44,343 nucleotides of DNA, taken from Anaerolineales bacterium (lineage in GTDB: Bacteria > Chloroflexota > Anaerolineae > UBA1429). Shown here in pieces: positions 1 through 44,343 of the stretch. How positions within the stretch are numbered: the stretch's first letter is position 1; the number at the start of each line of letters is the position of its first letter. The notes beneath the pieces were generated by a model. That model made no database searches, was not told where the DNA came from, and saw nothing but the letters and a program-made list of their open reading frames with translations. The translations under genes and the position numbers were made by a program. The stretch lies in contig JBDKSN010000024.1 in NCBI GenBank assembly GCA_039680625.1, positions 1-44,343 of the forward strand. Reading direction: 5' to 3'.

Positions 1-348
1 CTCGAGCTCTAGGTCGATCTCTGGCTCGACGCGGAGGGCCTGTTTGACGCTCGCGGGATCCATGTCCTCGTCAAACACGAAGGTGATCCGCCCATCGAGG
101 GCCAGCTCTTGGCCCGGGGTCGGCGTAGCGCTCGCCAAGCTGGGGCCTGTCGCCTGGACCTTGCCAGGAGTTGCGCCCTCGGCGGGTTCCGTGGAAACCT
201 CTTCGCCTGTCGACGTTGCCGGCGCGGTCGCCGTTTGGCCGCCTGGGCCAAAGGTGGGCACCGCCGTAGGCAGGGGCACGGTCGGAGTAGTGCAGGCCAC
301 CATGGCCAGCACGAGCAGCATCACCAGAACCTGATGGATCACTCTCAT
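1..348 (-). CDS. Lipoprotein with Ig-like (Big_5-type) domain, 5' part only; probable bacterial alpha-2-macroglobulin family
   Basis: Not in the ORF track because it runs off the window. Manual translation from the ATG at 348 gives MRVIHQVLVMLLVLAMVAC (lipobox), a Pro/Thr linker, then TPTPGQELALDGRITFVFDEDMDPASVKQAL, an Ig-like start. It begins 1 nt after the pbpC stop; A2M-pbpC pairing is established. Confidence 0.7.
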   Translation of the reverse strand, partial: MRVIHQVLVMLLVLAMVACTTPTVPLPTAVPTFGPGGQTATAPATSTGEEVSTEPAEGATPGKVQATGPSLASATPTPGQELALDGRITFVFDEDMDPASVKQALRVEPEIDLELE

Positions 349-349
349 C

Positions 350-2848
350 CTAGTTGCCTCCCGAGGCTTGATCTACCCAGATATGCACGCGGGCGCTCTC
401 GATGAGCCGGCCATCGGCCAGGCTGGCGCGCGCCAACAGCGTATGCTCGCCTTCTTCTAGTGGCCACAGCGCACTATAGGGGCTCTGTTGCCAAGTCGCG
501 ATGATGCGGTCGTCGAGGAGCAAACTGACCTCGCTGCCTACGGGCAAGGTGGCGGCAGCGACCTGAACGCCGATGGCTTGCGCCGAGCGGGGAAGGGCCT
601 CGCTCAGGCGATAGCGGGCGTTGTCTGCGGGCTGGACGATGCGCAGTGGCGCTGTCTCACTGACTTGGGTGGTTGAAGGAGAGCGCGTCATTGCCGCAAG
701 GCTCGCGGCCTCTTCGGGCCGGGCCAGGCCTTGCTCGATGGCCCAGTCGAGCGCCTCGGCGGGCCAGATGATGGTGGCCCGGCGCACGCAGGCCGGTGCG
801 CTGCACTCGCCCGTAACCGGCTCGCCGGTGGCGGCGTCGACCGCGACCAGTTGGTGCTCGTCGCAGGTCTCGGTAGGCACGTCCTCAGCCAAGAACAACT
901 CCTCGTGCGAGTGAGGACAAGCGCTCGTCGGCAACTTGCCCGACAGGGTGCAAACACGCACTGCCTGCAGACCCGCCGGCCGCACGAACGGCGCCGGCGC
1001 TGTCGGGTGCGCCGCCAGCATCACTTCTTGCCAGACCGGTGCAGCGCCACTCACGCCAGACACACTTTCCATGCGCGAGCCATCGGCATTGCCGACCCAC
1101 ACGCCCACGACCCTGCTCGTAGTATAGCCGACGGTCCAGTTGTCGCGCCAGTCGGTGGTCGTGCCGGTCTTGACGGCAGCAGGCAGGCCCGTCTCCAGGG
1201 CTGAATTGGCGCCAAAGGCAGGCAGGCGCGCATCGCTGTCGGCGAGGATGTCGGTCACCAGGTAGGCGACCCGCTCGTCGATGGTCTGGATCGGGCGCGG
1301 CTCGGGTCGCTGGTAGAGCACCTCGCCCGATGTCGTCTCGACACGTGTGATGAGGTGCGTATCGAGGTAGCGGCCGCCGCGCGCAAGGGTGGCATAGCCG
1401 CGCGCCAACTGGAGCAAGGGCACTTCGCAGCTGCCCAGGGTCATCGCCAGGCCGTGAGCCTCACTATCGGCGAGGGCGGGCGCGCCGGCGCGGTGGGCCA
1501 AGTCGGGCAAGGCTTGCACGCCGATCCGGTCGAGCAGTTCGACGGCGATGACGTTGTACGAGCTGCCCAGGGCCTGCCGCAACGACACCGGCCCGTGGTA
1601 GCGATAATCGTAATTGATGGGCGTGTACGACTTGCCATCGGCCGTGGTAAAGGTGCTGGGCACATCGTACAGCACGCTCGCCGGACCATAGCCCCGCTCA
1701 AAGGCGGCGGCATAGGTAAAGGGCTTGACCGCCGAGCCCGGCTGCCGCAGCGCCAGGGCGCCGTTCACCGCGCCATCGATGGCGCCATCGGCATAGTCGG
1801 GGCTGCCGACCATCACGGCGATACCGCCTGTGGCCACGTCCAAGACGACCACGGCGCCGTTGTGGACGTTGTGCGCGGGCTCGTTGGCGCGCGGCGTGTT
1901 GAGCCGCGCGAGATGCTGCTGTAGCGCGCGTTCCGCCTGTTGTTGCAGGGGCAGGTCGATCGTCGTATAGATCCGCAACCCACCCGCGGCGATCTGTTCG
2001 GGCGTGAGCAGGCTCTCGAGTTCGGTGCGCGCATAGACCACGGCATGGGGCGCGAGCATTGTGCCGTCGTTGCCCGCCAAGCGCAACGGCTCGTTGGCGG
2101 CCTGTTCGGCCTGATCTGCCGTGAGATAGCCGTTCTCTACCATCAGCCGCAGCACCACCTGTTGGCGCTCGAGGGCAGCCTCGGGATGCGTGAGCGGATT
2201 GTATACTTCGGGAGATTGGATCAACCCGGCCAACAAGGCGCATTCGGCTAGATCGAGCTGGGCTACGGGCTTGGCGCAATAGGTCTGAGCGGCAGCCTCA
2301 GCGCCATAGGCATAGGCGCCGAAATAGGTCTGGTTGAGGTAACGCTCGAGGATCTCGTCGCGGGAATAGCGCACGTTGAGGCCAATGGCGAGCACCGCCT
2401 CGCGCAGTATGCGGCGCAGCGAAAGCTCGGTGCGCTCGCTGCTCGGCAATAGGAGCATCCGCGCGAGCTGTTGGGGGATGGTGCTAGCTCCCGAGACGAT
2501 CTGGCCGGCGCGCAGGTTCGAGAACGCCGCGCGCCCAATGGCCAGGATGTCTACACCCGGGTGCCGGTAGAAACGAGCGTCTTCGGTGGCCACCACCGCC
2601 TGGCGCAGGTGAAGCGGCATCTTGTCTAGCGGCACCGAGCGCTGACGGCCGCCGCTCTCGTCGACCATCTCATAGAGCAGGCGGCCATTGCGGTCATAGA
2701 CGTAACCCGAGGGCGCGGTGAGGCCCGCCTCGGGGAGGGTTGTGTCGGGCAGGGGGCCTAGGTACGCGGCCACGCCACCGACACTGATGGCCACGGCCAT
2801 CAGCACCAGCAGCGCGACGCGTACGGCGAGCGGGCAGCGAACGCGCAA
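350..2848 (-). CDS. pbpC: Penicillin-binding protein 1C (transglycosylase-transpeptidase with C-terminal domain)
   Basis: N-terminal TM; TG motif EDARFYRHPGVD; TP motifs QPGSAVK (SxxK), SYN and KTGTT; C-terminal PBP1C-type region with Cys pairs. Confidence 0.9.
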   Translation of the reverse strand: MRVRCPLAVRVALLVLMAVAISVGGVAAYLGPLPDTTLPEAGLTAPSGYVYDRNGRLLYEMVDESGGRQRSVPLDKMPLHLRQAVVATEDARFYRHPGVDILAIGRAAFSNLRAGQIVSGASTIPQQLARMLLLPSSERTELSLRRILREAVLAIGLNVRYSRDEILERYLNQTYFGAYAYGAEAAAQTYCAKPVAQLDLAECALLAGLIQSPEVYNPLTHPEAALERQQVVLRLMVENGYLTADQAEQAANEPLRLAGNDGTMLAPHAVVYARTELESLLTPEQIAAGGLRIYTTIDLPLQQQAERALQQHLARLNTPRANEPAHNVHNGAVVVLDVATGGIAVMVGSPDYADGAIDGAVNGALALRQPGSAVKPFTYAAAFERGYGPASVLYDVPSTFTTADGKSYTPINYDYRYHGPVSLRQALGSSYNVIAVELLDRIGVQALPDLAHRAGAPALADSEAHGLAMTLGSCEVPLLQLARGYATLARGGRYLDTHLITRVETTSGEVLYQRPEPRPIQTIDERVAYLVTDILADSDARLPAFGANSALETGLPAAVKTGTTTDWRDNWTVGYTTSRVVGVWVGNADGSRMESVSGVSGAAPVWQEVMLAAHPTAPAPFVRPAGLQAVRVCTLSGKLPTSACPHSHEELFLAEDVPTETCDEHQLVAVDAATGEPVTGECSAPACVRRATIIWPAEALDWAIEQGLARPEEAASLAAMTRSPSTTQVSETAPLRIVQPADNARYRLSEALPRSAQAIGVQVAAATLPVGSEVSLLLDDRIIATWQQSPYSALWPLEEGEHTLLARASLADGRLIESARVHIWVDQASGGN

Positions 2849-2939
2849 GATGACTCACCCCTGCAGGCTATGCTGGATCAATGACGCTTGGCAGGTGTGA
2901 ACGGTTCCCGAAAGGGCGTGGTTCGCGCCGATCTGCCCA

Positions 2940-3965
2940 CTAGTAGTCGCGGCCGAGGAGCGACGCGATCAGTGTGGGCAAGAGAGACGCTGCGGGTTCT
3001 CGGAGCGGGAGAGTCGCGAGCAGCGAAAGCGCCGCCTCGTGGTTCCGTCGCGTGGCTTGCTGGGTGTGCTCTCGGGCGCCGGCCCGCTCGAGGCAGCGCG
3101 AGATCGCGGCGACGTCAGCCGGTGCATCTGTCGCGCGATAGAGCTGCTCGAGGTCACGCAGCCCGCGTTCGGCCTCCCAGGCAAAGGTGTAGGCCACCGG
3201 ATACGTCTTCTTGCGGCTGGCAAGGTCGCTGGCGGCGGGCTTGCCCGTGACGGCGGGGTCTCCCCAGATGCCCAGCAGGTCGTCTGCGATCTGAAAGGCC
3301 AGGCCCAGCGCCAAGCCTAGGTCAGCCAGGCGTCGTTGGACGTCGGCCGAAGCGCCGGCGAGCAGCCCGCCACCCTGGAAGGCGGCAGCGAACAAGGCGG
3401 CCGTCTTGCCGCGCGCCATGTGCTCATACTCGTCGAGCGTGATACTCGGGCGAGACTCGAACCCGATGTCGAGGTACTGGCCCTCGCAGAGAGCGAGAGA
3501 AGTGCGGTCGAGTAGGGCTACCGCATCGAGCACTGTGTCGGCCGAATAGCCCACACCGCGCAGGTCGTGCAGGGTCAGGCGCGCCAGAGACCACATGGCG
3601 TCGCCGGTGTTGATGCCCTGCGCCAGCCCCCAGATGGCCCACACGGTTGGCCGATGGTGCCGCAACGGATCGCCGTCCTCGATGTCGTCGTGGATGAGCG
3701 AAAAGTTGTGCACCAGTTCGAGCGCGGCGGCGTAGGGGGTGGCCTGGCGCCAATCTCCGCCGAGGCCTGCGCAGCAGAGCAGACAAAAGGTCGGGCGCAG
3801 CCGCTTGCCCTCACGGGCGGCGAGGGGGGCGAACGAAGCATCGCACCAGCCGAGGTGGTAGCGCATCATGCCATAGAGCGGTTGCAGGGCGGGGTCATCG
3901 GTGACCAGGGCGCGGCGCATGGCCGCCTCCGTCGCCTGGCGGTACTCGTCGAGTGGATCAGGCAT
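2940..3965 (-). CDS. Short-chain polyprenyl diphosphate synthase (GGPP/FPP synthase, IdsA-like)
   Basis: GKRLRP, FARM HNFSLIHDDIED, GQYLD, KTA, SARM FQIADDLLG. Confidence 0.92.
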   Translation of the reverse strand: MPDPLDEYRQATEAAMRRALVTDDPALQPLYGMMRYHLGWCDASFAPLAAREGKRLRPTFCLLCCAGLGGDWRQATPYAAALELVHNFSLIHDDIEDGDPLRHHRPTVWAIWGLAQGINTGDAMWSLARLTLHDLRGVGYSADTVLDAVALLDRTSLALCEGQYLDIGFESRPSITLDEYEHMARGKTAALFAAAFQGGGLLAGASADVQRRLADLGLALGLAFQIADDLLGIWGDPAVTGKPAASDLASRKKTYPVAYTFAWEAERGLRDLEQLYRATDAPADVAAISRCLERAGAREHTQQATRRNHEAALSLLATLPLREPAASLLPTLIASLLGRDY

Positions 3966-4983
3966 CGCCCCCCCTTAGGATCGTCTGGGCATCGAGCGCG
4001 CTGACTGTGGCCGCGCCCGTAGCGAACATGGCGGCGGTCAGTTGCGCCTGGATGACGGCCAGAGCGCGCTCGACGGCCTCGGCTGACTCGGCCGCGGCCG
4101 GCAGGAGGCCCGCGGCGACGCCCCCCAGGCTCGCGCCCAGTGCCAGACACTTGGCCAGGTCGACGCCAGTGCGCAGGCCGCCACTGGCGATGACGGGCAG
4201 GGTGGGGCAGGCCTCGACCACGGCGCGCAGCGATTCGACCGTGGTCAGCCCCCAACTGCGGAAGGGAGCGGCGACCTCAGCGATGAAGGGATCAGTGGCG
4301 CGCAGCCGCTCGACCTCGCTCCACGAGGTGCCGCCGGCGCCCGCCACGTCGAGGGCAGTTACGCCCGCCGAGGCCAGCGCAGCCGCCACCGGGCCGGACA
4401 GCCCCCAGCCCACTTCTTTGACGATGACCGGGAAGGGCACAACCGCGCACACCTCGGCGATGCGGTCGAGCAGCCCGCGAAAGGCGGTGTCGCCGCCCGG
4501 CTGGAGCGCCTCTTGCAGGGCATTGAGGTGCAAGATCAGTCCGTCGGCCTCGACGAGCTCGACGAGCCGCCGACAGTCCTGCGCGGTCAGGCCCTGGTTC
4601 AGTTGCACCGCGCCCAGGTTGGCCAGGAGCAGGATGTCGGGCGCGACGTCGCGCACACGAAACGTGGGCAGCGTGTCTGGTTCGAGCAGAGCGATGCGCC
4701 CCGAGCCCAGCGCCAGGGCCACGCCGGTGGCCTGCGCGGCTTGCGCCAGACGACGATTGATGCGCCCGCCCTCGGGCGTGCCGCCCGTCATCGAGGAGAG
4801 CAACAGGGGCATCGCCAAAGAGTGGCCCAAGAAGTCGGTTGCCGTCGAGACGTCGCGCAGGTTCAGGTCGGGCAGGGCGTTGTGCCGCAGACGAATAGCC
4901 TCGAGGCCGGTGGACAGGCACGAGCGGACGTCGGCAGACAGGCAGATGTAGAGGTGGTCTTGTTTGCGTTTGGCGTGGTCCAT
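3958..4983 (-). CDS. fni: Type 2 isopentenyl-diphosphate delta-isomerase (FMN-dependent)
   Basis: RKQDH, SSMTGG, GSGR, HLNALQE, KEVGWG, GAGGTSW, SGGLR motifs. Start reassigned to MDHAKRK at 4983; the ORF-track extension crosses the promoter. Confidence 0.93.
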   Translation of the reverse strand: MDHAKRKQDHLYICLSADVRSCLSTGLEAIRLRHNALPDLNLRDVSTATDFLGHSLAMPLLLSSMTGGTPEGGRINRRLAQAAQATGVALALGSGRIALLEPDTLPTFRVRDVAPDILLLANLGAVQLNQGLTAQDCRRLVELVEADGLILHLNALQEALQPGGDTAFRGLLDRIAEVCAVVPFPVIVKEVGWGLSGPVAAALASAGVTALDVAGAGGTSWSEVERLRATDPFIAEVAAPFRSWGLTTVESLRAVVEACPTLPVIASGGLRTGVDLAKCLALGASLGGVAAGLLPAAAESAEAVERALAVIQAQLTAAMFATGAATVSALDAQTILRGGDA

Positions 4984-4993
4984 CGTAGGGTCT

Positions 4994-5022
4994 AGTCTAG
5001 GGAGGGTGGGCGTTGTCGTCAA
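4994..5022 (-). promoter_or_regulatory. Putative sigma70 promoter of fni
   Basis: Minus strand TTGACG (5022-5017), N17, TAGACT (4999-4994), 10 nt before the ATG. Confidence 0.55.
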
Positions 5023-5028
5023 CCGGAG

Positions 5029-5058
5029 GAGGGGCGGGGCGGGCAGGCTTGCTGGCCG
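5029..5058 (+). repeat. Left copy of island-flanking direct repeat
   Basis: GAGGGGCGGGGCGGGCAGGCTTGCTGGCCG; matches 18983-19010 except for two extra G in homopolymer runs; 17 bp core GGCAGGCTTGCTGGCCG is identical. Confidence 0.8.
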
Positions 5059-5231
5059 TCGCGGCAATGGTGCTGCGCTCGCATGGAAGGGGATGTCGAG
5101 GCTAGAATAGCCGTACATGATCATCGGTTGTGTGCCCACTGGGAACCAGGTACAGGGGTCACGCTGGGCCAGTCTGCGTTCACCTGCTGCTCAACGTGGC
5201 GTGCCCATATCACGCCCGTCTGGAGACACTC

Positions 5232-7385
5232 ATGACTCTTTCCGCTCGCTCCTCGCTCGATGCTGACCTGCGTCTGCCGCACGAGCCCGTGCTTGTGGCC
5301 GTGCTCGCGTTTACCGTGGCGCTCGTTGTAGCCGACCCACGCCTCTCCACTGGCCGTGATGTGCCGTCCCTGGCGGCCATATTGTTTACCATCGCTGGAT
5401 CGGTGTGGCTGGTGGGTCACTGGCGACCGGCAAGCGCGCCATGGCTGGCCTGGCTCCTACTGGCCGCTACGCTGATGCTGACCCGCCTCTGGTGCGGTTG
5501 GCCAGGTCTGCTTACCCTGCTGGCCATCCCCACGGCTCTGGCGGGCGCCATGATATCCCCCTCGGCGGCAATGGTGGCGGCGGTGATACAGTCGGCCCTC
5601 CTGGGCATATGGCTCTCGGGTACGCTCCCGACGGGCGAGGGTGCCATCGCGTTGATCGCCGTGTGGGCTGGGGCCGGGCTGGTCGCAGCGTTGTTTCGCC
5701 CGGTGCGCCAGTTCGCCAACTGGTCGTGGGAGCACTATGCGCTTGGCCAGCAACTGCTTGAGGAGGCGCGCGAACGTCAGTCGCAGCTCAAGGACACCCT
5801 GGATGCCCTGGCCTACGCTAACCAACAGCTCGACCTGGCCAACCAGCGGCTCGCCGCAATGCGCAAGACTGCTGAAGAGGCTGAGCGCAGCAAGGCCGCT
5901 TTTGTGGCCAACGTTAGCCACGAGTTCCGCACGCCGCTCAACATCATCATCGGGCTGGCCGAGCTGCTCATGGACGCTCCGACTGTCTATGGCGCCGAGC
6001 TGCCCCCAGCGGTAAGACGCGACATTGAGGTCATGCATCGCAACTCCGAGCACCTCGCTAGCCTGGTCAACGATGTCCTCGACCTCAGTCAGGTGGAGAC
6101 GGGGAAGATGGCCCTGCAGCGCGAGTGGGTCGACTTGCCCGCACTGGTGAGATCGGCGGTGGCGATCGTCGAGCCGCTCATCCGCGAAAAGACCCTCCCT
6201 ATCGAGCTGCAGATCCCCTCGGATGTGCCCACGGTTTACTGTGATCCACGACGAATACGCCAGGTGGTGTTGAATCTCGTCAGTAATGCCGCACGCTTTA
6301 CCGAGCAGGGCGGTATCACCGTGACTATCCAGGCCAACGACGGCGTCGTGCGCGTTAGCGTGCGCGACACTGGCCCCGGCCTTACTGAGGCCGACCGCGT
6401 TCGCGTCTTTGAGCCATTCAACCAGGGTGGAACGTTGAGCGCGATGCGCAGTCACGGCAGCGGTCTGGGACTAAGCATCAGCCGTCAGTTCGTCGAGATG
6501 CATCAGGGGACTATCACTCTCGAGAGTGCGCCTGGGGTAGGGAGCGAGTTCGCGTTCACGCTGCCTATCGAACCGCCACCGGGACCTCGCGAGCCAGCAG
6601 AACGCTGGATCAGCGATGGCTGGGAAGCGCGCCGCGCGCGCGCGCGTGTGGTGCCCCCTCAGCTACAGAATCGCCTCATGCTGGTAGACACGGTAGGTGA
6701 TCTGCAACCCGTCCTCGAGCGCTACGCTCACGATGTGACCCTCGTGCCTGCGCATGATCTGGAAGAGGCGCAGGAACGCATGGCTACCGCGGCGACGGAG
6801 GGGTTGCTCGTGAACGCCCCTACCGTCGCCGCGCTATGGCCAGCGCTGGAAGCGGCTACGCGTGCGTTTCCCGATACGCCAGTAGTGGGTTGCGTGCTCC
6901 CCGCCGCCAATGCGCACGCGCTCGCTGCGGGTGCGCGTGGTTACCTGACCAAACCGCTCAACTATGAGATGCTTGCCGCCATTCTGGCCACCTTCAGCCC
7001 GCCGCCACGCCGCATCCTGTTGGTCGACGACGATCCCGACGCGCTCGACCTCATGTCTCGTCTACTTTCCCGCTCCGACGAGAGCATCGACGTGCTCACT
7101 GCTGACACGGGGCAGAGCACCTTGGCATGCATGTTAGCAGATACGCCCGATCTTGTGTTGCTCGACATCGTGCTGCCCGAGATGGTTGGTTGGCAGGTAC
7201 TGCAGCGTGCCCAGAACGATGAACGATTGCGCCGGATACCCGTGGTGCTCGTCTCAGCCCAAGATCCGCGGGACGAACCCCTCGCCAGCCCGCTCATTGT
7301 GGCGAGCATGGCTGGTGGTTTGTCGCTCACCAAGGTGCTACGTTGTTCGCAGACGCTGGCGGGCCTGCTGATGCAGCCAGACTGA
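5232..7385 (+). CDS. Membrane-bound hybrid sensor histidine kinase with two C-terminal receiver-like domains
   Basis: Multi-TM N-terminus, coiled coil, H-box VSHEFRTPL, N-box NLVSNA, DTGPG, GSGLGL; receiver LLVDDD...LLDIVLP. GGAG RBS before the ATG at 5232. Confidence 0.88.
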   Translation: MTLSARSSLDADLRLPHEPVLVAVLAFTVALVVADPRLSTGRDVPSLAAILFTIAGSVWLVGHWRPASAPWLAWLLLAATLMLTRLWCGWPGLLTLLAIPTALAGAMISPSAAMVAAVIQSALLGIWLSGTLPTGEGAIALIAVWAGAGLVAALFRPVRQFANWSWEHYALGQQLLEEARERQSQLKDTLDALAYANQQLDLANQRLAAMRKTAEEAERSKAAFVANVSHEFRTPLNIIIGLAELLMDAPTVYGAELPPAVRRDIEVMHRNSEHLASLVNDVLDLSQVETGKMALQREWVDLPALVRSAVAIVEPLIREKTLPIELQIPSDVPTVYCDPRRIRQVVLNLVSNAARFTEQGGITVTIQANDGVVRVSVRDTGPGLTEADRVRVFEPFNQGGTLSAMRSHGSGLGLSISRQFVEMHQGTITLESAPGVGSEFAFTLPIEPPPGPREPAERWISDGWEARRARARVVPPQLQNRLMLVDTVGDLQPVLERYAHDVTLVPAHDLEEAQERMATAATEGLLVNAPTVAALWPALEAATRAFPDTPVVGCVLPAANAHALAAGARGYLTKPLNYEMLAAILATFSPPPRRILLVDDDPDALDLMSRLLSRSDESIDVLTADTGQSTLACMLADTPDLVLLDIVLPEMVGWQVLQRAQNDERLRRIPVVLVSAQDPRDEPLASPLIVASMAGGLSLTKVLRCSQTLAGLLMQPD

Positions 7386-8559
7386 TGGCGTCATCGAGCG
7401 CGGCGAGCAACTGCTGTCGCCGGACGGGTTTGTTCACGCAAGCCGTGGCTCCGAGGGCAAGGGCGAGTTCCTCTTCGTGCACGACCGAGCAGACAATGAC
7501 CGGAATGCCGCGCGAGGCAGGATGCTCGTGGAGCTGCGTGAGCAACTCCCAGCCATCGACATCGGGCAGCATCAGGTCGAGCACGATGGCGCCGGGGCGT
7601 TCGCGGGCTAGGACCTCAAACACCCTTCGCCCCTCGGCCAAATGCACCATGCGGTAGATGGTGCCCGCCAAACACAAGCCATAGTAGTGCACGAGATCGG
7701 GATTGTCATCGAGAACAAGCACCTTGACGCTGCGCGTGGAAGGCAACGCAATCTGCAGGACCGTGCCGTCGCTGGCGATGCTCGTCTCGAGTGATCCCCC
7801 CTGCGTCTCGATCAACTCGGCGGCCACCCACTCGGCCGGCGGCTCGACGACAGCCGGTCGGGCTACAGCGCGCAAGAGAACCTCACTGGCACTCTCCTCC
7901 GCTGATAGGTCCACTGTGCCGCCCTCGAGCGATCGCACGAGGTAGCTCACCACAGCGATCAGGATCTGATGGAGCACGCTCGGGTGTACGATCACCGCGG
8001 CATTCGGGTCTACAGAGGCCAGGCGTACAGTGACGCCCCTGCGCGCACTCCAGCTCTTGGTCAGTGCCAGCGCCTCCTCCAGGGCTGGAAGCACCGAGGC
8101 CACGGCGTCCTGTTTGTGCGCACCAAGGGCGGCCACCTCGGCTTCGACCTGTTCGCTGACCCCAGAAAGTCTGCCGCTTGTGTCCGCGATGGAGGCAGCA
8201 CCCTCTTGGGCGACCAACTGTTGCGCCAGCATCTCGATAGCTGCATTCTGTTCACGCCCCAGGTGTCGCACCGTAATGGCCAGCCGTTGGGCGGTCTCGT
8301 CTTGCGTCAGGTGCTCGATGTAGCGCAGGCGTAGGATGTCATAGAGTCTCCAGGCGCGCGTGTCGCCAGGCACATCTGGCCCGGGTTGCATTCCGTCGAT
8401 GGCGCGCAAGAGCATTTCGCGAGCACGCACCATATCGGCGCCCACATCCCCGAGCGCCCGAGCCAGCACGTCTGGCACCGTCGACGTCGGGTCGTAGAGG
8501 TGGCTCAGGGCCTCGCGCAGCGCATTCACTAGTGGATCTGGGTCGTTTGTGTCAGGCAT
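7327..8559 (-). CDS. Response regulator: N-terminal sigma70-region-4-like HTH, degenerate HATPase-like middle, C-terminal receiver
   Basis: LRLRYIEHLTQDETAQRLAITVRHLGREQ (HTH); receiver VLDDNP...VLDLMLPDVDGW...NKP. Overlaps the kinase 3' end convergently by 59 bp. Confidence 0.82.
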   Translation of the reverse strand: MPDTNDPDPLVNALREALSHLYDPTSTVPDVLARALGDVGADMVRAREMLLRAIDGMQPGPDVPGDTRAWRLYDILRLRYIEHLTQDETAQRLAITVRHLGREQNAAIEMLAQQLVAQEGAASIADTSGRLSGVSEQVEAEVAALGAHKQDAVASVLPALEEALALTKSWSARRGVTVRLASVDPNAAVIVHPSVLHQILIAVVSYLVRSLEGGTVDLSAEESASEVLLRAVARPAVVEPPAEWVAAELIETQGGSLETSIASDGTVLQIALPSTRSVKVLVLDDNPDLVHYYGLCLAGTIYRMVHLAEGRRVFEVLARERPGAIVLDLMLPDVDGWELLTQLHEHPASRGIPVIVCSVVHEEELALALGATACVNKPVRRQQLLAALDDAISLAASAGPPASANNVAPW

Positions 8560-8603
8560 GTCAGGCGTGTGTCAGTCTGCAGTCAGCCGAGCGTCATGGT
8601 CAG
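8551..8603. promoter_or_regulatory. Phased GTCA(G) direct-repeat array, probable operator
   Basis: GTCA at 8551, 8560, 8571, 8582, 8593 and 8599; four copies are exactly 11 bp apart. The array straddles the regulator start codon, upstream of the divergent ABC operon. Confidence 0.6.
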
Positions 8604-8833
8604 CACTGCTTCGTTCGTTCATACTGTCCATAGCAAAGGCGACGTCGGGCGGCCACTAGCAATTGCCGCCCACCAGCGGCCTCACTGCCGCATGGCATCA
8701 TGGTAGTGGAGCGGTGTGTCGCCGTCAAGGGAGAGGTGCCCTGCCTGGGCACCTGGAAGGAGGGGCTCATCAACAGGACGAGTGTTCTCGGTCGCTGCTC
8801 ATCTGGGTGTCTATGGAGAGAAGGAGCTGAGAA

Positions 8834-10231
8834 ATGTCCATGCATCTGAACCGTCGGCAATTGTTGCGTTCGATGGCTGTGGGTACAGCAGGGGTGGTTC
8901 TTGCCGCCTGCCAGCCCAAGGTCGTCGAGAAGGTCGTCAAAGAGACGGTGATCGTCGAAGGCACGCCCAAGGTCATCGAGAAGACCGTGGTCGTCGAGAA
9001 AGAAGGGCCGCCTCCGACGGCGGCCAAGTATGAGAAAGTGATCGTCTGGGGGTGGTGGGAGCCGCGCATGGCGTTCTATCAAGATGCGGCCAACGCTTTG
9101 ATGGATCAGAACCCCGATATCGAGGTCGAGGTCATCAGTCTGCCCGGCGATCAACTGTGGTCCAAGGTTCTTCCCGCCACTGCCGCGGGCACCGGCCCCA
9201 CACTGCTCAAGCAAAAGCCGACCTACTACTTTTCATTCCTCGACAATGGGCTGCTTGAGCCCTATCCGGAAGAGATCTTTCCTATCGACTGGTGGAAGAC
9301 CAATTTCCCCGACACGTGGGACATCTATGGCAAAGAGGGCCGGCAGTACGTCTACCTCGACGGCTCGATGGCCAACTTGCTGATGTACAACCGCACGATG
9401 TTCGAGGCCGTCGGTCTCGACCCGCAAACACCCCCAGTCAGCTGGGATGAGTTGATCAACATGGGCAAGCAGCTCACCAAGACGGATTCCGCCGGCACGA
9501 TCCTGGAGGAGGGCTTGATCCTCGGCGAGTACCCGTGGATCAACGCGGTCTATCAGCTCGGGGGCAGCCTGGTGAACATCGCCGACGATGGCACGCGTAC
9601 GTCAGCCATGCTATCCGAGCCGGCCGTCAAGGCCTTTACCTGGTTGTGCGAGCTCTATACCAAACACAAGATCTCTTCCCGTGAGTTCCTCACCTATGAG
9701 GAGGCCATCGGCACCTCCAAGGCTGCTATGGGCCTGATGACGAGCTGGATCGTGGGCACATTCGACACGACCTATCCGGACGTCGCCGCTGTGCTGGGCT
9801 GGGCGCCCCCGCCCACGCCGACCGGCAAGCCTGAGCCTGTGTGGGGCTACAAGACCAATGTGCTCGCCCTGACGATGTTCCAGAACCGGCCGGTCATGGA
9901 GAAGGAAGCTGGCTTTGTGTATCTGGATTGGCTGCTCAATAACTCGGACAAGTCTCTGGCAGATATCGCCGAGATCACGGGCTGTCTACCGGGGAAGCTG
10001 TCCGTGCGTAGCGATCCTCGCTTCACGGCCAAAGAGGCGTTGCGCGTAGCCATCGACACGTTGCCTCTGGAGAAGAGCTCGGTCATGGAGAGCGAGAACT
10101 TGAACGCAGTACGCGACAACGCCATCAACCGCGTTGTGCTCGAGGGACAGAGTATCGAGGAATCTCTCGCGATCGCTGATCAGGAATGGAACCAGTGGCT
10201 CGCTGAGGGCGATGCGTCGCACATGGCCTAG
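8834..10231 (+). CDS. Carbohydrate ABC transporter substrate-binding lipoprotein (CUT1)
   Basis: Twin-arginine NRRQLL plus lipobox LAAC; VEKVVKETV linker; YNRTMFEAVGLDP..PP.SWDE motif; AAGGAG RBS. Confidence 0.9.
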   Translation: MSMHLNRRQLLRSMAVGTAGVVLAACQPKVVEKVVKETVIVEGTPKVIEKTVVVEKEGPPPTAAKYEKVIVWGWWEPRMAFYQDAANALMDQNPDIEVEVISLPGDQLWSKVLPATAAGTGPTLLKQKPTYYFSFLDNGLLEPYPEEIFPIDWWKTNFPDTWDIYGKEGRQYVYLDGSMANLLMYNRTMFEAVGLDPQTPPVSWDELINMGKQLTKTDSAGTILEEGLILGEYPWINAVYQLGGSLVNIADDGTRTSAMLSEPAVKAFTWLCELYTKHKISSREFLTYEEAIGTSKAAMGLMTSWIVGTFDTTYPDVAAVLGWAPPPTPTGKPEPVWGYKTNVLALTMFQNRPVMEKEAGFVYLDWLLNNSDKSLADIAEITGCLPGKLSVRSDPRFTAKEALRVAIDTLPLEKSSVMESENLNAVRDNAINRVVLEGQSIEESLAIADQEWNQWLAEGDASHMA

Positions 10232-10242
10232 ACTGGTCTTGT

Positions 10243-10273
10243 TTGCCAGAGGCCCCATCGGGGCCTCTGGCAA
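10243..10273 (+). terminator. Perfect 14 bp stem-loop after the SBP gene (mRNA-stabilising or partial terminator)
   Basis: TTGCCAGAGGCCCC-ATC-GGGGCCTCTGGCAA. Confidence 0.75.
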
Positions 10274-10310
10274 GGGTCTTTGGAGACATCCCTGAAAGGG
10301 GGCGCCGTAT

Positions 10311-11240
10311 ATGGCTCTCTCAGCTATCCGTCGGGCAAACCAGACCGCAGGCCGAGCGCGTCGGGCACGCCTCGGCGGCCCACAGAGACGCTTTGTCTGG
10401 TCCGTGCTAGGACCTTGCATCCTCTTCTACCTGATATTCCGCTTCTACCCGTTTGCCAATGCGCTGATCATCAGCTTTCGCGAGTACAACATCGTCTCGC
10501 CCGTCAAGCCATTCGTTGGCTTGGACAACTATGAGAAGATCTTTAACAACACGGTGTTCCGTGCCGCCATTGTCAACAGTTTTTACTATGGCGTGGTGAC
10601 GACGATCGTCGGCCTGATCGTGTCGCTGGCCGTGGCCTTGCTCATCAACGGCCTGCCTCGCTTCAAAGACGCCTTCCGCGCGATCTTTTTCCTGCCGCAG
10701 ATCACCAATGCCATCGCCGTAGCCATGGTTTGGGGATGGCTCTACCAGCCAGTCTATGGTTTTTTCAACCAAGTGCTCAAAGTGTTCGGGCTGCCGGTGA
10801 TCGGCTGGCTTACCTCACCTCAATACGCTATGCCCAGCCTCATGGTCATGGGCATCTGGGGCGGGGTAGGCATGAGTGTGGTAGTGCTGATGGCCGGGTT
10901 GGCGGGCATCCCCAGCGTCTATCGTGAGGCCTGCATGATCGACGGTGGCAACCGCTGGCACATCTTTCGCTATGTCACCTTGCCCCTCTTGCAGCCCACC
11001 CTGGTCTTTATCCTCGTCACCGGTTTTATGGGTGCGTTTGAGCTCTTTTCCTCTGTGTTCGTGCTCACGCAGGGCGGCCCGCTGAACCGGACTTATGTGC
11101 TGGCCTACTACATCTACCGACGTGCGTTCGTTGACCTCAAGATGGGCGAGGCGTCAGCGGCAGGCTTTGTGATGTTCGTCTTGGTACTCGCGATCACGAT
11201 CATCCAGTTGCGCTTTATGCGGACGCGCTGGGAATACTGA
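10311..11240 (+). CDS. Carbohydrate ABC transporter permease (MalF/UgpA-like)
   Basis: FVGLDNY; EAA-loop YREACMIDGG; TQGGP; multiple TM segments. Confidence 0.92.
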   Translation: MALSAIRRANQTAGRARRARLGGPQRRFVWSVLGPCILFYLIFRFYPFANALIISFREYNIVSPVKPFVGLDNYEKIFNNTVFRAAIVNSFYYGVVTTIVGLIVSLAVALLINGLPRFKDAFRAIFFLPQITNAIAVAMVWGWLYQPVYGFFNQVLKVFGLPVIGWLTSPQYAMPSLMVMGIWGGVGMSVVVLMAGLAGIPSVYREACMIDGGNRWHIFRYVTLPLLQPTLVFILVTGFMGAFELFSSVFVLTQGGPLNRTYVLAYYIYRRAFVDLKMGEASAAGFVMFVLVLAITIIQLRFMRTRWEY

Positions 11241-11279
11241 GCCGCAGCCAGAGGGCGGTAAGTGCAGAAAGGAGCCCAT

Positions 11280-12113
11280 ATGGGTAGACAAACGACGGAT
11301 CGGTTGATGCACGCCATCGCCTATGTGTTGCTGGCGCTTGGCTCGATCATGATGCTACTGCCATTCTACTGGATGGTCATCACCTCGATCAAGATCCCGT
11401 CGGAGGTAGTCACATTCCCGCCGACCTGGGTGCCCTCGGTGGTGACCTTTGACCACTATGTGCGCGTATTCCGAGATCTGGCGGTCGGCATTCTGTATCG
11501 CAACAGCGCCGTCGTTGCCATCACCAAGACGTTGCTCATGGTATTCACCAGCGCCCTGACGGGCTATGTGTTTGCCAAGTTCAGCTTCAAGGGGCGCGAC
11601 CTCATCTTCTCGGCCATCATCGCGACGATGATCATCCCGTTGCAGGTGTATATGATCCCCCTCTATCTGATGATGGTGGATTTTCAGTGGCACAACACCT
11701 ACACCGGGTTGATCATGCCCTACGTCTTTAGCGCGTACGCCATGTTCCTGGTGCGCCAGTTCATGCACAACATCCCGAGCGAATTGATCGAGGCGGCGCG
11801 CATAGACGGTGCGGGCGAGCTGCGCATCTTTCTGCGTATCGTGATGCCTCTCAGCCAGGCAGTGCTGGCCACGCTGGTCATCTTTTACTTTATGTGGAAC
11901 TGGAATGACTTCTTGTGGCCGTTGGTAGTGCTGAATAGCCCGAACAAGTATACCCTGCCGATCGGGCTGACCGTGTTCAACAGCGAGTATGGCACTGACT
12001 ATGGCGCCACCATGGCCGCCGCGTCCATCGCCGTGATCCCGGTGATGATCGTGTTCTTTGTGTTTCAGCGTCATATCGTCGAGGGCGTAGCGCTCACCGG
12101 CCTCAAGGGCTAG
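11280..12113 (+). CDS. Carbohydrate ABC transporter permease (MalG/UgpE-like)
   Basis: ELIEAARIDGA, WNDFLWP, GLKG end; AAAGGAG RBS before the ATG at 11280. Confidence 0.93.
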   Translation: MGRQTTDRLMHAIAYVLLALGSIMMLLPFYWMVITSIKIPSEVVTFPPTWVPSVVTFDHYVRVFRDLAVGILYRNSAVVAITKTLLMVFTSALTGYVFAKFSFKGRDLIFSAIIATMIIPLQVYMIPLYLMMVDFQWHNTYTGLIMPYVFSAYAMFLVRQFMHNIPSELIEAARIDGAGELRIFLRIVMPLSQAVLATLVIFYFMWNWNDFLWPLVVLNSPNKYTLPIGLTVFNSEYGTDYGATMAAASIAVIPVMIVFFVFQRHIVEGVALTGLKG

Positions 12114-12164
12114 GAGCATCGCTAGAGCTGCGAACCGCCTCTCAGCACGCGTGAGGAGTGGACA

Positions 12165-13064
12165 ATGTCCAAACGGTATCTGACTCATGAGGAGTTTTTC
12201 GACGACACCTTGCCGCCATACGCCACCGGAGAGCGGCGCCTAGCCTGTCTGGGCCTGCAGGTGCCCTTTCCTCTGACTTACCTTGTCACGATGGACCGGC
12301 ACACCCGTGACGTTCGCGTGACCACGGCGACGCTAGGCCCTTTTAGCTGGGTGCCCTATACGATGTCGGTCAACATTCCGCTTGGCGACGAGCCGACTGT
12401 CGCCAATCTGCGCGCCGAAGGCGAATGTGTGATGGCCTTACCCACACGCACACAGGCTCGCCAGGCCTGGATCGCCTCACATATCTATCCCGCGGGCATC
12501 AACGCCGCTGAGGTGGCTCGTCTCACGATGGCGCCGTCTCACCGCGTACAGGTGCCGAGCATTGTCGAGTGCCCCGTGAACTTTGAGTGCATCATCGAGT
12601 ACGTCCGCATGTACCACGGCTATGGTATTGCCGCCCTCCGCGTGGTGGGCGCGACCCTGGATGATGAGGTGCTGCCGTTGTCACGCGAGGCGCTCAGCCA
12701 GCTCTATCCCATCAACTATGTTGGTGAGCGCGTCTATGGCGACGGTACGGTCAGCGCGCGCCTGGCGATGATGGGTACGATCACACCGTGTCCAACCTTT
12801 CCCGTTGGGCACAAACAAGGTTGGGATACGCGAGTGCCCACCTGGGTGGCCGATCTCGTGGCTGAGGAGTTCATCTCGAGGCGAGAGGGAGACCTGGTGA
12901 TGGCCTGGCTCGCGGACTATGAGAGGATGCGGCTCGACCCGCATCTCGCTGAGCGTCAGGACTTGCAAGACAAGCTCACGACTTTTGCCGAGCTGGCGGC
13001 CTGGGGCGAATGGGAAGCCCTGCACGCCTACCTGGGCATCGAACCGCCGGAGGCGCGGTCATGA
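12165..13064 (+). CDS. Flavin reductase-like (FMN split-barrel) protein with C-terminal extension, paralog 1 (subtype B)
   Basis: SWVP, GIN...ARLTMAPS.RV.VPSIVECPVNFEC motif typical of flavoredoxin/flavin reductase-like proteins; GAGGAG RBS. Confidence 0.75.
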   Translation: MSKRYLTHEEFFDDTLPPYATGERRLACLGLQVPFPLTYLVTMDRHTRDVRVTTATLGPFSWVPYTMSVNIPLGDEPTVANLRAEGECVMALPTRTQARQAWIASHIYPAGINAAEVARLTMAPSHRVQVPSIVECPVNFECIIEYVRMYHGYGIAALRVVGATLDDEVLPLSREALSQLYPINYVGERVYGDGTVSARLAMMGTITPCPTFPVGHKQGWDTRVPTWVADLVAEEFISRREGDLVMAWLADYERMRLDPHLAERQDLQDKLTTFAELAAWGEWEALHAYLGIEPPEARS

Positions 13065-13975
13065 AAGTGTTCTACACGCACGACGAAATCGAACAACGCT
13101 ATCCCTACCTCGTCCCCGGCATCGAGGAACCCTCGCACCGCCATTTCGCTTTTCAGCCGGCGCGGCCCGCGAATCTCCTGGTGAGCCTGGATCGGGTGAC
13201 GGGCGAGATCAACGTCTCAGCGGGCACCATCGGGCCACTAAGCTGGGACCCTTACACGATCGCGATCCACTGTAGCAAGTCCAGCCTGGACAGCAGCGCC
13301 AATATCCAGCAGGTGGGCGCTGAATGTGTCGTGGCGCTACCGGGAGACGACATCATCCCCCAGACCTGGATGACAGCGCTCAACCTCCCGCGCGGCGTCA
13401 ACGAAGCCAAGGTGGCGCGGTTGACGCTCTATCCCTCGCGCCTGGTCAAGGCGCCCAGCGTCGCCGAGTGTCCGGTCAATCTGGAGTGTGTGGTAGAGTA
13501 CTACCGTGAGCAGCACTCGCACTTTATCGCTTTCCTGCGCATCCTCGGCGCCAGTATCGACGAGTCGCTACTGACAGAGGATCCTGACGCCGCCATGCAC
13601 CGCTTCCCCACCTGGGAAGTCGACGACGTCGACAACACGTGGCATGGCTCGGTGGAGCGGCTCGGCGTGTTGGGCGAGTTTCTGGCGGTACCGCGCGTGC
13701 GCCCGGCGCGTGGCTGGGGCGGACGTCTAGAGGATTGGCTGCTCGACCTGCGTCAGACCGGTGAGCTGAGCGAGCAAGAACTGCAGACAGCTAACGCCTG
13801 GCTGAAGCGATGGAACAGTCTGGCTGATGTACGGCCCGCCGCTTGGAGCGACACCGGCGTCGAGTCCGACAAGGCCCGAGAGCGCGAGCAGATGCATCAA
13901 CGCATCACCCGGCTATGCACGCTGATGGCCTGGGACGAGTTGGATGAGCTGCATCGCCTGCTCCAGGCTGGCTGA
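13061..13975 (+). CDS. Flavin reductase-like protein with C-terminal extension, paralog 2 (subtype A)
   Basis: Start MKVFYTHDE via ATGA overlap with paralog 1; GEINVS, DSSANI, GVNE, PSRLVKAPSVAECPVNLEC, H in HSHF. Confidence 0.8.
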   Translation: MKVFYTHDEIEQRYPYLVPGIEEPSHRHFAFQPARPANLLVSLDRVTGEINVSAGTIGPLSWDPYTIAIHCSKSSLDSSANIQQVGAECVVALPGDDIIPQTWMTALNLPRGVNEAKVARLTLYPSRLVKAPSVAECPVNLECVVEYYREQHSHFIAFLRILGASIDESLLTEDPDAAMHRFPTWEVDDVDNTWHGSVERLGVLGEFLAVPRVRPARGWGGRLEDWLLDLRQTGELSEQELQTANAWLKRWNSLADVRPAAWSDTGVESDKAREREQMHQRITRLCTLMAWDELDELHRLLQAG

Positions 13976-14011
13976 TCGAGTCTCAAGAAGCCAATGTCCA
14001 AGGAGACAGAC

Positions 14012-17000
14012 ATGACCGAGCTTGAGACCCGCGCGGTGTGCCTGCCGGGCGGCGAGCGGCCCGTGCTCTGGGCGGGCGATGTGGTGGTGGCGGGCGCATC
14101 CTTTGCTGGCCTGTCGGCTGCGCTAGCGCTGGCTGGTTCGGGACGTCGGGTGGCCATCATCGAGCCACGCACCTACCCAGGGCGTGAGCTAACGGCGACC
14201 CAGCGGCCGTGGCTTCTTGAAGATGTAGGATCAGAAACGCCATTGATCGCCAGTTGCCTGGCGTTGCCCGGCAATGTGCGGCATGGAGGCGAGGTGGCTC
14301 TGCACCCTGATCAGCTCAAGATCTACGTCGAGGACGTACTCGCCGCGGCGGGTGTGGAGTTGTTCTATGCCACCCATGCCGTCGGCCTCTTGACGGGTGA
14401 CGGTGCTGTTCAGGGGCTGGTGGTAGCGAACAAGTCAGGCCGACAGGTGCTGCTGGCCTCTGTGCTGGTGGATGCGACGGAGACAGCCCTGCTGGCTCGT
14501 TTGGCGGGGGCAAAAGTTGCGCCTGACATGACCCCTACCGTCTACCGGCGCACGCTCGAGTTCGGCGGCGTCGGCGAAGACGTTAGCGAGACGCTCGACG
14601 TACCCGCCACGCTGGGCCTGGTGGGGAACCGCGTTGAATGCCATCGAGGGGTGCAAGGGGCAGGGCACTGCTATGTAGACTATGCTGTAGCCTGGCCGCG
14701 GCGGGCCACAACCATGCCTGAGGCTGCCGCTCTCAAGGCGAGCCTGGAGGCCACTGGGCTGGCGTTGACGGTCTATCTGCGCGACCATGTGCTGGCGTTC
14801 GCGCCGCCTGCCATCATTGGCTTTTCGTCGTACGAACCTGCCGGGCCACTCTGTGGGCCGCTGTCCGCCGGTGCCTCGCTGCCCGAAGGCCTGTGGCTGC
14901 TCAATGAGTCTTCGGCCGATGGCACGGACTATGCTGACGCGCGTGCCGCGGCCCGTCGGGGCGAGGAGCGAGGGCGCCAAATCGCTGAGTGTATTCGGCC
15001 GCCTCGCCGCTCGTCGGCGAGTGCGACAGAGCCTTTGACCGGCGGGCAACCTAGTTTGACTGTGCGCGAGCAGAGTGTGCCGCAGCGTGGTCGGGCGTAT
15101 CCGTTCGCTGTGGTACCTGAGGAATCCCTGCCGGTGGTGCTGTCGCGCGATATCCTCGTCGTGGGCGGTGGCTCCAGCGGCGCGATGGCCGCCATTGTCG
15201 CTGTCGAGGAGGGCGCCTCGGCAGCCGTCGTGGACATGAACCCGGGCCTCGGGGGCACAGGCACTTATGGCGGCATCAACACTTACTGGTTTGCGCGCCG
15301 CTTTGGCTTTGTCGACCGCTTGATGGGCTGGCTAGATGAGATCCATGACCGCCTATACATTCGCCGGCCTCAGGGCGTAATGGCCCACTGGAACGTCGAG
15401 GCGCGCGTGCAGGCGCTGCGCGAACAGGCCGAGCGTGCGGGCGTCAAGACCTTGCTCAATGCGCTCGCCTTTGGCGCCGTGCTTGAAGGGCAGCATGTGC
15501 GTGGTGTCGCGGCCGCGACTCCCTATGGCCCAGTGGTCGCTCTGGGCCGCGTGGTGCTCGATGCTACCGGCGACGCAGATGTGGCGGCCTGGGCGGGGGC
15601 CGAGGCGACGTATGGCTCTGCTCGGGAGCATGTAGTGATGTGGGGCTACATGCCACAGCTCGCCGCGCCAGACCAACCCCGCAACGTCAAGACCAGCATG
15701 GTCGATACGACCAACATCGCCGACTACAACCGTATGATCCGCGCCGAGCGACGCCGCGCTGGATCTGGCGACTATGATCATGGGGTGTATCTCGCCCCAC
15801 GCGAAAGTCGGCACATCCAGGCCGAGGTAGTGATGACGCTCACCGATCAGCTCACCCGGCGCTGTTGGCCCGATGTGGCCTATATCGCCTTTAGCAATTA
15901 CGACATGAAGGGCGAGGCCACGTCGGATTGGGTGCGTATGGGCCTCCAGCCGCCTAACCTGACGATGGAGATCTCTTATCGGTCGTTGGTGCCCAAGGGG
16001 GTGGAGGATATCTTGGTGGTGGGCAAGGCCTTTGCCGCCACGCACGACGGCGTAGCCGCCCCACGGATGCAGCCCGACATGGAGAACCTGGGCGGTGTAG
16101 GCGCGGTGGCGGCGGCTCTGGCCTTGCGCGAGCGAACCTCGGTGCGTGCGCTGAATGTACGTCACCTGCAAGAGCGTCTTGTCGGCCTGCGAGTGTTGCC
16201 CGCAGACGTTCTGACGCGCCAGCTGGCACCACTCAGGTTCACACGCGCTGAGCTCGAGCGCCAAGTTGCCGAGATCGATGGCAAGCGTCCGTTGGCCGAC
16301 TATTCGGCCCAAGAGATCGGGGAGCCGTATCCGGGGCGGGTGCCCGAGGTGGACGTGATGTGCGCTGGCCCAGAAGCCATCCCCGTGCTGGAGGCTGCTC
16401 TGGCCACAGCGGCCGGCCGTCGCAAGACGCGCCTGGCGCAAATGCTGTGCGTGTTGGGATCGCGAGCGGGCGTCGAGCACCTTGTCGGGGTGCTACATGA
16501 AGCGTTTAGCGGGTCTGCGCTACCCGATCGGCCATACAAGGTCATGCATCAAGGCCCACCGCCCGATCAGGGCGCCGACACTGAGGAGGCGCATCTACTC
16601 ACCACGCTGGCTATGGCCGGCGATGACCGCATTCTGCCGTTGTGGCAGCGGGTGGTCGATCTGTTGGACGGCACGACTCGTGAAGACATCTTTGATCCGG
16701 CGAAGGACCGGCTCGGCTATGCCGCGGCTGTGGCCTACGGCGCAGAACGCCTGGGCGATCCGCGCGCCGTGCCCATTCTGCGGCAGCTGCACAGCTATCC
16801 GCTGTTCGGGGGCCTGCGCTCGACCTCAGGCCAGCAGGCGGACTGGTTCCTCGAGCGGCTCGCGTATGGCGAGCTGCTCACGGGGCGGGCATTGGCTCGA
16901 TGTGGCAGCCCCGAGGGATTCATCATCCTGATCAACTATCTCGAAGATGTGCGCGCCTCACTGGCCGAGCACGCCCACGAGGAGCTGATCAGCATCACGG

Positions 17001-17167
17001 GCGAGGACTATGGCAAAGATGTCTCGGCGTGGGCCGCCTGGCTGGAGCAGACAGCCGATCAACTAGAGCCGCGGCCCTATCATGCTACACCCGAGCCGGT
17101 GGCGGCTTGGCGCGAGTGCATTCTCGTCGAGGCCGATGCCCCTCGGCCATCGGCGCCACAAGCATAG
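14012..17167 (+). CDS. Large FAD-dependent oxidoreductase: two tandem FAD_oxidored (PF12831-like) modules plus C-terminal HEAT-like helical region
   Basis: Module 1: DVVVAGASFAG...NKSGRQ...VDATE. Module 2: DILVVGGGSSG...GGTGTYGG...DATGDAD...PRESRHI...ISYRSLVPKGVEDILVVG. C-terminus ALARCG...LISITGEDYGKD..AW..W. AAGGAG RBS before 14012. Confidence 0.82.
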   Translation: MTELETRAVCLPGGERPVLWAGDVVVAGASFAGLSAALALAGSGRRVAIIEPRTYPGRELTATQRPWLLEDVGSETPLIASCLALPGNVRHGGEVALHPDQLKIYVEDVLAAAGVELFYATHAVGLLTGDGAVQGLVVANKSGRQVLLASVLVDATETALLARLAGAKVAPDMTPTVYRRTLEFGGVGEDVSETLDVPATLGLVGNRVECHRGVQGAGHCYVDYAVAWPRRATTMPEAAALKASLEATGLALTVYLRDHVLAFAPPAIIGFSSYEPAGPLCGPLSAGASLPEGLWLLNESSADGTDYADARAAARRGEERGRQIAECIRPPRRSSASATEPLTGGQPSLTVREQSVPQRGRAYPFAVVPEESLPVVLSRDILVVGGGSSGAMAAIVAVEEGASAAVVDMNPGLGGTGTYGGINTYWFARRFGFVDRLMGWLDEIHDRLYIRRPQGVMAHWNVEARVQALREQAERAGVKTLLNALAFGAVLEGQHVRGVAAATPYGPVVALGRVVLDATGDADVAAWAGAEATYGSAREHVVMWGYMPQLAAPDQPRNVKTSMVDTTNIADYNRMIRAERRRAGSGDYDHGVYLAPRESRHIQAEVVMTLTDQLTRRCWPDVAYIAFSNYDMKGEATSDWVRMGLQPPNLTMEISYRSLVPKGVEDILVVGKAFAATHDGVAAPRMQPDMENLGGVGAVAAALALRERTSVRALNVRHLQERLVGLRVLPADVLTRQLAPLRFTRAELERQVAEIDGKRPLADYSAQEIGEPYPGRVPEVDVMCAGPEAIPVLEAALATAAGRRKTRLAQMLCVLGSRAGVEHLVGVLHEAFSGSALPDRPYKVMHQGPPPDQGADTEEAHLLTTLAMAGDDRILPLWQRVVDLLDGTTREDIFDPAKDRLGYAAAVAYGAERLGDPRAVPILRQLHSYPLFGGLRSTSGQQADWFLERLAYGELLTGRALARCGSPEGFIILINYLEDVRASLAEHAHEELISITGEDYGKDVSAWAAWLEQTADQLEPRPYHATPEPVAAWRECILVEADAPRPSAPQA

Positions 17168-17186
17168 CTAGAAGTAGGAGAAAGCC

Positions 17187-18092
17187 ATGGCCAAGTTGTT
17201 CGTGACCAAAGAGTTCATGCGCTCGTCGCCGACCGTCCAAGGGGTGCTGGATCACCGCCAAGTGCACTTTCACTTTCGGCCGGTGCGACCAGCCGATATC
17301 GTCGTCTCGCTAGATCCCGTCTCGGGCGAGGTCAACCTGGCTGCTGGCACCTATGGGGTGACCGCCTGGAATCCGCTGACTATCGGCCTACACATTCACA
17401 AGAGCAGCTATGACAGTCAGCGCAATGTCGCCGCCGCGGCGCCGGGCACAGGCTTGGTGGTCGCCCTCCCCAGTCGCGACCTGGTGCGCGAGACCTGGTT
17501 CACCTCGATGCCTATTCCACGGGGTATCAACGAGGGCGACCTGGGCCATCTGACCATGGTGCCCTCGCAGCTGATCGAGCCGCCCTCTATCGCCGAGTGC
17601 CCCGTCAACCTAGAGACGGTGATCGAGCGCATCGACCTCTATGGCATCCACCACATCGTCCTCTGCCGCGTGCTCGGTGCCCGCATCCAGGACGAAGTCG
17701 TGAGTGCTGACCGGCTATCGACCTTGCGGTGCTACCCGACGCACGAGTGCGATGACATCGACAATGCATGGCGCGGTGCTGTGGAGCGCCTAAGCCTTGT
17801 CGGCGAACTGCTGCCATGCCCGCAGTTCCCCTGTGGCCCACGGCGCGGACTGCAAGGCACTCTTGACGAGTGGATCGCAGAGCTGGGCGCTGCGGGGCTG
17901 ATCACCGCCCAGGGCCAGCATCTTTTCGAGGCCTGGACGGCCCGCTGGCGCCAAGTGGCTCAAGAGGCAGCCGCCCCCGAGCGGGCCGCGCTGCGCACCA
18001 GGCTGTCGCGCGCTATCGAACTGGCCGCCTGGGAAGAGTTCTCGCAATTGAACGCCTATCTGGCGGCCGAAGGAGAGGAGGAGCACCCATGA
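17187..18092 (+). CDS. Flavin reductase-like protein with C-terminal extension, paralog 3 (subtype A)
   Basis: GEVNLA, DSQRNV, GINE, PSQLIEPPSIAECPVNLE, GIHH; closest to paralog 2. Confidence 0.8.
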   Translation: MAKLFVTKEFMRSSPTVQGVLDHRQVHFHFRPVRPADIVVSLDPVSGEVNLAAGTYGVTAWNPLTIGLHIHKSSYDSQRNVAAAAPGTGLVVALPSRDLVRETWFTSMPIPRGINEGDLGHLTMVPSQLIEPPSIAECPVNLETVIERIDLYGIHHIVLCRVLGARIQDEVVSADRLSTLRCYPTHECDDIDNAWRGAVERLSLVGELLPCPQFPCGPRRGLQGTLDEWIAELGAAGLITAQGQHLFEAWTARWRQVAQEAAAPERAALRTRLSRAIELAAWEEFSQLNAYLAAEGEEEHP

Positions 18093-18961
18093 GCGCGAGT
18101 TTCTACACACACGAGGAGCTTCAGACCGGTGTGCCCGGGCTGGCCGATCCACAGCAGCTGCTCTACTCGGCCAGTGGCCCGATGCCAGCGCTCATCTTGG
18201 TGTGGCGGCATCCGGTGACTGACGAGCTATTGTTGCGCTACACCACGATGACGCCCCTCAGTTGGGAGCCATTCTCGATGATGGTCACCGTGCCGCAGAG
18301 CGATACCCAGACGGCCGACACCCTGCGCGTTGGCGCCATCTGTGTCATGGCCTGGGGCGGACGCCAAACGGCGCGCGCGCATTACCTCGCTGCCCTCGAT
18401 CTGCCCGTTGGCCTTGACCAGCTAGCCATCGCCCGTCTGCACCCGGTCGCGTCGCCTTATGGGCCAGTACCGCATCTGCGCGAGTGCCCGCTCAACGTGG
18501 AATGTCATGTGGATCGCATTGTCAACCACAATGGTTGGCGAAACTATTGGCTGATCGTCGACTGTTTTAGCCTCGATGAGGAGATCCTGCCTTTGCCGCG
18601 CGAGGTGGTGTTGCAGCGCTACCATCTCTACCAAGCCGACCGTGTGGGCAACGGTCAAGGTGGCCAGCAATTGCGACTTGGCATGGCCAGCGAGCTGAGC
18701 GAATGCCCGCGATTCCCCGTAGGCCCCAAGTCTGGCTGGTACTCGATATTCCCTCGCTGGGTAGACGAGCTTCGCGATGAGAGTTACCTCTCGCTCACGG
18801 AGCACGACAAACTCATCGCCTGGCACGACCGATATCTTGCCCTGTTCGACCAGGTGGCCAACCCAGAGCGCGTGACACTGCACGAGCAACTTACCTCCGC
18901 TTGCGAGGCCATCTGTTGGCAGGAATGGCCACACCTACATGCCCTACTAGCCGAACCCTAG
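18089..18961 (+). CDS. Flavin reductase-like protein with C-terminal extension, paralog 4 (subtype B)
   Basis: Start MSASFYTHEE via ATGA overlap with paralog 3 (GAGGAG RBS); SWEP, PHLRECPLNVEC; closest to paralog 1. Confidence 0.72.
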   Translation: MSASFYTHEELQTGVPGLADPQQLLYSASGPMPALILVWRHPVTDELLLRYTTMTPLSWEPFSMMVTVPQSDTQTADTLRVGAICVMAWGGRQTARAHYLAALDLPVGLDQLAIARLHPVASPYGPVPHLRECPLNVECHVDRIVNHNGWRNYWLIVDCFSLDEEILPLPREVVLQRYHLYQADRVGNGQGGQQLRLGMASELSECPRFPVGPKSGWYSIFPRWVDELRDESYLSLTEHDKLIAWHDRYLALFDQVANPERVTLHEQLTSACEAICWQEWPHLHALLAEP

Positions 18962-18982
18962 TATCGTCGGCAAGTCCACTGA

Positions 18983-19020
18983 GAGGGCGGGGCGGCAGGC
19001 TTGCTGGCCGCTCCTCCCTC
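18983..19020 (+). repeat. Right copy of island-flanking direct repeat (18983-19010), forming part of a hairpin (18983-19020)
   Basis: GAGGGCGGGGCGGCAGGCTTGCTGGCCG; 18983-18996 pairs with 19007-19020 (one mismatch, one G-U). Confidence 0.78.
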
Positions 19021-19053
19021 ACATCGCTCCTCTGCTCCGGCTCTCCCGGCCGG

Positions 19054-19082
19054 TTGCACTCTGATGGCAGGCTCGCTACAAT
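19054..19082 (+). promoter_or_regulatory. Putative sigma70 promoter of the MATE gene
   Basis: TTGCAC-N17-TACAAT. Confidence 0.6.
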
Positions 19083-19110
19083 CCGCCAACCACCGTGAGT
19101 GAGGAGTAGT

Positions 19111-20466
19111 TTGTCGGCCCCAAGCGCCCGCGATCTCGTCACCGGCAGCGTCTATCGCCACATCGTGCGTCTGGCCACGCCCACGGCCATCGAGCAGGCA
19201 CTGCTGGCGATCACCGGCCTCATCCATGCCTTTTGGATGGATCGGGTAGGCCCCTATGCGCTCTCGGCGGTCGTCATGGGCACGGCGATGCGCATCGTCC
19301 TGATCAGCCCGATGATGGGCCTCTCTGCGGGTGGCATGGCGGTGGTGGCGCACGAGATCGGTGCGCGCAACCGACTGGCTGCCGACCGCGCTTGTACGCA
19401 GACGCTGACTCTAGTCATGCTGATGGCCCTGCCCCTGATGGCCATCGGCCAGGCCTTTGCGCCGGTGTTCCTACGGTGGATGGGCGCCACAGGCGAGATC
19501 CACGCCAACGCCACGCAGTACGTGCGCATCATCCTCTGGGGCTTGTTCTTTATGGAGTGCCTGCCCACGATGAACGGGGTGATCCGCGGTGCGGGCCGGC
19601 CCGAGTTCACTTTGCGCATCACCATCGTGAGCCGCGTGGTGTTCTTTGCCCTCGAACCGATCCTGGCCTTTGGGCTGGGGCCGGTGCCCGTGCTCGGAGT
19701 GCGCGGTGTGGCGCTAGCCGAGGTGGTGGCCAACGCCGTGGGTGTCGGCGCGCAGCTGGTGGTGTTGCTCTCCAAAGACGGCTGCCTGACCTTGCGGCTC
19801 AGTGACCTCGCGCCCGACTGGGCGATGATGCGCCGGGTCATCCGCATTGCGCTGCCCAACTCGGCCCAGCGGCTCTCGCCGAATCTGGCCAATGCGCTGT
19901 TCCTGCGTCTCGTCGCGAGCCTGGGCCTCACCGTTCTGGCGGCCTATAGTGTGTTCACCCAGATCCAGACACTGGTGCAGGGGATCGTCGCCGGCCCGCA
20001 GTCGGCGGCCGCGACGATGGTCGGGCAAAACCTGGGCGGCGGGCAGCCAGAGCGTGCAGTACGCTCGGCGTGGTTCGGTGCAGCGCTCGGCGCGGCGCTG
20101 CCGCTATGCCTATATGCGATCATCAACCTGGCGAGCGGCCTGCTCTTGCCGATGCTCAACCGCGACCCGCAGGTGGTCGTTGCGGCGCGGCAGGTGCTGA
20201 CCTTTGCGCTGGCCTTTGGGTCGCTCAACGGACTATGGCTCGTGCTGGGCAATGCCCTGGCCGGCGCGGGAGATGCCGGCGTGCCCTCGCTCATCAGCAT
20301 TGTCAGCCTCTGGGCCGTGCAGCTCCCCGTCTGTTCCCTATTGGCTCACCGAGCGGGCCTGGGCCCAACGGGCGTATGGCTGGGCATGATCCTCGGCAAC
20401 CTGGTGTGTGCCGCGGGCATGGCCTACCGCCTGCGCTCTGGGCGGTGGCAAGAGATTCGCGTCTAG
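19111..20466 (+). CDS. MATE family efflux transporter
   Basis: DLVTGSVYRHIVRLATP start, IRGAGRP, ATMVGQNLG, GVWLG, RSGRWQ end; ~12 TM. TTG start after GAGGAG (alternative GTG at 19099). Confidence 0.88.
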   Translation: MSAPSARDLVTGSVYRHIVRLATPTAIEQALLAITGLIHAFWMDRVGPYALSAVVMGTAMRIVLISPMMGLSAGGMAVVAHEIGARNRLAADRACTQTLTLVMLMALPLMAIGQAFAPVFLRWMGATGEIHANATQYVRIILWGLFFMECLPTMNGVIRGAGRPEFTLRITIVSRVVFFALEPILAFGLGPVPVLGVRGVALAEVVANAVGVGAQLVVLLSKDGCLTLRLSDLAPDWAMMRRVIRIALPNSAQRLSPNLANALFLRLVASLGLTVLAAYSVFTQIQTLVQGIVAGPQSAAATMVGQNLGGGQPERAVRSAWFGAALGAALPLCLYAIINLASGLLLPMLNRDPQVVVAARQVLTFALAFGSLNGLWLVLGNALAGAGDAGVPSLISIVSLWAVQLPVCSLLAHRAGLGPTGVWLGMILGNLVCAAGMAYRLRSGRWQEIRV

Positions 20467-20469
20467 CCG

Positions 20470-21381
20470 CTATTCGGCTACGGCAGACGGCTCGATCAGC
20501 GCCTTGGTGAACACCCAATAGGCCTTGTGGATCGTCGCCCCCACCGCGCGGATGTAATAGTGCACCGGGCCGGCCCAGCTGATCTCGGCCTCAGGCCAAC
20601 CGTCATCGCGCAGAGCAGCGAGGCACAGCTTGAGCAAGGTGCCCCCGATGCCGCGCTGGCGATAGTCCGGATGGGTCAGCGTCGGGCCAAAGCGGTGCGG
20701 CCCAGTGACCCCGTATACGGCGAACGACACGGGCTGGCCGTCAGCGAAGGCGGCAAAGCCAGTGATCGGCTCGTTTGCGCCCGCCTCGAGCACCTCTGTG
20801 CGCCAGGCCTCGGATTGTAGGCCGCCGAAATCGGCGACCGCGGCGAGATCGTCGGTCGCGATACGGCGCACGGCGATGCCCTGCTCGGCCAGCGCGCCGA
20901 CAGCCCGGCGCACGTCGAGCGGCGCCTGAGCCAGCTCGACGCGCATGTCTACCCGGGCCACGCGATCGGTCTCATAGCCCAACCGCCAGAAGAGCGACAA
21001 CGCCGGCGCTAGCCGGACGTCGACTCCTGGATAGAAAAAGTTCGGCCCAACACCGCCCGCCAGCGCACGTTCGAGGCCCAGCTGGCGGGCCTGAGCCTCG
21101 AGCGTGTTTACCAGCGCCGTGGCGATGCCGCGGCGCTGGTGGTTGGGGTGCACGGCGACGTACTTGATGACCAAAGTCTGATTGCGCACGCATCCGATGG
21201 CAAAGCCGATCAGATCGCCATCTGCGGTCGCCATGAGGCGCAGTTCGGGCGACGAGGTCGGGTCTCCCCGGGTGAGGTGCGCAAAGGTGCGCGCGTTCAT
21301 CGTCGAGTCATAGCCCAGCGTTTGAAAGAGAGCCAACGCCGCCGGTTCGTGGGCCTCATCGAGTAGCGCGATATGGATCAT
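20470..21381 (-). CDS. Tandem GNAT-family N-acetyltransferase
   Basis: Two acetyl-CoA motifs (VHPNHQRRGIA; THPDYRQRGIG). True start MIHIALL overlaps the ATPase stop (ATGA). Confidence 0.85.
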   Translation of the reverse strand: MIHIALLDEAHEPAALALFQTLGYDSTMNARTFAHLTRGDPTSSPELRLMATADGDLIGFAIGCVRNQTLVIKYVAVHPNHQRRGIATALVNTLEAQARQLGLERALAGGVGPNFFYPGVDVRLAPALSLFWRLGYETDRVARVDMRVELAQAPLDVRRAVGALAEQGIAVRRIATDDLAAVADFGGLQSEAWRTEVLEAGANEPITGFAAFADGQPVSFAVYGVTGPHRFGPTLTHPDYRQRGIGGTLLKLCLAALRDDGWPEAEISWAGPVHYYIRAVGATIHKAYWVFTKALIEPSAVAE

Positions 21382-24167
21382 CCGGCATGCACCTGCTCTC
21401 GACGACGGCCGACGAGCTTGACGACTTCGGCGGCCACGAACACTATGGCGCTGAGCGCCAGACTGACCAGCAACTGCTCCCAGTGGAGCGGCACTGTACC
21501 AAAGATGCGTTGTAAGAAAGGCACATAGACCACGGCCAATTGCAGCGCCGTGGTGAGCAACACTGCGCCCAGCAGGGAGGGGTTCGACAGCAGGCCCAGC
21601 GTGAACAGCGACTCGCGGTCGGACCGCACCGACAGCGCGTTGCCCATCTGCGACAGGCTCAACACGGTAAAGACCATCGTCCGCCAGACGTACTCCCCTT
21701 CCCAGCCGAGCTGGTTGCCGGCGTATTCGGTGGCCAGCGACACGCCGCCGAGCAGCAGCCCCATCCAGAGGATATAGGTGCCCAGGCCACGCGCCAACAC
21801 GCTCTCGTTGGGCGGGTGGGGCGGTCGCGACATGGTGTCTGCGGCCGGATGCTCCATGCTGAGCGCCAGCCCGGGCAGCCCATCGGTAACCAGGTTGACC
21901 CACAACAACTGCACCGCTGTGAGGGGCAAGGGCAGCCCTAGAAGCGGGGCCATCAGCATGAGAAAGATCTCGCCCACGTTGCTCGACACGATGTACTTGA
22001 CGAACTTGCGGATGTTCTCATAGATCGTGCGCCCTTCTTCGATGGCATGCACGATCGTGGCAAAGTTGTCATCGAGCAGCACCATGTCGGCCGCTTCTTT
22101 GCTGACGTCAGTGCCAGAGATGCCCATGGCGATACCGATGTCTGCCCGCTTGAGGGCCGGTGCATCGTTGACCCCGTCGCCGGTCATGGCCACGAACTCG
22201 CCCTTGCTCTTGAGCGCCTCGACGATCTTGACCTTGTGCTCGGGGCTAACGCGCGCATACACCGAGATGGTCTCGACGACTTGGGCCAGTTCCTCGACGC
22301 TCATGTCTTCGAGCTGCCGGCCGGTGATGACCGCGTCTGTGCCGGCATCTGGCGCGGCGATGCCCAGGTCACGGGCGATGTTCAGCGCCGTAAGCGGGTG
22401 GTCTCCGGTGATCATCACGGGTCGGATGCCCGCTGTGCGACACTTGGCCACCGCTTCATGCACCTCAGGCCGTGGGGGGTCGATCATGCCCACCAGCCCG
22501 ACAAAGACCAGGTCTGTCTCGACAGTCTCGTCCGTCACCTTGTCGGGCAGCGCGGCCAACGGGCGAAAGGCGCCGGCCAACACGCGCATACCGTTTCCCG
22601 CCAGGTCCTCGTTGGCCTGGGCGATGCGATCGCGCCAGTCTTCATCCAGTGGGACGATGTGCCCCTCGTCATACACGTACCTGGAGATCTCGATCAGGCC
22701 ATCGGGCGAGCCTTTGGTAAAGGCGACATACTCGACATCCGCTAGCAGCGCGATGATCCCATGGACTGGGTCGCCCTCGCGGCCGTCCCAATCTGCGGGC
22801 ACACGGTGGATCGTCGTCATGCGCTTGCGCTCTGAGGAGAAGGGCACCTCGGCTACGCGAGGCAAGGCCTGCTCAAGGTCTTGTTTCCACAGGCCCTTCT
22901 GGGCCGCAGCCACTACCAGAGCGCCCTCGGTGGGGTCGCCCACCGCGCGATAGCGTTCGGCGCGCTCGGGATCAGGTTCGAGCGCAGCATCATTGCACAG
23001 GCTGCCCGCGGCCAGCAACACAGCCAGGTGTTGGTTTGCCAGCCCGAGCGGTGCGTCGCCCGGCGTCAGCAGCGCCCCCTCGGTGTCGAGGGAAGCCTCC
23101 AGGTCGAGCCGTGAGCCGGCGATGTCGAGCACCGTGACGGTCATGCGGTTCTCGGTGAGGGTGCCCGTCTTGTCCGAGCAGATCGTGGTCACCGAGCCCA
23201 GTGTCTCGACGGCCGGCAGCCGGCGGATCAGTGCCTGTCGCTTGATCATGCGTTGGCTGCCCAGGGCCAGGGCGATGGTGACCACGGCAGGCAGCCCCTC
23301 GGGCACGGCCGCCACGGCCAGACTCACTGCGGTGATGAACATGTCGACCAACGGCTGCTTGGCGACCAAGATGCCGACGACGAACACCACCGAGCAGATG
23401 ATCAGCGCACCGATGGCGAGCCATTTGCCCAGCTCGGCCATCCGCCGCTGCAAGGGCGTGGACTCTTGGCCGACGTCTTGGATCATATGGGCGATGTGCC
23501 CCAGCTCGGTCTGCATCCCCGTGGCGGTGGCGACGGCCGTGCCCCGCCCATAGACAGCGGTGGTGCCCATGAACACCATGTTGAGCTGGTCGCCGGTGGC
23601 CAGCGGCCCACTGAGCGGCTCGACGACTTTGTCGACGGGCACGGACTCGCCGGTGAGCGCAGACTCGTCTACGCGCAGATTCGCCGCCTCGATGAGACGC
23701 GCATCGGCAGGCACGCGCAGACCGGCATCGACATAGAACACATCGCCGGGCACGAGCTGTGTCGCCTCGATCTCTTGGGTGATGCCGCCCCGGCGGACGC
23801 GCACATGAGACACGGCCAACTTCTTGAGGGCGGCCATTGCCCGCTCGGCGCGATATTCCTGTACAAAGCCCAGGATCGCATTGAGGATGACGATCACGAG
23901 GATCATGATCGCATCGGTGAACGACTCGTTGGGGTCGTGTAGGGCGATCAAGAACGAGATCACGGCTGCCGCCAGCAGCACAATGACCATGATGTCGGTG
24001 AACTGGCTCAGGAAGATGAGCCAGGGGCTGCGCCCGCGACGCTCTTCGAGCTGGTTGGGGCCATATTGCTTCAGCCTACGCGCGGCCTCGGCGGGGTCTA
24101 ACCCCTCCATCGAGGTACTCAGCGCGCTCATCACTTCGGCAATGTCTCGGTCGTACCAGGTAGGCAT
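21378..24167 (-). CDS. Cation-translocating P-type ATPase (type IIA, Ca2+-like)
   Basis: [38 protein letters not shown]. Confidence 0.95.
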
Positions 24168-24250
24168 TCGATTACCTCTCTCGCTTTCGAGTGCGCTAGT
24201 GCCAGGGGCGTGTGGCCAATTGGCCCAGCGCCCCGAGGCGTGGTGTAGTA

Positions 24251-25111
24251 CTAGACGGCCAAATCGTGCAGGCCCGTCTCGCTCCAGCGGGCCTCGCGGG
24301 TGTGGAGCTCAACGCCGAGCAGGGCCTTTGCGCTGGCCTGCAGACGGGCAGCCGAGCGGGTGCTGACCAGCACCGTGGTGCCCACGGTGTCGTCTGCCGC
24401 AGCCAGCCCTGCGGCGGCCAACACGCGCTGCGTCTGGCGCGCCACCGGCTCGCCAGTCTCAAAGATGTGCATCCGGTCGCCGCACAAGGCCTCGATCGTG
24501 CGGCGCAAGAAGGGATAATGCGTGCACCCCAACACCAGTGCGTCGGCGTGCTCGTCGAGCATGGGTTGCAGGCACCGCTGTAGAGACTCGCGCAAGGCAG
24601 GCGAGTCGGTCTCGCCGCGCTCGACAGCCTCGACCAGCCCTGGGCAGACGACGTTCAACACGCGCACGCCCTCGGCGTGCTCGCGTACCACGGCGCCATA
24701 CAGGGAGCCGTTCAGGGTGAGGGGCGTGGCCAACACGCCTACCACGCGCGTTCTAGACCAGGCTGCCGCCGGCTTGATCGCTGGCACCATGCCGACGATG
24801 GGCACGTCAGGGAAGGTGGCGCGCAGCACCGACAGGGCCGCGCCCGAAGCGGTGTTGCAGGCCACGACGAGCGCCTTGGCGCCATGGTCGAGCAGATAGC
24901 GCCCAATGCCCAGCGCAAAACGCTGAATCTCTGCCGGTGGCCGCGGGCCGTAGGGGCAATTGGCCGAGTCGCCCACATAGAGGATGTCTTCGGCGGGCAA
25001 AAGCGACCATAGCGAACGCACCACCGACAACCCACCCACGCCCGAGTCGAACACGCCGATCGGCCCTACGCGCGATGGCTCGGCGGGCATGGCGATCAGT
25101 GGTGCAGGCAT
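24251..25111 (-). CDS. murI: Glutamate racemase
   Basis: FDSGVGG, PYG, ACNTAS, LGCTHYP. Confidence 0.95.
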   Translation of the reverse strand: MPAPLIAMPAEPSRVGPIGVFDSGVGGLSVVRSLWSLLPAEDILYVGDSANCPYGPRPPAEIQRFALGIGRYLLDHGAKALVVACNTASGAALSVLRATFPDVPIVGMVPAIKPAAAWSRTRVVGVLATPLTLNGSLYGAVVREHAEGVRVLNVVCPGLVEAVERGETDSPALRESLQRCLQPMLDEHADALVLGCTHYPFLRRTIEALCGDRMHIFETGEPVARQTQRVLAAAGLAAADDTVGTTVLVSTRSAARLQASAKALLGVELHTREARWSETGLHDLAV

Positions 25112-25626
25112 GGCTCACTCCCCAAAGAAGCCTGTGACTGCGCCCAGGCCTCGATGGCCTGGCGGTGGTTGGCAAAGGCGATGTCGCTGGGCAGCTCTGA
25201 AGGGGCAAAGAAGCGAGCCTCCGCGGCATCATCGCCGGGCGAGGCATCCGTCGTCGAGGCGTGCGCTGCATAGAGCAACAGCACGCCAAAAGGCTCCTCG
25301 CTGCCGCCAAAGGTGCTCACCGAGAGCAAGCCGTCGAGCTGCACCGCTACGCCCGTCTCCTCGAGGGTCTCGCGGATGGCGGTCTCCTCGGGATGCTCGC
25401 CCACCTCGGCATAGCCCGCCGGCAGCGCCCAATAGCCCAGGCGCGGCGACACGGCGCGCCGGATCAAGAGCACCCGTCCCTCCGACTCGACCAACGTCCC
25501 CGCGGCGACGATCGGGTTGACATAATGAACCTGACCACAGGCGGAACACACTGCACGCAGGTGGCCGCTGCGTTCGGCGGGCACCAGCTTGCCGCCACAG
25601 TTTGGGCAATAGCGGAGCGCCGTCAT
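25096..25626 (-). CDS. NUDIX hydrolase with N-terminal zinc ribbon
   Basis: YCPNCG...CSACG; Nudix box GYAEVGEHPEETAIRETLEETG. Confidence 0.9.
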   Translation of the reverse strand: MTALRYCPNCGGKLVPAERSGHLRAVCSACGQVHYVNPIVAAGTLVESEGRVLLIRRAVSPRLGYWALPAGYAEVGEHPEETAIRETLEETGVAVQLDGLLSVSTFGGSEEPFGVLLLYAAHASTTDASPGDDAAEARFFAPSELPSDIAFANHRQAIEAWAQSQASLGSEPCLHH

Positions 25627-25642
25627 GGGAGACCAACCACCT

Positions 25643-26623
25643 CTACGGGCGACGATCATACACCTGATCCTGCCCGACCCAGCGGCCCGGCGCCACCGCG
25701 GGGATGGCGGCGCGCTCTTCGGGGGTCAGGTGCACGCTGAGGCCCGTCAGTGTATCGTCGAGCTGCTCGACATTGCGCGCCCCCAAGATGGGGCAGGTGA
25801 CACGCGGCTCGGCCAGCACCCAAGCCAGCGCGAGCGCCGCCGGTGACACGCCTCGCTCGGCGGCCGCCGCGACGAACCCGTCGACGATCTCGAGCGCCTG
25901 CTCGGTATAGTAACGGTCATAGTACATGGGAAAGGTCGCCAGTCGCGTGCCGCTAGGCAGGCGGCCGTGGCCATACTTGCCGGTGAGCATGCCACCCGCC
26001 AGAGGGTTGTAGGTGATGACGCCCAACCCCTCGCGCTGGCACAGCTCGAGCTGCTCGCACTCGATGCTACGGTTCAGCGCGTTATAGATCGGCTGCAGAC
26101 AGATGAACTCGGTCAGCCCCGCAGCTCGCGCCTTGAAGAGAAACTCGGCCAGGTGCCAAGCCTTGAGATTCGAGCAGCCGATATAGCGCACTTTGCCCTG
26201 GTGCACCAGGTCGTCGAGGGCGCGGAGAGTCTCGTCGGGCTGGCAGGCATAGTCCCAGCGGTGGATCTGATACAGATCGATGACGTCGGTCTGCAGCCGG
26301 CGCAGGCTGCCTTCGACCGCACGCTGGATGTGGATACGCGACAGGCCGCCATCGTTGGGGCCAGGGCCCATGCGAGCATACACCTTGGTGGCGAGGACGA
26401 CCTCGTCGCGCAGGCCGCGCTCGTGGAGCCAGCTGCCGACGACGAGCTCACTGCCGCCCGTGGAATACTCGTCGGCCGTGTCGATGAAGGTGCCGCCTGC
26501 TTGGACAAAGCGATCGAGGATCGCGAACGAGGCGGCTCGATCGGCCTCCCGGCCAAAGGTCATTGTGCCCAGACACAGCCGTGAGACGCGCAAGCCAGAC
26601 TTGCCCAGTCGTACAACATCCAT
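25643..26623 (-). CDS. Aldo/keto reductase
   Basis: LGKSGLRVSRLCLGTMTFG, DTADEY, ATK, DLYQIH, GKVRYIG, PLAGG. Confidence 0.93.
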   Translation of the reverse strand: MDVVRLGKSGLRVSRLCLGTMTFGREADRAASFAILDRFVQAGGTFIDTADEYSTGGSELVVGSWLHERGLRDEVVLATKVYARMGPGPNDGGLSRIHIQRAVEGSLRRLQTDVIDLYQIHRWDYACQPDETLRALDDLVHQGKVRYIGCSNLKAWHLAEFLFKARAAGLTEFICLQPIYNALNRSIECEQLELCQREGLGVITYNPLAGGMLTGKYGHGRLPSGTRLATFPMYYDRYYTEQALEIVDGFVAAAAERGVSPAALALAWVLAEPRVTCPILGARNVEQLDDTLTGLSVHLTPEERAAIPAVAPGRWVGQDQVYDRRP

Positions 26624-26650
26624 CGCGTCCTCCCTCTCTCGCCGCACCGG

Positions 26651-27376
26651 TTAGTTGGCCGGCTTCAGCTGGATCTCGGTCGAGCCTCGGAAGGTGTGCG
26701 CCGAGCTGATATCATCGCTCTCGCCGGTGGCGACGATCACGCGATAGGTCTGGCCCGGCGTGAGCGGCTTGTCGTAGGCGTCACCCGAGTCGAGTGGAAT
26801 CTGAAACTCGATCAGCGTCTGCCCGTCTTGCTCGATGCCGCCAAAGGCCAACACATCCATCGTGCCACCCTGCGCCGTGTCCTCGGGGTGGTTGGGGCCG
26901 ACCGGCGCCAGGCCGATGGCATCATAGATCACCGGCGCGCCGTCGACCACCGCGCCGATGATCATGTTGGCGCCCTGCATACGGTTCTCGGGATCCAGGC
27001 CCACGGCCACCCAGCCGGTCGTCGGCCCTTGCATGGCCATATACATGGTATCGGCATCGTTTGCCCACCACAGCGCGAAATTGTCGATCAGCGTCTCGTG
27101 CTGATACTCTCCAAGCTGGATGATGCCGTCGGCCTTGCGCACCGTGGTCACCTCGACCTTCTCGGTTGGCTCGGGATACGCCGCCGTCGGCTCGGTCGAC
27201 TCCGGCGTGGCAGGCGGATAGTCTTCGGGAGCCGTCGTCGCTGTAGGAGCGACGGGAGCGGCGGCCTCGGGCTCGGTGGGTGTCTCGGCTGTCTCAGGGG
27301 TAGCCGCCTGGCCGCAGCCAGAGAGCAGCACCATGATCACGAGGCTGATGGCCAGCCCGTAGCGCATTGCTCGCAT
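26651..27376 (-). CDS. DOMON-domain lipoprotein
   Basis: Lipobox LSGC, Pro/Thr/Glu linker, TTGWVAVG...MQGANMIIG DOMON motif; GGAGGA RBS. Confidence 0.78.
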   Translation of the reverse strand: MRAMRYGLAISLVIMVLLSGCGQAATPETAETPTEPEAAAPVAPTATTAPEDYPPATPESTEPTAAYPEPTEKVEVTTVRKADGIIQLGEYQHETLIDNFALWWANDADTMYMAMQGPTTGWVAVGLDPENRMQGANMIIGAVVDGAPVIYDAIGLAPVGPNHPEDTAQGGTMDVLAFGGIEQDGQTLIEFQIPLDSGDAYDKPLTPGQTYRVIVATGESDDISSAHTFRGSTEIQLKPAN

Positions 27377-27446
27377 TGTGTCCTCCGGTTGACCCAGATA
27401 CTCTTCATCATACCCCAGCACGGGCGATCGAGCAAGGCGCCCAACC

Positions 27447-28751
27447 CTAGAGCAGGGCGTCTGCGCGCACCGCCAGCCAGGGCACCAACATCTCTGCTGC
27501 GGCGAGGCCGCCATGCCGACCGCGCATCCACGCCGCGCGCCTCAGGCGGTCGATATAGTGCTGGCCGTGGGCCACGGCGACATAGTGCCCCAGTCGGCTC
27601 GGCGCCTCAGCACAGGGTTGGCCCGGGCCGAATAGCCCCGCACGCAGCGCGCGTGGCGTCTCGATGAGCGAATAGTCGGGGCCGAGCGCCTCGCTGAGCC
27701 GCGCGCGCGTCTCGGGCGATGGTCCGGCCAGCGTGTGGAGGTAGGCGCAACGCGCTTCACCGCTGCTGGGTACGAGCAGCTCGGCCTCGAGCGGGCTGCC
27801 CTCCGAGACGTAGGCCTGATCCTCGGGCGTGCTCACAAAGCCATGATCGGCACACACCAGCAGCAACGTGTTGGGCACGGGCGCCGTGTGCAGCCAGCGT
27901 TCGAGCCAGTCGCCCAAGGTGGCGCCAATCTCGCGATAGGCCCGTGGCCAGTCGGGCGTGTCGGCGCCATGCAGGTGAATGGCGTGGTCGATGCCGCCCC
28001 AGTAGACGTAATGAAAGCTGCGTTGGCGACCAGCGGCCGCCAGGTCGGCGCCCAGGTTCTCCCACAACGAGGGCAACCCCTGATGCCCGATCACCCGCGC
28101 ATAGCCGCGGTAGCACATCCGCGTCAGCCCACTCGAGACGAACTGCTCGGCGACATGCGCCGTGGCCCGCACGCCGCTCTCGGCCAGCCAGTGCCCCAGG
28201 CCGGGGACGGGCACGAACGCCTCTGGCTGGAACCCCCAGGAGAGCAGGTCGGTGCTCGCTGCCGAGTACACCGGCTTGAGGCCGATCATCTCGGTGAGCA
28301 CGCCGTATTCACGCAGCCACAGCTCATAGCCCAGCACGCCGTGCACCGCCGGCGACTCGGCCGGGCCCAGCGTGGTCAGCGCCGTCACCGTCGTCGACGG
28401 GCACACCGAGGTCATCGGCAGCAGGGTGCCACGCTCGGCCATGCGGCTGAGGATGCTCTCTGGCTCGCGCGCAAGCATCGTGCGCAGTTGCAGATAGCCC
28501 AGGGCATCGATGAGCACCAGCACGACGTGCTCGACCGGGCCAAAGCGTTGGCGCCAGTAGAGCTCATCTAGAGGCGCGAGGCCCCCGATGGCGCGCGTGC
28601 CCAAGAGGGCGCCGACCGTTGCGGGCACGTTGGCGAGCGAGCGCCCGCTATACCAGGGCAGCACGAACTCGGGCGCGTCCAGCTCGGGCAGGTCGGGCCA
28701 GCGCGCCGCACGCAACGCTTGCTCGACCGAGGCCATCTGCTCCAGATCCAT
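27447..28751 (-). CDS. Alkaline phosphatase superfamily protein (type I phosphodiesterase/nucleotide pyrophosphatase-like)
   Basis: LIDALG, PSTT nucleophile region, DHAIH..G, ADHG, GRHGGL..EM.VP. Confidence 0.85.
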   Translation of the reverse strand: MDLEQMASVEQALRAARWPDLPELDAPEFVLPWYSGRSLANVPATVGALLGTRAIGGLAPLDELYWRQRFGPVEHVVLVLIDALGYLQLRTMLAREPESILSRMAERGTLLPMTSVCPSTTVTALTTLGPAESPAVHGVLGYELWLREYGVLTEMIGLKPVYSAASTDLLSWGFQPEAFVPVPGLGHWLAESGVRATAHVAEQFVSSGLTRMCYRGYARVIGHQGLPSLWENLGADLAAAGRQRSFHYVYWGGIDHAIHLHGADTPDWPRAYREIGATLGDWLERWLHTAPVPNTLLLVCADHGFVSTPEDQAYVSEGSPLEAELLVPSSGEARCAYLHTLAGPSPETRARLSEALGPDYSLIETPRALRAGLFGPGQPCAEAPSRLGHYVAVAHGQHYIDRLRRAAWMRGRHGGLAAAEMLVPWLAVRADALL

Positions 28752-28820
28752 CGTGGAACCTCACCGGCAAGAGAATTGGGCAAAATCTAGCATGGTCACG
28801 CGGGCAACGCAATCGCGCGG

Positions 28821-28850
28821 TTGCGGCGGGCTTGGCCTCGGCCCTATAAT
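28821..28850 (+). promoter_or_regulatory. Putative sigma70 promoter
   Basis: TTGCGG-N18-TATAAT upstream of the Gfo/Idh/MocA gene. Confidence 0.55.
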
Positions 28851-28883
28851 GCGCCCAACACTTGGGCTTGGTGGAGGGTAAAG

Positions 28884-30026
28884 ATGGCCAAGATTCGCTA
28901 CGGCATCGTCGGCTTGGGCGGCATGGGTTCGGGACACGCCGAGACGATGGCCAAGATCGACGAGTGCGTCTTGAGCGCGGTCTGTGATGCCGATCCCACC
29001 GTGGCCGCTAGGGCGGGCGACACCTTTGACGTGCCGCACTGCACCGACTATCGCGAGCTGGTCTCGCGCGAGGATGTCGACGCGGTCATCGTCGCCACGC
29101 CGCACTATTTCCACCCCGAGGTGGTGATCTATGCGCTCGAGCACGGCAAGCCGACGATCTCGGAGAAACCGATCGCCGTCACCGTCTCGGCGGCAGACGC
29201 CATGGTCGAGGCGGCTCAGCGCACCGGCACGCCCTTTGGCGTGATGTATCAGACGCGCTGCGAGCCGATCTGGCAGGCTGCGCACAAGATCATGAGCGAG
29301 GGGCGCCTCGGCGAGATCTATCGGACGATGCTGGTCTATGCTGACTTTCGCAGCCAGGCCTATTACGACTCGGCCGGCTGGCGCGCCACCTGGGCCGGAG
29401 AGGGCGGCGGTGTGCTCATCAACCAGGCGCCGCACTCGATCGACCGCTTTACCTGGCTGGGTGGCTTGCCCAGCAAGGTGCGCGCGGTGACGGCTACTCG
29501 CGACCACGTCATCGAGGTCGAAGATGTGGCCTCGGCGCTGCTCGAATACCCGAATGGCGGCGTGGGCTATCTCTATTGCTGCACCAACGAGGCGCCCCAG
29601 TCCAACATCATGGAGTTCGCGGGCGAGTATGGCAAGCTCCAGGTCGTGGGCGAGCAGATCCGCTTCTGGGAGGTCCCGGCGGGCGTGCACGCCTTCTCAA
29701 ACACCACCGACCAGATGTGGGCGCATCCCGAGGCCATCGAGGTGCCCGTGGAGCTCGAGCCGCACGAGACCGGCCACCTCGCCATCCTCCGCAACTTTGC
29801 CCGACACCTGTTGGTGGGCGAGCCTCTGATCGCCCCAGGCGTGGAGGGGATCAAGACGGTCGAGATGATCAACGCCGTGATCCTCTCGGGCAAGACGGGC
29901 GAGACCGTCGACATACCGGTGGATCGGCCGCGCTATGACGCTTTCCTACAGGGGCTGATTGCGACCTCGAGCTTTAAGAAGCGCAGTGGCCCCGATCTAC
30001 GCATCACCGACAACGTCCATCACTGA
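28884..30026 (+). CDS. Gfo/Idh/MocA family NAD(P)-dependent oxidoreductase
   Basis: GLGGMG, ATPH, EKP, WRATW.GEGGGVL.NQAPH.ID; GGAGG RBS before 28884. Confidence 0.92.
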   Translation: MAKIRYGIVGLGGMGSGHAETMAKIDECVLSAVCDADPTVAARAGDTFDVPHCTDYRELVSREDVDAVIVATPHYFHPEVVIYALEHGKPTISEKPIAVTVSAADAMVEAAQRTGTPFGVMYQTRCEPIWQAAHKIMSEGRLGEIYRTMLVYADFRSQAYYDSAGWRATWAGEGGGVLINQAPHSIDRFTWLGGLPSKVRAVTATRDHVIEVEDVASALLEYPNGGVGYLYCCTNEAPQSNIMEFAGEYGKLQVVGEQIRFWEVPAGVHAFSNTTDQMWAHPEAIEVPVELEPHETGHLAILRNFARHLLVGEPLIAPGVEGIKTVEMINAVILSGKTGETVDIPVDRPRYDAFLQGLIATSSFKKRSGPDLRITDNVHH

Positions 30027-30041
30027 GGCACGCATCGCGCA

Positions 30042-30066
30042 CCAGGGGCGCAGGCCGCGCCCCTGG
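30042..30066. terminator. Stem-loop between convergent genes
   Basis: CCAGGGGCGC-AGGCC-GCGCCCCTGG, perfect 10 bp stem. Confidence 0.6.
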
Positions 30067-30073
30067 GCGATCT

Positions 30074-31141
30074 CTAGGCCTGCCCGCCGTCGCAACGCCA
30101 GACGCGCAGGCCGTAGCGGCTCAGGTAGATGGGGATGTTCTGATAGAGCGGGTTCGTCTGCTCGATGGCGCGTAACATGGCGCGCTTGGCGCTCATCGAA
30201 GGCCCCGAGAGGATCGTGATCGAGCCACCATCGCCGCCGGCGCCGTTGACTTTGCAGCCGAGGGCGCCATACTCCCGCGCCAGGCGCATGATCTCCTCAG
30301 CCTCGGCACTCACCAAAGAGGGGTGGAGTGTCCGCTGCCCCGCGGTGTTCGCATCCATCGCTCGGCCCAGCGCCGGGAAATCTCCCGCATAGCAGGCATC
30401 GCGCGAGGCACGCGCCGTGCGGCGCAGATGCTCGAGCTTGGGGCTATCGGGGCCACTGTCCCGTAGGTCGCGGATGACCATCTCGTGCACCGCCGATGAG
30501 CTGTGCGACTTGCCCAAGAAGACCAGGCATAGACGGCGCTCCAGCTCCCACCAGATGTCGTTGGGCACGAGGATCTGCGACACGGCCGCATAGGGGTACT
30601 GAAACATCTCGATATAGTTGATGCCGCCATAGGCCGCGCAGAGCTGGTCTTGAATGCCCGACTGTTGGTGCAGCATCTCGGTCTCGATGCGGTGCGCGGC
30701 ATAGGCCACTTCGAGCGGGGTTCGTCGGCCTGGCGTGAGCAGATCGAGCGCACCGATGAGGGCCACGGTCACCGCCGCCGACGTGCCCGTCGAGCAGCCC
30801 GCGGGCGCCTCGGAATAGATCGAGATCTCGACGGCTAGGTCATTGGGGACGCCCACTAGGTCGATCGCCGCCTCGAGCAAGGGGTGGCGGATCCACTCGT
30901 GCGCCTCTTGCTGGGGCGACACCGCATAGCGGTCGCCATAGTTCTCGGCGTTGAGCACGACCCGTTGCGCGCGCTCGCCGCGCGGATAGACGTCGATCTG
31001 TACCTCGACATAAGGATAGACGCCGATGTTAAAGATGGCGCCCCGCTCAGCGAACCAGGTGTCGGTCCAGCCGCCATTATCGCAGACGCGGATAGGGGCC
31101 ACGCTATTGATGATCGTGTGCGGCGCACTGGCGTTGTTCAT
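30074..31141 (-). CDS. GHMP family sugar kinase (HddA/fucokinase-like)
   Basis: APIRV..GGWTD, PAGCSTGTS, SGIQDQ, KVNGAGG.GG. Confidence 0.85.
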   Translation of the reverse strand: MNNASAPHTIINSVAPIRVCDNGGWTDTWFAERGAIFNIGVYPYVEVQIDVYPRGERAQRVVLNAENYGDRYAVSPQQEAHEWIRHPLLEAAIDLVGVPNDLAVEISIYSEAPAGCSTGTSAAVTVALIGALDLLTPGRRTPLEVAYAAHRIETEMLHQQSGIQDQLCAAYGGINYIEMFQYPYAAVSQILVPNDIWWELERRLCLVFLGKSHSSSAVHEMVIRDLRDSGPDSPKLEHLRRTARASRDACYAGDFPALGRAMDANTAGQRTLHPSLVSAEAEEIMRLAREYGALGCKVNGAGGDGGSITILSGPSMSAKRAMLRAIEQTNPLYQNIPIYLSRYGLRVWRCDGGQA

Positions 31142-31202
31142 CGCGCTCCTAGGGCTGGGTTCTAGGGCGATTCTAGTCGCTGGGGAGGACGCTGTCTAGC
31201 GG

Positions 31203-31231
31203 TTGTCTCTCGTCTCGCCACCGTCTACAAT
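31203..31231 (+). promoter_or_regulatory. Putative sigma70 promoter of the GH51 gene
   Basis: TTGTCT-N17-TACAAT. Confidence 0.55.
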
Positions 31232-31276
31232 GCTCCGGCTGGTAACCGGATCACAGTCCGCGGGAGGCCCCTGACG

Positions 31277-32728
31277 ATGAACAAAATCAAGATCGATCCC
31301 ACACGCACGATCGGCGCCCTCGATCGCAATGTATTCGGCGGCTTTGCCGAGCATCTCGGGCGGTGCATCTATGGGGGCATCTTTGACGAAGGTTCGCCCC
31401 TGTCTGACGCGCAAGGCATGCGTCAAGACGTGCTCGCGGCTCTGCGCGAGCTGCGCATGCCGCTCGTCCGCTACCCAGGCGGCAACTTTGTCTCGGGATA
31501 CCGCTGGGTCGATGGCATCGGCCCACGCGACGAGCGCCCGGCCCGGCTCGACCTGGCCTGGGGCGCCGTCGAGACCAACCGCTTTGGCACCGACGAGTTC
31601 GTCGCCTGGTGCCGTCAGTTGGGCACCGAGCCGTATATCGCGGTGAACTGCGGCGACGGCGACATGCGGGAGGCGCGCGATTGGGTCGAGTACTGCAACG
31701 GCACCCGCGACACCTACTGGGTCAAGCGCCGCCGCGCCAACGGTGCCGCTGCACCGCACAATGTGCGCTATTGGGGCATCGGCAACGAGGTCGACGGCCC
31801 CTGGCAGATCGGCATGAAGACGCCCGCAGAATACGCCCGCGCCTGCACCGAGTACGCCAAAGTGATGAAGATGGTCGACCCGACCATCAAGATCGTCGCC
31901 TCGTGGAACAGCGGCTGGTTCCAAGACTGGCCCGAGCGAGGCCAGCTCATCCTCGAACAGGCCGGCAAGCTGGTGGACTATATGTCGATCCACTGGTACG
32001 TGGGCAACAGCAGCAACGACTTTGCTACGTATATGGCCCTATCGGAGCAGTTCGAAGAGCGCCTCACCGCCTCGGCCGGGCTGATCCAGGCCATGGCCTC
32101 GGCGCTCAAGCTCACCAATCCCGTCTATCTCGCCGTGGACGAGTGGAACGTGTGGTTCCGCACGCGCGGCGAGGACAATCTGGCCGAGCTGTACACGCTC
32201 GAAGACGCGCTGGTGGTGGCCATGCAGATGAACGCCTTCATCCGCCATGCCGACATGGTCAAGATGGCCAACATCGCCCAGATCGTCAACGTGATCGCGC
32301 CAGTGGTCACGCGGCCCGATGGCCTGTTGCTTCAGTCGATCTACTATCCGTTCGTGGCGATCTCGCAGGCGGCCGGCGATACGGCGCTGGACGTGTTCTG
32401 GGAGGGCGACACCTTTTCGGGCGGCGGCCATACCGGCCTGCGCGTGCTCGACGTCGCGGCCACCCGCGCTGCCAATGGCGAGGTGGCGCTGTCGGTGGTC
32501 AACCGCTCTCTAGACTCGAGCGAGGCTGAGATCGTGGTGCAAGAGGGCGTTTGGGGCGGTGAGGCCGTGATCACGACGGTCAACGGCCCGGACATCAAGG
32601 CGATGAACACCTTCGACGACCCGCACCTCATCGGCGCGCGCACAACCAAGGCGGCGCTCCAGGGCAACGCGCTCAGGGTCACGTTCGAGCCGCACTCAGT
32701 GACCGTGCTCCGCCTGCCCGTCCGCTGA
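31277..32728 (+). CDS. abfA: Alpha-L-arabinofuranosidase, GH51
   Basis: FAEHLGRCIYGG, RYPGGNF, WVEYCN, GNE (acid/base), DEWNVW (nucleophile), ANIAQIVNVI. Confidence 0.92.
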   Translation: MNKIKIDPTRTIGALDRNVFGGFAEHLGRCIYGGIFDEGSPLSDAQGMRQDVLAALRELRMPLVRYPGGNFVSGYRWVDGIGPRDERPARLDLAWGAVETNRFGTDEFVAWCRQLGTEPYIAVNCGDGDMREARDWVEYCNGTRDTYWVKRRRANGAAAPHNVRYWGIGNEVDGPWQIGMKTPAEYARACTEYAKVMKMVDPTIKIVASWNSGWFQDWPERGQLILEQAGKLVDYMSIHWYVGNSSNDFATYMALSEQFEERLTASAGLIQAMASALKLTNPVYLAVDEWNVWFRTRGEDNLAELYTLEDALVVAMQMNAFIRHADMVKMANIAQIVNVIAPVVTRPDGLLLQSIYYPFVAISQAAGDTALDVFWEGDTFSGGGHTGLRVLDVAATRAANGEVALSVVNRSLDSSEAEIVVQEGVWGGEAVITTVNGPDIKAMNTFDDPHLIGARTTKAALQGNALRVTFEPHSVTVLRLPVR

Positions 32729-32742
32729 GCGTAGAACCATCG

Positions 32743-32779
32743 GCGCGAGGTCGCTCGCTTGTTGCGGGCGACCTTGCGC
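32743..32779. terminator. Stem-loop between convergent genes
   Basis: GCGCGAGGTCGCTCGC-TTGTT-GCGGGCGACCTTGCGC, 16 bp stem with two G-U pairs. Confidence 0.65.
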
Positions 32780-32798
32780 TGCCTCCCGTTGCAATCGA

Positions 32799-34691
32799 TC
32801 AGGGCACGGGCAAGGTCACGGCATCGGTGTTGTGAAAGCCCGTTTCGTCTTGTGTGTACATAAAGAGACGCACCGCAGCGGGCTGTGCGCCCGACGGGAT
32901 GGTCAGAAGATAGTGGTCGCGCACCAGCTCACCGGCAGTCCACTGCGTCGTCGGATACCAGCCATAGACCGGGTGCTGCACATCGGCTTGCGCCAGCACG
33001 GCGCCCGCCTCATCGACCAGGTGCACGCCCACGGCGTAGTCGGCGGCAGGCGGCGAGATGGCGAGCCATTGCACCGTCACCAGCAAGGCATCCTCGCCCT
33101 CGCGGGTGACCTCTGCCGACGCCACGGCTATGCCATTGCCCAGCAAGGCCAACGTCGCTATGGAAGGGTCTATTCGCGGCGAGGGGGCGATCTCGACCAG
33201 CCCATAGGCCGCCGAGGAGAGCGCCAGCCCGCCCAACCGCTCGGCGAACCAGGAAGGGGCAAAGACGTAAAAGGTCTCTTGCGCCGTCACCAGGCGCACG
33301 CCCGAGGCGACGATGTTCTCGAGCGAAGCGTTGTGATCGGCGATCACGAGGCCGGGCAGCTCGCCACGGTAGCTCTGCGCATAGCGCAATGCCCAATAGT
33401 CATGTCCCCAGGGCATCCACACCGTCGTAGGCTCTGCGGGGTTTGCCAGAGAGGCCACGCGCTGCACCACGACCTCTGAGCTGCGATCGCGGGTGATGGC
33501 CAACACCTGCGGCGCATGCCGGTAGCCCAGGAAGGCGAGCAAGGCCAGGGCCGCGCAGCCCGCCACGACATCCACCCAACGGCGACGCGTGCTGGGCACA
33601 AGGAAGGCTAGCCCCACGGCGCACGCCCACACGATCGGCAGCTTGACGGCCAGGAGCGCATCCGAGATGCGGCCCTCCCAGATGATCACGGTCACTGCCA
33701 AGTGCACCACCACGAGCACCAGCAGGGCAAGCGCCTCGCGCCGACGACCGCGGCGAGCGAGCAGCGCCAGACCCACCAGCCCCAGGAGCAGCACCGCCAG
33801 CGGGAGGTCTTGCGCGAGCAGGGAGATAGCCGTCTGCAGCCGCGCCGCCAGTTCGGCCCAGCTCGCCGGCAGGCTCACAATGCGCGTGGATTTGTTGTCG
33901 AGCACCAAGCCCCAAAAGCCCGGCCAGGTGCCGGGGCTGTTGAAGGTCCACGTGGCGCCCATCCAGGCGCGCAGCGGTAGATAGAGATAGGTCGCCAAGG
34001 CACCCAGGCCGAGGCCGATGATCGCCCAGATATTCCCCCAGATGGGGCGCCAACGGCCCCAAACGAGGACCAAGAGCGCCGGCGCAATAAAGGCCACCGC
34101 TCGCTGGTGCACGACGCCCTGCGTGAGCAGCGCCGCCAGCCAGAGGAGCTCGCGGCGGCCGCCGCGCTGCCGATAGGCCAGTGCCGCGAGCATGGTGCCG
34201 ATGGTCAGCGCCATGGTCATCGTGTGCACCTCAGCCAGGGAGGCGTCGACCCACCAGGAGAGCGCCAAGCCGCAGACCGCCGTGGCGCCGACCGCAGCCA
34301 GCCGCGGGGCGCCCAACGCACGGATAAAGCGATAGCTCAACGCCGCGGCGAGGGCACCCCACACCGCCGAGAAGAGCGACGCAGCCAGGGCCGGGGCCAC
34401 GCCCACGAGACCCAGCAGCCAGACAAAGAGCGAGCCGAGCAGGCTGTATTGCGGGTAGCCCGTAAAGTGCAAGGTGCCCCAACGCGGCAGCGCATTCTGG
34501 ATCTCGCCCACGTCGGTGGCGTAGGGTGAGCGGCTGCCGTTGATCTCGGCCTGAGCGGTGAGGGTATAGACGACCAAGAGCGCCAGCGCCAGGGCGAGGG
34601 CGACGGTGCGATCATCGCCCAACAGGCGCCGCCAACGCCGGGTTGGCTCGCCCCTGTTCACGACCTGCGCGCTGTCCGCCGCTGTGCTCAC
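32799..34691 (-). CDS. DUF2723/TMEM260-like GT-C membrane glycosyltransferase
   Basis: DVGEIQ...LHFTGYPQY, AEVHT, YLYLPLRA; many TMs; soluble C-terminal VHLVD...AQAD..P..GWYPTTQW..GE domain. Confidence 0.75.
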   Translation of the reverse strand: MSTAADSAQVVNRGEPTRRWRRLLGDDRTVALALALALLVVYTLTAQAEINGSRSPYATDVGEIQNALPRWGTLHFTGYPQYSLLGSLFVWLLGLVGVAPALAASLFSAVWGALAAALSYRFIRALGAPRLAAVGATAVCGLALSWWVDASLAEVHTMTMALTIGTMLAALAYRQRGGRRELLWLAALLTQGVVHQRAVAFIAPALLVLVWGRWRPIWGNIWAIIGLGLGALATYLYLPLRAWMGATWTFNSPGTWPGFWGLVLDNKSTRIVSLPASWAELAARLQTAISLLAQDLPLAVLLLGLVGLALLARRGRRREALALLVLVVVHLAVTVIIWEGRISDALLAVKLPIVWACAVGLAFLVPSTRRRWVDVVAGCAALALLAFLGYRHAPQVLAITRDRSSEVVVQRVASLANPAEPTTVWMPWGHDYWALRYAQSYRGELPGLVIADHNASLENIVASGVRLVTAQETFYVFAPSWFAERLGGLALSSAAYGLVEIAPSPRIDPSIATLALLGNGIAVASAEVTREGEDALLVTVQWLAISPPAADYAVGVHLVDEAGAVLAQADVQHPVYGWYPTTQWTAGELVRDHYLLTIPSGAQPAAVRLFMYTQDETGFHNTDAVTLPVP

Positions 34692-34796
34692 GCGCCTCCC
34701 TCTTCGCCGGTGACCTGCTGTCCCAGATGATACGCCCGACGGCCCGGCCCGACAACAGACGACCGATGGCGTAGGCCATTGGGCGCGCAGCGCAAT

Positions 34797-34825
34797 TTGA
34801 CGCTGTTTGGGGCCTATGATAGCGT
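34797..34825 (+). promoter_or_regulatory. Putative sigma70 promoter of the pgi-sixA-phoPR operon
   Basis: TTGACG-N17-TAGCGT with an extended -10 TG. Confidence 0.5.
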
Positions 34826-34871
34826 GATTCGTGTAGCCTGTAGGTTACACATGCCTGGGGGGAGGATCCAG

Positions 34872-36635
34872 ATGTCGGGACTCGCTGATCTTGTCAAGCC
34901 TGTAGCGCCTTCGACCTTGGTCAACCTGAAAGAGTATGCGTCAGAGGTGGAGGCGGTACAGCAGGAACTAGAGGGCAGCGATGCGGCCGCCCGAGTGTGG
35001 GCCAAGGATGGCACGTGGTGGGCGCCATGGGATCGGGCGGCGGCGCGAGACATCGAGGATCGCCTCGGCTGGCTCGGGCTGCCTATCGCCATGCGCAGCG
35101 AAGTGACGCGGCTCAAGGGCCTGGCTGCCGAGGCCAAGCAGGCCGGCCTGACTCGCGTCGTGCTCTTGGGTATGGGGGGGAGCAGCCTGGCACCCGAGGT
35201 GATGGCGGCCGTGCTGCCGCGCGCCAGTGACGGCGCCGAGCTGGTGATCCTCGATGCTACCGACCCCACACAGATTCGCCGCGTGGAGGCGGGCGCGCCG
35301 TTGGCCAACACGCTGTTCATCCTCGCTAGCAAGTCGGGCACGACTATCGAGACCGACAGCCTCTATGCCTATTTCCGCACCCGGCTGCAACAGGCCGTAG
35401 GCCCCGATGCCTGGCGCAGTCACTGGGTGGCCATCACCGATCCGTACACGGCGTTGGCTGAGCTGGCGGTCAAAGAGCGCTTTCGCGCCCTGTTCATCAA
35501 TCCACCGGACATCGGCGGGCGCTATTCCGCCCTGTCGCTCTTTGGCCTGGTGCCGGCGGCGCTCTGCGGGATCGACATCGACGCACTGCTGGTGGCAGCA
35601 CAAGACATGTATTGGGCCTGCCGCGGCACGGCGCCGATCGCCACCAATCCGGGGATGGCTCTGGGCGCGATCATGGGCGCCTGCGCCAAGGCCCGGCCGC
35701 TGCCCGTCGACAAGCTCACTCTCTTCACCTCGCCCACGCTGGCGCCGTTTGGCCCCTGGGCCGAGCAGCTCATCGCCGAGAGCACGGGCAAGGATGGCGT
35801 GGGCATCTTGCCCGTCGAGGGCGAATGCCTGGCCTGCCTGCCCAAGCTCAGTCGCGACCGGCTCTTGGTCTACCTGCGGCTCACTGGCGACGCAAACGAG
35901 GCGACCGATGCGCTGGCCCAGCGGTTGAGCGCCGCGGGGCATCCACTGGTCGTGCTCACGCTGGCAGAGCCGGTGGCGCTCGGCGCCGAGATGTACCGCT
36001 GGGAGTACGCCACGGCCGTGGCCGGCCAGATCTTGGGCATCAACCCGTTCGACCAGCCCAATGTCGAGGCGGCCAAGAAGAGCGCTCGCGCGGCGATCAG
36101 GGCCTACGAAGAGAGCCACGAGATCCCACAGCTGGCCGTAGCCCTGGCCGAGGAGGGCCTAGAGATCTCGGGGCCTGTCACGGGCGCGCAGTCGCTCGCC
36201 GAGGCCCTCGCCCAAGTGTTCAAGCCCGCGCACGAGGGGCAGTATGTGGCGGTGATGGCCTATATCGACCACTCGCCCGAACACATCGCTGGGCTGGAGG
36301 CGATCCGCAAGACGCTCGGCCGGGCGTTGGGCGTGCCCGTGACCGTGGGCTTTGGCCCGCGATTCCTGCATAGCACCGGCCAGTTGCACAAGGGAGGCGC
36401 CAACAATGGCCTCTTCCTACAGATCGTGCAAGACGAGACCGACGACCTGGCGATCCCCGGGCGGGGCTACACCTTTGGCGTGCTCAAGGCCTGTCAGGCC
36501 CTGGGCGATTGGCAGGCCCTGCAGGATGCGGGCCGCACGGTGGTGCGGGTCAATGTGGGCAGCGATGTGGCCGCTGGTCTTGCTCGGCTGAACGCCGCTT
36601 TGGCGGCGGCCCTGCGCGAGGACGTGCAGCCATGA
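34872..36635 (+). CDS. pgi: Glucose-6-phosphate isomerase (stand-alone form of the Tal-Pgi-type PGI domain)
   Basis: RLGWL, GMGGSSL, SKSGTTIET, IGGRYS, EQLIAESTGK, NPFDQPNVE..K, GPRFLHSTGQLHKGG. Confidence 0.9.
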   Translation: MSGLADLVKPVAPSTLVNLKEYASEVEAVQQELEGSDAAARVWAKDGTWWAPWDRAAARDIEDRLGWLGLPIAMRSEVTRLKGLAAEAKQAGLTRVVLLGMGGSSLAPEVMAAVLPRASDGAELVILDATDPTQIRRVEAGAPLANTLFILASKSGTTIETDSLYAYFRTRLQQAVGPDAWRSHWVAITDPYTALAELAVKERFRALFINPPDIGGRYSALSLFGLVPAALCGIDIDALLVAAQDMYWACRGTAPIATNPGMALGAIMGACAKARPLPVDKLTLFTSPTLAPFGPWAEQLIAESTGKDGVGILPVEGECLACLPKLSRDRLLVYLRLTGDANEATDALAQRLSAAGHPLVVLTLAEPVALGAEMYRWEYATAVAGQILGINPFDQPNVEAAKKSARAAIRAYEESHEIPQLAVALAEEGLEISGPVTGAQSLAEALAQVFKPAHEGQYVAVMAYIDHSPEHIAGLEAIRKTLGRALGVPVTVGFGPRFLHSTGQLHKGGANNGLFLQIVQDETDDLAIPGRGYTFGVLKACQALGDWQALQDAGRTVVRVNVGSDVAAGLARLNAALAAALREDVQP

Positions 36636-37150
36636 CCAAGACTTTGCTCCTCATGCGCCACGCCAAGTCGAGCTGGGCCGATCCGGATCAACCCGATGCC
36701 GAGCGCCCGCTCACTGCCCGGGGCAAGCGCGAGGCCGAACGAATGGGCCAGGAGCTGTATCGGCGAGGCCTGGCGCCCGCCCAGATCCTGTGCTCGACGG
36801 CCAAACGAGCGCGCTCGACCGCTAACCGCGTCGTCGAGGCGGCGCCACCCGACGCTGAGCCGCCTGTCGTCCTCGACAGCCGTCTCTATGCGAGCGACGC
36901 CGCGGCCTACCGACGTGTCTTGGCTGACGAGGCGCAAGGCGACACCGTGCTGCTCATCGGGCACAACCCGACGCTCGAAGAGCTGGCCAGCGCCATGGTG
37001 GGGCAGACGATGGTACTCTCGACCGCCAACGTGGTCGTAGTGAGCCTCGACCTGGCCAACTGGTGCGACCTCAATGGGCAGACACATGGCCTTTTGCTGG
37101 CGCTGCTGGCTCCGCGCGACCTCGCCATCGTGCCCTTGGAAGAGGACTAG
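36632..37150 (+). CDS. sixA: SixA-like histidine phosphatase
   Basis: LMRHAKS, RPLT.RG, STAKRA, IGHNP; ATGA overlap with pgi. Confidence 0.85.
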   Translation: MTKTLLLMRHAKSSWADPDQPDAERPLTARGKREAERMGQELYRRGLAPAQILCSTAKRARSTANRVVEAAPPDAEPPVVLDSRLYASDAAAYRRVLADEAQGDTVLLIGHNPTLEELASAMVGQTMVLSTANVVVVSLDLANWCDLNGQTHGLLLALLAPRDLAIVPLEED

Positions 37151-37156
37151 GCTAAT

Positions 37157-37903
37157 ATGAACACGAGCGACGCCGACTTGCCGCTGACGCACGCGCCGCG
37201 GATACTCGTCATCGAAGACGAGCCGGCGTTGCTCGACACGCTCAGCTATAGCCTCAACCGGCAGGGCTACCAGGTACTCACGGCCACCGATGGGCGGCAA
37301 GGCCTGGCGCTGGCCCAGAGCGAGCATCCCGACCTGCTCATCCTCGACCTGCTCTTGCCGGGCATAGATGGCCTGGAAGTGTGCCGCACGCTGCGGCAGA
37401 CCGACGATCTGCCGATCATCATGCTCACTGCACTGGCCGACGAGATCGACAAGGTCGTCGGCCTCGAGGTCGGCGCCGACGACTATCTCACCAAGCCCTT
37501 TAGTATGCGCGAGCTGCTCGCCCGCGTGCGTGCCCAGCTGCGGCGGGCGCGGCTCGTCGAAGAGCGCGCAGCGGCGGCCATTGCCAAGCCACCACGCGCC
37601 AGCCACCGCCTGCTGTTTGGCGACCTGGTCATCGACGAAGACCGTCACGAGGCGACGCGCGCCGGTCAGCCGCTCGACCTAAAGCCCAAGGAGTACGAGC
37701 TGCTGCTCTTCTTGGCGCGCCATCGAGGCATCGTGGTTTCGCGCGACCTGATCCTCGAACAGGTGTGGGACTGGAGCTATACCGGCGGCAGCCGCACCGT
37801 AGATGTGCACATCCGCTGGTTGCGCGAAAAGATCGAGGACGACCCCTCGCACCCAACCCGTATCGTCACGGTGCGTGGCGTCGGCTATCGCTTTGAGGGC
37901 TAG
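37157..37903 (+). CDS. OmpR/PhoB family response regulator (PhoP-like)
   Basis: [47 protein letters not shown]; phoU nearby. Confidence 0.92.
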
Positions 37904-37912
37904 GAGGTAGCC

Positions 37913-39709
37913 GTGCACATGCAGCATGTCCGCTGGCGCATCGCGATCCCCTACATCGTGCTGGTCTGCCTGGTGGTGCTCACCCTCGCTCTGATCACGG
38001 GGCAGCTGCTGCGGCAGAGTGCCCTGGCACAAGAGAAAGAAGAGCTCTTGCTCCAGGCGAGCGTCTTGGCGCGCGATGTGCGGGAGCCGCTCGCCGAGGG
38101 CGATGTGGCGACGTTGGGCAGCCTGGCCGCTGAGTATGCTGAGATCCTCGGCGCACGCCTCACGATCGTGGCCGCCGATGGGCGCGTGCTGGCCGACACG
38201 CAGAACACGCCGCTCACGATGCAGAACCATCTCTATCGACCCGAGATCCAGCAGGCGCAGGCCACGGGCCAGGGCACGGCCGTGCGCAACAGCGACACGC
38301 TCGATGTCGCCATGATCTATGCCGCTGTGCGCGTCGATGCGCCCCCGAGCCAGTCCGCCGATGGATCGAGTGCGGGCCAGGCCCTGGGCTATGTGCGCGT
38401 GGCCGTGCCCGAGCGTGACCTCTCGGAGCAGCTGGGCGAGCTGCGCCGCACGCTGGTCACTGTTGCCGTCGTCGCCGCACTCTTTGCCCTGGCCCTCGCG
38501 GTGGTCATCGCCGAGAGCACCTCGCGGCCCATCCGGCGCCTCTCGGCCTACGTGCGGCGGCTGGCCCAGGGCGAGCTCGATCAGCCGGTGTTGCCCACCT
38601 CCACCGACGAGGTCGGCCAGCTCACCGCCGACACCATGGAGATGGCACGGCGCCTGCGCGACACGATCGCGAGCCTCAACGCCGAGCGCGCTCAGCTCTC
38701 GGCTGTGCTCGACCAGATGGCCGATGCCGTGCTCCTCACCGATCGAGAGGGTGCGGTGATCCTGCTCAACCCGGCGGCCCAGACGCTGTTGCACACCAGC
38801 CAAGAGGCTAGCCTGGGGCGTTCGTTCACCCAGGTGGTGCGCCAGCACGAGCTCAGCGCTGTCTGGAGCGCCGCGAGAGACGCGCACGAGCAGCGTGCCG
38901 AGGTCGTCGATCTCGGCGAGCAGCTGTGGCAGGTGATCGTGCGCCCACTCGATGCCGTCGAACCGGGCGCCTGTCTGGTGCTCTTGCAGGACCTCACGCC
39001 TCTTCGCCGCTTTGAGGGCCTGCGCCGCGAGTTTGTGAGCAACATCTCGCACGAGCTGCGCACACCCCTGGCCAGCTTGCGCGCCCTGGCCGACACCCTG
39101 CACGACAGCGCGCTGGACGACCGGCCGGCTGCCGAGCGCTTTCTCGGCCGCATGGATGACGAGATCGACGCCCTGACGCAGATGGTCGAAGAGTTGCTCG
39201 AGCTATCGCGCATCGAGTCGGGCCGGGTGCCGATCCGCCTCGAACGCATCGCTGTGGCCGCTTTTGTGGAGCCGGCCGTCGAGCGACTGCGGCCGCAGGC
39301 CGAGCGAGCGCAACTCAATGTGCAGCTCGACCTGCCCGCCACCCTGCCCGCGGTGTTGGGCGATGAGCAACGGCTCCAGCAGGTGGTCACCAACCTGGTG
39401 CACAACGCGATCAAGTTCACCCCCGCTGGCGGCGCGATTCGAGTGACTGCGCGCACGGAGGGCGATCAGGTGGTCGTCTCGGTGAGCGACACGGGTATCG
39501 GCATCCCCGCCGAGGCGCAGGCGCGGATTTTCGAGCGCTTTTACAAGGCCGATCGTTCGCGCTCGAGTGGCGGCACCGGGCTAGGCCTGGCCATCGCCAA
39601 GCACATCGTCCTCGCCCACGGCGGGCGCATCTGGGTCGAGAGCGTCGAGGGCCAGGGGAGTCGCTTCTCGTTCACCGTGCAGGCCGCCCCTCGTTCCAAA
39701 GCGGTTTGA
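37913..39709 (+). CDS. phoR: PhoR-like sensor histidine kinase (extracellular domain, HAMP, PAS, HisKA, HATPase)
   Basis: MQNHLYRPEI (PhoR-like), ISHELRTPL, NAIKF, RIFERFYKADRSRS, GTGLGLAI. Confidence 0.85.
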   Translation: MHMQHVRWRIAIPYIVLVCLVVLTLALITGQLLRQSALAQEKEELLLQASVLARDVREPLAEGDVATLGSLAAEYAEILGARLTIVAADGRVLADTQNTPLTMQNHLYRPEIQQAQATGQGTAVRNSDTLDVAMIYAAVRVDAPPSQSADGSSAGQALGYVRVAVPERDLSEQLGELRRTLVTVAVVAALFALALAVVIAESTSRPIRRLSAYVRRLAQGELDQPVLPTSTDEVGQLTADTMEMARRLRDTIASLNAERAQLSAVLDQMADAVLLTDREGAVILLNPAAQTLLHTSQEASLGRSFTQVVRQHELSAVWSAARDAHEQRAEVVDLGEQLWQVIVRPLDAVEPGACLVLLQDLTPLRRFEGLRREFVSNISHELRTPLASLRALADTLHDSALDDRPAAERFLGRMDDEIDALTQMVEELLELSRIESGRVPIRLERIAVAAFVEPAVERLRPQAERAQLNVQLDLPATLPAVLGDEQRLQQVVTNLVHNAIKFTPAGGAIRVTARTEGDQVVVSVSDTGIGIPAEAQARIFERFYKADRSRSSGGTGLGLAIAKHIVLAHGGRIWVESVEGQGSRFSFTVQAAPRSKAV

Positions 39710-39760
39710 CATCGCCTTAACCCACTGTCGCTGGCGCTGTTAACATCACGGCGCTATCAT
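39706..39760 (+). promoter_or_regulatory. Candidate Pho boxes and -10 element upstream of HD-phoU
   Basis: TTGACA (39706), TTAACC (39717), TTAACA (39740), then TATCAT (39755). Confidence 0.5.
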
Positions 39761-39815
39761 CACCCATAGCAGGGCCGGTCTGCCGATGTAGCCGACCGCC
39801 TGAAGGAGAGTGCTC

Positions 39816-40586
39816 ATGCTCCGCGTACCCACACGACACAATACGCGCCTGCAGACGCTGATGGACGCCGTCAACGCCGACGCCGAACTGGCGCAGCTCT
39901 ACAAGTGCGCTAACACCAACGCCGTCGATCGTGGGGGGATGAACGACCATGGTGAGGTGCACATCCAGATCGTCGCCAACGCGGCCTTGCGCCTGTTGCG
40001 GCTTCTGCTCGATGCGGGCATCAAGCCCAATATCGTGACCAACTATGGCCTCGAGACGGCCGACGCCGAGGTGGTCGTGGTGCTGGCGGCGTGTCTGCAC
40101 GACATCGGCATCGCCATCCACCGGCATGATCATGAGCAGCACAGCCTCACGCTTGCCTATCCCAAGGCCAGGCAGTTGCTCACGCCGCTGTATGCTGAGC
40201 CGACGCTGACGATCCTCACCTCTGAGGTGCTGCATTGCATCTCGGCGCACCGCTCGGATGTGGGCTGCCTGACGATCGAGGCCGGCATCGTCAAAGTGGC
40301 CGATGCGCTCGATATGACCGAGGGGCGCTCGCGCATCCCCTTCGAGGCGGGCCAGGTGAACATCCACTCGGTGTCAGCCATGGCTATCAAGTCCGTCGCG
40401 ATCGAAAAGGGCGAGGAACGCCCTGTGCGCATCGACGTGCTCCTCGATAGCACCGCCGGCGTGTTTCAGGTGGACGAGCTGTTGCGGCGCAAGCTGCAGA
40501 ACTCGACGCTCGCGCCGCTGGTCGAAGTGGTGGCGCGCCTGCAACGCGTCGACGGCCCGCAAGTGCTTCAAGTCTATCGCCTATAG
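39816..40586 (+). CDS. HD-domain metal-dependent phosphohydrolase
   Basis: NDHG.VH, LHDIG, H.QHS, SAH, ADALD; AAGGAG RBS. Confidence 0.85.
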   Translation: MLRVPTRHNTRLQTLMDAVNADAELAQLYKCANTNAVDRGGMNDHGEVHIQIVANAALRLLRLLLDAGIKPNIVTNYGLETADAEVVVVLAACLHDIGIAIHRHDHEQHSLTLAYPKARQLLTPLYAEPTLTILTSEVLHCISAHRSDVGCLTIEAGIVKVADALDMTEGRSRIPFEAGQVNIHSVSAMAIKSVAIEKGEERPVRIDVLLDSTAGVFQVDELLRRKLQNSTLAPLVEVVARLQRVDGPQVLQVYRL

Positions 40587-40621
40587 GGCTGGGCATTCAC
40601 TCATTACCAGGGGGTAGGACG

Positions 40622-41314
40622 ATGCTTCGCAAAGGGCTAGAGAGAGATCTGCAACGGATGCAGGATGAAGTGGTGCTTCTGGCGAGCATGGTCAAGCGCG
40701 CCATCCACGACGCTGTGGTGGCCCTGCAGCATCAAGACCTGGCCGCGGCCGAGCGCATCATGGACGCCGACCAAGAGATCAACCGCAAGCGATTCGATAC
40801 CGAGTCTGAGGTGCTCGTCTTGATCGCCAGGCAACAGCCCATGGCGGGCGACCTGCGCATCCTGGCGGCGGTGCTCGAGATCGTCACCGAGCTAGAGCGC
40901 ATGGGTGACTATGCCAAAGGCATCGCCAAGATCACCCTGCTCATGGGCCACGAGCCGCCGATCAAGCCACTGGTAGATATTCCGCGCATGGCCGACCTGG
41001 CCCTGGGCATGCTCGACCGCGCAATCGATGCCTTCTTGCGACGCGACGTGGCGCTCGCTCGCTCGATCCCTACAGAAGATGACCTCGTCGACGATCTCTA
41101 TAACCAGGTGAACCGTGAGCTGCTGGCGCTGATCTTGGCCAACCCACGCAACATGGAACAGGCCAACTATCTCACCTGGGCGGCGCACAATCTCGAACGC
41201 GCTGCCGACCGCGTAACCAACATCTGCGAGCGCGTGGTCTTTATGGTGACGGGCGAGATGAATGAGCTGGATCAGCCCCCCGCGGAGGGCGAGGAGAAGC
41301 CACAGCAACTCTGA
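40622..41314 (+). CDS. phoU: Phosphate signalling/uptake regulator PhoU
   Basis: ARQQPMAGDLR, ELERMGDYA, NLERAADRVTNICE. Confidence 0.95.
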   Translation: MLRKGLERDLQRMQDEVVLLASMVKRAIHDAVVALQHQDLAAAERIMDADQEINRKRFDTESEVLVLIARQQPMAGDLRILAAVLEIVTELERMGDYAKGIAKITLLMGHEPPIKPLVDIPRMADLALGMLDRAIDAFLRRDVALARSIPTEDDLVDDLYNQVNRELLALILANPRNMEQANYLTWAAHNLERAADRVTNICERVVFMVTGEMNELDQPPAEGEEKPQQL

Positions 41315-41371
41315 GCGGCATGACTGCGTATCGAGAGCAGACCGATGGAAGCGAGCGCAGGAGGCCGAACG

Positions 41372-41770
41372 ATGGGGGATAGCAAGCGCAGCGCCGAGGA
41401 GTGGCGTGCTCTGTTCAATCAGATGGGCGATCAAGTGCGGCGCGATGCGGCGCGCACAGTCGGTGCCCCCGAGGACGCCGACTGGAAGGCCATCGGCCGC
41501 AAGACCGATGACGCTGCCCGCCGCAAGGCTGCCAAGGCTGTAGGCATGGCCGAGGACGCAGGGTGGGACGAGATCGGTCAGGCGATCGAGCGCTCGTCGC
41601 GCAGCGGCATCGCCCGCATCGTGGGCGCGACGCCCGATGCCGACTGGTCGGCGATCGGCCAGCGGGTCGAGACCAAGGTCGACGCCTTTCTCAAACGGGT
41701 GTTCGCCCCGCCCAAGCAACAGGGGGCGTCAGCGGACGAAAGCGATGAGGTGGTCGACCCCTGGGCCTGA
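41372..41770 (+). CDS. Small hypothetical protein with 27-aa Trp-anchored tandem repeats
   Basis: AGGAGG RBS; internal repeats A..VG...DA.W..IG; followed by a stem-loop. Confidence 0.75.
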   Translation: MGDSKRSAEEWRALFNQMGDQVRRDAARTVGAPEDADWKAIGRKTDDAARRKAAKAVGMAEDAGWDEIGQAIERSSRSGIARIVGATPDADWSAIGQRVETKVDAFLKRVFAPPKQQGASADESDEVVDPWA

Positions 41771-41790
41771 CCCATCACCGGCTAGAACGG

Positions 41791-41818
41791 CCAGCCGCGA
41801 GTGCGTACTCGCGGCTGG
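41791..41818. terminator. Stem-loop between convergent genes
   Basis: CCAGCCGCGAGT-GCGT-ACTCGCGGCTGG, perfect 12 bp stem. Confidence 0.7.
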
Positions 41819-41847
41819 ATTCTCCATCTTGCATTCCCAGAGGGGCG

Positions 41848-42627
41848 TCAGCGCAACAAGCCGTCCAGGTAACCCGCGGCATAGAGCGCCTCGCTCTGCA
41901 GATCCGGGCCCCAGTTGCACTCGATAGAGACTGCGCCCTGATAGTCGATGGCCAACAGCTCATCGAATAGCTCGCTGAGCGGATAATGTCCATACCCTGG
42001 ATAGCGGCGCTCTTCGCCACTGAGGTGCACATGCACGAGCCAGTCGCCGACCTCGCGCAGCACCTCGAAAGGCTCGTGCTCCTCAACCATGTGATAGATG
42101 TCGGCCAACACGCGCACGCCCGGCCGGCCCACATCTCGCGCGAGGCGCAATGCCTCGCCGACGCGGTTGATGATGTTCGACTCGGGGCGCCGCAGCCCCT
42201 CGACGGCGAACACGACGCCGCGCTGCTCACCCTCGTTGGCGGCTAGGGTCAGCACGCGCACCAGCTGATCCCAAGCCTGCGTGCGCGCAAAGCCCTCGGG
42301 CACGTGCCGTGCACCACCACTGCCAAAGACCAGCACCTTGGCGCCCAGATCGGCGGCGCGGTTCACCACGCGATGCAGATAGAGCGCGACCACATCCCAA
42401 TCCACCTGGTCGCCGGTGAGCCTGAGCTGCGCCGGAAACAGCACGTTGAAGGCGCGCACGGGGAGCGGGCTAGCCGCCAATGCGGCCCGATTCGGCTCAT
42501 AGGCCGCGTCATCTTCCAGCCCGCAGAGCATCCGCGCCCCAGGAGGCTCAATAAAGTCATAGAAGGGCTGCAACCGTGCCACATTGTCCGGCGTGGCACT
42601 CACACCCAGCTTGAATGGTCTTGGCAT
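41848..42627 (-). CDS. Sugar phosphate isomerase/epimerase family (xylose isomerase-like TIM barrel)
   Basis: VFGSGGAR, VE.L...E, DIYHM, HVHL, SIEC metal-binding motifs. Confidence 0.88.
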   Translation of the reverse strand: MPRPFKLGVSATPDNVARLQPFYDFIEPPGARMLCGLEDDAAYEPNRAALAASPLPVRAFNVLFPAQLRLTGDQVDWDVVALYLHRVVNRAADLGAKVLVFGSGGARHVPEGFARTQAWDQLVRVLTLAANEGEQRGVVFAVEGLRRPESNIINRVGEALRLARDVGRPGVRVLADIYHMVEEHEPFEVLREVGDWLVHVHLSGEERRYPGYGHYPLSELFDELLAIDYQGAVSIECNWGPDLQSEALYAAGYLDGLLR

Positions 42628-42654
42628 TGTCCGTGGCTCCTTTCGCTGCCCAAC

Positions 42655-43677
42655 TCAGACGGTCACCCACTGTCGGTCGCGCCCAGAGCGCAGCGCAGCC
42701 TGCACATTCATCACCTGTAGCAGGTGCAGGATATTCATCCGCCCGACCGGCGCGCCCGCCAGCAGTACCTCGCAGAAATAGCGCAGAGCGCCCAAATAGC
42801 CGGCCTCTTCCAGGGCCGACGCGCCGGCGCGCACGCCCGCCGTTTGTTGCGTCCACCCGCCAGTGGCGCCGCTCTCTTGGGCGAGATGGAGGCCGTCTTC
42901 CACACGCCACAGGCGGTCTGCCGTGCGCACAGTCAGCGCCTCGGTGGCCGCTGCCCCGGCGGGGCGCACCGAGAGCTGCAGCTGGCCCACTAGCCCCGTA
43001 GCGTAGCCAAGCGTCATGGCGAGGCCTTGCTTGTCGCTGTGCCACAGCCACTGCACCGAGTTGGCCTCGCCAAAGAGGTCGGTGAGCAACGCAATGGGGT
43101 GGGGGAGCAGGCCGAGCAGATCCGTGCCCAGGTCGAGGGGCGCTGCGCTCGCCGCGCTGGGCAAGGCGCACCAGAGCGAGTAGGTCGTCGGCTTGAGCTT
43201 GGCCCCTTCCAGCGCCGCCTTGAGCGCGCCATAGCCGGGCATGAACGGCCGACGATAGCCGGCCATGAGGTAGGCGCGCCCCCTGAGGGCCGCGTCGGTG
43301 TATTGCTTGCTGACCTGCGAGGCGAGGCCGGCCGCCGGAGCATCGATCCAGGCGTGAACGCCGCCGGCTAGTGCGGCCGCGGCGACGTCGACATAGGGCA
43401 CGGTGCCGTCGGCTGCGAGCGGCAGAGAGACGATGACGGCGCGCAGGTGCTCTTTTTCGAGCAACGTCTCATGATCGGGGTAAAAGCGCTGTGCGCCGCA
43501 CTGCTTGGCCACCTGCATGCCCCGACGCCGGTCGGGGTCGGCCACAGCCACGAGGTCGATGGGCAGGTACCGCAGGCAGGGCACGATATAGTGCGCCGAA
43601 TGGTCACCCGCACCGATGAGCGCCACCGGCAAGCGCTCGGGATAGTCATAGCTAAAGCGATAGTCTGCGCTGACCAT
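42655..43677 (-). CDS. Divergent Gfo/Idh/MocA family protein
   Basis: VALIGAGDH Rossmann motif, LVAVADPD, GYRRPF; canonical EKP is replaced by DAP. Confidence 0.72.
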   Translation of the reverse strand: MVSADYRFSYDYPERLPVALIGAGDHSAHYIVPCLRYLPIDLVAVADPDRRRGMQVAKQCGAQRFYPDHETLLEKEHLRAVIVSLPLAADGTVPYVDVAAAALAGGVHAWIDAPAAGLASQVSKQYTDAALRGRAYLMAGYRRPFMPGYGALKAALEGAKLKPTTYSLWCALPSAASAAPLDLGTDLLGLLPHPIALLTDLFGEANSVQWLWHSDKQGLAMTLGYATGLVGQLQLSVRPAGAAATEALTVRTADRLWRVEDGLHLAQESGATGGWTQQTAGVRAGASALEEAGYLGALRYFCEVLLAGAPVGRMNILHLLQVMNVQAALRSGRDRQWVTV

Positions 43678-43692
43678 GGCGGCCTCCCTCGC

Positions 43693-44343
43693 TCAGTTCT
43701 GCGCCTGCCCCGTCCGGCCAAGCAGCGTGGCGATGCCAAAACCCGCCGCCAGCACGAGCGGCAACACCCACATCGGCTCCGTCAGCGTGCCGGTCGGCCG
43801 CAGCGCATAGATCGAGCCCAAGATAAGGCCCAACACGCCATAGTAGGCCACGGCCGGCGAGCGTTGGATAAAGAGCTCGATGGACTTGGCAAAGGTCACC
43901 ATGCCCAAGACCACGGCCACCGCCGTCGTCAACAAGGGCAGCCACTCGATCTGCAAGTGCGTCAGCGCGCGGAACGCCTCGAGGATGGGTTGGTAGACAC
44001 CGCCGACGATGAGCACTGTCGAGCCATCCATCCCCGGCGTCACGCTGGCCCCTCCGCCCAAGAAGCTGATGAGCAAGTTGTAGCCCAGGCCAGCGGGCCG
44101 CTTGAGGTCCTGAATGGTCAGGCGTGCGCCATTGGCCACACGTGTCTCCAGCGACTTGACCAAGACGACCAGTGCGATGCCCACCAACGCGGCGGCTACG
44201 CGGCCGAGCGTGGGGCGCATGTCGCCATGGAGCCGCAATACGGAGGGGATGGTGCCCAGCAACAGCCCCATAAAGAACACACTGGTGGCCGTGGGGAACC
44301 GTTCGAGAAAGCCGACGATGACCACCGCCGCGACCAACATGCC
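43693..44343 (-). CDS. DUF368 family membrane protein (5' end outside window)
   Basis: FFMGLLLGTIP, PGMDGSTVLIVGGVY, GLILGSI motifs of DUF368. Confidence 0.75.
   Translation of the reverse strand, partial: GMLVAAVVIVGFLERFPTATSVFFMGLLLGTIPSVLRLHGDMRPTLGRVAAALVGIALVVLVKSLETRVANGARLTIQDLKRPAGLGYNLLISFLGGGASVTPGMDGSTVLIVGGVYQPILEAFRALTHLQIEWLPLLTTAVAVVLGMVTFAKSIELFIQRSPAVAYYGVLGLILGSIYALRPTGTLTEPMWVLPLVLAAGFGIATLLGRTGQAQN

Follow-up and report, generated by a model that had tools for sequence, protein, structure and literature searches.

Ten genes lie between fni, the gene for a type 2 isopentenyl-diphosphate isomerase, and a gene for a MATE efflux transporter, and a short direct repeat stands at both edges of the run. 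The question is whether these genes came to this site as one unit and, if so, by what means. To answer it, we analysed a window that is the entire 44,343-bp contig, and all motif counts given for the window cover this contig. Domains were called with Pfam and NCBIfam. The genes of the block and its flanks are as follows.

3958..4983, minus strand: fni, type 2 isopentenyl-diphosphate isomerase, left flank (GC3 0.857; TIGR02151, 378 bits against a cutoff of 281)
5232..7385, plus strand: block gene 1, hybrid histidine kinase (HK) with HisKA, HATPase and a C-terminal receiver (GC3 0.740)
7327..8559, minus strand: block gene 2, response regulator of 410 aa, HTH-like region at the N terminus and receiver at the C terminus (GC3 0.737)
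8834-10231, plus strand: block gene 3, sugar-type ABC solute-binding protein (GC3 0.794)
10311-11240, plus strand: block gene 4, ABC permease (GC3 0.765)
11262-12113, plus strand: block gene 5, ABC permease (GC3 0.824)
12165-13064, plus strand: block gene 6, Flavin_Reduct-like paralog (GC3 0.737)
13061-13975, plus strand: block gene 7, Flavin_Reduct-like paralog (GC3 0.784)
14012..17167, plus strand: block gene 8, 1051-aa FAD-dependent oxidoreductase, PF12831 (GC3 0.734)
17187-18092, plus strand: block gene 9, Flavin_Reduct-like paralog (GC3 0.775)
18089-18961, plus strand: block gene 10 (FR4), Flavin_Reduct-like paralog (GC3 0.729)
19111..20466, plus strand: MATE efflux transporter, right flank, with a TTG start taken from the public twin P0241 (GC3 0.843)

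The response regulator gene converges on the kinase gene with a 59-nt overlap. On the left, fni leads a conserved cluster, fni-polyprenyl synthase-PBP1A, that is also seen in relatives.

The direct repeat and its setting

The repeat and the sites around it are listed here.

4994..5022, minus strand: promoter-like site of fni, TTGACG-17-TAGACT, from the promoter scan
5029..5058, no strand: left copy of the direct repeat (30 nt), in the divergent spacer between fni and HK; 5' arm and loop of a palindrome, with the outer 3' arm absent
18983..19010, no strand: right copy of the direct repeat (28 nt); the gapped alignment begins at 18981
18983..19020, plus strand: complete imperfect palindrome or hairpin, with a stem of 5+8+2 pairs and a 5-nt loop (-29.1 kcal/mol in a 45-nt window)
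19054..19082, plus strand: putative MATE promoter, TTGCAC-17-TACAAT, proposed in the first-pass annotation and given no call by the scan
19066..19077, plus strand: third, partial copy of the repeat core (11 of 12 bases), between the putative MATE -35 and -10 boxes

The first-pass annotation had described two copies that differ by two Gs in homopolymer runs, and both strings were located and aligned as described. The gapped alignment has 29 identities in 31 columns, and its two gaps are one G each, both in G-runs. The copies therefore carry no substitution over 28 aligned positions and differ by G-run slippage alone, which we count for integration. Such substitution-free copies fit a recent duplication, and the left one lies between divergent genes, where no termination is needed. 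The exact core common to both is a 17-mer (5042-5058 and 18994-19010), which is also the longest exact run. At up to two mismatches it occurs twice on the two strands of the window; the mean over 100 shuffles was 0.07, and none of the shuffles reached two. In a repeat search of the window the pair forms family D14, with a spacing of 13952, and the 19 other listed families are look-alikes of 64-85% identity. Both copies are intergenic and lie in the two spacers that bound the ten-gene block. With 19 spacers of at least 30 bp in the window, a random pair would hit both of these once in 171, a further point for integration.

The two copies differ in what follows the shared part. The right copy forms one side of a 15-pair hairpin, namely its 5' arm with the loop, and positions 19011-19020 complete the fold. 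The left copy matches the right site through the 5' arm and the centre and for 5 nt into the 3' arm, then diverges, and it folds to a 5+3-pair inner stem alone; the earlier remark that only the right copy keeps the 3' arm thus holds. Windows of 91 nt around either copy fold no better than dinucleotide shuffles (z -0.64 and -0.24), a point against integration. The right hairpin stands in a terminator-like position, 21 nt past the stop codon of the last block gene (ending at 18961), at the distance first proposed; it has no T-run, and the scan for intrinsic terminators gave no call. The right copy has an ordinary role as a stem-loop behind an operon, which counts against integration. Five other strong stem-loops occur in spacers of the window, four behind gene 3' ends (24201, 30027, 32738 and 41777) and one inside an operon (10244). 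All five are unique in sequence, so that the stem-loops of the window do not come from one repeat family.

The promoter distances given in the first-pass annotation were also examined. The left copy does begin 6 bp beyond the -35 box of fni, whose site runs from 5022 to 4994 on the minus strand. For the right copy, the distance of 43 nt to the MATE -35 box is correct as measured to TTGCAC at 19054, but the promoter itself remains a proposal, uncalled by the scan because its -35 hexamer matches 3 of 6 bases. Additionally, removal of the block would leave the compact divergent fni/MATE spacer that had been foreseen: the joined outer flanks would measure 175 bp and contain one complete hairpin.

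The third, partial copy introduces a different explanation. It lies 72 nt downstream of the right copy, and its position within the MATE promoter hints at a cis-regulatory word, which we count against integration. At no more than one mismatch, the 12-nt core has three matches in the window, all on the plus strand and all in promoter-bearing spacers, where 0.47 would be expected over the whole window and spacers make up 5.1% of it. The repeat might accordingly be a functional cis-element, either a protein-binding word or an insulating stem-loop, copied locally and kept by selection with no insertion at all. The left copy abutting the fni -35 box, the right copy in its terminator position and the lack of substitutions between the two copies agree with this. 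However, sites for one regulator are rarely identical at 28 of 28 aligned bases, G-rich flank included. The spacer between regulator and transporter genes (8560-8833), the expected site of the block regulator, contains no copy even at three mismatches; the downstream -10 boxes are not equally far away (about 44 nt on the left and 66 nt on the right), and no regulator gene adjoins MATE. The codon-composition steps described below would also be left unexplained. We consider a cis-element fairly unlikely; were it true, control of fni or of the kinase gene would be linked with that of MATE.

Codon composition across the boundaries

We compared GC3 between the 10 block genes and 24 flank genes, all Pfam-checked. 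The means are 0.762 and 0.828, respectively (Mann-Whitney p=6.7e-5). The lowest mean of any ten consecutive genes is that of HK through FR4, which is exactly the block (permutation p=5e-5). The two largest GC3 steps in the window, from fni to HK (0.857 to 0.740) and from FR4 to MATE (0.729 to 0.843), fall at the repeat-bearing spacers, so the compositional shift that the first-pass annotation had suggested looking for is present at both boundaries. Specifically, fni and MATE have flank-type composition and therefore lie outside the block, as had been proposed for MATE. For a comparison within one gene class, the flank also encodes a two-component pair (37157-39709); its GC3 values are 0.839 and 0.855, against 0.737 and 0.740 for the block pair. 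A dip in total GC at 8.5-12.5 kb was considered as a sign of foreign origin and set aside; it stems from codon positions 1 and 2 of the binding-protein and permease genes and not from GC3.

Together, a real bracketing repeat and a codon composition of its own make the block look like an inserted island that lacks an integrase. The coincidence of repeat and composition could also be produced by a chimeric contig joined through the motif, and the sequence is a single metagenomic contig whose composition changes exactly at the repeats. Against such an artefact, the genes across both junctions are all intact, and the longest exact run common to the copies is just the 17 nt of the core. Assemblers usually work with words longer than 17 nt, and overlaps between long reads need to be far longer still. 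Accidental similarity of the two copies is opposed by the shuffle expectation given above, and we regard artefact or chance as barely credible.

The locus in relatives

The relatives comprise 80 fni loci with 10-kb flanks, collected by a genome contig search with fni as query, and their fni identity is 51-64%. In these loci fni and the polyprenyl synthase gene occur together in 72 of 80, and PBP1A is present as well in 10 of 80. The gene upstream of fni differs in all 10 of the closest loci inspected, and 5 of these 10 neighbours have no Pfam family. The fni side is thus conserved and everything upstream varies, which places the block at a synteny break. No flavoenzyme gene lies near fni in any of the 80 loci. 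An empty site, with fni adjoining MATE, had been predicted in the first-pass annotation, and its absence from relatives named as evidence against acquisition. Among the 80 loci, of which 69 have at least 2 kb and 56 at least 5 kb of upstream sequence, none has a MATE homologue near fni (tblastn, E<=1e-3); by that reasoning the result speaks against the idea, but the comparison is made at fni identities of just 51-64%.

The same loci bear on whether the motif belongs to a dispersed family. REP/BIME-type elements are dispersed intergenic palindromes, and the repeat resembles them as a GC-rich imperfect palindrome located in spacers, with one copy shortened as in decayed REP copies. It could be a low-copy motif of this kind that flanks the block by chance or has served as short recombination homology. 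It differs in that, by the counts from this one contig, two full copies are found in 44 kb and 19 spacers, and these are exactly the two block-bounding spacers. The exact 17-mer is absent from all 80 related loci (1.26 Mb), where a lone 17-nt blast match, offset from the core but overlapping it, lies inside an aconitase-like coding region (locus L015, named from a translated motif). The other strong hairpins of the window are, moreover, unrelated in sequence. These observations make a REP-like origin unlikely.

Protein comparisons point in two directions. Near-identical public twins exist for the flank genes (fni 94%, MATE 100%), and the best match of the oxidoreductase elsewhere is 68%, which lends integration weak support. 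The next-nearest homologues, on the other hand, are equally distant: 68% for the oxidoreductase, 71, 67 and 66% for fni, and 66-69% for MATE. This is counted against integration, and as far as such protein comparisons go, with block and flanks at equal distance, nothing would seem to point to a foreign donor.

These equal distances agree with a third explanation, namely that the block is native and old, and that the repeat is what an internal rearrangement left behind. For example, the end of the cassette may have been duplicated in tandem, with a later deletion, or the cassette may have moved within the same genome; no horizontal transfer would be involved. A similar module occurs in one distant relative (L011), 3.8 kb upstream of its fni gene. 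The kinase there is 32% identical over 627 aa, and the regulator, built like that of the block, is 26% identical over 396 aa; a binding protein (20%) is unrelated, and order and orientation are those of the block. The GC3 of this module is likewise offset, at 0.65-0.69 against 0.72-0.78 on its fni side. A low-GC3 module near fni in this relative means that low GC3 could be a trait of the module type, or that the linkage with fni is old. However, the family of the regulator N-terminal region is large, with 1891 clusters at E<=0.001 and 674 at E<=1e-10, many of them closer than the regulator of this relative, which may therefore be a chance paralog; its value as proof of an old linkage is weakened accordingly. 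The absence of mobility genes would suit a native block. Conversely, a left copy that serves no evident purpose should soon pick up substitutions, GC3 changes in sharp steps that are limited to the block, and class-matched regulators in the flank have normal GC3. On balance, a native block is improbable.

A putative integration event and known systems

We return to integration, which we tentatively prefer as quite possibly the correct reading. The repeat would be an att-like junction duplication left by site-specific integration, with a recombinase that acted in trans or has been lost, and the block would be a CIME-like island. Of the earlier claim that an att-like or target duplication marks en bloc acquisition, the non-random placement of the repeat at the edges of a distinct ten-gene run stands, whereas a transposon-type target duplication is not supported. 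Target-site duplications of transposons are 2-15 bp long. A repeat of 28-30 bp, together with the lack of terminal inverted repeats and of a transposase, makes that origin unlikely: the best alignment of the inner ends in inverted orientation has a score of 17, no higher than the shuffle mean of 17.0, and Pfam and NCBIfam detect no transposase.

As we picture it, the ten-gene cassette (5059-19010) would have entered, or been moved into, the spacer upstream of fni. One reciprocal, Campbell-type crossover between an att-like GC-rich palindromic site of about 30 bp on a circular intermediate and the same site on the chromosome may have duplicated the common part of that site. The right junction would have retained the whole palindrome, which now also serves as a stem-loop behind the last operon of the cassette, and at the left junction just 5 nt of the 3' arm would have stayed with the 5' arm and the centre. 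What we infer from this arrangement is that an integration took place, that it went through a circular intermediate, that a recombinase acted in trans, and that the block was gained here rather than being ancient. As the first-pass annotation had stated for the inside of the block, Pfam and NCBIfam detect no recombinase domain in its ten genes, nor in the adjacent flank genes, and the spacers within the block are at most 274 bp. Since the block contains no recombinase, the enzyme would have acted in trans or been lost, and in either case the block would be a decayed, CIME-like island.

Of the features by which genomic islands are recognized, the locus has direct repeats at both boundaries and a composition unlike that of the flanks, which shifts abruptly at either edge of the block, and it has no integrase or recombinase gene beside either boundary. 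ARAGORN found no tRNA or tmRNA gene, and there were no Rfam matches; neither copy coincides with a tRNA or tmRNA gene or with the 3' end of a conserved gene, which are the sites sought as integration targets. The lack of a recombinase, of such a target and of terminal inverted repeats counts against integration. The block has no megablast match among 72,556 plasmids, and the oxidoreductase has one weak partial match to plasmids (17% coverage, 30% identity).

CIME-like islands are a kind already known. CIMEs are described as retaining attL and attR after loss of the genes for integration and transfer (PMC5704250). Compared with that description, the block shares direct repeats at its ends as candidate att sites, cargo genes only, with no integrase or transfer genes, and a composition unlike that of its neighbours. 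It differs in that no ICE or IME using the same site lies within the 44 kb, and in that no tRNA or protein gene ends at its site. A precedent is offered by the ssrA islands of Dehalococcoides, also Chloroflexota. A 20-bp direct repeat of the tmRNA gene end forms their boundaries, and 15 of these islands have no integration module (PMC3146451). Shared with these are the phylum, the catabolic cargo, atypical codon usage, a short boundary repeat and a break in synteny. Unlike in those islands, the target here is an intergenic palindrome and not ssrA, and no serine recombinase module is nearby. Among the entries listed in the literature on Anaerolineae islands, we found no paper on this locus.

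If integration is correct, the repeat sets the limits of the system at ten genes, with fni and MATE excluded, and the cassette would be one that moves as a whole, in a phylum about which little is known. The 38-bp palindrome would then be a concrete recombination site to seek in other Anaerolineae genomes, and the block would be one more integrase-less island beside the few described in Chloroflexota. Either way, the value lies mostly in the annotation of this locus, and general principles are unchanged.

A more specific version is suggested by the geometry of the two sites. IMEX, such as the gonococcal genetic island, are described as having dif at one end and, at the other, a degenerate dif-like site of 28 bp with which dif has one arm and the centre in common (PMC5357621). 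Here too there is no integrase of the block's own, the repeat is of about 28 bp, and one full imperfect palindrome is accompanied by a second site sharing one arm and the centre. The palindrome is unlike the 11-6-11 arrangement of the chromosomal dif, a unique site at the terminus to which Xer binds, since it has arms of about 14-16 bp around a centre of 5-10 nt and is very GC-rich. That the right palindrome is the recombination site of a host-encoded tyrosine recombinase, Xer-like or another housekeeping enzyme, and the block an IMEX-style catabolic cassette moving among Anaerolineae, is a long shot. Such a cassette would leave behind a full site and a half-degenerate one, in agreement with the two sites here; it would be the first of its kind in Chloroflexota and would point to the target site of the recombinase of this lineage.

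Repeat pair around a ten-gene block

The direct repeat brackets ten genes, from a hybrid histidine kinase to the last of four Flavin_Reduct-like paralogs, and its best single explanation, put at somewhat short of an even chance, is an att-like junction duplication. The features are as follows.

Left flank, minus strand: class A penicillin-binding protein, polyprenyl synthase and fni, the gene for a type 2 isopentenyl-diphosphate isomerase (378 bits to TIGR02151, cutoff 281)
5029-5058: left repeat copy
5232-7385: hybrid histidine kinase, block
7327-8559: 410-aa response regulator with an N-terminal HTH-like part, block, convergent
8834-12113: sugar-type binding protein and two permeases, block
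12165-13975: two Flavin_Reduct-like paralogs, block
14012-17167: 1051-aa FAD oxidoreductase (PF12831), block
17187-18961: two more Flavin_Reduct-like paralogs, block
18983-19010: right repeat copy
19111-20466: MATE transporter, first gene of the right flank
Right flank after MATE: acetyltransferase, P-type ATPase, racemase and ordinary metabolic genes

The convergent kinase and response regulator genes overlap by 59 nt at their 3' ends (7327-7385). In the region 12165-18961 the four ~300-aa paralogs, which have weak Pfam matches, surround the oxidoreductase, and none of them matched an NCBIfam family. The block contains no recombinase, as had been claimed, and also no transposase or phage domain; its internal spacers measure at most 274 bp. 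A tRNA/tmRNA search returned none and an Rfam search no family.

The two repeat strings proposed by the first-pass annotation were confirmed from the sequence, including their difference by two G only: gapped local alignment of the spacers gives 29 of 31 identical columns and two single-G gaps in G-runs. This absence of substitutions suggests a recent event or selection on both copies. The copies share an exact 17-mer core (5042-5058 and 18994-19010), which occurs twice in the window at up to 2 mismatches on both strands, compared with a mean of 0.07 in 100 dinucleotide shuffles, none of which reached 2. The repeat finder spaces the pair at 13,952, and the 19 further families among those it displayed are look-alikes of 64-85%. 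Searched against the window by short-word blastn, the 42-nt right site matched itself and the left copy, and every other match was at most 14 nt. The left copy lies 6 bp from a promoter-like site of fni (TTGACG-17-TAGACT, 5022..4994, minus strand), while the right copy begins 21 nt past the stop (18961) of the last block gene and ends 43 nt before the start of the proposed MATE -35 box, all as first described; a promoter scan made no call at this putative MATE promoter. With 19 spacers of at least 30 bp in the window, two random spacers would be the block-edge pair with a chance of 1 in 171.

The right copy and the next 10 bases form a stem-loop of 5+8+2 pairs. As previously noted, only this copy has the 3' arm, and the left copy is limited to a 5+3-pair inner stem. 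The 91-nt windows round the copies fold no better than shuffles (z -0.64 and -0.24), so the hairpin is a sequence feature rather than a statistical outlier in GC-rich DNA. Five other spacers carry strong stem-loops (10244, 24201, 30027, 32738 and 41777; -28 to -37.5 kcal/mol), all unique in sequence, and in this organism the right copy would thus pass for an ordinary stem-loop at the end of an operon. The oddity is that half of it is repeated at the other block end, between divergent genes, where there is nothing to terminate. The repeat could alternatively be a low-copy dispersed palindrome, a rather unlikely reading. One of the five other stem-loops, a perfect 13-pair hairpin (10244-10272, -31.7 kcal/mol), sits inside the operon, where it separates the binding-protein gene from the first permease gene, and could raise the binding-protein message relative to the permeases.

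Third-position GC across the block edges

The informative measure of composition is third-position GC (GC3). The overall GC dip at 8.5-12.5 kb stems from codon positions one and two in the binding-protein and permease genes and not from GC3. Among Pfam-checked genes, GC3 is 0.729-0.824 in the block (mean 0.762, n=10) and 0.777-0.866 in the flanks (mean 0.828, n=24; Mann-Whitney p=6.7e-5). The lowest-mean run of ten consecutive genes is exactly kinase through last paralog, and a share of 5e-5 of 20,000 gene-order permutations reached its low mean. Gene class does not account for the low values of the block, as another two-component pair, located in the flank (37157-39709), reaches GC3 of 0.839 and 0.855.

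The shift is present at both boundaries, falling from 0.857 in fni to 0.740 in the kinase and rising from 0.729 in the last paralog to 0.843 in MATE; the two largest GC3 steps between neighbouring genes are those across the two repeat-carrying spacers. The proposed limits of the system thus hold, in that the repeat edges delimit a ten-gene cassette with fni and MATE outside.

Related fni loci and public homologues

We scanned genomes with fni as query and 10-kb flanks, obtaining 456 confirmed relatives. The best 80 of these are all MAG records, and nearly all bear a label of Anaerolineae or of another Chloroflexota group. A tblastn search placed polyprenyl synthase after fni in 72 of the 80 loci and the penicillin-binding protein in 10. 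Sequence upstream of fni reaches at least 2 kb in 69 loci and at least 5 kb in 56, and within the 80 it contains none of the window's right-flank, flavoenzyme or transporter genes. The expected empty site was not seen, with MATE in 0/80 loci at E<=1e-3, among relatives too distant to decide (fni identity 51-64%). The exact 17-mer is likewise found in 0/80 loci; one 17-nt blast match overlaps the core at an offset, inside a coding region that we take, from a motif, to be aconitase-like.

In ten loci, chosen for shared PBP1A synteny or top identity, the upstream neighbour of fni differed each time (DegV, a SEC-C protein, a peroxiredoxin-glutaredoxin fusion, GH4, an Ig-like domain protein beside a GH43 gene, a CARDB protein, and unknowns), which places the block at a synteny break. 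A scar of internal rearrangement is another reading of the repeat, which we regard as distinctly improbable.

In one locus, L011 (fni 58% identical), a three-gene module lies 3.8 kb upstream of fni and repeats the gene order and orientation seen in the window. Its response regulator shares the unusual architecture of the block regulator and is 26% identical over 396 aa, its hybrid kinase is 32% identical over 627 aa, and its binding protein is unrelated (20%). This module (3-5426) has GC3 of 0.65-0.69, below the 0.72-0.78 of the fni side. The arrangement could reflect an old linkage, or low GC3 could be a trait of such modules. The regulator copy may also be a paralog located there by chance, given the size of its family: among 50%-identity cluster representatives, a search with the N-terminal part gave 1891 relatives at E<=0.001 and 674 at E<=1e-10, many of the relatives being 30-54% identical.

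Additionally, L004 contains a tyrosine-recombinase-like gene (6668-7672, Phage_integrase domains) ~2.3 kb upstream of fni and beside a histidine kinase gene, and L014 has an ORF matching it in length and position (4047-5051). L056, labelled a Methanosarcinales archaeon MAG, has an fni-polyprenyl synthase locus and downstream regulator laid out at the same coordinates as in the Anaerolineales loci L049 and L055; its bin probably contains a foreign contig.

In the protein database, the block oxidoreductase is a singleton entry on a contig of 44,343 bp, so the window is an entire metagenomic contig, and the copy counts given here cover this one contig of the genome. The best other matches of the oxidoreductase are 68%, 59% and 55% identical; its family has members in Anaerolineae, Thermomicrobiales, Paenibacillus and Neobacillus, with homologues of ~1050-1100 aa. 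For fni there is a 94% twin on a public contig of up to 8,350 bp, followed by matches at 71, 67 and 66%, and for MATE a 100% twin on one of up to 3,586 bp, followed by 66-69%. Both flank genes thus have very close public relatives and the oxidoreductase none at full length, which weakly suggests patchy presence; the signal is weak because the candidates were limited to a length of 581-1850 aa and a short contig would cut this gene off. Block and flanks stand at equal distance from their next tier of homologues, and a foreign donor is therefore not visible.

Origin of the repeat

The island interpretation stood in part. The repeat does mark the edges of a compositionally distinct, recombinase-free block, but a target duplication in the transposon sense does not fit: 28-30 bp is too long, and terminal inverted repeats are lacking, the 200 nt inside each copy sharing no inverted repeat (best score 17, shuffle mean 17.0). 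The length does suit an att core: a circle that integrated site-specifically would leave attL and attR with a common core, seen as the repeat pair. A recombinase core site would consist of two inverted arms around a crossover region, which fits the asymmetry: both copies contain the left arm and the centre and run 5 nt into the right arm before they diverge, and one side only has both arms. As predicted, joining the outer flanks by coordinates gives a compact divergent fni/MATE region with a 175-bp spacer and one complete hairpin (-33.6 kcal/mol for its 60-nt core, compared with -28.9 for 58 nt around the present right site).

If real, the cassette belongs to an already known kind of element. 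As no recombinase is present, the closest kinds are CIMEs, ssrA islands and IMEX. CIMEs, as PMC5704250 describes them, have lost integration and transfer genes and kept attL and attR. The Dehalococcoides ssrA islands, from the same phylum as the block, are bounded by a 20-bp repeat, and PMC3146451 counts 15 without an integration module. IMEX elements use host Xer recombinases and, according to PMC5357621, have dif on one side and on the other a degenerate 28-bp site with one arm and the centre in common. The 11-6-11 layout of dif does not match the window palindrome (arms of ~14-16 bp around 5-10 nt) and, unlike dif, nothing puts the window site at a replication terminus; an IMEX-style element using a host Xer-type recombinase is therefore only the boldest option, and a very improbable one.

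A 12-nt word, the start of the core, recurs at 19066-19077 (11 of 12 bases), where it lies 72 nt beyond the right copy and separates the putative -35 box of MATE from the putative -10 box. At up to 1 mismatch the word has 3 matches in the whole window against 0.47 expected, and a partial copy so near the right copy is unexpected by chance; with 2 mismatches allowed, 3 of the 9 matches fall in spacers, although these make up 5.1% of the window. This position in a putative promoter keeps alive the view that the repeat is a cis-regulatory word, an unlikely one against which stands the absence of the word from the regulator/transporter spacer, even at 3 mismatches. By eye, a GTCAG word is repeated several times at 8549-8590, a stretch that takes in the start codon of the block response regulator gene and the bases immediately before it. 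The regulator/transporter spacer also holds two perfect 7-bp inverted repeats (arms 8647-8653/8665-8671 and 8735-8741/8747-8753), both candidate operator sites for the cassette's own regulator.

Follow-up and report, generated by a model that had tools for sequence, protein, structure and literature searches.

Paired flavoredoxin-like split-barrel proteins around a two-module flavoprotein behind a sugar-type ABC importer in an Anaerolineales bacterium

What lies behind the sugar-type importer of this uncultured Anaerolineales bacterium? The window, a stretch of 44,343 nucleotides (contig JBDKSN010000024.1), holds a forward-strand operon in which, as a sequence-only reading of this DNA had proposed, four co-directional paralogs of ~300 aa surround a flavoprotein with a doubled PF12831 domain. 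The genes of a sugar-type ABC importer precede them. The importer genes encode a CUT1-like solute-binding lipoprotein (8834..10231; SBP_bac_8, 3.4e-21; SBP_bac_1, 4.2e-20) with a twin-arginine/lipobox signal (N-terminus MSMHLNRRQLL...LAAC), whose best solved relatives are sugar-binding proteins, and two permeases (10311..11240, BPD_transp_1 6.8e-13; 11262..12113, BPD_transp_1 8.3e-27). The probable regulator of the operon is a divergently transcribed response regulator of 410 aa (7327..8559, minus strand; PF00072, E 3.6e-17; PF04545, E 2.9e-4), which carries its receiver domain at the C-terminus and a weak sigma-70 region-4-like HTH at the N-terminus; a homolog 47% identical to it occupies the equivalent divergent position in one metagenomic locus (L055). 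It is doubtful that the MatE-family efflux transporter (19099..20466, plus strand; PF01554, 1.1e-46), which starts 137 nt downstream of the last paralog, belongs to the operon, and no such gene was found beside the paralogs in any related locus examined.

The central genes, all on the plus strand, are paralog 1 (B1, 12165..13064, 299 aa), paralog 2 (A2, 13061..13975, 304 aa), the big flavoprotein (13994..17167, 1057 aa), paralog 3 (A3, 17187..18092, 301 aa) and paralog 4 (B4, 18089..18961, 290 aa). Both ATGA overlaps previously noted, between B1 and A2 (13061-13064) and between A3 and B4 (18089-18092), are there; the other intergenic gaps of the operon measure 18–51 nt, and the two A/B pairs sit 18–19 nt from the big gene on either side. 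The proposed mirror layout B-A-[oxidoreductase]-A-B thus describes the window, but the complete set of five genes was seen nowhere else. A close relative (L075) reads permease-big gene-A3-B4 and lacks the first pair; there, permease 2 (93% identical) directly precedes the big gene and the A3 ortholog (79% identical) follows it. Permease 1 is kept upstream of paralogs in L016, L053-L055 and L098.

In a four-way alignment with 36 invariant columns, the paralogs are 32–42% identical, with A2, A3 and B4 each 32–34% identical to B1. Within the host genome, A2 matches A3 (42%, E 2e-67), B1 (35%, 3e-42) and B4 (32%, 2e-31), and since its next-best match covers just 148 residues at E 1.8e-7, the four genes reflect real paralogy rather than chance. 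The motifs read from the sequence alone mostly hold up: (S/A)WxP and ECP(V/L)N(L/F/V)E occur in all four, F.P.RPA, GE(I/V)N..AGT, H..KSS.DS..N, PRG(V/I)NE, PT.E.DD.DN.W.G.VERL and a His following the ECP strand in A2 and A3, and D..T...LR, LD(D/E)E(V/I)LPL.RE and CP.FPVG.K.GW in B1 and B4. The exception is [FY]xTxE, in which A2 has D for E, although the T and E columns are invariant in the alignment. The PF01613 match is weak throughout (B1 38.7, A2 43.5, A3 26.1 and B4 23.8 bits, the last two below the cut-off of 27 bits). An A profile, by comparison, has 1eje, an FMN-binding protein of solved structure, among its matches (E 8.4e-18), along with PH0856 and flavoredoxins, and a B profile finds solved FMN-binding proteins (PH0856) at E 7.6e-15. 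The AF2 monomer model of A2 (pLDDT 79.6) comprises a barrel (residues 38-200) followed by helices (223-303), and its best Foldseek matches are all flavin reductases or flavoredoxins, led by 1eje (E 3.3e-12). On profile and model evidence, the paralogs are flavoredoxin-like split barrels, putatively FMN-binding, with an arm of four helices at the C-terminus, and the A motifs are under strong conservation.

This fold is common to flavoredoxins and archaeal FMN-binding proteins (1eje, MTH152; 2r6v, PH0856; 2d5m, a Desulfovibrio flavoredoxin; 3bnk, a Methanosarcina protein; 4z85, NbaA), with which the paralogs have motifs in common over residues ~28-186 (RP, N..A(P/G)(S/T), (S/T)..N and an ECxxN/EC-type strand). 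Compared to flavoredoxins of ~190 aa, however, the paralogs reach ~300 aa through a 100-residue extension made up of an exchanged strand region and the four-helix arm, for which domain and Foldseek searches returned no match, and they differ further in their conserved A/B gene pairs, predicted heterodimers and sugar-utilisation loci. Long-form reductases (HPAH C1, 5zc2/5zyr; SMa0793, 3rh7) are likewise ~290–310 aa long, with an N-terminal split barrel and then a second region; yet Foldseek aligns them with the paralogs over the barrel only, or at an rmsd of 16–17 Å over the full length, and we know of no A/B pairs among them.

In the family tree, the A and B subtypes are true clades (SH-aLRT 93 and 96), apart from separate clades of unpaired "singletons", and each holds the matching pair member from Chloroflexia, Ktedonobacterales, Limnochordia and Hebobacteria MAGs. 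The expectation that the window's paralogs group by subtype, not by position, fared unevenly: a B1+A2 clade is rejected (AU p 0.0005), but A3+B4 is not (p 0.16). B4 falls within the B clade (SH-aLRT 96) on a long branch (1.99), and its membership there is not secure. Unpaired homologs, which had been named as a sign against pairing, are common (11/16 genome loci), but they form the separate clades, and no B-type gene was seen unpaired. Twenty-four metagenome loci were fetched, and in all 20 that were informative B adjoins A. The gap between the two is at most 30 nt in 22/22 pairs, and in 12 of these a possible start of the second gene shares 4 nt or 1 nt with the stop codon of the first. Moreover, L020 and L070/L071 each contain a single ORF with two tandem split-barrel domains, that is, natural fusions.

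Together with these two fusions, complex modelling bears out the earlier idea of an A/B heterodimer, at the level of prediction. Three runs of A2+B1 gave ipSAE values of 0.93, 0.92 and 0.93 against 0.00 for the best control, the mark applied being reached by 116/157 solved complexes and 2/215 mismatched pairs, although such modelling does not discriminate between hetero- and homodimers and may pass through likeness to solved split-barrel homodimers. The contacts agree by at least 95% between runs, the partner pLDDT is 91–92, and two A2 segments that are disordered in the monomer model (184-188 and 198-208) lie inside the modelled interface. A further indication comes from 65 reference columns conserved in all singleton clades: A keeps 47 of them and B 31, with 25 kept by A only and 9 by B only (53/65 in A2, 52/65 in A3 and 35/65 in B4). 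The suggested pairing of an active with a degenerate subunit is supported in that B lost many columns that A keeps, and weakened in that the B profile still resembles FMN binders and B keeps nine ancestral columns that A lost. Overall, model, fusions and complementary column loss suggest that A and B probably form heterodimers.

The big flavoprotein is a clear member (223.9 bits) of an uncharacterised family of tandem PF12831 (FAD_oxidored) flavoproteins with a helical-repeat tail; its relatives comprise 687 representative clusters at E ≤ 1e-30, many of ~1000 aa, and all of its Atlas neighbours carry the label 'FAD-dependent oxidoreductase'. PF12831 matches in three stretches, the two dinucleotide-binding motifs begin at residues 29 and 386, and the AF2 model (pLDDT 92.3, pTM 0.93) resolves into module 1 (~23-338), module 2 (~381-716) and the tail (~720-1045). 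Structural matches (VIA) of module 1 are geranylgeranyl reductase (3oz2, Z 20.7, 279 residues aligned, rmsd 3.5) and FixC (7koe_G, Z 19.1), and its alignments extend to group-A monooxygenases and to two flavin-dependent halogenases, CndH (Z 17.9) and Bmp2 (Z 17.6). For module 2, the likeness is to urocanate reductase (UrdA; 6t85, Z 18.1, 222 aligned, rmsd 3.3), flavocytochrome c3 (1qo8, Z 17.4) and, within the fold of 3-ketosteroid dehydrogenases, 4c3x (Z 16.2). Identities to UrdA, flavocytochrome c3, 3-ketosteroid dehydrogenase, geranylgeranyl reductase and FixC are just 14–21%, and by sequence no membership of a family was detected (the NCBIfam geranylgeranyl reductase model gives 23.8 bits, where its cut-off is 158.8). 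The statement that no monooxygenase is present is correct by Pfam, but the fold of module 1 is common to group-A monooxygenases, halogenases and geranylgeranyl reductases. Its dinucleotide motif is mostly G-G-S-x-A-G, not GxGxxG, and the acidic residue after strand 2 is kept (VxxxEPRT), which fits bound FAD. By inspection, no signal peptide was found, which, together with the position behind an ABC importer, places the protein in the cytoplasm.

How tightly are the two flavoprotein types linked? The big gene adjoins or lies near A-B genes in the window and in L016, L020, L030, L053, L055, L056 and L075, and it is near singletons in L017 and L067. It was thus within the fetched DNA of 8/25 A-B loci, and several loci (L018, L063, L065, L066, L069 and L070/71) lack it despite 10 kb on each side. 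The genome of the L018 pair (G041) nevertheless has the big gene elsewhere, so that 5/5 known A-B genomes carry it (those of the window, L016, L020, L030 and L018). Conversely, among four other genomes of the phylum sample with a big-gene ortholog, three (one of them complete) are without the paralog family (E ≤ 1e-10), and 4/5 paralog-carrying genomes tested, all four of them singleton genomes, lack a homolog of the big gene at E ≤ 1e-20. As an obligatory system, the five-gene unit thus does not stand: paralogs and big flavoprotein are separable both ways, and their coupling is optional.

The assumed catabolic context of an ABC-imported substrate, on the other hand, recurs. GH4, GH35-like beta-galactosidases, GH2, GH12, LacI regulators and sugar ABC systems occur beside relatives, and in L021, L028, L056, L057 and L070 GH35-like genes, not the big gene, are the commonest immediate neighbours. 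The host genome (99.7% complete) has 10 GH4 genes, and no COX1 (haem-copper oxidase) was found in it. Relatives turn up in MAGs with the labels Spirochaetota, Limnochordia and Oscillospiraceae, which are mostly anaerobic lineages; the host is probably anaerobic, too. Literature searches agreed with the sequence-only reading in turning up no described pathway.

What could such an operon do? We tentatively favour a scheme in which A and B form obligate heterodimers that relay electrons through FMN for a flavoenzyme processing glycosides in the cytoplasm. The lipoprotein-anchored ABC system would import a carbohydrate or glycoside, to be processed in the cytoplasm by a multi-flavin redox system in which substrate conversion falls to the 1057-aa flavoprotein. 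Each translationally coupled gene pair would yield two FMN-binding split-barrel subunits that dimerise obligately with each other, the C-terminal helical arm of each wrapping round its partner. As A retains the ancestral cofactor and active-site motifs and B would be the diverged partner, the dimer probably has a single canonical flavin site. By analogy, the heterodimers probably carry electrons to or from the big enzyme, and may shuttle them between its FAD and the pyridine-nucleotide pool or another carrier. Urocanate and fumarate reductases, in which an attached module with FMN or haem supplies the FAD with electrons, would be the nearest working analogy. Geranylgeranyl reductase, FixC, urocanate reductase and flavocytochrome c3 are fed by external electron carriers. 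The reactions of these enzymes and of the 3-ketosteroid dehydrogenases are the reduction or desaturation of C-C bonds adjacent to a carbonyl or carboxylate, or the reduction of isoprenoid C=C bonds, with electrons passed by a separate carrier.

Somewhat less probably, A/B heterodimers and singleton homodimers are FMN-dependent reductases in their own right, which would reduce a small metabolite, either derived from the sugar or imported with it, in the manner of NbaA-type nitro/quinone/enone reductases. They would then be neighbours of the big flavoprotein in shared loci but not its redox partners. The solved relatives include the substrate-reducing NbaA, and PH0856 was crystallised with small aromatic ligands (3zoc, 3zod); the absence of the big gene from the fetched DNA of 17/25 A-B loci and from 4/4 singleton genomes tested, its orthologs without paralogs and the frequent GH35-like neighbours all point the same way. 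Yet the pairs lie within 19 nt of the big gene, the operon holds no other enzyme, every known A-B genome carries the big gene, and no candidate substrate can be named. That the paralogs are instead NAD(P)H:flavin reductases which feed reduced flavin to module 1 for O2-dependent, oxygenase- or halogenase-type sugar chemistry seems improbable to us, even though a PF01613 gene adjoining a flavoenzyme is the classic two-component arrangement (HpaC, SgcE6, BorF and CtcQ with their oxygenase or halogenase) and module 1 has both a PHBH/halogenase-type fold and the G-G-S-x-A-G dinucleotide motif. Searches of the operon found no member of a known oxygenase-component family, the host without a COX1 match and the lineages in which relatives occur speak for anaerobic life, and the conserved acidic residue of module 1 fits a bound FAD. 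In addition, the paralogs are nearer to FMN-binding 1eje than to HpaC-type free-flavin reductases, which are weaker Foldseek matches only, and FMN-binding proteins and flavoredoxins hold on to their flavin.

We give little credence to a set of four redundant or differently regulated homodimeric flavin reductases, adjacent through tandem duplication only. To our knowledge, all solved members of the family are homodimers, the A2+B1 model does not decide between the two states, and A3 and B4 as recent sisters are unrejected; but such a history sits poorly with a B gene never seen without A, clades that each span several phyla, complementary loss of ancestral columns, tandem fusions, conserved start/stop overlaps and the rejection of B1 and A2 as sisters. 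There is likewise only a slim chance that A/B are non-catalytic and either help the big flavoprotein to take up its flavin or to assemble, or sense a ligand and regulate it. B has indeed lost many columns common to A, singletons and 1eje, and the long-form reductase C1 of HPAH (5zc2, a weak Foldseek match) carries a regulatory domain at its C-terminus. However, domain searches found neither a DNA-binding domain nor one of a known assembly factor, the A motifs are conserved as a working cofactor site would be, and big-gene orthologs exist without A/B. Under the tentatively favoured electron-relay scheme, the operon hints at a so far unstudied redox step in the breakdown of sugars.

Four paralogs of ~300 aa, of subtypes A and B, flank a large flavoprotein gene in mirror order and share its direction: B1 (12165-13064, 299 aa) and A2 (13061-13975, 304 aa) precede the gene for the 1057-aa protein (13994-17167), and A3 (17187-18092, 301 aa) and B4 (18089-18961, 290 aa) follow it, with spacers of 18 nt to A2 and 19 nt to A3. 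The sequence-only reading had described this five-gene arrangement, and open reading frames, overlaps and motifs confirm it as a whole: ATGA start/stop overlaps join B1 to A2 and A3 to B4 exactly where it had placed them, and all the motifs it quoted for the paralogs were found, save that A2 has D at the final position of [FY]xTxE. A scan for promoters and terminators within the operon gave no convincing signals. Upstream are genes for two permeases and for a solute-binding protein of sugar type with a Tat/lipobox signal; downstream, a MatE gene lies at a distance of 137 nt. The G+C content reaches its minimum of 0.572 at 10001-12000, in the permease genes; other parts of the window have 0.61-0.68, and the flanks of the transporter part of the operon (0.57) have 0.64-0.68. 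None of 40 relatives of the host has the operon, and no full-length paralog was found among them (best match E 2e-11, residues 36-207); the low G+C and this absence both fit acquisition by gene transfer. Divergent from the operon is a response regulator gene (7327-8559, minus strand) whose product has its parts in an uncommon order: a weak sigma-70 region-4-like HTH lies near the N-terminus, and the receiver domain is C-terminal. Its 3′ end is overlapped by a hybrid histidine kinase gene (5130-7385), and the regulator keeps the same divergent position at the metagenome locus L055 (47% identity). Further sugar genes of the window, at 31277-32728 and 41848-43677, encode a GH51-like alpha-L-arabinofuranosidase, a xylose-isomerase-like TIM barrel protein and a Gfo/Idh/MocA oxidoreductase.

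Judged by score and dinucleotide-binding motifs, the large protein is a member of the PF12831 FAD_oxidored family (223.9 bits against a Pfam cut-off of 27, in three stretches), with dinucleotide-binding starts at residues 29 and 386. Across 45 aligned homologs, the second module carries GGG(T/S)SG in nearly all, and the first mostly GGSxAG, with a conserved acidic residue after strand 2. The surrounding family is vast: at E≤1e-3 it comprises 4814 representative clusters, and at E≤1e-30 still 687, many of ~1000 aa. In the Atlas, every neighbour bears the label 'FAD-dependent oxidoreductase'; these neighbours come from Verrucomicrobiota, Lentisphaerota, Bacteroidota and Bacillota. In the AlphaFold model (pLDDT 92.3, pTM 0.93), module 1 (residues 23-338) best resembles the geranylgeranyl reductase-like 3oz2 (Z 20.7, rmsd 3.5, 279 residues aligned), then FixC of the bifurcating Fix/EtfABCX complex (Z 19.1) and halogenases (Z 15.8-17.9, a likeness in fold only). 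Structural matches of module 2 (residues 381-716) include urocanate reductase 6t85 (Z 18.1, rmsd 3.3, 222 residues), Thi4, flavocytochrome c3 and ketosteroid dehydrogenases, and the tail (~720-1045) consists of helical repeats. By inspection, the protein has no signal peptide. Matches to the NCBIfam models of the geranylgeranyl reductase family stay below cut-off (TIGR02032, 23.8 versus 158.8 bits; NF041080, 35.8 versus 580), the resemblance to that family being one of fold, and the best stretch of the 33.8-bit match to PF00890 (fumarate/urocanate reductase, KstD) covers only the Rossmann start at residues 29-59.

An alignment of the four paralogs has 36 invariant columns; A2, A3 and B4 are 32-34% identical to B1. 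Matches of A2 to A3, B1 and B4 reach 42%, 35% and 32% identity (E values 2e-67 to 2e-31); its next best match in the 2.8-Mb genome spans 148 residues only (E 1.8e-7). By sequence match, the paralogs are flavin-reductase-like/flavoredoxin split-barrel proteins of PF01613, with B1 (38.7 bits) and A2 (43.5) above the Pfam cut-off of 27 and A3 (26.1) and B4 (23.8) just below it; a search of NCBIfam returned no match for any of the four. When A-type and singleton (that is, unpaired) relatives are combined into a profile, its matches include 1eje, an FMN-binding protein of solved structure (E 8.4e-18), together with PH0856, NTA-monooxygenase component B, NbaA and flavoredoxins; a profile of subtype B matches PH0856 (2r6v; E 7.6e-15) and 1eje (E 5.7e-11). 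The AlphaFold (AF2) model of A2, the one paralog on which the fold result rests (pLDDT 79.6), has its split barrel in residues 38-200, followed by four helices (223-303), and is disordered at 15-32, 184-188 and 198-208. In Foldseek, 1eje came out on top (E 3.3e-12), and all matches are flavin reductases or flavoredoxins and cover the barrel only. For the C-terminal tail of ~100 residues, neither a Pfam/NCBIfam family at E≤1 nor a fold match was found. Columns common to subtype A, 1eje and the singletons (RP, N51, G55/T56, S..N, ETW and PRG..E), which may include contacts to FMN, are mostly lost in B. An Fe-S or Zn site built from the conserved cysteines (C89, C137, C143 and C~209) was considered and dropped because the fourth is missing from A2 and from one singleton clade, and the first from fused forms.

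Where do the two subtypes come from? A word-indexed search yielded 108 clusters for A2, almost all of 283-312 aa and named, if at all, by the automatic label 'flavin reductase', and 15 for B1; longer, fused relatives of A2 (533-2000 aa) were absent at E≤1e-3, which is weak evidence. In a collection of species-representative genomes, full-length relatives occur at 16 loci (L016-L031), all in metagenome-assembled genomes labelled Chloroflexia, Ktedonobacterales, Spirochaetota, Hebobacteria/Armatimonadota, Bacillota, Oscillospiraceae or Limnochordia. Unpaired homologs, which the sequence-only reading had named as counting against it, are common: four loci carry an A-B pair (L016, L018, L020, L030), 11 of the 16 a single gene, and one (L025, left out of the tree) is cut by the contig end. 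In a tree of 62 rows (58 different; quick IQ-TREE mode, with SH-aLRT as the only support), B1 and B4 group with the second genes of all four foreign pairs (SH-aLRT 96), A2 and A3 with the first genes of foreign pairs (SH-aLRT 93), and the singletons form separate clades outside both. The earlier expectation of grouping by subtype is thus borne out by the tree for both pairs, while the alternative of grouping by position is rejected by the AU test for B1+A2 (delta lnL 391, p 0.0005) but not for A3+B4 (delta lnL 19.4, p 0.16). As B4 moreover sits on a long branch (1.99) and has two of the four strictly B-derived columns (A3 has none), it is possible that B4 arose independently from an A3-like gene.

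Several lines of evidence bear on whether A and B act as heterodimers, as the sequence-only reading had proposed. A pattern specific to B, run against metagenome contigs, hit 24 loci, and at all 20 of those with the relevant flank an A gene adjoins B, in the order B-A in three (L053, L055, L074) and A-B in 17; of the rest, L054 and L068 are uninformative, L067 is a singleton and L076 a short match only. The gap between A and B is ≤30 nt in 22 of 22 pairs, and in 12 of these a start codon is available that overlaps the upstream stop by 4 nt or 1 nt. At L020 and L070/L071, a single ORF with two tandem split-barrel domains occurs besides an A-B pair. All three singleton clades have 65 conserved columns in common, of which 47 persist in the A clade and 31 in the B clade; 25 are kept by A only (RPA, N51, G55, H70, T102/W103, R111/E115 and the E186...E206 block) and nine by B only, e.g. 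W62, L82, R175 and W294. For A2+B1, the pair that was modelled, the ipSAE values were 0.93, 0.92 and 0.93, compared with 0.00 for the best of three controls; the mark of the A2+B1 pair was reached by 116 of 157 solved complexes and by 2 of 215 mismatched pairs, although the score may stem from solved homodimers of the same fold. At least 95% of contacts are shared between runs, partner pLDDT is 91-92, and ~450 contacts are predicted, including the strand region 192-226 in both chains and the helical arm of each chain against residues 117-118 of its partner. Gene adjacency and fusions, besides this model, favour A/B heterodimers, and we consider it quite probable that the pairs form obligate ones.

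The tandem ORFs (L020:~7925-9766 and L070:7063-8994, also in L071) lie between permease genes and the A-B pair and contain two highly diverged barrel domains, the N-terminal half without the tail and the C-terminal half with it; these loci thereby hold four barrel domains each, like the window, in another arrangement. At L058 (6005-9403; the same in L059), a ~3.4-kb insertion carrying an IS1-like transposase fragment, a P63C-domain ORF and an NYN-domain ORF splits the A gene of an A-B pair, the two halves overlapping by ~3 residues as a target-site duplication would give.

What might such a system act on? Most genes that neighbour members of the paralog family are sugar-related. GH4 enzymes (AglA-like, E 9e-118 to 1obb) lie near paralogs at L016, L017, L020, L057 and L070/71, GH35-like beta-galactosidases (E 4e-64 to 8faa) adjoin them at L021, L028, L056, L057 and L070, and other neighbours are sugar ABC systems, LacI and IclR regulators, GH2, GH9, GH12 and GH123. 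We regard a link of the system to sugars as quite probable. The host genome (2.8 Mb) has ten GH4 genes and, at 99.7% completeness, no match to COX1, which points to a sugar-fermenting, probably anaerobic lifestyle.

The large gene lies within the fetched DNA at 8 of 25 A-B loci (the window, L016, L020, L030, L053, L055, L056 and L075), and beside singletons at L017 and L067. The close relative L075 (identity 93% for the permease, 72% for the large gene, 79% for A3 and 75% for B4) lacks the first pair, and L053 and L055 run permease-B1-A2-large gene and then end, so that the mirror layout, as proposed for the window, is complete nowhere else among the loci examined. Among five paralog-carrying genomes, a homolog of the large gene (E≤1e-20) was present only in the one with an A-B pair (G041, the source of L018). 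Conversely, 4 of 400 other genomes sampled from the host phylum have an ortholog (E≤1e-60), and in three of these, one of them complete, a search at E≤1e-10 found no relative of the paralogs; the fourth, L100, shares its layout with L020 and was counted once. Neither paralogs nor large gene thus depend on the other in every genome. One of these operons (G139) runs binding protein-permease-permease-large gene, followed by a coupled 534-aa ORF (L098:11408-13012) that overlaps the stop of the ortholog in a genome without split-barrel paralogs. This ORF, which has no Pfam family and was ruled out as a paralog relative (hhalign probability 0.2), could be an alternative partner of the large protein. 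At L017, the singleton follows a gene for a 988-aa PF12831 protein and is itself directly followed by a 1443-aa ORF (10843-15174) with no Pfam match at E≤1. At two Armatimonadota-type loci, an NADPH-dependent FMN reductase (PF03358; L022:2244-2855 and L029:11328-12227) lies ~1 kb or less from a singleton and could be the electron donor of the singleton form.

Together, these observations suggest a scheme in which the large flavoprotein would be the core cytoplasmic enzyme for an imported carbohydrate, and the A/B pairs would be obligate heterodimeric, flavoredoxin-like FMN proteins, descended from homodimeric singletons, that serve as its electron-transfer partners. Such a relay would stand in for O2 or a respiratory chain in a host that is probably anaerobic. 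The structural relatives of the large enzyme all, as far as is known, take electrons from a separate module or carrier. Because paralogs and large gene are often found apart, we put the relay forward only tentatively, as somewhat less likely than not to be the actual role. The main rival reading takes the A/B proteins and the singletons to be enzymes in their own right; singletons and A-B pairs both occur at loci where no large gene was seen in the fetched DNA, and the window, L020 and others combine pairs with it. Two-component oxygenase chemistry, in which a split-barrel reductase would supply reduced flavin, would accord with the halogenase-like fold of module 1, but is less likely because the host is probably anaerobic and the paralogs have flavoredoxin-like affinities. 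Among the operon genes, Pfam detected no oxygenase or halogenase of a known family dependent on reduced flavin, in keeping with the absence of a monooxygenase stated earlier.

The electron-relay reading can be taken further, to a cytoplasmic multi-flavin complex (two FAD and one or two FMN) in which A/B heterodimers would dock via their helical arms onto the helical-repeat tail of the large protein, for a hitherto undescribed flavin-dependent activation or cleavage of glycosides in anaerobes. We think this complex unlikely. Were it to exist, electrons from two donors, or to two acceptors, might be merged or split in it; hints of this are the FixC-like module and the presence, in separate lineages, of two split-barrel pairs per large enzyme, namely as two pairs in the window and as a fused pair plus an A-B pair at L020 and L070.

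To our knowledge, the split-barrel flavoprotein fold has so far been known only as homodimers. Neither this system nor heterodimeric split-barrel flavoproteins nor a reaction of PF12831 tandem proteins is described in the literature searched, and the earlier statement that no pathway of this architecture has been described stands within that search. Two sources, PMC12772297 and bioRxiv 10.64898/2026.04.20.719765, only list an uncharacterised FAD-dependent oxidoreductase next to an ABC transporter in xanthan loci. What appears new here is that flavoredoxin-like proteins occur in a long, paired form and are attached to a flavoenzyme family that is uncharacterised. The family of the large protein is very large and recurs in sugar-utilisation loci of many phyla, and a cytoplasmic version that comes with its own apparent flavin partners and is the sole enzyme of its operon offers a compact system for finding the reaction. 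Obligate heterodimers derived from homodimeric split-barrel ancestors, if true, would be a clear case of subunit specialisation, given the complementary loss of ancestral residues and the independent fusions, and a multi-flavin complex, if true, would give the large PF12831 tandem family its first function.
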